From positions 1-35,601 of the IMG/VR virus record IMGVR_UViG_3300014656_000078: a stretch of 35,601 nucleotides of DNA; one strand, written 5' to 3'. The DNA comes from a virus. Lineage: Duplodnaviria > Caudoviricetes. The notes beneath the pieces are model-generated. The model saw only the letters and a list, made by a program, of their open reading frames with translations. It had not been told where the DNA came from and made no database searches. The position numbers and the translations under genes were made by a program. This document shows, one piece after another, positions 1 to 35,601 of the stretch (positions within the stretch are counted from its first letter, which is position 1; the number at the start of each line of letters is the position of its first letter).

Positions 1-666
1 TACATTCGCAGGAAACGAGAGCGCCTTGGGAATAAGATAGCCATCGGATTTCCGTTGGTAGACCCGACTGTCCCGGTGCAGTTTTTCACATCTTTTGCTG
101 CCATGGATAAGCCTGAATCTTACGCCCTTTTAACTCCGAGATTTCCACACGGTCCTTGGGGTATGTCCATCGCGGACGCCAGGAACTCACTGGTCGAACA
201 AGCACAGATGGACGGTGCCCGATACTTGCTGATGCTCGATACCGATCAGGTATACCCGCATGACACGCTGACTAAACTGTTGTCGCATAAGGTCGACATT
301 TGTGGTGTTAGAGTCCATCGGCGTTGGATGCCGTTCGACCCGATATTCCTGCGGGGAACCCTCGGGAAATACAACAATGTGCCTGACGAGGAGGCATATT
401 CCGGAGATTTGATTGAGATTGATGCAACAGGAACAGGCTGTCTCTTGTTTGATATGCAGATAAGTGATAAAATAGACGGCAAATGGTTTGAATTCGGCAT
501 GGTGGACGGGAGACCCGTTGGCGAAGATATTAATTTTTGCAGTAAGGCCAGATCAGTCGGTGTGAAGATCTTTGTAGACACTTCGATCGAGGTCGGGCAC
601 TTAATAACCATGGAGGTCAACAAGACTTTGCATCAAATGTGCAAGGTTCTGACCCCGAAAACATAG
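1..666 (+). CDS. Glycosyltransferase family 2-like protein (5'-truncated by the window edge)
   Basis: Frame is open from base 1 (YIRRKRERLGNKIAIGFPLV...). It shows a first strand KIAIGFP, ARN, a DxD motif (LMLDTDQ), GTGCLL and GEDINFC, all typical of GT-A/GT2. Confidence 0.8.
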   Translation, partial: YIRRKRERLGNKIAIGFPLVDPTVPVQFFTSFAAMDKPESYALLTPRFPHGPWGMSIADARNSLVEQAQMDGARYLLMLDTDQVYPHDTLTKLLSHKVDICGVRVHRRWMPFDPIFLRGTLGKYNNVPDEEAYSGDLIEIDATGTGCLLFDMQISDKIDGKWFEFGMVDGRPVGEDINFCSKARSVGVKIFVDTSIEVGHLITMEVNKTLHQMCKVLTPKT

Positions 667-676
667 GAGAATAGAT

Positions 677-1126
677 ATGGCTATTGTAGGTAAAGATGGC
701 AAGGTCACTCTCGGGGCCAGTACCGTAGCCGGGATGGGCACTTGGAGTTACGACGGTATTACAACCGAAGAGTTCGATAAATCAGCGTTCGGTGATGAGT
801 GGAAAACATTTTTGTATGGTATGAAAGACGGTGGGACCGTTACTTTTAATGGCCACTATGACCCGACTGACGTTACGGGGCAGCAGGCGTTGCAGCAGGC
901 CAATCTCTATAACTCAGGGCTTACCAGTCTCCGGCTATACGTGGATAATACCAGTTATTATACCCCTTGCGCCACCACCGGGTATTTCAGCCCCACCCTG
1001 ACTACCGGCGCACCCACGGTTCTGAGCTCCGCCGCTATCACCACATTTAACGTGGGGCTGGATAAGTCGGGCCTCGGAACGACTTCATTTACAGCTAAAG
1101 TATCAGGTCTTTTGGTCCTGATTTAA
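677..1126 (+). CDS. Major tail (tube) protein
   Basis: 149 aa, beta-rich, WKTFLYGMKDGGTVTFNG motif typical of sipho tail tube proteins; AGGAG RBS; lies upstream of chaperone and tape measure genes. Confidence 0.8.
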   Translation: MAIVGKDGKVTLGASTVAGMGTWSYDGITTEEFDKSAFGDEWKTFLYGMKDGGTVTFNGHYDPTDVTGQQALQQANLYNSGLTSLRLYVDNTSYYTPCATTGYFSPTLTTGAPTVLSSAAITTFNVGLDKSGLGTTSFTAKVSGLLVLI

Positions 1127-1135
1127 TGAGTTACC

Positions 1136-1198
1136 ATGGCCGGGCCGTTCATGACGGAAAGGGGGGTACTCCCGGCCCCCTCCCGGCCATTTTTATTA
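1136..1198 (+). terminator. GC-rich branched stem-loop followed by a U-rich tract; putative terminator or attenuator
   Basis: ATGGCCGGG (1136-1144) pairs with CCCGGCCAT (1182-1190) and encloses two small hairpins; TTTTATT follows. Confidence 0.55.
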
Positions 1199-1225
1199 AT
1201 TACGGGATAAGGGAGATGTAAAATT

Positions 1226-1684
1226 ATGGCAACAGTTTTTTCACTGAGAGATCCGAATCCAGGCGTATGGTTTAAATTCGATGACACTGACCCTGAATCT
1301 GGTGAGATCTGTATCCGGGCCATGAACAACGAGCAGCGCAAGAAGGTCCAGAAGGTTTGCAATAAAAAACGTGTGGAGTACAAGCACGGGGGGAGATGGG
1401 ATATTATCGATCCAGACGAAGACAGGTTCTCAGAGATGTTGTGGGACTATTGTATTGTCGAGTGGAGGGATCTCACAGAAGACGACGGCACACCCTACAC
1501 TTGTGATTCCGAGACCAAAACCCGCCTGATGCAAACTAATGTCGGCTTCGCCCAGTTCGTCGGGAAGTGCCTGGAACTCCTCGGAGAGCAGGAAGAGGAA
1601 AGGGTGGCCCGGATCGAAAAAAACTTATTGAGCGAGCCGAAAGGCTCAAAGAAAAGCCAAGCTGCGAAAGATGCCGTAAAATAA
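1226..1684 (+). CDS. Tail assembly chaperone (lambda gpG-like)
   Basis: Position between tail tube and tape measure; acidic 152 aa; slippery site near the 3' end. Confidence 0.8.
   Translation: MATVFSLRDPNPGVWFKFDDTDPESGEICIRAMNNEQRKKVQKVCNKKRVEYKHGGRWDIIDPDEDRFSEMLWDYCIVEWRDLTEDDGTPYTCDSETKTRLMQTNVGFAQFVGKCLELLGEQEEERVARIEKNLLSEPKGSKKSQAAKDAVK
1618..1624 (+). other. Programmed -1 ribosomal frameshift site A AAA AAC
   Basis: In-frame codons GAA AAA AAC form an X XXY YYZ heptamer; the -1 frame (ORF 1567..1941) stays open to the tape measure start. Confidence 0.8.
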
Positions 1685-1941
1685 AAGGAGATAACTTTGA
1701 CCCTGAACAATGCAAGATATGTCTGCCGGACTGCTTCACTGAAAACGAAGACGCTATGGAGGTTTATCTAATGGTTCAGGATCAGTTTCTCATGAGCATG
1801 AACGGCCCGGTGGCGCTGAATCAAATGGCAGTACACTCCGCCATGGATCTGGTAGGTGTTGAGTTCAGAGAAGACTGTTTCCGGAAGGTGGTGAATTTAG
1901 GTAGGCATTTCGTATCTAAGATGAGAGAGGCGCAGAAATGA
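1618..1941 (+). CDS. Tail assembly chaperone frameshift extension (gpGT-like C-terminal part)
   Basis: The -1 frame reads KKLIERAERLKEKPSCERC...CKIC...QDQFLMSMNGPVALNQ and overlaps the tape measure start (ATGA). Confidence 0.7.
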   Translation, partial: KKLIERAERLKEKPSCERCRKIKGDNFDPEQCKICLPDCFTENEDAMEVYLMVQDQFLMSMNGPVALNQMAVHSAMDLVGVEFREDCFRKVVNLGRHFVSKMREAQK

Positions 1942-4900
1942 CAACGATTGGGAGTATTTATGTCCAGGTAAAAGGGGACACCACTCAGTTCGAGAAGGAT
2001 ATGTCGACCCTGCGTACCCAGGCGAAGAAATCCGGAACTGAGGTCAGTAATGCTCTGAACAATGCTATTACTCCCCGGACTGCCGCCAAAGGTATCCAAG
2101 ATCTGTCAGTTGATCTGTCTCGACTCGCTCAATCTGCTAAGTCCTCCAGCCAGGGGTTCACTCAGTCGGCCACTCAGATAGCATCCGGTTTATCAAGTGT
2201 GGCCAAGCAAGCCGGTATCACTGAAGCGCAGTACGCCTCTATGGTCGAAAAGATGTTACGGAACAGGGCTTTAACGACGGCCACAACCTCGTTAAAGACC
2301 CTTTCCAACGCCATGGGTCTGACAGCCAAAGAGTCCCGTGCGCTCGCTATTCAGATGGGCTACTCAAGCTCACAGGCTGATAAGATGGCAGGGTCCGTTA
2401 AAAATATGCAGAGCCGTATGTCTGGAGCCCACACAACTGCTGGTAACTTCACTCGCTCCATAGGTATGATGACTGCCGAACTTATCGGCTTCGGGTCTGC
2501 CATAGCTGCCGCCTATACCATCAAAGAGCTCGGGATTGCGATTTATAAGACCGGGCAGGAAACGCTCGTTGCCAACAACGCCTACAAAGCTATTACGGGG
2601 TCCGTCCAGGCGGCGGAGAAGGAAATGGCTTTCCTCCGGCAGACATCCGGTGAGTTGGGGCTGAACTTCTATACGTTGAGAGATGGTTACAAAGGGTTCC
2701 TCGCCGCTGCTCAGTCCAGTAAGATCCCAATGGATGAGGTTCAGAAAATATTCCGTTCGATCTCAAATGCTTCTGCCGTTATGGGGCTTTCCGCCGAAAA
2801 GACCAGTTTAGTTTTCCTCGCCTTGGAACAGATGATGTCGAAAGGTAAGGTCAGTATGGAAGAAATCCGCCGTCAGATGGGTGACTCGCTTCCAGGTGCT
2901 TTCCAGATCGGTGCAAGAGCCATGGGTATGACTGTCGAGGCTTTCGACAAGGCTGTCAGCGCCGGAGAAGTTTACTCAGAAGATTTCCTACCTAAGTTCC
3001 GTGTGGCCATGGAGGAGAGTTTCCAGGGGACTATCGCTGATTCCGTCCGGGCATTGAACGAACTCGCTATGGCATGGGAAGACGCAAAGAATCAAATGGC
3101 CCAGGGAGACTTCATGGGATCTATCGTCGATGGTATGCGCGAGATCACTGTGATGCTGAAAGACCCAGATTTACTCAGAGGCCTCGCTGATTTTACAGGT
3201 ATGATGGGAAAACTGGTAGCTCTCGCCGGAAAGTACGCCGCGTTCCAGGGAAAGAGTTTCGGCACAGCTATGCTCCAGAATGAAGCGGGTAGACTGCAAG
3301 GCGCCGGTTTCGTCGGTGCTGAAATTTGGGATCTGTCAGAAGATCAGATGCGGTCAATCGTGGCTTATTATCAAGAAGTAGAAAAATTGTCAGCTTCTGC
3401 CGCTGAGAAAATGGCTACGAATGCCGAAGGAGCTAAAGACCAAGTTGTAGTCACAACACAAGAAGCAAAAGCTGCCCTAATGACTGCTGAGGCGGAACTC
3501 AGAGCGTTCATGTCCGATCAATCAAGTTTGTTCCCTGGGCCAAGCTATTACAACACTCTCAATGAGTTAGAAGATAAGGTGAGTGATGTAAAATCAAAAT
3601 TAAGCGAACAACTCACAACTGATTCTTGGTTGATAAAAGCCAGAGAAGAAATGCAAGCCCTTCTAATTGCGGCCAATGCAATACCTCTCGATCCGCTAAT
3701 TCAGAAGCTGGAGGCTGATCGAAAGGCAATCAACGCCGCAGCCGATGCGATAGAAGAAGATGTGATGAAACGCATTGCTAAGACTGACGATGCGAAGCTC
3801 GCCAGTTACAAAGCAGACCTCGCTGCGTATAGAGCTTCAGGACGGGGCAAAAAAGAAATCGAAATTCAGTTGAACGCGGATATCAAAGCTATTCATGACA
3901 AACGGAACGAAGCTGCTGAACGCTCTGAGAAAGCTAAGATAAGAGAAGTTGATGCTGCGCTGAAAGACTATTTTGAATACGAGAAGGAAGCCATCAAAGA
4001 AATTGAGGAGTGGAATAAAACTCTGCTTAAATCTAAACTTGAGAACATTCAGATAGAAGAGGACGCGAGGGAAGAATACTGGAAGAATGAAATCGAGTTG
4101 ATGAATAAAGTAGTCGCGAAAGAAAAGAAAGAATATGAGCAAAAAATAAAAGATGAGGAGAAAGCACAGAAAAAGGCCCTCGATAAGCAAGAAAAAGCCT
4201 TTCAACACATGTATGATAACATCCATGATATTCATGCTGAGTTGTGGTTAGACTTCCTGGACGGCGGAGAGAACGCTTTCGACATCCTTCTGAAGACCGC
4301 TAAGAAAACCTTTGCGCAGATATTGGCCACATGGTCATCAAACATAATGATGAATGTCTTGGTGGGTGGAAATTCTGGAGCAGCTATGGGTTCCGGTGGG
4401 GGGGTTCTCGGAGCATTAGGACTCAATGGTGGGGGTGGTTTCGGGGTGTTTGATGCCTTATCTGCCGGAAAGACCATGTGGAGTGCTTTCTCTGGAGGGA
4501 TGGAGTCTTCCGCTTATAATTTTCTTACTGGAATTGGGGTCCCGGGTGCGGTTGGGTACACATCGGCAATAGCCCCAGCAGCCGCCAGTGCCGCCAATGC
4601 CGCCGCTTATTCCGGAGCGAGTATAGCGAGTGCGGGTGCTCCGAGCATGGGCATCGCTGGCGGGATTGCTTCCGCCGTACCGTATCTCGCGCTTGCCGCG
4701 GGTGCTGTCATGCTGATATCAAAACTGCTCGAAGATGACCCTGACCCCTATATCGGGATGCAGTCGGGACATTTTGATCAGGAAAATTATGGCCAGGGGT
4801 CTTTTAATTCAAAGAAATTCAACTTTCTAACTTTTGCACAAGATATGGGCCCGGATATGTCCATGGCCTTCCGGGATTATTTTGACGACAGATTCACGCT

Positions 4901-7085
4901 GGTTGATGATGCGCTGAAAGGTGCTCTAAAAACGACCCTCGAAAAATACAGTGTGAACGGCCCGAACAATGGCTGGATAGACGCAGAAGGCAAGAGTGCT
5001 GAAGTCCTGCTAAAAGCGGTGAGTGATAATGTTTTCAGCAGCATCTTAGAGGGCTTAAAGCTCGAAACTTTCGGGACGGGATTCGAGTCTTTTGATATTG
5101 ATTTTTTCAAATCGCTCAAAGGCGAGCAGGACGATCTGTTTCAGGCTTTTGTGAACTTCAACGCAGTAGTATCAAATACTACGGACTTCTTGAGTCAATT
5201 CACTCGGCAAGTAGAAGTGTTTGGGGAGACCACTCTTGATGCATTCACAAACGTCCAGACTATATCCTCCTTAACCACACTGTTTGATTTATTGGATATG
5301 ACCGACGAAGAGCGTGCGATTAAAGCGGTAAACGACCAATTTGATATATATGTTAAAACACTCGAAAACGCCAACGCGGAAGTGGAACTGCTGGTTAGAT
5401 TAGAAGGTCTGCGCAACAAGGCTCTTGAGGCCCTGTCCCCCATAATTGATAAGACAGCCACATTTGCGGAAGGCATGATCCGCTATAACAAAGCCTTGAA
5501 CAGTTCGTACTTGCCGTCAGGAGACCTGTTACTGAAATCTATCGTAGAGTCTTCAGATGGGCTGGAAACGTGGGCGGCCTCCATTGATTTACTGAATGTG
5601 AGCATCAAATCAGAGGATGATAACCTATATGATTTTATTCAGGCTCTCGCCGGTGTGTCCACAGCTTACACCGAATTAAATAAATTATTTTACGCCGGCG
5701 AGATCAGCGTGACTGAGTATAATTCGTTGCTCGGAGAAACTTTGGCTCTGTACAACCAATCGATTTCAGGCATAACCGCAGCCAAGAACGCATATAAAGA
5801 TTTCATGGATTCAATAGAGGACTATCTTGGTTCACTCACTGACTCAACTGAAATAATAAATCTGTCGTATGAGCGAGCTAAGAGGGCGTTCGGCAGTACG
5901 TTAGGTGATTCTGGTAATAAAGAGAATTTGTTACGGGACGCTGAAGCATTCCGTGAGGCAAGTCAGAGATACTCAGGGTCTCAGTATAACTACCAACGTG
6001 ACTTGGGAACCATCAGGAGATCACTCTCCTCCGCCATGGAAGATACTGAAGAAGAGATCGAAACCATCGATAAACTCCTGGAGGAAGCACAAATCCAGAC
6101 GCTATCGATAGATGATCTCGGGTCGGCGATGTATGATAATTCAGGTCTACTCAATGCTATAAATGTGGAACTGGAAGACTACCACTCCGAAGCAGCAGTT
6201 GTGGCTAAAATGACCCTCGATTGGTTCGAGAAGGGCTATATCAGCACTGAGGAAATGTTGCGGCATCTGGCGGAACTGTCCGAATTCTCAGCAAGGGAGC
6301 CGGAACTATTAGACGCCAGGTCTCTCGCAGATCGAGAAGCACAGGGGCTGCTGTTCGGGCAGTATCTTGGGGATCAAGCGCCGATCTCACAGACATTGTA
6401 TGCCATTTCAGATTACGAAATAGAAAAAGTAGCGCAAGTATCCAGGGATGAATTGGCGTTCTTTGCAGACTTATCAGATTCGGAAATGAGGGCTCAACAA
6501 TCTTTATTTCAATCCTTCCTGGGGGGAGGGTCTGCTTTGGCCAATGCGCTTGCCGCCGTCCAAACATCACCCCCTGCACCGGCGGTACCTACAGGGGCGT
6601 CATTATACGACCAGATAACTTCTAAAGCAACTTTCACATCTTCGGGGTATTTTGACCTGAACATTCCGACCCAGGCGGCGATGATAGACCCAGGCGGGTA
6701 CTGGGATTTTGGGACTCAGTTCAATAACATTCTTGGGGAGATGGGAATGTTGAACGCGGCATTTCCCAATTTCATTATCTCCGACGCCCAAATATCGGCC
6801 GGTGGCACAAACCTTCCAGACTGGTTGAACTTGCCAGGCTATGCCGACGGAGGATTGGCTTCGGGGCCCGAATCCGGGTATCCGGTAATGCTACACGGAG
6901 ATGAATTGATCGTTCCGATTAACAATAAACAAACCAGCAGCCACACCGCTGCTGAGATAAAATCCCTGCGGGAAGAACTGAGAGCCGCAAATATTGAGAT
7001 CATAAAGACGAACAAACAGTTACTGAAAATCCTCGATAGGGTGAACCAAGGGAAAGACACAATCAGAATAACGGCGGTGGCATAA
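1938..7085 (+). CDS. Tail tape measure protein
   Basis: 1715 aa, Ala/Gly-rich and helical; N-terminal IGSIYVQVKGDTTQF; tape-measure domain (ALEQMMSKGKVSMEEIRRQMGDSLPGA); C-terminal YADGG...LHGDELIVP. Confidence 0.95.
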   Translation: MTTIGSIYVQVKGDTTQFEKDMSTLRTQAKKSGTEVSNALNNAITPRTAAKGIQDLSVDLSRLAQSAKSSSQGFTQSATQIASGLSSVAKQAGITEAQYASMVEKMLRNRALTTATTSLKTLSNAMGLTAKESRALAIQMGYSSSQADKMAGSVKNMQSRMSGAHTTAGNFTRSIGMMTAELIGFGSAIAAAYTIKELGIAIYKTGQETLVANNAYKAITGSVQAAEKEMAFLRQTSGELGLNFYTLRDGYKGFLAAAQSSKIPMDEVQKIFRSISNASAVMGLSAEKTSLVFLALEQMMSKGKVSMEEIRRQMGDSLPGAFQIGARAMGMTVEAFDKAVSAGEVYSEDFLPKFRVAMEESFQGTIADSVRALNELAMAWEDAKNQMAQGDFMGSIVDGMREITVMLKDPDLLRGLADFTGMMGKLVALAGKYAAFQGKSFGTAMLQNEAGRLQGAGFVGAEIWDLSEDQMRSIVAYYQEVEKLSASAAEKMATNAEGAKDQVVVTTQEAKAALMTAEAELRAFMSDQSSLFPGPSYYNTLNELEDKVSDVKSKLSEQLTTDSWLIKAREEMQALLIAANAIPLDPLIQKLEADRKAINAAADAIEEDVMKRIAKTDDAKLASYKADLAAYRASGRGKKEIEIQLNADIKAIHDKRNEAAERSEKAKIREVDAALKDYFEYEKEAIKEIEEWNKTLLKSKLENIQIEEDAREEYWKNEIELMNKVVAKEKKEYEQKIKDEEKAQKKALDKQEKAFQHMYDNIHDIHAELWLDFLDGGENAFDILLKTAKKTFAQILATWSSNIMMNVLVGGNSGAAMGSGGGVLGALGLNGGGGFGVFDALSAGKTMWSAFSGGMESSAYNFLTGIGVPGAVGYTSAIAPAAASAANAAAYSGASIASAGAPSMGIAGGIASAVPYLALAAGAVMLISKLLEDDPDPYIGMQSGHFDQENYGQGSFNSKKFNFLTFAQDMGPDMSMAFRDYFDDRFTLVDDALKGALKTTLEKYSVNGPNNGWIDAEGKSAEVLLKAVSDNVFSSILEGLKLETFGTGFESFDIDFFKSLKGEQDDLFQAFVNFNAVVSNTTDFLSQFTRQVEVFGETTLDAFTNVQTISSLTTLFDLLDMTDEERAIKAVNDQFDIYVKTLENANAEVELLVRLEGLRNKALEALSPIIDKTATFAEGMIRYNKALNSSYLPSGDLLLKSIVESSDGLETWAASIDLLNVSIKSEDDNLYDFIQALAGVSTAYTELNKLFYAGEISVTEYNSLLGETLALYNQSISGITAAKNAYKDFMDSIEDYLGSLTDSTEIINLSYERAKRAFGSTLGDSGNKENLLRDAEAFREASQRYSGSQYNYQRDLGTIRRSLSSAMEDTEEEIETIDKLLEEAQIQTLSIDDLGSAMYDNSGLLNAINVELEDYHSEAAVVAKMTLDWFEKGYISTEEMLRHLAELSEFSAREPELLDARSLADREAQGLLFGQYLGDQAPISQTLYAISDYEIEKVAQVSRDELAFFADLSDSEMRAQQSLFQSFLGGGSALANALAAVQTSPPAPAVPTGASLYDQITSKATFTSSGYFDLNIPTQAAMIDPGGYWDFGTQFNNILGEMGMLNAAFPNFIISDAQISAGGTNLPDWLNLPGYADGGLASGPESGYPVMLHGDELIVPINNKQTSSHTAAEIKSLREELRAANIEIIKTNKQLLKILDRVNQGKDTIRITAVA

Positions 7086-8590
7086 TGAGAGTAATAGTAC
7101 CCAAGATCACAAATCTTTTGGCGAGCAGCATAACCGAGGATCTGACCGATTGGTCGACTTTAACCGCGTATGCTTCAGGGGCGCAGGCATATGTCCTGAA
7201 GTCTGATTTTCCTGAGTTGATTACCGGGAGCGATTGTTTTTTTAATACGTTTTCAACAGACGGTGCTGAGTGGTCCTTCAGTGCTACAAACACCCGATAC
7301 GACTGTGATGGCTCTCAGGCCGGGACGAGCAAGTTGTATCAAGCTATCCCAGCGTCAAAACTGGTAACAGGCGATCAGTTTCTGGTTGAATTTGAAGTAG
7401 CTGCGTTTACCGCTGGAACAGTCGCGGGTTATGTCGCTGGAGTCGCGGGTGCTAATGCGTCTGCTGTAGGATACTATCAGCAATTAATAGTAGCAGGGAG
7501 TACGAACCTGTTCGTCGGAGTTGTAGTAAGTGCCGATTTTGTAGGCTCGGTCACAAACATATCTGTAAAAAAAGCGGGCATAAATTGCCAACGAGATATT
7601 TACGAATCCCAGACTTCCCAAACCGGCAACTTCCCCCCGGCCGATGACTTTACAAACTGGGTGAGACGGTCGGCCTCTGTTAGATGGAGGATGTTCGATG
7701 ACTACACCAACACGCAGTCCGCGGCCCCAGATATTATTCACACGAAAGTTGATAGCTCTAAATGCGACGCGCTCGCCCTGTTCGGTGTTGAGGGGACGAA
7801 CACACAGGTAATAGTAACAGAGAACTCCACAAACTATATCGGAACGTCAGTAACAAGTGTGGCAATAGGAACTGGTGCGAAGAGTTTTACTGCCTCAACC
7901 GGCAAACTATGGGCGGTAGGTGACACGGTAGAAATAGAAAATACTGCGGATATCCTGAAATTTATGCTGGGAACTGTGACTACGTATAACTCGGGTACAG
8001 GGGCTCTCGAAGTAACTGTTACGGATACTCAGGGGTCAGGGACACTGAACGCCTGGACAATCCATTACGTTTATTCCAATACATCATACGATTTAGTTGC
8101 TACAGAATCTATATCCTGGAGTGATTATTTTTTCTCGGAAATTCGATATCAAACTTCAGCAACGAAAACCTTCTCGCTGTCTTATAACTCTTCTTGTCGG
8201 GTCATAAGTACCGGGGCAACGAATCAGACGGTTCGCACAGGGCATGAGTTGGTTGGAACGAGTAAGTACCTCGGTGAAACAATGCCCGGAATATCTGCCG
8301 GGATATCGGATTATTCTATCATAGAGACGAACGCTTACGGGGAGACTTATCTATCTCAGGGGGCTTTCGCTAAAAAACTCAGTTTCAATTTCAGAGTAGC
8401 CACTGGCAGTATAGATAAAGTGTACGATACTTTATCTCAGTTGAGGGGGATCCCCTGTGCCTGGGATGCGAACAATGACGGAACGGATCTTTCATTGCCT
8501 GTAGCTTATGGTATTTATGACGATTTTACGGAAGTAGTGACGCTGCTTAATTACACAATTGTTTCAGTCAGTATAAAAGGTTTAATATAG
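7085..8590 (+). CDS. Minor tail / distal tail tip protein with probable inserted beta-sandwich modules
   Basis: Directly follows the tape measure gene; Thr/Ser/Gly-rich beta character; DYS...NAYG.TY motif seen in sipho tail proteins. Confidence 0.65.
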   Translation: MRVIVPKITNLLASSITEDLTDWSTLTAYASGAQAYVLKSDFPELITGSDCFFNTFSTDGAEWSFSATNTRYDCDGSQAGTSKLYQAIPASKLVTGDQFLVEFEVAAFTAGTVAGYVAGVAGANASAVGYYQQLIVAGSTNLFVGVVVSADFVGSVTNISVKKAGINCQRDIYESQTSQTGNFPPADDFTNWVRRSASVRWRMFDDYTNTQSAAPDIIHTKVDSSKCDALALFGVEGTNTQVIVTENSTNYIGTSVTSVAIGTGAKSFTASTGKLWAVGDTVEIENTADILKFMLGTVTTYNSGTGALEVTVTDTQGSGTLNAWTIHYVYSNTSYDLVATESISWSDYFFSEIRYQTSATKTFSLSYNSSCRVISTGATNQTVRTGHELVGTSKYLGETMPGISAGISDYSIIETNAYGETYLSQGAFAKKLSFNFRVATGSIDKVYDTLSQLRGIPCAWDANNDGTDLSLPVAYGIYDDFTEVVTLLNYTIVSVSIKGLI

Positions 8591-8600
8591 GAGATATGAT

Positions 8601-9983
8601 ATGACAGCTTATCAAATTACACAAACAATCACTGATCCAGGGGTGGCTCCGCAGAGGACGGACCCTGACAACTTTGATGCCCGGGCGGACGCATTTACTT
8701 CAGCTCTGGCAGCATGGGGGGCAGCAGGCACTGGGGATCTGAATGTGCTTAGAGACCAAATGAATGCTCTGTCAACTGCGGTTAATGGGTATTCTGTTGC
8801 GGCTGACGCCAGCGCTGTAACCTCTGCGGCTCAAGCGGTTTTGGCAGCAGCAAGCGCAACGGCAGCAGAGAATGCCAGCAATGCCACGGCATATGACACA
8901 GGAATTGTCGGAGGGTACGCTGTTGGAGATGTAGTGTATTCCACGGCTGGAAATTCCTACAGGTGTATTCAGGTTCAGGCAGAGGGGGCTGTTGAAGCGC
9001 TGTCCAATGCTGCATACTGGACTTTGCTAGGTGGAAAGACATTGTTGGTTAAAGAAGACAGGACGTCAAACACTGTTCTTGCTGCTACTGATTTCGGAAA
9101 GAGGTTGGACATTACATCCGGCACATTCACCCAGACCTTTACGGCTGCTGCAACACTTGGCTCGGGTTGGTATTTAATATACGGCAATTCCGGCACTGGG
9201 AATATCACACTTGACCCGGATGGAACTGATGAAATTGACGGGCTGACTGATTACATCGTGTACCCCGGAGAGGTCCGGATTATCCAATGCGATGGAACTG
9301 GATTTAACTCTGTTGTTTTAAATTCCTTTTATCTCGAAGTTTTAACAACTTCAACTTTCGTTACACCACCTGGATATCCAGTCTTTGGGTCTATAATTTG
9401 GAGCGGGGCAGGATCAGGTGCGAGTACAGATACCCCGGCAGGAAACGCTATGGGAGGTGCTGGCGGTGGATGCTTTAGGTTTGAATTACCATCAGATTTA
9501 TTCGGCGCTACCGAAACTGTGACTATTGGGGCTGGCGGGGCTTCTGTCACTGGGACAATTGGCTTGGTTGGTGGCAATTCGTCCATAGGAACAATCGCGA
9601 TTGTTTATGCTGGCGCAGCCCCATATACCGGGGGGTCAGTATTATCTGGTGCGGCTGTGTCCACTAGTCCTGCGGAATCTGCGGGGGCGAATGGGGCAAC
9701 CAACGGAATACCTTCTATTTGGGGTGGGGCGGGGCCTTCGTCATCAGGCGGAGCTTCAATTTTAGGTAATTCAGTTCACGGCGGGGCCGCGGGTGGAACA
9801 CATGACGGAACAAACGCCAGGGCTGGTGGTACCTCTGTTTATGGAGGTGACGGTGGGGCAGCGTCCGTTACGGGGGCTGCTACTGCCGGGTCAGTACCTG
9901 GCGGGGGTGGCGGGATGTCAAAAGGCGCCCATGCTTCTGGGGCTGGTGGAAATGGAAAAGCTATTATTTGGGGGATAATATAA
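8601..9983 (+). CDS. Tail fibre / receptor-binding protein with Gly-rich C-terminal domain
   Basis: N-terminal PQRTDPDNFDARADAF anchor, Ala-rich stalk and GGAGGG repeats. Confidence 0.75.
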   Translation: MTAYQITQTITDPGVAPQRTDPDNFDARADAFTSALAAWGAAGTGDLNVLRDQMNALSTAVNGYSVAADASAVTSAAQAVLAAASATAAENASNATAYDTGIVGGYAVGDVVYSTAGNSYRCIQVQAEGAVEALSNAAYWTLLGGKTLLVKEDRTSNTVLAATDFGKRLDITSGTFTQTFTAAATLGSGWYLIYGNSGTGNITLDPDGTDEIDGLTDYIVYPGEVRIIQCDGTGFNSVVLNSFYLEVLTTSTFVTPPGYPVFGSIIWSGAGSGASTDTPAGNAMGGAGGGCFRFELPSDLFGATETVTIGAGGASVTGTIGLVGGNSSIGTIAIVYAGAAPYTGGSVLSGAAVSTSPAESAGANGATNGIPSIWGGAGPSSSGGASILGNSVHGGAAGGTHDGTNARAGGTSVYGGDGGAASVTGAATAGSVPGGGGGMSKGAHASGAGGNGKAIIWGII

Positions 9984-10513
9984 TGAGAGCGCACGTGGTT
10001 AAAGGTGGAAAAGTGGTCAATACAATAGAGGTTGAATCTCTCGATTTCATGCCGGGTTTGATCGAAGCAACCTGTGGGTCAATTGGTTGGTGCTGTTTAG
10101 ATGGCGCACTATCTCCTCCGGCAAAAGAGTTACCGGATGAGAAAGCCAAAAAGATACAATTGGTGGAAGAGATCCGGTACTTAAAAATATACCAAAAGAG
10201 CATCCCGTACACGTTCCCAGGAGATGCTGATCCTGACGGTATTCAGATGCGGGATGAAGTGGATCGGCAGAATATCCAGGATCTTGTTATTGATGCTATG
10301 CTCCTCGATCCGACTGATACTGTTCATTTTATGCCTGTGTCAAATGCGCTTAAAACCATGACAGCTTTGCAAATGATACAAATGGGGCAATATCTTAAAA
10401 CAAGAGGAGATCAGGTTGTTAGTCGTGCTTGGACTCTTAAAGGACAGATAAGATCGGCTGAGAATAGCGAAGACTTAGAAAACATAAATATCAACGACGG
10501 TTGGCCTGAATAA
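9983..10513 (+). CDS. Tail fibre assembly-associated protein (DUF4376-like)
   Basis: Follows the fibre gene; MRAHVVKGGKVVNTI start; C-terminal 'LKGQIRSAE...INDGWP' resembles DUF4376-type proteins. Confidence 0.55.
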   Translation: MRAHVVKGGKVVNTIEVESLDFMPGLIEATCGSIGWCCLDGALSPPAKELPDEKAKKIQLVEEIRYLKIYQKSIPYTFPGDADPDGIQMRDEVDRQNIQDLVIDAMLLDPTDTVHFMPVSNALKTMTALQMIQMGQYLKTRGDQVVSRAWTLKGQIRSAENSEDLENININDGWPE

Positions 10514-10944
10514 TGGCGCACTCCGGAACGATAATACACATGAGAAACGTCCCGAACGATGATAAGCTCAGGGCATTAGACCAGCCTTTAGCTTGTGAAA
10601 TGCCGGACGGTACGACTGATGATATCCCGGTTGACTTTGAATGGGATGGATCAAGTTCAGAGCTAATCTATGAATCTGACTCAAAAGTAAAAAAGTTTTT
10701 TGTCCGCTTGATATTATCTCCTGTCAACGCTGTACTCAGAAGCGTGTTCCCCCGGCACAAGCACCCGGTTTCCAGTTGCAAACACGATTACCGGTGCGGA
10801 AAGGCAAAGAACAAAGAAGAAAGGTTATGGGCTGACAGGAAATTCAAAGAGGGTGTAGGGACTACATCTGGGTCAGTTGATCAGACTGTAGGGTATGTTG
10901 GCGTTAGAGTCGGTGCATTTTTTGGTATTGGCAATAACTTTTAA
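10513..10944 (+). CDS. DUF1353-like phage protein
   Basis: IPVDFEWDGSS...HDY...ADRKF...VGVRVG pattern of DUF1353. Confidence 0.7.
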   Translation: MAHSGTIIHMRNVPNDDKLRALDQPLACEMPDGTTDDIPVDFEWDGSSSELIYESDSKVKKFFVRLILSPVNAVLRSVFPRHKHPVSSCKHDYRCGKAKNKEERLWADRKFKEGVGTTSGSVDQTVGYVGVRVGAFFGIGNNF

Positions 10945-10961
10945 TCTATGTGGGGTGTAAA

Positions 10962-11216
10962 ATGATTGATGAAGCAAGAAAATTAATTGAGAGTATCGCT
11001 AAAGATTGTCCTGAAACCGGGAAAGCACTATCAGAAGCTATGGACAGGCTGCTCGAAGTGCAAGCGAAACCGGCCCTGACAGAAAAACTGGGCGCCTTTG
11101 ATTCCGCAAGAGAGGTGATCAAACAGGCGTATGAGGACTGTCCGAAACACGCTGATGATCTTGACAGGCTGTCAGAACTGCTCGAACAGGCTGAAATCGT
11201 TAAATGTGGCGCCTGA
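10962..11216 (+). CDS. Hypothetical helical protein with an internal two-fold DCP repeat
   Basis: IDEARKLIESIAKDCP and FDSAREVIKQAYEDCP. Confidence 0.6.
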   Translation: MIDEARKLIESIAKDCPETGKALSEAMDRLLEVQAKPALTEKLGAFDSAREVIKQAYEDCPKHADDLDRLSELLEQAEIVKCGA

Positions 11217-12073
11217 AATCATCTCCTGCGTTTATGGTATTCTCCTTCGCCATGGGGTCTGTTTTTCTTGTGGCGAACGGATACCAAAGGTGCATGTTGT
11301 TAGACAATGTGTCAATGTATCTTATTATATTATATCTTTTATCTATAAAATACATGGACATACCGTATTCAAATGTTTTTTCAAAAGTAAGATGGTCATT
11401 CCCCATACTGTGGGTGCTATCAAGCGTATCATTCATTTTATATTTAAAATGGAATCCAATATATACTCTGGCAGAACTTGAAGCCGGATGGGGGACTGTT
11501 ATACCAAAGTCGGAGCCCTTCAGACATGGTTTTGTAACGGGGGTTTTCTGGATTTTATATAAACCGGCTTTTTTCGGATTTATGTTCTGGAAAACATATG
11601 TTCTGGAAAACCGCTATAGACTAATATCTGATACGGTTAATAACAAAGATACGTTCATATGCCTATCGCGCCCGCAGAATGCAAAATCAATGTGCCAGGC
11701 TCTTGTCGGTATGACTATTGGTTCCGTGTGTATTTACTCCGGAGGGTACCTGTATGGGTATAGATGGGGTAAGCCAGAATATCAGAAACGTAAGATACCC
11801 CCAATAGTTATAGAACGGAAATTCTTAGTTGTTAATATACTGCCCAATAAGTTACCTGAACTTGACAAGCTCATCGGGAATCCAGCCGGCGTTTTACGGA
11901 TGAAATGTGTGTACGTTATTAAAGATGTTTTGATGAGAATCGACCCTAAACTCGCACCGAGATGGTATGAACTTTTGCCATCAAGATACGGTATCAAAGT
12001 TCTAAAATGGAGGAAAACCATTGAAAGACACCCGGAAAATTGCAGATCTGCAAATGTGGGAACTACGCGCTGA
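11204..12073 (+). CDS. Hypothetical multi-pass membrane protein with soluble C-terminal domain
   Basis: About four hydrophobic segments in the first ~130 aa; AT-rich coding sequence. Confidence 0.6.
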   Translation: MWRLKSSPAFMVFSFAMGSVFLVANGYQRCMLLDNVSMYLIILYLLSIKYMDIPYSNVFSKVRWSFPILWVLSSVSFILYLKWNPIYTLAELEAGWGTVIPKSEPFRHGFVTGVFWILYKPAFFGFMFWKTYVLENRYRLISDTVNNKDTFICLSRPQNAKSMCQALVGMTIGSVCIYSGGYLYGYRWGKPEYQKRKIPPIVIERKFLVVNILPNKLPELDKLIGNPAGVLRMKCVYVIKDVLMRIDPKLAPRWYELLPSRYGIKVLKWRKTIERHPENCRSANVGTTR

Positions 12074-12347
12074 GTTTCGAGATATCCCCCGTGATTATTT
12101 TCTTGAGGCCGTCGAGAAATACGTTAAAAGCATCGCGGAGGATTTAACAGGGAAAGACGTATCCAAGACAGCAGATAGGCTTTGTATCAGAAAAATATTT
12201 GATAGTTGTCAACTATGCCGAATTGCAAAAGAAGATACAAAGGCGCGAGTGATAAGCACAATTCAGATAGAGGGTATAAAGTTTATTATAACCCTCGTAG
12301 CGGCTTTTTCCGGTGCTTTGCTTTACATAAAAAATGCGGGGTCTTAA
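12021..12347 (+). CDS. Hypothetical protein with C-terminal TM segment (holin/antiholin candidate)
   Basis: FIITLVAAFSGALLYI at the C-terminus; immediately upstream of the endolysin. Confidence 0.45.
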   Translation: MKDTRKIADLQMWELRAEFRDIPRDYFLEAVEKYVKSIAEDLTGKDVSKTADRLCIRKIFDSCQLCRIAKEDTKARVISTIQIEGIKFIITLVAAFSGALLYIKNAGS

Positions 12348-12348
12348 A

Positions 12349-12846
12349 ATGAAAATTACAGACAAATACGACGAACAAATCAAAGCTATGGTAGAAAAAT
12401 ACTGGCCGTCTGAGATGGACTGGCGGTGGTGGAAAGCCCAACTATACCAGGAGTCCCGAATGGACCCGATGGCTGTCAGTCCTGTCGGGGCCCGTGGTCT
12501 CGCTCAGTTCATGCCGGGCACCTGGAACGACGTGTGCCGACAGCTTGGACTGACCGGGGTGTCTCCACATGATTCGGAACCGGCTATTCTGGCTGGGGCG
12601 TATTACATGAGTAAACTGGCAGCACAGTGGTCCAGCCCTCGCCCTGAGACAGATAGGTGGGATCTTGCCCGGGCGAGCTATAATGCCGGCCTCGGAAACA
12701 TCCTGAAAGCCCAGAAGGTGGCGGGTGGTGCTGTCTTGTACGCGGATATCATCGCTGCGCTACCGGAAGTAACCGGCGAGAATAGCCGGGAGACAATCAC
12801 GTACGTCGAACGGATTCACCGATGGTATAAGGAGATGACAGTATGA
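12349..12846 (+). CDS. Endolysin, lytic transglycosylase (SLT domain)
   Basis: Catalytic QES, AVSPVGARGLAQFMPGTW, ASYNAG and ETITYV motifs. Confidence 0.92.
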   Translation: MKITDKYDEQIKAMVEKYWPSEMDWRWWKAQLYQESRMDPMAVSPVGARGLAQFMPGTWNDVCRQLGLTGVSPHDSEPAILAGAYYMSKLAAQWSSPRPETDRWDLARASYNAGLGNILKAQKVAGGAVLYADIIAALPEVTGENSRETITYVERIHRWYKEMTV

Positions 12847-13025
12847 AATGGATAGTAGTATTGATGGCGGTGGCCCTGATGGGGTGCAGCACGAAGTATG
12901 ATACGGTTGACGGAAAGGATATCTCCGTCCGTGTTAGGTCTATATGGGCTGATATAGATTATGACTCCAGACGGTGCGGACCTTTACCTCCGTTAGATCC
13001 GGGAGGTCTGGAGCCTTTGGATTAA
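12843..13025 (+). CDS. Small lipoprotein (spanin candidate)
   Basis: Signal peptide with lipobox (MKWIVVLMAVALMG-C), Pro-rich C-terminus, coupled to the endolysin gene. Confidence 0.6.
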   Translation: MKWIVVLMAVALMGCSTKYDTVDGKDISVRVRSIWADIDYDSRRCGPLPPLDPGGLEPLD

Positions 13026-13495
13026 CTATTCTCCGCCCACTCCCGATGCGCCTTACGTTGCAAGTTAAATATTGGAACACCATATGCTTCCGCAATCGAT
13101 ATGGCAGTCCCGGTACCGCCAGTAAATCGAGATCTGTCAGTGTGTGAGATACATCCGTAAGGAGTCCAACAGATCATAAATTCTGACGGCTCGTTCATCT
13201 CACGACCTAATACCTGGAACACGTTCCGTGCGTGGAGTTTACGGGCGTATGAGCTACACGCCTGCCACCTCGGGTGGTATTTTTTAGCGATCTCCATCGC
13301 CTCCCATGTGGCGTGGTTCGCCCTGTAGATATCGGCAACCCCCGCAGCCCCTCGCTCGAACGCCTTGTCAGCCCCGGCAGCACCCCCGGACCGGAGAGTA
13401 AGTCCGGCCTGAGAGAGCCGGGAGGCTATGTTGGTCATCAGATCGAGAATATCCCTCGGTGCGGAGCGGCTGCCCACCCCTGTGTAATATTTCAT
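13022..13495 (-). CDS. SLOG-superfamily (DprA/Smf/YspA-like) protein
   Basis: YTGVGSR, LRSGGAAGADKAFE, ARN and GGTGTAI...IPIFNL-type motifs; the ATG at 13495 overlaps the upstream stop. Confidence 0.8.
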   Translation of the reverse strand: MKYYTGVGSRSAPRDILDLMTNIASRLSQAGLTLRSGGAAGADKAFERGAAGVADIYRANHATWEAMEIAKKYHPRWQACSSYARKLHARNVFQVLGREMNEPSEFMICWTPYGCISHTDRSRFTGGTGTAISIAEAYGVPIFNLQRKAHREWAENS

Positions 13496-13908
13496 CGTCT
13501 GTCCCACCGGGCTCGTTCAGACCGAACGTCAATGTGAGTGAACGTTCGGTACCGGCCGATACCATATTCATTGGGGCATCTCAGTTCCAAGGCCGTAGCC
13601 ACTTCATCCGGGGGCACCATAACCCACGCTCGGCCTTCACGTCTCTCGACCAGGATATCAGCAGCCTTGCCTGTCATATGCACCGACGATGATGAGTCCG
13701 GAACGTAATTGGGATTCTCTTCGAGCTGAACAGCCTCATTGTGCTCACGGCACCGACAGCCACTTATGATTGTCACCCGGACGTTATCCGTCCGAAGGAA
13801 GTTGAGAGGTCCGTTAATCAGTTCTGCGTCCACAGTGTCGAATTTGCAGTTGTGGCAGCGGCAGGTGAACTCGTCTCGCCAGAAGTGTTTACTCAGTTGT
13901 CCTGTCAT
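13492..13908 (-). CDS. Peptidase M15A family (D-Ala-D-Ala carboxypeptidase / YcbK-like)
   Basis: LSKHF..EFTCRC, ISGCRC..HN, SVHMTGKAAD and GIGRYRTFTHIDVR Zn-binding motifs. Confidence 0.9.
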   Translation of the reverse strand: MTGQLSKHFWRDEFTCRCHNCKFDTVDAELINGPLNFLRTDNVRVTIISGCRCREHNEAVQLEENPNYVPDSSSSVHMTGKAADILVERREGRAWVMVPPDEVATALELRCPNEYGIGRYRTFTHIDVRSERARWDRR

Positions 13909-14084
13909 TTCACCCCCTTACAGAACTCATACGCCGCGCTCAACCGAACGCCTGTCAGTCGCATGACCTCTTTGACCATCTTAATCCTGTTTGGAGAGCC
14001 GTCGCGGTACGGTTCGGTCAGACCTACGCGCCTGACGTGCCATCTCAGCGGATAGTTCCATTTCCAGAGTAGAAATTTTCTCAA
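13905..14084 (-). CDS. Small protein with an L7/L12 C-terminal-like helix pair
   Basis: AGGAGG RBS before TTG at 14084; NRIKMVKEVMRLTGVRLSAAYEFC. Confidence 0.45.
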   Translation of the reverse strand: MRKFLLWKWNYPLRWHVRRVGLTEPYRDGSPNRIKMVKEVMRLTGVRLSAAYEFCKGVK

Positions 14085-14222
14085 TTTTAGTCCTCCTTGT
14101 TTTATGATGTTCATACACAGGGTATTGACTGGCAGCACTGATAATTCTGATATTCTCCAGTTCGTGGCGTTCAGGATGTAACGGACTCGGGAGTAATATC
14201 AGCACTGCCAGTATAAGCCACC

Positions 14223-14381
14223 TCACCCGTACCTCTTTATCAGGAATATAACTGATAGATTTAACACGCCGGCAGACAGCCAATATAGTCCGGACCCCCA
14301 CCGTCCACACCAGAGCAGGATCGTCGCCGCCCCGAAAGACTCTATGGCTATGAGCAGTGGCAGTGCGTCGAGCCAGGTCAT
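14223..14381 (-). CDS. Small membrane protein
   Basis: 52 aa with two hydrophobic segments; ATGA coupling to the upstream ORF. Confidence 0.55.
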   Translation of the reverse strand: MTWLDALPLLIAIESFGAATILLWCGRWGSGLYWLSAGVLNLSVIFLIKRYG

Positions 14382-14551
14382 GAGAGGGCCTTTAAGATAG
14401 AGGTTAAGCAATCCCATAAGACGTGTACCGATCCGTCGTCTTTTCCTTCCAGAGCGTACAGTGCCTGTCGTACCTTATCGAGTGTTCGTTCCAGATAGTC
14501 CACATACTCCGGATTTAATCTGGCGTCTTTGTATTTATCAGGTGTGGTCAT
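14378..14551 (-). CDS. Hypothetical protein (57 aa; not in ORF track)
   Basis: MTTPDKYKDARLNPEYVDYLERTLDKVRQALYALEGKDDGSVHVLWDCLTSILKALS; ATGA overlaps at both ends. Confidence 0.6.
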   Translation of the reverse strand: MTTPDKYKDARLNPEYVDYLERTLDKVRQALYALEGKDDGSVHVLWDCLTSILKALS

Positions 14552-14757
14552 TCACTCATCCTCACGTTTTTAATTGTGCAATCCAGAGAGCCGTCATCAA
14601 GATCAATGATAGTATTTACTTCAGCTTCTATGAAGTTTTTATCATCTAAATATAGTTTGACCGTGCTTCCTGGCACTATGAGAGGCTTGTCTTTAGTAAA
14701 AGTTCCGGAGAAAGATACAGTTCCTCCTGTTTTAAACCCGTCCAGTATTTCTTTCAT
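14548..14757 (-). CDS. Hypothetical protein
   Basis: GGAGG RBS; ATGA coupling at both ends. Confidence 0.6.
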   Translation of the reverse strand: MKEILDGFKTGGTVSFSGTFTKDKPLIVPGSTVKLYLDDKNFIEAEVNTIIDLDDGSLDCTIKNVRMSE

Positions 14758-14924
14758 TCCGTTACCTCCTGAGTTAACCAAGCCATTATGCCCGTAGGCT
14801 CTATATCACTGCTTCCATACAGATAATACTCTTCTATTTCTATTGTACATTGATTTAATACTCTCGAAGCGGATATGCTGTCGCCACCTATTTCTTTGAG
14901 CGCTACTTCACGTAATCTATCCAT
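14754..14924 (-). CDS. Hypothetical protein (56 aa; not in ORF track)
   Basis: MDRLREVALKEIGGDS...WLTQEVTE; first ORF downstream of the leftward promoter. Confidence 0.55.
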   Translation of the reverse strand: MDRLREVALKEIGGDSISASRVLNQCTIEIEEYYLYGSSDIEPTGIMAWLTQEVTE

Positions 14925-14982
14925 TTATACCCCCATCCTATAGTTTACTGTGAACCCACACTTACCACCAGACCGAACAGAT

Positions 14983-15053
14983 GTCCAATTGTTAAAATCT
15001 ATAGGTGCTATAGGAACAATCAATTGGACTTTTATGGCTGAGAGATGTAGGTT
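14983..15053. promoter_or_regulatory. Divergent promoter pair sharing a four-tetramer operator box (box 1)
   Basis: GTCCA-ATTG-N7-CTAT-N7-ATAG-N7-CAAT-TGGAC is dyad-symmetric. Rightward TGGACT-17-TAGGTT; leftward TGGACA-17-TAAGTG. It sits at the switch of gene orientation. Confidence 0.75.
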
Positions 15054-15094
15054 GAGGCCGTAATCGACATTAACCTACAGAACGGGAGGAACAA

Positions 15095-15928
15095 ATGAAA
15101 GAAATTTTAAGAATTATTGGTAAAGCATTAATGGACATCGCAGGATTGCTGCCGGATCGGGTGGTGCCTGGGACTGAGTGCGTTGGGTGCGTCACGAAAG
15201 TAAAACCCACGGAAACCTGGAAGGAAGATCCTCCAGCGCAGGAAGCAATTGAAGAGATCATATCAAGAAGATCTGGAGACGCATCATGTTCCGGGGGAAC
15301 GCCCCCTCCGACCGGACTCATGAACGAATGTGTTGAAACAGCACCATTATATACTGACATGCCTTGCAGCACTGTGAGCCCTCCGGTGCAGACAGCCCCT
15401 CCGGTGCAGACAGCCCCTCCGGTGCAGACAGATACACCCGAGCTGGACTCCGAAGGTATCCCGTGGGATAAACGTATTCACAGCTCTGGGAAGACTCAGT
15501 ACAAACAGACCGTGGGGGACAAGAAAGAAGGGTCCTGGATTCACCGTAAGGGCGTCGATCCGATCCTGCTGGCACAGGTTAAGACTGAATTGTATCAGAA
15601 ATATCATCCCGCCGATACAGAACCCGCGGCGCCCCCGGTTCAGGCTACACAGGCCACTCTCACCAATACCGACGCTGTGCCGACCTCGCAGCCATTTACC
15701 CAACCGCAGGTACAGCAGGGCCTTCCACTGCCCTATGGCTCCATCACCAAATGGGCGCCGTTGATGCGGGAAGCTGCTGGCCGTGGGATAAACCATGTGG
15801 CGGCTGACGGTATCCTCACTTCGGCTGGACTGCCCACAATTGCAGCGCTCCAAAACAATCCGAGCATTATACCGGTGGCGGCGGTTGCCCTCGGGCTCAC
15901 CGCCAAACCCGAACAGGTGACGAATTGA
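15095..15928 (+). CDS. Phage protein with PWDxRIHS motif and Pro/Gln/Thr low-complexity linkers
   Basis: ELDSEGIPWDKRIHSSGKT...GSW..RKGVD; GGGAGG RBS; precedes the nuclease/SSB genes. Confidence 0.7.
   Translation: MKEILRIIGKALMDIAGLLPDRVVPGTECVGCVTKVKPTETWKEDPPAQEAIEEIISRRSGDASCSGGTPPPTGLMNECVETAPLYTDMPCSTVSPPVQTAPPVQTAPPVQTDTPELDSEGIPWDKRIHSSGKTQYKQTVGDKKEGSWIHRKGVDPILLAQVKTELYQKYHPADTEPAAPPVQATQATLTNTDAVPTSQPFTQPQVQQGLPLPYGSITKWAPLMREAAGRGINHVAADGILTSAGLPTIAALQNNPSIIPVAAVALGLTAKPEQVTN
15380..15431 (+). repeat. 18-bp coding tandem repeat, ~3 copies (PPVQTA)
   Basis: CCTCCGGTGCAGACAGCC units. Confidence 0.9.
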
Positions 15929-16995
15929 AGTTCAATGCCTCCGCTTTAGACCGGGTAATGGGGTGCGCCGGGTCATATCTCCTGGAGCAACAGTACCCCT
16001 ACGAGACGAACGGCGCTGCTCTGGAAGGGAGGGCGGCGGCTAAAGTAGCGGAACTCTGTCTGCTCGAACGTAAGTTGCCGTCAGAGTTCCTGGGTCAGCA
16101 GATTCTGGATGTGTGGGTAGACCAGGAGATGATAACCGCAGTTGAGAAATATACCGCATTCTGTTACAGTCTGAACGCTGAACGAGGGGGTGTGGAAGAC
16201 CGGGGAGAACTGGAAGTCATGAGCCACACTGTGGTCTGCATACCCGACTTCTGGGCCGTCTCAGGGTTCACGCTGCACATCGTTGACTTTAAGTACGGTC
16301 ATGGATGGGTGTTTCCGGAAGAAAACTGGCAGTGCATAGCTGGTGCCATCATCAAAGCCACACCGGGCATTAGAGACGTGCAGATCCATATCTGCCAGCC
16401 CCGAGCGAACAGACGGTCAGGAGGTCCTGTCTGGTCCTGGGGATTTAACGCCGAACTGCTTCGGAATTACAGAAACCAGATTGATAATCAAGTGAGACTG
16501 GCGGTACTGCCTGGCGCTCTGTGTCAGTCCGGGCCGTGGTGCCGGTACTGCAAGCACATTATAAACTGCCCGACAAACGCCCATGCTGCGGGAGACTGTA
16601 TGGATGCTGCCGGAATATCCGATAGTTTCACCCCGACACCGAATGAAGTGGCTATTGAACTGTCCAGGCTGGAGACTGCGGCAGCGAGGATTAAACACCG
16701 ATTTACAGCACTGGAAGCCCATGGATTGGCGCTCATTAAGTCCGGACAGTTACTGTCGGGGTATGAGGCCCGACAGACAATGAGTGCTTTAAAATGGACA
16801 GTGGACGCTATTACCGCCGGGGATGAGATGGGTATCGACCTCCGGAAACCTGAAGAGGCGATCACGCCGACTCAAGCGATTGACAGGAAACTGATAGACG
16901 CAACAATGATTGATTTCATGGCTAAACGGGAATTACAAGGACATAAACTTAAACTCGTCGATTTAGACGCAATAAGGAGTATTATCAATGGCTGA
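15925..16995 (+). CDS. DUF2800-like PD-(D/E)XK (Cas4-like) nuclease
   Basis: N-terminal Cys (CAGS), PD...IVDFKYG, QPR and GPWCRYC...C; located upstream of SSB and polymerase. Confidence 0.8.
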   Translation: MKFNASALDRVMGCAGSYLLEQQYPYETNGAALEGRAAAKVAELCLLERKLPSEFLGQQILDVWVDQEMITAVEKYTAFCYSLNAERGGVEDRGELEVMSHTVVCIPDFWAVSGFTLHIVDFKYGHGWVFPEENWQCIAGAIIKATPGIRDVQIHICQPRANRRSGGPVWSWGFNAELLRNYRNQIDNQVRLAVLPGALCQSGPWCRYCKHIINCPTNAHAAGDCMDAAGISDSFTPTPNEVAIELSRLETAAARIKHRFTALEAHGLALIKSGQLLSGYEARQTMSALKWTVDAITAGDEMGIDLRKPEEAITPTQAIDRKLIDATMIDFMAKRELQGHKLKLVDLDAIRSIING

Positions 16996-17782
16996 TCAAG
17001 TATACCTCAACGTAAGTGGACGACTGGTACAGGGAGATGTGTTCACACCTGTTACCACAGACATGAAAGGTCGTCCGATGACTGACAAGAACGGCAACCC
17101 GAAGGTACAGTATTTCTGCGCTGTGGCTGTTGAGAAGAACGCTCCGGACTTCGGACCGGCATGGCAAGGGATTCAGAACGTGGCGAACGCTGCTTTTAAG
17201 AACGGCGAGACCCAACGCCCCACGTTCGCCTGGAAATTAGTGGACGGTGATACCCGGGAAAACGCGAATAAGGAAGGTTTCCCCGGGCATTGGGTCTTCC
17301 GGTTCACAAGCGGCTACCCGTTCTCTGTTGTCTCCGGGGCTGAAGCTCGCCCGGTAACGAACCAGAACGAGATTAAACGTGGGTATTATGTCCAGGTGTT
17401 CTTCACGGTCGCCGGTAACGGGGACTCCACGAAACCCGGAGTTTATCTGAATGGCGCTGTCGTCCGGTTCATCGGCTACGGCCCTGAAATCTCAACAGGC
17501 CCGAACGCAGCAGCACTGGTAGCCGCTGCTGGTTCTGGATACGTTCCTAAAGGCGCTCAGACCACGCCTCTGGCTGGCAGTGGTCCGCAGTTCCAGCCCC
17601 CGGCAGGACAGCAGTTCCAGCCCCCGGCAGGACAGCAGTTCCAGGCCCCGGCAGGACAGCAGTTCCAGCCCCCGGCAGGACAGCAGTTCCAGGGACCCCC
17701 GACCGGTCCGCAGGGTGGCACCATCCCTCCACACTACGGCCCGCTAAATACCGGAGCACCTGATAGCGACCTGCCATTCTAA
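16988..17782 (+). CDS. Single-stranded DNA-binding protein (DUF2815 / gp2.5-like)
   Basis: W..DGD...GFPGHWV, GVYLN..VV, disordered tail ending DSDLPF; position between nuclease and polymerase. Confidence 0.8.
   Translation: MADQVYLNVSGRLVQGDVFTPVTTDMKGRPMTDKNGNPKVQYFCAVAVEKNAPDFGPAWQGIQNVANAAFKNGETQRPTFAWKLVDGDTRENANKEGFPGHWVFRFTSGYPFSVVSGAEARPVTNQNEIKRGYYVQVFFTVAGNGDSTKPGVYLNGAVVRFIGYGPEISTGPNAAALVAAAGSGYVPKGAQTTPLAGSGPQFQPPAGQQFQPPAGQQFQAPAGQQFQPPAGQQFQGPPTGPQGGTIPPHYGPLNTGAPDSDLPF
17588..17692 (+). repeat. 24-bp coding tandem repeat, ~4.4 copies (QFQPPAGQ)
   Basis: CAGTTCCAGCCCCCGGCAGGACAG units, one with a single substitution. Confidence 0.92.
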
Positions 17783-17810
17783 TTTAACCTAAACCAAGGA
17801 GCATAGACAG

Positions 17811-20387
17811 ATGACTTTACCCGCAATGGACTTTGAGACGTATTCTGAGGCAGGTTATGTATTCGACGAAAGTTGCGGGTACTTTAAACCGTTAATGAAA
17901 GGTAAACCAGGGATAGCCTGCGTCAACGCCCCGGTTTACGCCGAACATCCGTCGGCACGTGTGATCTCGTTGGCGTATAATCTGCTCGATGGCTGCGGGG
18001 TTCGACTGTGGACTCCGATATCCGGCGGCCCCGTTCCGTTATTCAATTACCTCCAGTCTGGAAATCTGATAGAAGCACATAACTCAGGGTTTGAGTATTA
18101 TATCTGGTTCTATGTCTGTCAGCAACGCATGGGCTGGCCGGAACTGCCGTTACACCAATTGAGATGTTCTGCGGCCAAGGCCAGAGCATGGGGGCTTCCG
18201 GGATCACTGGAGAAGGTGGCAGGTATAGTCACACCTGGTCGGGGTAAAGATCCGAGGGGTAAGAAGCTCATTCAGTTGCTGTCGATACCGAAGAAACCTA
18301 CCAAAGCGTGTTCCGAACTGTACCGTTCGTTCGAGAAGTACCCCGAGTTGCATTACGAGATGTACGAGTATAATGACCAGGATGTTGTGGCGGAACAGGA
18401 TGTGTCATCACGGATGCCAGAGATGTCGGAGTTTGAGACCCGGGTGTGGCTGTTAGACCAGGAGATTAACGTCCGGGGAGTTGCTATTGATCTGGAAGGA
18501 CTGGAAGCGTGTGTCCGTCTATTTCATCTGTCCAGTAATAAATATACTGCTGAATTGCAACGGATTACCGGGGGTGAAGTCCAGACGGTTGATGAAGTGT
18601 CGAAGACATCAGCGGGGGATAAGTGGCTTCAGTCCAGGGGATTTGACTTTCCGAGTCTTGATAAACAGACGGTGGAGGACTCCCTGGAACGGGCCGATCT
18701 CCCACCTGATGTTCGTCGAGTTCTGGAAATCCGCCAAGCTATCGGGGGCGCCGCGGTTAAGAAACTGTTCGCCATGCAGAGGTGTTTAAACAGTGACGGG
18801 CGGATCAGAGACTCGTTCGTATACTGCGGGGCTGAGAGGACCGGGCGGTTTGCGGGGCGCCAGATACAGCCCCAAAATTTTCGGAACGGCGGGCCTGAAG
18901 AAAACGGTATGGAGTGGGGAAACACTCTGGCCGAACGCGCTCTGGTCGATATCCACAATGGGGATCTGGAACAGATAGAGTCTCGGTGGGGGAACGCTAT
19001 TGATCTGATTGGGTCGTGCATGAGATCTTTACTGGTCGCCGGTCCTGGTAAAGAACTGATCTGCTCAGATTACAGTGCCATCGAAGCTGTGGTACTGGCA
19101 GCACTGGCCGGGGAGGAATGGCGCCTGGAGGTCTTCCGGACCCACGGGAAGATATACGAGATGTCCGCTGCTAAAATAACAGGGGTTCCTTTTAAAGATA
19201 TAATGGCTCACGCTGGGTATACTGATTTAGTAACCCCCGGGTGGTGGAAGATCGAACAGACCGGAAAACACCACCCGTTACGTAAAAAAATTGGTAAAAT
19301 AGCGGAATTGGGGTGTTTCGGTCCGGAGACTCCAGTGCTGACCGGGAGAGGGTGGGTTCCGATATCCAGGATAACTGCCGAAGATGTGATCCATGACGGG
19401 GTTACTTTTGTTGGGCATGAGGGGGTGGTTTACAAAGGTCATCGAAAGGTTATAGATCTACACGGGGTATCTGTTACCCCAGACCATAAGTTTTATATCC
19501 GAATCAACTTATGGGAAAATGCTTCGAGGTTATACAACTCTAAAACTTTATTTCAGAAAGCCGTCTCAGTAGCTCACAAAAGTGTCAAAGGTTTTCTTCA
19601 CGTTACTAAACCAGTATTAGACTTTAAGCCACAGTCCGACACATATGATATCCTGAACTGTGGCCCCCGTAACCGTTACGTTATTCTTACAGACCGAGGT
19701 CCTTTGATCGCTCACAACTCAGGATACGGTGGCTGGATTAATGCCTGGCTGAACTTTGGAGCTGGGGCCTTCATGACCGAGGAAGAGATCAAGACTGGCA
19801 TCCTGGCCTGGCGTGAAGCATCCCCAGCTATTGTGGAATTATGGGGCGGGCAGTGGCGGAAGGTTATGGGCAGATGGGAGTTCTACCGGGAGTTCTATGG
19901 GATTGAGGGTATGACTGTCCTTGCGATTGCCAACCCGGGAACGGAATATACTTACCGTGACTTGAAGTTCGGCGTGTTTGGAGACGTTCTGTATATCAGA
20001 TTGCCGTCCGGGCGCTGTCTGTCCTACCACGAACCACGACTGAACGTCGGAACGGACCCCCGGGGGCAGGAAGTCCAGCAGATCTCTTTCATGGGGATGG
20101 ACGGATATACCCACAAGTGGTCGAGAATATTGACACACGGGGCAAAATTGGCGGAAAACATTACGCAGGGGGCTGCCCGCGACATCCTGGCGGCTGCCCT
20201 GGTCAGAGTGAACGCCGCCGGGTATCCGCCGGTACTGCATGTGCATGATGAGATTGTGTCTGAGGTGCCGATAGGTTTCGGCAGTGTGGAAGAGTTCGAG
20301 CAGTTAATGGAAGTCAGAGAGCCGTGGTTCGCAGACTGGCCGATCAGTGCATCCGGCGGTTGGCGTGGGCATCGGTATAGGAAGTGA
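17811..20387 (+). CDS. DNA polymerase family A with 3'-5' exonuclease domain and a mini-intein
   Basis: ExoI DFET, ExoII AHNSGFE, ExoIII YNDQDV; TGRFAG; motif A DYSAIE; motif B R...GKIAELG/SGYGG; motif C VHDEI. Confidence 0.95.
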   Translation: MTLPAMDFETYSEAGYVFDESCGYFKPLMKGKPGIACVNAPVYAEHPSARVISLAYNLLDGCGVRLWTPISGGPVPLFNYLQSGNLIEAHNSGFEYYIWFYVCQQRMGWPELPLHQLRCSAAKARAWGLPGSLEKVAGIVTPGRGKDPRGKKLIQLLSIPKKPTKACSELYRSFEKYPELHYEMYEYNDQDVVAEQDVSSRMPEMSEFETRVWLLDQEINVRGVAIDLEGLEACVRLFHLSSNKYTAELQRITGGEVQTVDEVSKTSAGDKWLQSRGFDFPSLDKQTVEDSLERADLPPDVRRVLEIRQAIGGAAVKKLFAMQRCLNSDGRIRDSFVYCGAERTGRFAGRQIQPQNFRNGGPEENGMEWGNTLAERALVDIHNGDLEQIESRWGNAIDLIGSCMRSLLVAGPGKELICSDYSAIEAVVLAALAGEEWRLEVFRTHGKIYEMSAAKITGVPFKDIMAHAGYTDLVTPGWWKIEQTGKHHPLRKKIGKIAELGCFGPETPVLTGRGWVPISRITAEDVIHDGVTFVGHEGVVYKGHRKVIDLHGVSVTPDHKFYIRINLWENASRLYNSKTLFQKAVSVAHKSVKGFLHVTKPVLDFKPQSDTYDILNCGPRNRYVILTDRGPLIAHNSGYGGWINAWLNFGAGAFMTEEEIKTGILAWREASPAIVELWGGQWRKVMGRWEFYREFYGIEGMTVLAIANPGTEYTYRDLKFGVFGDVLYIRLPSGRCLSYHEPRLNVGTDPRGQEVQQISFMGMDGYTHKWSRILTHGAKLAENITQGAARDILAAALVRVNAAGYPPVLHVHDEIVSEVPIGFGSVEEFEQLMEVREPWFADWPISASGGWRGHRYRK
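19314..19718 (+). mobile_element. Mini-intein (135 aa, no homing endonuclease)
   Basis: Starts CFGPETPVLT (block A), has VTPDH (block B) and TYDI (block F), ends LIAHN followed by a +1 Ser; removing it restores KIAELG-SGYGG. Confidence 0.92.
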
Positions 20388-20391
20388 TGAT

Positions 20392-20571
20392 ATGTCAGCA
20401 GCAGATTATTATTTATGTGATGTTTGTGGAGATAAAACTTTTTATGATGCAGGTTTAGACTATGACAAGGACGGACTGGTCAGAGTCGGGGCGATGGTAG
20501 TCCTGTGCGAGTTCTGTAGCAAAAAATACGAGATTCATATAGTCTCTAAGGATGTGGGAGAAATATCGTGA
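20392..20571 (+). CDS. Small CxxC...CxxC metal-binding protein
   Basis: CDVC and CEFC. Confidence 0.6.
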   Translation: MSAADYYLCDVCGDKTFYDAGLDYDKDGLVRVGAMVVLCEFCSKKYEIHIVSKDVGEIS

Positions 20572-20780
20572 TTAAAAACTGGCAAGACAAACCGACAGAA
20601 GACGGGTATTGGCTGATATTAGACAGATGGCGTGGAATTCCAGAGACTGTAATACTGAGTGGTTTCGGGACATTAAATCCGGTTGTAAAGCGGACAAGGC
20701 CGAATGTAAGAATAACTCGATCCGGGTTCTTGAAAAACGCCAAGTGGGCGGGTCCTATCCAACTATTGGAAAATATATGA
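20568..20780 (+). CDS. Hypothetical protein
   Basis: WQDKPTEDGYW...WAGPI; coupled overlaps at both ends. Confidence 0.6.
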   Translation: MIKNWQDKPTEDGYWLILDRWRGIPETVILSGFGTLNPVVKRTRPNVRITRSGFLKNAKWAGPIQLLENI

Positions 20781-21547
20781 ACACACTGTTATACGGCGAT
20801 TGCCTGGAAGTAATGAAAGATATTCCTGATGGAAGTATTGATTTAGTTGTGACATCGCCTCCTTACGACAATTTACGGAATTATAATGACAGCCTGGAAT
20901 GGGGTGAACACGTCTGGAAGCCTGTTATCCAAGATCTATTTCGTGTCATTTCTGAAGGTGGTGTTGTGGTTTGGGTCGTAAATGACGCCACAATCAAAGG
21001 GTCTGAAACAGGCACCAGCTTCCGACAGGCACTACACTTCATGTCTGTTGGGTTCAATTTGCATGATACTATGATTTGGGTGAAAGATGGAGGGGGTGCA
21101 GTTGGCTCCAATAAATGTTACACCCAGAATTTTGAGTATGTGTTTGTGTTAAGCAAAGGTGCACCGAAGTCTTTCAACCTTATAAAAGACAAACCTAATA
21201 AATCATACGGGGTTGACAAATCAGGTATAGGGCGAAGGCTCCCCAACGGGGAGCATAAGGTCGAGACAAGAAAACCAGCTTCTGAACATAGCAAGAGAAA
21301 TAATTGGTGGTATTGCCCACCAGAGCGTGGCGATCACCCAGCAGTCTTCCCCGAAAAATTAGCCAACGACCACATTGTGTCCTGGTCGAACGAAAACGAT
21401 ACAGTCCTCGATCCGTTCATGGGCTCAGGCACCACAGGGGTAGCCTGCGCCAACCTGAATCGGAACTTCATCGGTATTGAGAAAGACAACGACTATTATA
21501 TGATAGCACACAACAGGATCGGCGGAGACATCCAGTATACACTATAG
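20777..21547 (+). CDS. DNA amino-methyltransferase, beta class (probably N4-cytosine)
   Basis: GDCLEVM, VTSPPY (motif IV), HPAVFP, VLDPFMGSGTT (motif I) and IGIE; start at ATG 20777. Confidence 0.93.
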   Translation: MNTLLYGDCLEVMKDIPDGSIDLVVTSPPYDNLRNYNDSLEWGEHVWKPVIQDLFRVISEGGVVVWVVNDATIKGSETGTSFRQALHFMSVGFNLHDTMIWVKDGGGAVGSNKCYTQNFEYVFVLSKGAPKSFNLIKDKPNKSYGVDKSGIGRRLPNGEHKVETRKPASEHSKRNNWWYCPPERGDHPAVFPEKLANDHIVSWSNENDTVLDPFMGSGTTGVACANLNRNFIGIEKDNDYYMIAHNRIGGDIQYTL

Positions 21548-21600
21548 CTATCGAACCTATAGCCAAAATCAATTGGACTTTCAGGGCTGGATATTATACT
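21537..21600 (+). promoter_or_regulatory. Promoter with four-tetramer operator box (box 2)
   Basis: ATAC-N7-CTAT-N7-ATAG-N7-CAAT-TGGACT, TATACT at 21595-21600, then AACGGGAGG RBS as at box 1. Confidence 0.72.
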
Positions 21601-21637
21601 GATACACTACGATTTAACAGTAACGGGAGGAAATAAA

Positions 21638-22312
21638 ATGCCGAACCACATTACGAATAAATTTACCCCTGTTGGAAAAGAAGAAGCTGTTCTTGAATTT
21701 CTCAAACAAGTATCCACAGATGACAGGGCTATCGATTTTAATAAGATTGTCGAAATGCCAGAAAGTTTACAGGTTGAAGACAGCTCTCTTGGGGATCTCG
21801 GGCTATTTCATTTATACGGAATGAAAAGACATGGATATTACCCTCTCTCAGATGGTGAGTTGTTCAGGAGATTTGAAGAACTGTCAGAAGAGATGAAAAT
21901 AGAGGCTGACAAGATAGGAAAAGCCTATAAATCAAATATGGAGGAGCATGGCTACAGAACGTGGTACGATTGGGCGAATGATAACTGGGGTACAAAATGG
22001 AACGCATACTCTACTCGTGTCGAAGATGACAGCATATATTTTGATACTGCATGGTCTGGTGTCCCTGATCTAATATGTAAATTATCATTGAAATTTCCGG
22101 ATCTTGGTTTCGAGTATTCTTGGGCTGACGAAGATACCGGGAGCAACACTGGTCGGATGAAAATTTACAACGGAGAGATCGTCGAGGACACAAGCCCTGA
22201 AAACTCATCAAAAGAAGCGTATGAACTGGCTTTTGAGCTTACTGACGCCAAGAAGTATTATGCTTGGAATGAAGAGGCCGGGCAGTACGAATACGTCGAA
22301 GACGAGGAGTAA
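21638..22312 (+). CDS. DUF1281 / YubB-like ferredoxin-fold protein
   Basis: MPNHITN, DFNKIV.MP, WYDWANDNWGTKWNA, FDTAWS and WADED.GSN.G signature. Confidence 0.8.
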   Translation: MPNHITNKFTPVGKEEAVLEFLKQVSTDDRAIDFNKIVEMPESLQVEDSSLGDLGLFHLYGMKRHGYYPLSDGELFRRFEELSEEMKIEADKIGKAYKSNMEEHGYRTWYDWANDNWGTKWNAYSTRVEDDSIYFDTAWSGVPDLICKLSLKFPDLGFEYSWADEDTGSNTGRMKIYNGEIVEDTSPENSSKEAYELAFELTDAKKYYAWNEEAGQYEYVEDEE

Positions 22313-22317
22313 CGATT

Positions 22318-22500
22318 ATGAATCTAATAAGCTGTAAGCAATGCGGGGTTGTTCTGGATAAAGACCAGTTGGAATTTCCGGATATCGAGGACGACAATGG
22401 GGATTATATCGACGGTCTGTGGATGTGGGACCATGACTTAGGGTTTTTCTCTAAACTACCATGCCCTGTATGTAAGGGTGATATACCAGAGAAGGAATAG
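22318..22500 (+). CDS. Small zinc-ribbon protein
   Basis: CKQCG...CPVC. Confidence 0.65.
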   Translation: MNLISCKQCGVVLDKDQLEFPDIEDDNGDYIDGLWMWDHDLGFFSKLPCPVCKGDIPEKE

Positions 22501-22502
22501 AT

Positions 22503-22649
22503 ATGGACGTAGAATATATTTACTGCCCAAGCTGTGGGTACGAAGATTATGTTGTCTATTCAGCAACCTACGCCAATGGTGACTTTTTTATCTGCCCTGG
22601 ATGTGGGGAAGAAACATCCCATGTTGAGGTGGGTGAGGAGGGTTTTTGA
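22503..22649 (+). CDS. Small zinc-ribbon protein (48 aa; not in ORF track)
   Basis: MDVEYIYCPSCGYEDYVVYSATYANGDFFICPGCGEETSHVEVGEEGF. Confidence 0.65.
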   Translation: MDVEYIYCPSCGYEDYVVYSATYANGDFFICPGCGEETSHVEVGEEGF

Positions 22650-22650
22650 T

Positions 22651-22983
22651 ATGTCTGATTACTTGAAATATAGAGGTAAATGTAAAGAGATGTGCGAAGC
22701 TGCAATCTCAGAGGACCCAACTCTTACCCTCGTTCGAGGTCATTACTTTGAGCCTATGTGGAATAGCGAAGAACAGCACTGGTGGACTGTCAGAACTGAC
22801 GGAACAATCTTCGATCCATCTGTAAAACAATTCCCGTCGAGAGGATCTGGTATCTATACTGAGTTCAACGGATTTGTAACCTGTGAAGAATGTGGAAAAA
22901 CTATGGAAGAAAAAGACGCTCAAGCAATGGGGAATTACATGGTCTGCTCTACAAAATGTGCGATGCGTCTGGTCGGGCTCTGA
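22651..22983 (+). CDS. Cys-rich hypothetical phage protein
   Basis: GAGGAGG RBS; GKC...HWW...IFDP, CEECG and CSTKC. Confidence 0.7.
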   Translation: MSDYLKYRGKCKEMCEAAISEDPTLTLVRGHYFEPMWNSEEQHWWTVRTDGTIFDPSVKQFPSRGSGIYTEFNGFVTCEECGKTMEEKDAQAMGNYMVCSTKCAMRLVGL

Positions 22984-22986
22984 TAA

Positions 22987-24618
22987 ATGACAGACAGACC
23001 ATACCAAATAACCATAGGTGATGACATCGATGCTGCCTGGGCTGACGGCGCTCAGAACGTATGTGCTACCTTGCCCTGCGGTGGTGGAAAAACCTACGTC
23101 TTCTCTAAGAAGCTGAAACGCAACACTGGCGTGTCTTTCGCTATCGCCCACCGGCAGGAACTGGTGAGCCAGATGTCATTCACCCTGGCAAAACAGGGGG
23201 TGGTTCACAGCCTCCAGGCATCGGCCAGTCTCTGCAAATATATAATAACGGAGCAAATCCGCAGGTTCGGGCGGCGCTATGAGTCACCGAACGCCAACTG
23301 TATTGTAGCGGGGGTTAAGACCCTGCTGAACCGGCAGAAGGTGCTGAAACCGATGATAGACCGGGCGTCACTGTGGGTAACTGATGAGTGTCATCACGTA
23401 GCTGGCGGTAACGAGTGGATGCAGGCTGTCGGCCTGTTCCCTGAGACCTGCCGGGGACTGGGAGTTACTGCCACCCCGGAACGGGCAGATGGGCAGGGTA
23501 TCGGGCGGTCAGCTTCCGGGGTATTCGATGTGCTGGTGAGCGGCCCAGGTATGCGAGAGCTTATAAACGCGGGGTATCTCACAGACTACCGAGTATTCAG
23601 TCCGTCATCGAACATAGATCTGACAGGGCTAAAGGTCGGCAAGTCGGGGGATTACAGCAAGCCGAAACTGACCGCTGCTGTCCGTCGATCCCCTATCGTT
23701 GGAGATGTGGTTAAGAGCTACCTCCGGTTTGCTCCCGGTAAGATAGGAGTTACGTTCGTTCCGGACGTTCAGACAGCAAAGGATATAGCCTCCTCTTATA
23801 CCGCCTCTGGAGTACCAGCACGGGTGGTTCATGCAGGAACTCCCGACCGAGAACGCTATAAGTCCATTGAGATGCTCACACGGGGGGATCTGAAAGAGCT
23901 TGTAAACGTCGATATCTTTGGGGAAGGGTTTGATCTCCCTGCAATTGAAGTGGTCAGTTTAGCCCGTCCGACAGCCTCATACAATCTTCATGTTCAGCAA
24001 TTTGGAAGAGGTTTACGTATTATGGACGGGAAGAAATACGCCATAATCATAGATCATGTTGGAAATATCCATCCTCGCCATGGCCTCCCAGATAAGTTCC
24101 GCGAATGGTCTCTGGAAGGCTCCCGTGCCACCAAACGCAAGGATGAAGATTTAATACCGACAAGAGTGTGCAGGGAGTGCCTGGGCACGTACGAATCTTA
24201 CGAGAGAGATTGCCCGTACTGCGGGTGGCAATATGTTACTCAGGGTAACGCTACGATTGAAATGGTCGAGGGGGATCTGAGTGAGATAGATCCCGCGGTA
24301 CTGGCAGCAATGCGGGGTGAGGTAGCCCGGGTGGATGCTCCGGACTATGAAGTCGGTGAGAAACTGAGACACGCCGGGGCGCCACCGGCCGCCGTGATGG
24401 GGGCTATGAAAAACCACCGGCTGAGACAGGAAGCACAGACAGAACTGCGGGAGATGATAGCCACATGGTGTGGATACCAACGCGCCGCCGGTCAGTCCGA
24501 CTCAGTTATTATGATGAGATTTTACCGCACGTTCGGAACAGACATACTGTCAGCCCAGGCTCTGGGTCGCCCGGAGGCGGAGGCGCTGACAGAACGAATA
24601 GAGGAGAGAGTTCGATGA
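22987..24618 (+). CDS. SF2 DEAD/DEAH-box helicase with C-terminal Zn ribbon
   Basis: RPYQ, PCGGGKT, DECHH, TATP, EGFDLP, QQFGRGLR and CREC..CPYC. Confidence 0.93.
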   Translation: MTDRPYQITIGDDIDAAWADGAQNVCATLPCGGGKTYVFSKKLKRNTGVSFAIAHRQELVSQMSFTLAKQGVVHSLQASASLCKYIITEQIRRFGRRYESPNANCIVAGVKTLLNRQKVLKPMIDRASLWVTDECHHVAGGNEWMQAVGLFPETCRGLGVTATPERADGQGIGRSASGVFDVLVSGPGMRELINAGYLTDYRVFSPSSNIDLTGLKVGKSGDYSKPKLTAAVRRSPIVGDVVKSYLRFAPGKIGVTFVPDVQTAKDIASSYTASGVPARVVHAGTPDRERYKSIEMLTRGDLKELVNVDIFGEGFDLPAIEVVSLARPTASYNLHVQQFGRGLRIMDGKKYAIIIDHVGNIHPRHGLPDKFREWSLEGSRATKRKDEDLIPTRVCRECLGTYESYERDCPYCGWQYVTQGNATIEMVEGDLSEIDPAVLAAMRGEVARVDAPDYEVGEKLRHAGAPPAAVMGAMKNHRLRQEAQTELREMIATWCGYQRAAGQSDSVIMMRFYRTFGTDILSAQALGRPEAEALTERIEERVR

Positions 24619-24992
24619 GATGTTCATGTGAAATAAATGGTTGTTGTGAAGAAGAGTACGAAGAGTGGGAAGAAAAACTTCTCACGCACGAATCACCGTC
24701 TGTAATCATCACATGTGGTGAATGTGGCAAAGAGATCCAGATCGGGGAGAAATTTGAATGGTATCGGGGAGAATATGAAGATGAAACCCATGTCCACCAT
24801 ACCTGCATGGACTGTTTGTCTCTCAGGGAAAACTTCTTTGGCGATTGGACATTTGAAAGGCTTTGGGAGGATTTCTATCAACACATGGATGATTGTGGTT
24901 GGAAAATACCGGAAGTTTGTCTTTCCAAGGTCACACCAACGACCCGATCTAAAATATGTGAAAGCATTGAAGATTCTTGGGACGTTATCTAA
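24615..24992 (+). CDS. Cys-rich hypothetical protein
   Basis: CSC, CGECG..I..GE and TCMDC. Confidence 0.65.
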   Translation: MRCSCEINGCCEEEYEEWEEKLLTHESPSVIITCGECGKEIQIGEKFEWYRGEYEDETHVHHTCMDCLSLRENFFGDWTFERLWEDFYQHMDDCGWKIPEVCLSKVTPTTRSKICESIEDSWDVI

Positions 24993-25052
24993 AAAACCTA
25001 TCAGACCTATCAGATTAATCAATTGGACAATTCTGACGGACTGGAATAAGCT
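24987..25052 (+). promoter_or_regulatory. Promoter with four-tetramer operator box (box 3)
   Basis: ATCT-N7-CTAT-N7-ATCA-N7-CAAT-TGGACA-17-TAAGCT, then GGGAGG RBS. Confidence 0.72.
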
Positions 25053-25078
25053 ATTTTAACTTTAACTGGGAGGGTGTT

Positions 25079-25519
25079 ATGAATAAAATGGACAGAGAAT
25101 ACTTAGAGAGACGGGTGGACGGGATTGTTAAATGCACCAACGGTACTATTGCTACAATATTTAACAAACAGAAAAAAGGAACAGGTCTGACTGATAATAA
25201 GAAATACAAACTTATTGCTTCTGGAGAAGCTAAGGTCAAAGAGTTGAACGAAATTGTCAACAAAGAAAAATATTATGGTGATTCGCAATTCAAGATTCTG
25301 TTAGACTGCTTTGACTACCCCACTACAGCTTCTCAACTGGAAAAGATAGCTTTTAATAAAACCATAGATAATCAGGCCGAAGAGTTAATGCAGGAAGTGA
25401 CTCTCGAAGGTAAACGACTTATTGACAAAGTTGTTTTAGGTATATTACCTATGAACGACGTGCCGGATGCTCTCCACGCTTTAGGCGAGATGGCTTCCCT
25501 GGCGAGGAGAACAATATGA
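25079..25519 (+). CDS. Hypothetical protein
   Basis: 146 aa, good RBS, first gene after box 3. Confidence 0.7.
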   Translation: MNKMDREYLERRVDGIVKCTNGTIATIFNKQKKGTGLTDNKKYKLIASGEAKVKELNEIVNKEKYYGDSQFKILLDCFDYPTTASQLEKIAFNKTIDNQAEELMQEVTLEGKRLIDKVVLGILPMNDVPDALHALGEMASLARRTI

Positions 25520-25710
25520 AACCAAAACAACTGGACGCTGAAAAACGCGGAGTAGTCGACAGCAATATCTATGCTGCTGTTATGGAAGCCAATCAGCACG
25601 TCAAGCAAAACTGCGCCCACATGAACGTATACCAGCGGAATACCGCCTGGAACATCGCGTACCATGAGGCTATGGATCGGATGTGTAAAATGGACGGTGT
25701 GAGGGTATGA
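25516..25710 (+). CDS. Hypothetical protein
   Basis: GAGGAG RBS; ATGA coupling. Confidence 0.6.
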   Translation: MKPKQLDAEKRGVVDSNIYAAVMEANQHVKQNCAHMNVYQRNTAWNIAYHEAMDRMCKMDGVRV

Positions 25711-25931
25711 GTATTTTAGATACCGAAGAGCAGATGAGAGTCGTTGCGGATTTACTGTCAATGCAGTTTCCTGAAATGGGTTTCGCGCTGATAATATTCC
25801 CGTTTGAAAACCCTGGAGTATCAAATTATATTTCAAATGGTGATCGTGATGGGATGATTGAAGCTCTGAGAGAAACTGCTGACAGATTAGAGAAAAACGA
25901 GGTAATACCAGCGATACAAGGGAGGGCTTAA
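25707..25931 (+). CDS. Hypothetical protein
   Basis: GFALIIFPF...NYISNGDR..MIEAL; translationally coupled. Confidence 0.65.
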   Translation: MSILDTEEQMRVVADLLSMQFPEMGFALIIFPFENPGVSNYISNGDRDGMIEALRETADRLEKNEVIPAIQGRA

Positions 25932-26227
25932 TGGACACATCTGGAAGAATTAGATATTTACAAATGGAAGACGCCCCAAAAGATTGGGACGGGTTCGTAG
26001 AGGATTGGAGACGACCTTCTACTAAATTTGAAGCGATGAAGTTGATTGGGAAGGAACTCAAAAGAAATGAGATCCCACTTAAAAACTCCGAAGCTGAAAA
26101 GCTGAGAAGAATGTCCATCCCTAAACGTAAAAACTGGATGCGCAATCATAGCTGTCCTTGCGGATCAGGTAAGAAAATGAAAAGGTGCTGTTGGTCCAAA
26201 CTGGCACTGGGCGGGGTGAGGGTATGA
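25931..26227 (+). CDS. SEC-C motif-containing protein
   Basis: RNHSCPCGSGKKMKRCC. Confidence 0.8.
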   Translation: MDTSGRIRYLQMEDAPKDWDGFVEDWRRPSTKFEAMKLIGKELKRNEIPLKNSEAEKLRRMSIPKRKNWMRNHSCPCGSGKKMKRCCWSKLALGGVRV

Positions 26228-26397
26228 GCATTGACGCGGTAGGGGAAGTCGTATACCGTAAGTACCTTGCCCGCCTGAAGAAACTCAGGGACCGGAGCGC
26301 CATGACACTGGATGAACGCCGGGAGTTGCTGATAAACACTATAATACGGGAGAAACTGAAGTATGATCTTAGAAAACTGGATAGAGAAACACGTTAA
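26224..26397 (+). CDS. Hypothetical basic protein
   Basis: ATGA coupling; 57 aa. Confidence 0.5.
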   Translation: MSIDAVGEVVYRKYLARLKKLRDRSAMTLDERRELLINTIIREKLKYDLRKLDRETR

Positions 26398-26674
26398 ATG
26401 GTCGCAGGAGACCTTCGGTCCTGGGTGTGATGATAATGGTATCATTGACCACATCGAACGGGAACTGGTAGAGATTATCCATGCTCCAGGTGATCTGGAA
26501 GAGTGGATTGATGTTATAATCCTTGCGATTGATGGCGCCACCAGGAACGGCCACTCACCGGCGGAAATCACGACGTGCCTGGAGATGAAACGAATCAAGA
26601 ACGCTCAGCGCGAGTGGAATCCGGTAGTTCCTGGCAGGGCAACTGAGCACGTTCGGGCCGGAGGTGGGTTATGA
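26363..26674 (+). CDS. DUF550-like dATP/dGTP pyrophosphohydrolase (MazG-like fold)
   Basis: WSQETFGPG...IDHIERELVE...DLEEWIDVIILAIDG...K..KN..REW. Confidence 0.82.
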   Translation: MILENWIEKHVKWSQETFGPGCDDNGIIDHIERELVEIIHAPGDLEEWIDVIILAIDGATRNGHSPAEITTCLEMKRIKNAQREWNPVVPGRATEHVRAGGGL

Positions 26675-26997
26675 TCGACTGGACAAGCAAAGGAAACGTC
26701 AGTAACAGCTCTGATAAATATAAAAATATTGTCAATGCTGTTGATAATTTAATCAGAGAGTCCGCGCATATGTTGATTGCCGGTCAGACTCAAAAAGTGG
26801 CAAGACTTATAGTTTCACATCTCGCGCACAAGTGGAATATGTCCCCTTCACCTGTCTGGTTTGGTATTGATATGGGCGCACCGGAAGGTGATAAAGGTTT
26901 TCCATCGCCTTGTTTAGACGAAACAACAAATGCCACAGACGATAGGTCTCTTGAAGCGTGGGGAAAAGTTATTCTGAAACCGAGAGAGAGGTTATAA
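26671..26997 (+). CDS. Hypothetical protein
   Basis: GGAGG RBS; ATGA coupling. Confidence 0.55.
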   Translation: MIDWTSKGNVSNSSDKYKNIVNAVDNLIRESAHMLIAGQTQKVARLIVSHLAHKWNMSPSPVWFGIDMGAPEGDKGFPSPCLDETTNATDDRSLEAWGKVILKPRERL

Positions 26998-26999
26998 TC

Positions 27000-27443
27000 G
27001 TGCTGCAACAGTGGGCAGCACGGTGGGGACTTCCACCGCAGGCGCTGACCGAACTCACGGACGCACTCACAGTCACCGCCAGCCACGCAGATGGTAAGTC
27101 CGAGGCGTATGTGCAGCAACAGGTGAGACTGGAGACTTCCCGACGGGGGGCACGGTTATTCCGGAATAACAATGGGGCCTGTAAGTCTGAGGATGGCCGG
27201 ATGGTACGATACGGTCTCGGGAATGACAGCGCTCAGGTAAACGCCAAGCTGAAGTCTTCAGACCTGATCGGGATTACACCTGTGGGGGGTGTAGGCGTGT
27301 TCACATCTTATGAGATTAAGAAACCCGGATGGCGGTACGCCGGGACACCCCGGGAGGTCGCACAGTTGCGGTGGCTCGAACTGGTCGTGTCGCTCGGCGG
27401 GATCGGTAAGTTTATATCGGATGTGGGGGATTTGGACTTATAA
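27000..27443 (+). CDS. VRR-NUC domain nuclease
   Basis: SEAYVQ, LFRNNNG, SSDLIG, EIKKPG and Q.RWL..V...GG. Confidence 0.85.
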   Translation: MLQQWAARWGLPPQALTELTDALTVTASHADGKSEAYVQQQVRLETSRRGARLFRNNNGACKSEDGRMVRYGLGNDSAQVNAKLKSSDLIGITPVGGVGVFTSYEIKKPGWRYAGTPREVAQLRWLELVVSLGGIGKFISDVGDLDL

Positions 27444-27474
27444 CTGAGAGTTTATTAGAGGAAGGATTTTAATA

Positions 27475-27831
27475 ATGGAATACAAAATCACAGAAAAACA
27501 GTGTAGGGATAGCATCCCTGAGAACGCGGTATGTTCACAATGTGGCGGTGTATTAGAGCCGATAGAAACGGTTGATAATGCCAATGACCCTACATTTTGG
27601 TGTGGCTGCAAAACGTGTTTCCGGTTCGATAATGGTGTCTCCTCGGATTTATATTATATCGCAAAGGAATTGGTGGAGAACCGAAGATACAGGCATTACC
27701 GCCACATTGAGCATAAAGAGGACGATAGCGAAGAAACTAAGGCGTATAAAATAGGATGCCAGATAAGCGGAGCTTGTGGCCTTGTTAGCGATGTCCTGGC
27801 TATCCAGAAAAAAATATCTACTGCCTTATAA
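27475..27831 (+). CDS. Cys-rich hypothetical protein
   Basis: CSQCGG and WCGCKTC. Confidence 0.65.
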   Translation: MEYKITEKQCRDSIPENAVCSQCGGVLEPIETVDNANDPTFWCGCKTCFRFDNGVSSDLYYIAKELVENRRYRHYRHIEHKEDDSEETKAYKIGCQISGACGLVSDVLAIQKKISTAL

Positions 27832-27848
27832 TTTGGAGGATTGAACCC

Positions 27849-28130
27849 ATGCCAGAAGAAATCAAAGAAGATAAACGCTGCGCCACATGCGGAAAAGATG
27901 AAGCCCAGACCGGAAAGCCATGCCCGACCAGGACAGGGTGCTTTACCCCTGATTACAAAAATTGGGAGCCGATTGCGGAAGTGGACAAAGACAACCCTGG
28001 GTGGAAAATCAACTATCTGACTTTTGATAATGAAAATAGCCATGTAACCGTTTCGTTGAGCAGTGTCTCGGGTGGTTGCATCATGGTCGAAATGTCACCG
28101 GATGAAATCGCTAAATTTGCAATAACGTAG
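27849..28130 (+). CDS. Hypothetical protein
   Basis: GGAGG RBS; CATC..C..C cluster. Confidence 0.6.
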   Translation: MPEEIKEDKRCATCGKDEAQTGKPCPTRTGCFTPDYKNWEPIAEVDKDNPGWKINYLTFDNENSHVTVSLSSVSGGCIMVEMSPDEIAKFAIT

Positions 28131-28148
28131 AATGAAACGGAGAGCGTT

Positions 28149-28322
28149 ATGGCAAAAAAATTAGAGATTGTTTCAGGAGAAAATAGCCGTGATTTTTGGC
28201 ATGATATCAATAGCATTAATGCACTGTCTACTGGCGATGATATCCGTGTGGTGTTGTACCATATCGGCTGTAAAATGCAGGAGCTTGAGTCTGAGATAGA
28301 AAAATTAACTGAGATTGAATAG
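28149..28322 (+). CDS. Hypothetical protein (57 aa; not in ORF track)
   Basis: GGAGAGCGTT-ATG; MAKKLEIVSGENSRDFWHDIN...IEKLTEIE. Confidence 0.6.
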   Translation: MAKKLEIVSGENSRDFWHDINSINALSTGDDIRVVLYHIGCKMQELESEIEKLTEIE

Positions 28323-28334
28323 GAGAGCGTTATC

Positions 28335-28571
28335 ATGGAAAGAGTGAAAATAAAAGACGGGACAACTTGGCCGAACCCCGCAGGCGAAAAGTATTCCGAT
28401 CTATCATGGCGACTTAGGTATGACCAAGATGGGTTGACCAGGACTGATTTTTATAATGCGGCTGCGGTCATGAATATGTATTACGATCTGGTCATGAATC
28501 CAGCTTTTACTCTCAAGACCGTCCAAAAGAAAATCAGTGGTATCCGCAAGGCAATAACTGAGAAGGAATAG
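28335..28571 (+). CDS. Hypothetical protein
   Basis: Same GGAGAGCGTTAT leader as the upstream ORF; TWP...LSWRLRY. Confidence 0.65.
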   Translation: MERVKIKDGTTWPNPAGEKYSDLSWRLRYDQDGLTRTDFYNAAAVMNMYYDLVMNPAFTLKTVQKKISGIRKAITEKE

Positions 28572-28580
28572 GAAAGCGAT

Positions 28581-28787
28581 ATGAACCCAGGTCAAAAAGT
28601 AACAACCAAATACGGGCCAGGAACGGTAATTAAAAGAGAGGGATCGGAGGGGATTTTAGCTCACAGATATTTGGTGCTTATTGATCCCTTTTCACCGCCA
28701 AAACACCTGGTAAAATCTCTTAACAAACTCCAAGAAATGCAAGGTGGCCTGGCCTTTTTTGATAATGAATTAAAACCAATAATCTAA
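28581..28787 (+). CDS. Hypothetical protein (possible SH3/KOW-like barrel)
   Basis: PGQKVTTKYGPGTVI. Confidence 0.55.
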   Translation: MNPGQKVTTKYGPGTVIKREGSEGILAHRYLVLIDPFSPPKHLVKSLNKLQEMQGGLAFFDNELKPII

Positions 28788-28878
28788 TGAAAAAAGCTAA
28801 CTGGATAACACCACAAACCGACAAGATATCCAGAAAAAAACTGGATAAACCGCAGAGCGAACCAAAGGGAGAAATAAA

Positions 28879-29163
28879 ATGATAGATCACAAATTTATAA
28901 TTAAAGCTCATAATGCCTGTAAACCAGATAAGGTTTATACTGAAGAAAACGCCATCTTATTTTGTGCAAAAGATAAAGCTGTCCCAAAAATGCTTTTAGC
29001 ATACATGGACACATGTGAAAAATTAGGGTGTGGTATTGAACATCTTGAATCTCTGGCAGCAATGCACACCAGGGTTTTAATATATCAAAGAGATATAGAG
29101 AGCCGTGTGCCTGATACTGAAACCGATTGTGAGATTGACCGTTGTATCGGTGGGAAAGTTTAG
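28879..29163 (+). CDS. Hypothetical protein
   Basis: GGGAG RBS; LFCAKDKA.P..L.AY motif seen in small phage proteins. Confidence 0.65.
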   Translation: MIDHKFIIKAHNACKPDKVYTEENAILFCAKDKAVPKMLLAYMDTCEKLGCGIEHLESLAAMHTRVLIYQRDIESRVPDTETDCEIDRCIGGKV

Positions 29164-29305
29164 GTCACGCATCCAGCAATAACACAATTCTACGGTCTGC
29201 ACTACGCTTGCCGCAGATCGTGGGCATTAACACAGAACAAAGTGTAGGTCGGTCAATTTAATGATGTATAAAGCTTCTCTTTTTTGGGGAGCAAAAGGAG
29301 ACAAA

Positions 29306-29548
29306 GTGAAACAATATAGATGCAAATGCGGCAAGGCCAGAATGTGGAATAGTGGTGAAATGATCCATGACTGTGAGGGTTGTGAAGAATGTAAAACCAC
29401 CTTTGCACAAGCTCCAGAAGATCACCGGGAGCTAAGACCTCATCAATTTGAGGAAATTACAAAAGTCAAATTTGAAAATGGGATTGAAACTATAACGGCC
29501 CACTACGAATATTGTAAACTCTGTTCTTTCCGAGAAAATATAAAATAA
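29306..29548 (+). CDS. Cys-rich hypothetical protein
   Basis: AGGAG RBS before GTG 29306; CKCG, CEGCEEC and CKLC. Confidence 0.6.
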   Translation: MKQYRCKCGKARMWNSGEMIHDCEGCEECKTTFAQAPEDHRELRPHQFEEITKVKFENGIETITAHYEYCKLCSFRENIK

Positions 29549-29600
29549 ACTTTTTAATATAATAACCTGAACTTTGTTCATAATATAAGGAGAGATCACC

Positions 29601-29831
29601 ATGAAGTTTAGCCCAACAACAAAATACCAGATATCAGGGAACCCAGACAACCGTAGAAGCCAAAACAACATGAGTTTAACCTTCCACGAAGACTCAAGAG
29701 GAACCGGCACGGCAATAGGGTGTGATTATAGCTTCCACCACTGGCACAACGACGTTGCCGGGATTATAAAATCACTGGAAAATATGATAGCGGCCTTAAA
29801 AGACTTTCAACTACACACCGGCGAAAAATAA
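29601..29831 (+). CDS. Hypothetical protein
   Basis: AAGGAG RBS; 76 aa. Confidence 0.55.
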   Translation: MKFSPTTKYQISGNPDNRRSQNNMSLTFHEDSRGTGTAIGCDYSFHHWHNDVAGIIKSLENMIAALKDFQLHTGEK

Positions 29832-29877
29832 CTGAGATCATCTAATACCACGATAACCACTAACCGAGGACCTGAAT

Positions 29878-32202
29878 ATGATTCCAGCAGCACTGTCCGC
29901 CATGGCGGAATACCGACAGTTCCTTACATACATTCTCGTTCCGCAACCGGATGGGAAGATGAATAAAATACCAACGGACCCACGGACGGGCAAGGCTTGC
30001 GATCCTCATAATCCCTCCACATGGGTAGACTATGAGACAGCAAGCGCTGCCGGGCCTGTTGCTTTCGTGTTTACTGATCAGGACCCGTTCTTTTTCTTCG
30101 ATATCGATCATTGCAAGCAGCCCGACGGCCAGTGGAACAGTGTGGCTACATGGGCGTGTCAGCAGTTCGCAGGGTGCGCCGTTGAGGTCTCACAGTCCGG
30201 GGAAGGTCTCCACATTTTCGGGGTGGCGCCAGAGGATCTGCCTCATGGGTGCAACTCGGACCCTCTTAACTCTCAGTTCTATACGTCTAAGCGGTTCGTG
30301 GCGCTTACGTTCACTGGGCTGACGGGGGATATCAGTTTCACGCCACCGGTCGAGACGTACCGTGGGTTGATCTCTAATTATTTCACTCAGACGCCAGGGT
30401 CGGTTGTAACCGACGCCAACTGGACGACCGAACCTGATCCTGAGTGGTACGGACCTGAAGACGACTCCGAGTTGATGGCCAAGGCATTTAAGTCCAAGTC
30501 AGCTAAAGCAATACTGGGAGTGGGTGTCACACTCAAGCAATTGTGGGAAGCAGATGAGGCTGCTCTGGCCGGAGTGTATCCGTCAGACAATGATGTGTTC
30601 AACTGGTCTCAGGCAGATGCTGCACTCTGTTCACACCTGGCGTTCTGGACCGGAAAAGACTGTGAGCGCATCCAGCGACTGTGGGAGGCTTCAGCACTGG
30701 GGCAACGGGATAAATTCCATGACCGGCCGGGCTATGTTCAGACCACGATACTCCGGGCTGTCAGTATGTGCAAGGCCGTATATAAGGGCAAGAAACCACT
30801 GCCTGAGCCTGCACCGTATGTTGCCCCTACCGACTGCGCGGTTGGTGAGGTCCGCCTGGGCTACCAGTTTCTGGCGCCGGAGGATCAGTTATCGCTGTTT
30901 GATGGATGTGTTTATGTTCTGGATATTCACCAGAGTTTCGTTCCGTCTGGAGATCTGTTGAAACCTGAGCAATTCCGTGCGCTGTATGGTGGTTATAACT
31001 TCGCTCTGGACTCTGTGAACAGTAAGACAACAAAGAACGCATGGGAGGTATTTACCGAGTCTCAGGCGCTCCGGTTTCCGAAGGCAGGGTCCATCTGCTT
31101 CAGACCTGAGTTACCCCCAGGACAGATAATCTATCAGGACGGACGGGCACTGGTAAATTCATACGTTCCGGTCGCTGTGGACTGTACCGAAGGCGACGCT
31201 GGTCCGTTCCTGGATCTGATGAACCGGCTACTGCCGGACCCACGGGACCGTGAGGTGCTGCTCGCGTATATGGCGGCCTGTGTGCAGCATGTGGGCAAGA
31301 AATTCCAGTGGGCTCCGTTGATGCAGGGGGCCCAGGGGAACGGTAAGACTTTCATTGCTACATGCTTGTCGAGAGCCATAGGGGAGCGGTATACCCATCT
31401 GGTTAATCCGAAGGATGTCGGGAATGTCTTCAATGCGTGGGTACAGGGGAAACTGCTGGCCGTCATCGAGGAGGTTTACACTTCTGACAATGCCGACATG
31501 ATCGAGGATCTGAAACCCCTCATCACGAACAAACGGATACCGATCCAAGGTAAGGGCGCCAATCAGACCACCGGGGATAATCGGGCTAATTTCTTCATGT
31601 GCACAAATCATAAGGACGCTATTAAGATAACTCGTAACGACCGTCGGTTCTGTGTGTTCTATACTCCACAGCAGGAGGCGGAAGATATTAAACGGGACGG
31701 TATGTGGGGTAACTATTTCCCGGAATTGTACGAATGGGGTGATAGCGGCGGGTTTGCTATCGTGGCGTGGTATCTGAAGAACTACCAGATACCCGCAGCA
31801 CTGAACCCTGCCGGCGAGTGTCACCGGGCGCCTATTACCACCAGTACGGAAGAGGCGTTTGAGAACAGTCTGGGTGTTTGGGAACAGAAAGTCCGGGAGT
31901 CATGTGAGGAAGGTATTCCTGGTTTTATAGGGGGGTGGGTGTCTTCCATGGCTGTCAGTAAACTGTTCGACGGGAAGATCTCAACTGCCAAACGGACGGA
32001 GATACTGAAAAACCTTGGATATGAGTCGGTCGGCAGAGCTAACAATGCGATACTATATGAAGGCGGTAAACCTGTCTTATACGTGAAATCCGGCCACCTC
32101 GCGCTGAATATCAAGAGTATGGCTGAGAGGGTCCGCGTGTACTGCGAGGCCCAGGGGTATCTCGCAGTACAGGGGGTTGGGGGTCAGAGCGTTGCTAAGT
32201 AG
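29878..32202 (+). CDS. Primase-polymerase/helicase (NrS-1-like AEP + helical bundle + SF3/DUF5906 helicase)
   Basis: KIP, DIDHC, E.SQSGEGLH and RFVALT (AEP); SQADAAL..LAFWTG (helical bundle); GAQGNGKT Walker A, IEE, TN and DRRF. Confidence 0.9.
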   Translation: MIPAALSAMAEYRQFLTYILVPQPDGKMNKIPTDPRTGKACDPHNPSTWVDYETASAAGPVAFVFTDQDPFFFFDIDHCKQPDGQWNSVATWACQQFAGCAVEVSQSGEGLHIFGVAPEDLPHGCNSDPLNSQFYTSKRFVALTFTGLTGDISFTPPVETYRGLISNYFTQTPGSVVTDANWTTEPDPEWYGPEDDSELMAKAFKSKSAKAILGVGVTLKQLWEADEAALAGVYPSDNDVFNWSQADAALCSHLAFWTGKDCERIQRLWEASALGQRDKFHDRPGYVQTTILRAVSMCKAVYKGKKPLPEPAPYVAPTDCAVGEVRLGYQFLAPEDQLSLFDGCVYVLDIHQSFVPSGDLLKPEQFRALYGGYNFALDSVNSKTTKNAWEVFTESQALRFPKAGSICFRPELPPGQIIYQDGRALVNSYVPVAVDCTEGDAGPFLDLMNRLLPDPRDREVLLAYMAACVQHVGKKFQWAPLMQGAQGNGKTFIATCLSRAIGERYTHLVNPKDVGNVFNAWVQGKLLAVIEEVYTSDNADMIEDLKPLITNKRIPIQGKGANQTTGDNRANFFMCTNHKDAIKITRNDRRFCVFYTPQQEAEDIKRDGMWGNYFPELYEWGDSGGFAIVAWYLKNYQIPAALNPAGECHRAPITTSTEEAFENSLGVWEQKVRESCEEGIPGFIGGWVSSMAVSKLFDGKISTAKRTEILKNLGYESVGRANNAILYEGGKPVLYVKSGHLALNIKSMAERVRVYCEAQGYLAVQGVGGQSVAK

Positions 32203-32516
32203 TGGTAGATGCAGTCGGCGCATTGATGTGTGTCGCGACAACTCATCAGTCTCTTGGCCACGTCACAGTACACCCCATCATCCCTCGGCTTCGGGACCCT
32301 GAACTCTCTGGTGGTTTCTGGAGTACCGAGGATTTCTTCTATGTCGGAGTCCCTGGCGAACACCCTATTGTTATTTTTAATTTCTACTCTATTCGTAAAT
32401 TTTCCAATGACAGTGTTGATATCCCACAATCCTTTTACTATCTGGCAGAGTTCACCAGTGGCTTTAACTCTCCAAGTACTCTCGGTTCCAGGGATTGTTA
32501 CTTTAATCGTTTTCAT
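32184..32516 (-). CDS. Hypothetical protein with C-terminal Cys cluster (paralogue of 32751..33080)
   Basis: GGAGG RBS; FRVP...C...C..CADCIY.YL. Confidence 0.65.
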   Translation of the reverse strand: MKTIKVTIPGTESTWRVKATGELCQIVKGLWDINTVIGKFTNRVEIKNNNRVFARDSDIEEILGTPETTREFRVPKPRDDGVYCDVAKRLMSCRDTHQCADCIYHYLATL

Positions 32517-32761
32517 GCTCTGTCCTCCAGTATTTTAAGTGTGTTATTAACTACTTCCTGCCAGTCAGCAATTGCAACACAAACCAGGAAGTTACTCGCG
32601 GCCTTAATCCGCTCTCTCAGTGCTTCCACTTCTGCGGCCAGGGAGTATATCAGGCCGTCACCTGTGCAGTCTCTCCAGGGCTCGCCATACCGCAGGCAGT
32701 GCAGTCGTCCGGATGGTTCTTGGATCACTGTGTACTTTCCGTTCTGTAGGTCAACTCTCAT
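32513..32761 (-). CDS. Hypothetical phage protein
   Basis: GKYTVI...LRYGEPWRDCTGD motif; GGAGG RBS. Confidence 0.7.
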   Translation of the reverse strand: MRVDLQNGKYTVIQEPSGRLHCLRYGEPWRDCTGDGLIYSLAAEVEALRERIKAASNFLVCVAIADWQEVVNNTLKILEDRA

Positions 32762-33080
32762 TTCCTGTCCTCCATAGATAATCGTAAATACATTCCGAGC
32801 AGTTGATGTGCTTACAGTCCATTCTATGCCCAGCTTTATTACATCTATTGTCAGCGCAACTCACACGGGGTACTTTAAACCCCCGCAGATCTCCCGGTGA
32901 TTCGTGGGCTGTCAGTTCTGAGAACCTTACGAGGTATATCAGTCCGTCGATTTCCACAGATGTGTCCAGTGGTTCGGGATGTTCGTATGTTCGGTAGCTC
33001 AGTCCGGTGGCCAGTATTCTGACCGGGACGCTTCCGAGGGTGTAGGTTGTTGGGCCGGGTATTAGGATTTTCATGATCAC
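32751..33080 (-). CDS. Hypothetical protein with C-terminal Cys cluster
   Basis: FKVP...C...C..CSECIYDYL; AGGAG RBS. Confidence 0.65.
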   Translation of the reverse strand: MIMKILIPGPTTYTLGSVPVRILATGLSYRTYEHPEPLDTSVEIDGLIYLVRFSELTAHESPGDLRGFKVPRVSCADNRCNKAGHRMDCKHINCSECIYDYLWRTGNES

Positions 33081-33244
33081 TCAGTCTCCTCTCTTAAATA
33101 ACAGTTTTCAATCTTATGGACCTGGCCGTCGGTGGTTTCTACCAGTAACTGCCCGTCCATGGTTCGTTTCAGGTTAAATACTTCCTTCTCCACCAGGACT
33201 TTCAGTCCTCTTTTTACTTCCAGTTCTTGTAGGGGGTGGGTCAT
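33077..33244 (-). CDS. Hypothetical protein (55 aa; not in ORF track)
   Basis: AAGGAG RBS; MTHPLQELEVKRG...LREETE. Confidence 0.55.
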   Translation of the reverse strand: MTHPLQELEVKRGLKVLVEKEVFNLKRTMDGQLLVETTDGQVHKIENCYLREETE

Positions 33245-33261
33245 TGGTCAGTCTCCTTATG

Positions 33262-33585
33262 TTATTGGAAATAAAAACTGTCAACAACCTTATCAGTAAG
33301 GTTGTCCTTGAAGGAATCATCAACATCAAGCTTCTTGATATATTTTTTTAACTTTTCCCTTGCTAATTTTCTCTTTGCTGCCCGTTCGAGAACATCTGGG
33401 GACTTAGGGCATTTTGAGGCTATTGTCTCGGAACTAAAGTTTGGAGAATATTTAACTCTGCATCCACATTTGAATTTTCTGGTCTCATTCCACTCACCTG
33501 AACAATGCTGATTGTCTTTTTCTTCATAAACAGGCGAAGATCCGCAAGTTGGGCATATATTATATGTTATGTGTTCAAGATACAT
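33262..33585 (-). CDS. Cys-containing hypothetical protein
   Basis: AGGAGG RBS; CPTCG and FKCGC. Confidence 0.65.
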   Translation of the reverse strand: MYLEHITYNICPTCGSSPVYEEKDNQHCSGEWNETRKFKCGCRVKYSPNFSSETIASKCPKSPDVLERAAKRKLAREKLKKYIKKLDVDDSFKDNLTDKVVDSFYFQ

Positions 33586-33588
33586 GAT

Positions 33589-33759
33589 TTACACCTCCTT
33601 GTTATCCGGCAACGCTCCGGGCAGTCTACTGTCGATGCTTCTCAGCACCTCGATTATTTCGTTTAACTTCCAGTACCAACAGACTATTTCCCGGGCGACC
33701 AGGAAAACTGTTATTAGTATTATGAAGGCTGTCAGTGCTGCGGTTGCGAGTGTGTTCAT
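33589..33759 (-). CDS. Small single-pass membrane protein (56 aa; not in ORF track)
   Basis: MNTLATAALTAFIILITVFLVAREIVCWYWKLNEII...; GGGAG RBS. Confidence 0.6.
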   Translation of the reverse strand: MNTLATAALTAFIILITVFLVAREIVCWYWKLNEIIEVLRSIDSRLPGALPDNKEV

Positions 33760-33760
33760 G

Positions 33761-33934
33761 TTATCTCCCAGTATATTCAGTGCTTACTTTTAGGAAAGTT
33801 CGTTCGGCGGATTTAAATCCTGAATACAAACCGACGAAAATTATACCAAAACAAAATCCTATAGGCCATAATATTATAGACGCCAAGGACATCAGCCATA
33901 CAACATCTTCGTACCATTTCGTGTTACTCTTCAT
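33761..33934 (-). CDS. Small membrane protein (57 aa; not in ORF track)
   Basis: GGAGG RBS and TAATG coupling; hydrophobic core VVWLMSLASIILWPIGFCFGIIFVGLY. Confidence 0.55.
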   Translation of the reverse strand: MKSNTKWYEDVVWLMSLASIILWPIGFCFGIIFVGLYSGFKSAERTFLKVSTEYTGR

Positions 33935-34803
33935 TACACCTCCTCCAGTAAATTCAATATCAATCGGTTGACGGATATTCCTTCGGCGGCTGCGTGGGCT
34001 TTCAGGGCTTTAGCGTTGGCCTTGGGGATGCCGGGGATTAGTTTGTTATGTTTGGGTCCGTCGGTTTTGGTAGCAGCTTCCAGGGAGTCTATAGAATAAG
34101 TGTTCAATAGGTCAAGGATAATCTGATTGACCGATAGACCGGAATACTCCGAACCCCCTTTCAGTTCTGCCATCAGTTTCTCGGGGATGCCGTTTATCAG
34201 TTTAGAGACTGTCTTGACTTCGGGAGCAGTAACTGCTGGCCCTGGAGGTAATGCCGCTTTCTCTGCTATTTTATCCCTCACTATCTGGGAGTTTACTTTT
34301 CGGAAAATATGGTCCGGAATACCGACGACGTTTTTAGTGACCAGCCCGGCAGTAGAAACATCTTCCCGTATCGTGACTGTCACATTACCGCAGGAGATGA
34401 TTATTGTCTTATCGTACATTATTTCCCCGGTCTTTCCGCGCTGAGTGTCTTCCAGCATCTTTGCGACATTCGCCGGAATCAGAACACCTGTTATCTTGTA
34501 AATTTCGTCAAGGTGGCTGTGATTTGGAACGGTTGCGAACTTCCATTCTTCTTCAGGGAAAAAAGCAGAAGAAACCACCGGGCCTTTAAATCTCTCCAGA
34601 TATATTTTATCTCTACCTCCGTTTCTGACCTTAAAATTACCTTCTTCTATTCCAGTTGTGTCCACATTGAATACAACTGTAGACTTTCTTGTGGACGTTG
34701 TGATGGTTTCTGGAGTTACAGAGATGATATTTCCGTGACTTACAGACATACAGGCTTTGATTGTTGAGAAAACGTAAATGTTCTCTCTCTTAGTTAGAAG
34801 CAT
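33934..34803 (-). CDS. Putative DNA-binding protein with tandem ribbon-helix-helix-like repeats
   Basis: KLINGIPEKLMAELK...GLSVNQIILDLL and KLIPGIPKANAKALKAHAAAEGISVNRLILNLL resemble Arc/HicB-type RHH domains. Confidence 0.6.
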   Translation of the reverse strand: MLLTKRENIYVFSTIKACMSVSHGNIISVTPETITTSTRKSTVVFNVDTTGIEEGNFKVRNGGRDKIYLERFKGPVVSSAFFPEEEWKFATVPNHSHLDEIYKITGVLIPANVAKMLEDTQRGKTGEIMYDKTIIISCGNVTVTIREDVSTAGLVTKNVVGIPDHIFRKVNSQIVRDKIAEKAALPPGPAVTAPEVKTVSKLINGIPEKLMAELKGGSEYSGLSVNQIILDLLNTYSIDSLEAATKTDGPKHNKLIPGIPKANAKALKAHAAAEGISVNRLILNLLEEV

Positions 34804-34835
34804 TTAGACCCCCTATAAATAGTTAATGTTGATGC

Positions 34836-34864
34836 AATGTATCATGGTATTTACACCCTGTCAA
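34836..34864 (-). promoter_or_regulatory. Sigma70-type promoter of the leftward (probably early) operon
   Basis: On the minus strand: TTGACA-17 bp-TACATT, about 30 bp upstream of the 34803 start. Confidence 0.75.
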
Positions 34865-35399
34865 GCTAAAAGTTTGTTATATAGGGTGGGAGTAAGGGTT
34901 TAGGCGGTGGGTATTTTAAGAGCCTACAGCACCAAGGGTTTTGGACGGCGGAAAATAAAAAACCCCGATAACCCAGTTTTTTCATATCCTTTTGACTATT
35001 TTATGGTTGTAAAATACTGCTTATTATATACAGTTAGTTTATAGACCTCTCTTTTAATCTATAGAGATTACTGTAGAAGTCACAGGGTATTTTAGGGTTA
35101 TCTCTCTGTATTCTATTATAAGTATCTATTATTATTATTACTATTTAATACACTTAATAGAATAATATAGAAGGGTAGTAATAATAAAAGAAATAAAGAA
35201 TAACAGTAACTTAACTAAACCCTAAAGTAGAAATATACAGAAGGGTGGTGAGGGTACAGAGAGAACGCTCGAAATGATTCCATTGTGGTTTTACGGACGT
35301 GAGGGTTGAGAGACATGCTGACGAACAGGGTTCTTCCTAAAACGAAGAATTTAAGGCACTGAGGGCTGCGAGAGGGTGTAATTCGGTTGGATGTCGGCT

Positions 35400-35592
35400 G
35401 GAATTTTAGAAACCGTCTTGAAGGAGCCCCGCGAGGCTGAAAAATTAGAAACCGTCTTGGAAAAGGTACGCGCGAGAGAAATTTTATGGACCGTCTCGAT
35501 CGACCCCAGTGCGAGGAATTTTAGAAACCGTAGTCGCGTGTACGGGAGGCTAAAAAATCGTCAACCGTAGCAGATTTTTTGAACCGTACCAG
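35400..35592 (+). repeat. Degenerate periodic direct repeats (core AATTTTAGAAACCGT)
   Basis: ACCGT cores at 35412, 35451, 35490, 35527, 35564 and 35583 (spacing 39, 39, 37, 37, 19), most preceded by G(C/G)GAG. Confidence 0.8.
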
Positions 35593-35601
35593 AAGGTCTC
35601 A

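Follow-up and report, generated by a model that had tools for sequence, protein, structure and literature searches.

Candidate OxyR-type operators at the replication-region promoters of an uncultured tailed phage

Genes, boxes and predicted promoters

The window, i.e. the whole stretch of DNA that was analysed, comprises 35,601 nt of an uncultured tailed phage (Caudoviricetes; IMG/VR record IMGVR_UViG_3300014656_000078, positions 1 to 35,601) and is 73 % complete. It contains three 37-bp boxes, each composed of four ATAG-type tetramers with 7-bp spacers (an 11-bp tetramer pitch). Box 1 (14988..15024), which is strand-symmetric, reads ATTG/CTAT/ATAG/CAAT, box 2 (21537..21573, plus strand) reads ATAC/CTAT/ATAG/CAAT and the weakest, box 3 (24987..25023, plus strand), reads ATCT/CTAT/ATCA/CAAT; they agree with the consensus at 14/16, 14/16 and 11/16 positions, respectively. 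These boxes had been described in an earlier sequence-only reading of the same DNA, and re-reading the sequence reproduced their coordinates, tetramers and spacing.

A non-consensus -35 element, TGGAC(T/A), directly abuts the box at all four predicted promoters, each of which is shorter than 100 bp. P1R (15025..15053, plus strand) combines TGGACT with the -10 element TAGGTT after 17 bp and is followed by the ribosome-binding site (RBS) GGGAGG at 15084-15089. P2 (21574..21600, plus strand; RBS at 21625-21630) combines TGGACT with TATACT after 15 bp, or 16 bp if the -35 is shifted one base earlier, while P3 (25024..25052, plus strand; RBS at 25068-25073) combines TGGACA with TAAGCT after 17 bp. 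The -35 and GGGAGG elements proposed in the sequence-only reading are therefore present at all three sites, and its TA...T -10 takes the form TAnnnT 17 bp after the -35 at sites 1 and 3, but stands only 15 (or 16) bp away at site 2. The fourth promoter, P1L (14959..14987, minus strand), had not been noticed before. Box 1 is a mirror site, and on the minus strand a TGGACA -35 at 14987-14982 faces the leftward genes; the symmetric box with a TGGAC -35 on both sides thus brings the predicted promoters to four and may represent an OxyR-type operator common to two divergent ones. The -10 of P1L is uncertain, as the sequence at 17 bp, TAAGTG, is not TAnnnT.

The genes behind P1R (15095..21547, plus strand) encode a function-unassigned product, a DUF2800 exonuclease, an ssDNA-binding protein (SSB), a family A DNA polymerase and a DNA methyltransferase. 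Behind P2 (21638..24992, plus strand) lie genes for an Api92-like ferredoxin-domain protein and an SF2 helicase, together with small ORFs, and behind P3 (25079..32202, plus strand) small ORFs and genes for a dATP/dGTP pyrophosphohydrolase, an endonuclease and a primase. The leftward genes behind P1L (13022..14924, minus strand) comprise small ORFs and those encoding an M15 peptidase and a DprA-like protein. The majority of the small ORFs have no family. Each full box stands at the head of an operon, and all replication operons of the window are headed by a box. A box-free, near-consensus sigma70 promoter with an extended -10 (34836..34864, minus strand; TTGACA-17-TACATT) is predicted to be constitutive and early, and the same layout is found in a relative phage, G001. 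No integrase or repressor was recognized among the 57 + 86 ORFs scanned.

The chance origin of the boxes was ruled out by a shuffle test and by simulations with the textbook OxyR pattern. A pattern taken from the sites themselves gave 4 matches at ≤3 mismatches vs 0.05 in shuffles. In the independent test, the textbook pattern ATAG-N7-CTAT-N7-ATAG-N7-CTAT was found at two sites with ≤2 mismatches (null mean 0.01; 0/200 simulations), and site 3, with 5 mismatches, lies at background level on that test alone. The LysR-type T-N11-A dyads, two per box and 22 bp apart, are kept in 6/6 window dyads and in the dyads of G001. The outer spacers match the half-site from the Pseudomonas aeruginosa ChIP study (PMC3378865) at 20/36 positions (P 0.0002 vs random 7-mers, 0.028 vs within-spacer shuffles). 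GATC is absent from all three boxes, each of which has only two half-sites, while the Dam/OxyR phase switch is marked by GATC in three half-sites. An FNR/CRP box had been considered for the ATCAA in the last tetramer; by eye, it lacks a partner half-site at the needed spacing.

Conservation and variation

In G001, which is 81 % complete, all boxes and the four promoter cores are kept while the adjacent genes differ. Box 1 is kept at 99 %. At box 2, the upstream spacer and the first tetramer are altered, with AT, CTAT, ATAG and CAAT retained and P2 identical; at box 3, identity begins one base ahead of the first tetramer, and the P3 -10 becomes TACTAT at unchanged spacing. The conserved block ends at 15053-15063 in relatives on the P1R side and begins at 14947-14954 on the P1L side. 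Since the G001 promoters are 89-99 % identical to those of the window, recent exchange could account for part of this conservation. A box 1 variant present in reads from 3/4 runs carries 15 substitutions, all in the spacers and 0 in the 16 tetramer positions; when it is compared with the inverted box, 5 substitutions remain, again with 0 in tetramers (P 0.047). One of these read changes, C15008>A, breaks the second CTATAG and leaves ATAG intact, which weakens the 9-bp CTATAG repeat as the conserved unit.

The conservation seen in G001 does not extend to five relatives at 39-49 % protein identity, identified by helicase and primase queries, which have neither a box nor an obvious replacement motif. 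The cultured phages SppYZU01, MSW-3 and DC31 also have no box. No further close relatives were obtained with the SSB query, a metagenome scan recovered only the window contig and G001, a blastn search with promoter 1 returned 7 records, all at chance level, and the L088 protein had no match.

Matches in bacterial and viral genomes

The phage-derived pattern was run blind on 301 bacterial genomes of the class to which G002 (Nitrococcus) belongs, and 19 distinct sites were found vs 7 control matches. Seven of the 18 sites not previously known lie directly upstream of genes encoding peroxiredoxin/AhpC (4), cytochrome c peroxidase family proteins, catalase or rubrerythrin (P ~2e-12 at an assumed base rate of 0.5 %); of the remaining 11, 5 fall within ORFs and 6 precede genes without an assignment. 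One site (L018) has ahpC on one side and, on the other, an oxyR-like gene scoring 303.7 bits (cut-off 329). The seed GTDB match, L017, before a gene of the di-haem peroxidase family, and the rubrerythrin promoter of G003 both end in CAATTGGAC, and both genomes contain an OxyR-like gene. In the bacterial matches, the last tetramer is CAAT and a T(A/G)GAC-like -35 comes next; all matches with an assignable gene belong to peroxide defence, and they resemble the phage sites also in the CAAT at the fourth position, in an A-rich last spacer and in the -35. The strict pattern gave 4 matches in GTDB, 0/4 in Desulfobacterota and 3/4 away from peroxide genes, and catalase promoters drawn without the pattern had a box at ≤3 mismatches in only 1/12 cases.

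Among viruses, the layout of box, -35 and -10 recurs in unrelated contigs. The general box was found in 38 IMG/VR clusters vs 13 for a reversed-pattern control, and TAnnnT stands 16-18 bp after the -35 at 19/45 oriented sites vs 0-6 at other offsets, which, rather than the reversed-pattern sites, served as the control for the -10. Phages of myo-, T5-like and siphovirus type all have the box; in the complete genome of G306, an unrelated myovirus, there are 4 boxes, of which one stands ahead of the replication operon. The sequence-only reading had recognized no LysR gene in the window, and a LysR HTH was likewise found in 0/5 box-bearing phages, among them the complete genomes G306 and G309, with the other records partly incomplete. 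The blind match to bacterial peroxide-defence promoters, the tetramer-sparing variation and the lack of a phage LysR support its OxyR/LysR-type interpretation of the boxes.

Host and candidate regulators

The host is probably a sulfate reducer of the Desulfobacterota, as suggested by a 21-residue peptide of G001 identical to Desulfobacterales DsrA (gammaproteobacterial DsrA match ≤68 %) and by the window endolysin, whose first three named relatives are from Pseudodesulfovibrio or Desulfovibrio. No host was obtained from tail tube atlas or endolysin cluster look-ups. No OxyR orthologue was reported for the delta-proteobacteria, six model species, studied in PMC545781, and only 15 OxyR were counted for Deltaproteobacteria in Table S1 of PMC6831875; the literature on OxyR in Desulfobacterota offered nothing useful, and the 'oxyr' text matches for Felix O1 were part of 'deoxyribo-'.

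The boxes are likely operators of a host OxyR-type LysR tetramer that would recruit sigma70 RNA polymerase to the four replication-region promoters. Their construction, that of an OxyR binding site, makes it likely that a redox sensor of the host turns on phage replication. We infer the transcription starts, OxyR as the bound protein, activation and a response to the host redox state. The box-free consensus promoter at 34864 would fire first. The OxyR-type tetramer would then bind the four tetramers on one helix face, adjoining the weak TGGAC -35, and recruit the host polymerase to promoters that cover the whole replication region, with a single tetramer on symmetric box 1 potentially serving both directions. 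The exonuclease, SSB, polymerase, helicase and primase would consequently depend on the host sensor, whose signal could be H2O2, or sulfane sulfur if the host is sulfidic. More tentatively, a virulent Desulfobacterales phage may tie its whole DNA-replication programme to this sensor and start it upon exposure of its anaerobic, sulfate-reducing host to peroxide or polysulfide at an oxic-anoxic boundary.

As the evidence on the host favours Desulfobacterota, for whose model species PerR but no OxyR is reported, a real rival, although a rather doubtful one, is another LysR-type protein of the host that reads DNA with an OxyR-like helix but responds to a different signal. Such a protein could use the T-N11-A dyads, which occur throughout the LysR family; however, the assignable bacterial matches are all peroxide-defence genes, and the likeness also takes in CAAT as the fourth tetramer, an A-rich final spacer and the -35. 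It is unlikely that OxyR binds to repress, or that the boxes are decoys titrating the host sensor during replication. At P22 gtr, OxyR acts both as repressor and as activator; the reduced form of OxyR represses, and the protein would presumably be mostly reduced in an anoxic host. Nevertheless, the boxes stop exactly at a non-consensus -35 and leave the -10 uncovered, as on activated peroxide-gene promoters, they contain no GATC pairs, and every full one heads an operon.

A phage-encoded factor appears less probable still. The first gene behind the near-consensus early promoter encodes a 289-aa ribbon-helix-helix (RHH) protein (33934..34803, minus strand) with two C-terminal RHH-like repeats (Arc-like, E 7.6e-5), which, made first, might bind the CTATAG/CTATCA hexamers (9 bp apart) and activate the replication promoters. 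The Arc/FitA-like repeats, the 45 % conservation of the protein in G001 and the presence of CTAT in the two central hexamers at each window site, with ATAG missing at site 3, would fit this role, which is nonetheless quite unlikely: the same box occurs on bacterial peroxide genes, the C15008>A variant breaks the hexamer rather than the tetramer, and a homologue was found in 0/5 unrelated box-bearing phages, in a search run without a positive control on partly incomplete records. The predicted fold of the RHH protein has a pLDDT of 38, and a PDB profile search gave only matches at E 0.8-0.9. Most improbable is an activator that mimics OxyR specificity and whose gene lies in the part of the genome absent from the window. 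The incompleteness of the window and G001 and the many small ORFs without a family leave room for one, but the complete box-bearing phages G306 and G309 have no LysR HTH, and a host factor explains more simply why myo-, T5-like and siphovirus-type phages all carry the box.

Comparison with known systems

If the proposed binding holds, the lytic cycle of many environmental phages would depend on the redox state of the host, with a bearing on viral lysis at redox boundaries in aquifers and sediments. If the full scheme is true, it would imply that sulfate reducers have an OxyR-type regulon that has gone unrecognized, and that redox-gated promoters of lytic phages form a widespread class.

The closest likeness is to the OxyR-activated peroxide-defence promoters (Escherichia coli katG/ahpCF; the P. 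aeruginosa regulon, PMC3378865), which have the same four ATAG-type tetramers, 7-bp spacing, T-N11-A dyads and AT-rich outer spacers. The window differs from them in that the putative operators stand before phage replication genes, that box 3 is a degenerate site and that box 1, being symmetric, is flanked by a -35 in both directions.

Temperate phages offer precedents in Mu mom, P22 gtr, lambda pM and Pf4. Mu mom (PMC3378877) and P22 gtr (PMC2909390) have phage promoters under host OxyR, as proposed for the window. The sequence-only reading had cited mom; since OxyR works there together with Dam methylation and with C, an activator of the phage (PMC3378877), mom shows host OxyR acting on a phage gene but is no precedent for the box geometry. 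Both mom and gtr are accessory genes under Dam-methylation control, and for gtr, reduced OxyR and three half-sites are enough, whereas the window boxes have two half-sites and no GATC. At lambda pM (PMC2903704), OxyR binds a phage regulatory region, with the opposite logic of favouring prophage maintenance via cI. In Pf4, according to PMC12395586, host OxyR activates a phage promoter, that of xisF4, leading to replication under oxidative stress; however, this inovirus is integrated and has a single target, the excisionase, and OxyR is placed at the -10 region, while the boxes described here stand on four replication-gene promoters of a tailed phage. The OxyR-phage links found in the literature concern individual genes of temperate phages, with accessory or lysogeny roles, whereas in the window phage the boxes head all replication operons of a genome with no recognizable lysogeny genes.

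Boxes and predicted promoters of the replication region

The three boxes (box 1, 14988-15024; box 2, 21537-21573; box 3, 24987-25023), each built of four tetramers with 7-bp spacers, are present as the sequence-only reading described them, together with their TGGAC -35 elements and ribosome-binding sites. Box 1 is symmetric, and the minus strand adds a fourth element, TGGACA; the window has exactly four copies of CAATTGGAC, each of them inside these boxes. Relative to the textbook OxyR consensus (ATAG-N7-CTAT-N7-ATAG-N7-CTAT), boxes 1 and 2 contain two mismatches (null mean 0.01) and box 3 contains five. The -10 elements also claimed in that reading hold for the rightward promoters, at spacings of 17, 15 and 17 bp, but the leftward promoter lacks TAnnnT. 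Each rightward box heads one block of the replication region (15095-32202, rightward), which encodes an exonuclease, SSB, family A polymerase, methyltransferase, helicase and primase. Tail and lysis genes extend up to ~13 kb, and the leftward operon starting at 34803 (minus strand) has a near-consensus promoter without a box.

The record represents a tailed phage, 73% complete, whose nearest cultured helicases share ≤50% identity (SppYZU01, MSW-3). Its best sequencing-run match is a groundwater metagenome, possibly the source sample, with small shares in groundwater and sediment runs. The 57 ORFs of the window and 86 of the ~100 candidate ORFs of its close relative G001 yielded no integrase or repressor family, so a virulent lifestyle is likely. 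The tail operon includes a glycosyltransferase-like gene (1-666), kept in G001. The polymerase carries an intein-like insert (19314-19718; Cys502 to His-Asn636) that is missing from the G001 polymerase, G001 having an intein in its helicase instead. An AT-rich (31% GC) non-coding stretch at 34870-35260, part of which is kept in G001 at 74%, is a candidate origin or genome end.

Conservation and variation of the boxes

G001 was the one close relative found in an IMG/VR scan. Its promoter blocks are 99, 92 and 89% identical to those of the window, with genes at ~75-87% and different first downstream genes. The box is lineage-restricted: none of five relatives at 39-49% identity has one, and it was also absent from the three cultured phages examined. 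At site 3 of G001, identity starts one base ahead of the first tetramer, and the -10 is TACTAT at unchanged spacing. A fifth CAATTGGAC of G001 (60226) lacks the tetramers, and the head and tail regions of G001 contain no box at ≤3 mismatches.

Contig comparison revealed a site 1 variant in three of four sequencing runs, with 15 substitutions confined to the spacers; it is nearer to the inverted box, from which five differences remain, again in spacers only (P 0.047). In the same runs, the promoter block is fused to differing downstream genes. Across contigs the divergent block 14951-15063 is joined to different genes, for example straight to the methyltransferase, and its inner box seems to be inverted in some lineages. 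An extra G001 box at 20189-20225 (L005:189-225; two mismatches, no -35), immediately 5' of a ribosome-binding site and ~200 bp upstream of site 2 of G001, is possibly the scar of a promoter-anchored gene insertion. The first gene behind site 3 of G001 encodes an incomplete second copy, 180 aa long, of the primase ATPase domain (DUF5906; L004:15439-15978, minus strand).

The same pattern in bacteria and other phages

Across GTDB the strict pattern matched four times. Three matches overlap ORFs; the fourth, L017 in Nitrococcus, is intergenic, ahead of a di-haem cytochrome c peroxidase-family gene, and its first tetramer is ATTG, though the pattern did not ask for it. Allowing two mismatches in 301 genomes of the same class gave 20 matches (19 sites in 17 genomes) versus seven for the reversed pattern. 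With the seed site left out, 7 of the 18 new sites lie directly upstream of peroxide-defence-type genes, encoding peroxiredoxin/AhpC (L018, L022, L024 and L027), a cytochrome c peroxidase-family protein (L019), catalase (L020) and rubrerythrin (L021), L018 being located between ahpC and an oxyR-like gene. The remaining 11 comprise six ahead of unassigned genes and five inside ORFs; one of these five, L026, which overlaps the start of a dps gene, was scored as chance. In the rubrerythrin promoter of G003, a bacterium with an OxyR-like gene, the last 16 bases are the same as in box 1 plus its -35. Scored with a matrix built on nine bacterial sites of this kind, and on the 23 columns left free by the pattern, the four phage sites rank at the 90th-99.7th percentile of window 42-mers, a result in which AT-richness may play a part. 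At 20 of 36 positions the outer spacers agree with the half-site of PMC3378865. When 12 catalase promoters were drawn without the pattern, just one had a box at ≤3 mismatches, which counts against the bacterial peroxide-gene match (one of the 12, L141, is from the unpublished genome G043 and was used in this count only).

Searching with the pattern minus its first tetramer returned seven viral loci outside the lineage, with ATTG or ATAG at that position in six (five of six distinct). The general box occurs in viral contigs at 46 loci in 38 clusters, G001 counted; the reversed pattern gives 32 loci in 13 (P 0.0006). TAnnnT lies at a spacer of 16-18 bp in 19 of the 45 distinct oriented sites, against 0-6 at other offsets, and in 20 of them a TRGAC-, TRGCA- or TGACA-type -35 comes after the box; 7 of the 46 loci can be read as a box on either strand, as box 1 can. 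The assignable downstream genes (PHROG assignment for 13 of 31 scanned) are phage genes: D5-like regulators, terminase small subunits, an endonuclease and a helicase. Several boxes occur in three of nine contigs checked whole (G305, G306 and G312); G306, a complete myovirus, has four, one ahead of a Sak4/SSB/exonuclease/clamp/helicase operon. In the T5-like contigs L051, L053 and L151 (G312), the terminase small subunit is separated from repeated small D5-like genes by boxes, several of them bidirectional.

Host and candidate regulators

A 107-aa G001 ORF (L004:11732-12055, minus strand) shares 21 identical residues with the N-terminus of Desulfobacterales DsrA, whereas DsrA of the Nitrococcus class reaches ≤68%; the ORF is a captured host fragment or possibly a mimic of the sulfite-reductase N-terminus. 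The first three named endolysin relatives belong to Pseudodesulfovibrio and Desulfovibrio (64-68%), followed by Marinobacterium and Kiloniella. By the DsrA peptide and the endolysin relatives, a sulfate reducer is the probable host, and this is the chief weak point of the OxyR interpretation. PMC545781 reports no OxyR in the delta-proteobacteria studied, and PMC6831875 counts 15 deltaproteobacterial OxyR, species not given; a word search of the main text of PMC2702500 and the supplement of PMC5109826 yielded no mention of oxyR. According to PMC6831875, polysulfide activates E. coli OxyR, which protects under anaerobic conditions; in a sulfidic anaerobe, polysulfide could plausibly serve as the signal.

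Some role for a host LysR-type factor is very probable, whether OxyR activates, OxyR represses, the boxes serve as decoys or another LysR protein acts. Activation of the predicted promoters by an OxyR-type factor is favoured with moderate confidence. The boxes may instead be used by a host LysR protein other than OxyR, which is rather unlikely; repression by OxyR or a decoy function is very doubtful. Phage factors acting at the boxes are improbable. The sequence-only reading recognized no LysR gene in the window, a search for the LysR helix-turn-helix bears this out, and G001, G306, G309 and G312 likewise gave none. A regulator candidate not named in that reading is the 289-aa product of 33934-34803 (minus strand), kept in G001 and encoded by the first gene behind the consensus promoter, with two ribbon-helix-helix-like repeats. 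A search of five unrelated phages with boxes did not find it, so it cannot account for the box class; autoregulation or host takeover is its likelier role. The motif is repeated two or three times in this protein, for which three homologues were found, and its N-terminal domain is weakly beta-clamp-like in a predicted structure (TM 0.45, low confidence). A near-palindrome at 34828-34842, overlapping the -10 of the consensus early promoter and not clearly retained in G001, is, on visual inspection, a candidate operator for its autoregulation by this protein.

Comparison with known OxyR systems

Most likely, a host OxyR-type tetramer would occupy the four tetramers and aid sigma70 polymerase at the weak -35, as in the oxidized-OxyR mechanism, and replication genes would be expressed in step with the host redox state. 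A literature search, with most subscription journals outside its coverage, found no publication that describes OxyR boxes over a lytic phage's replication genes. The window adds the coverage of an entire replication region, a bidirectional box and a probable anaerobic sulfate-reducing host; the OxyR precedents, Pf4 xisF4, P22 gtr, Mu mom and lambda pM, are genes of temperate phages.
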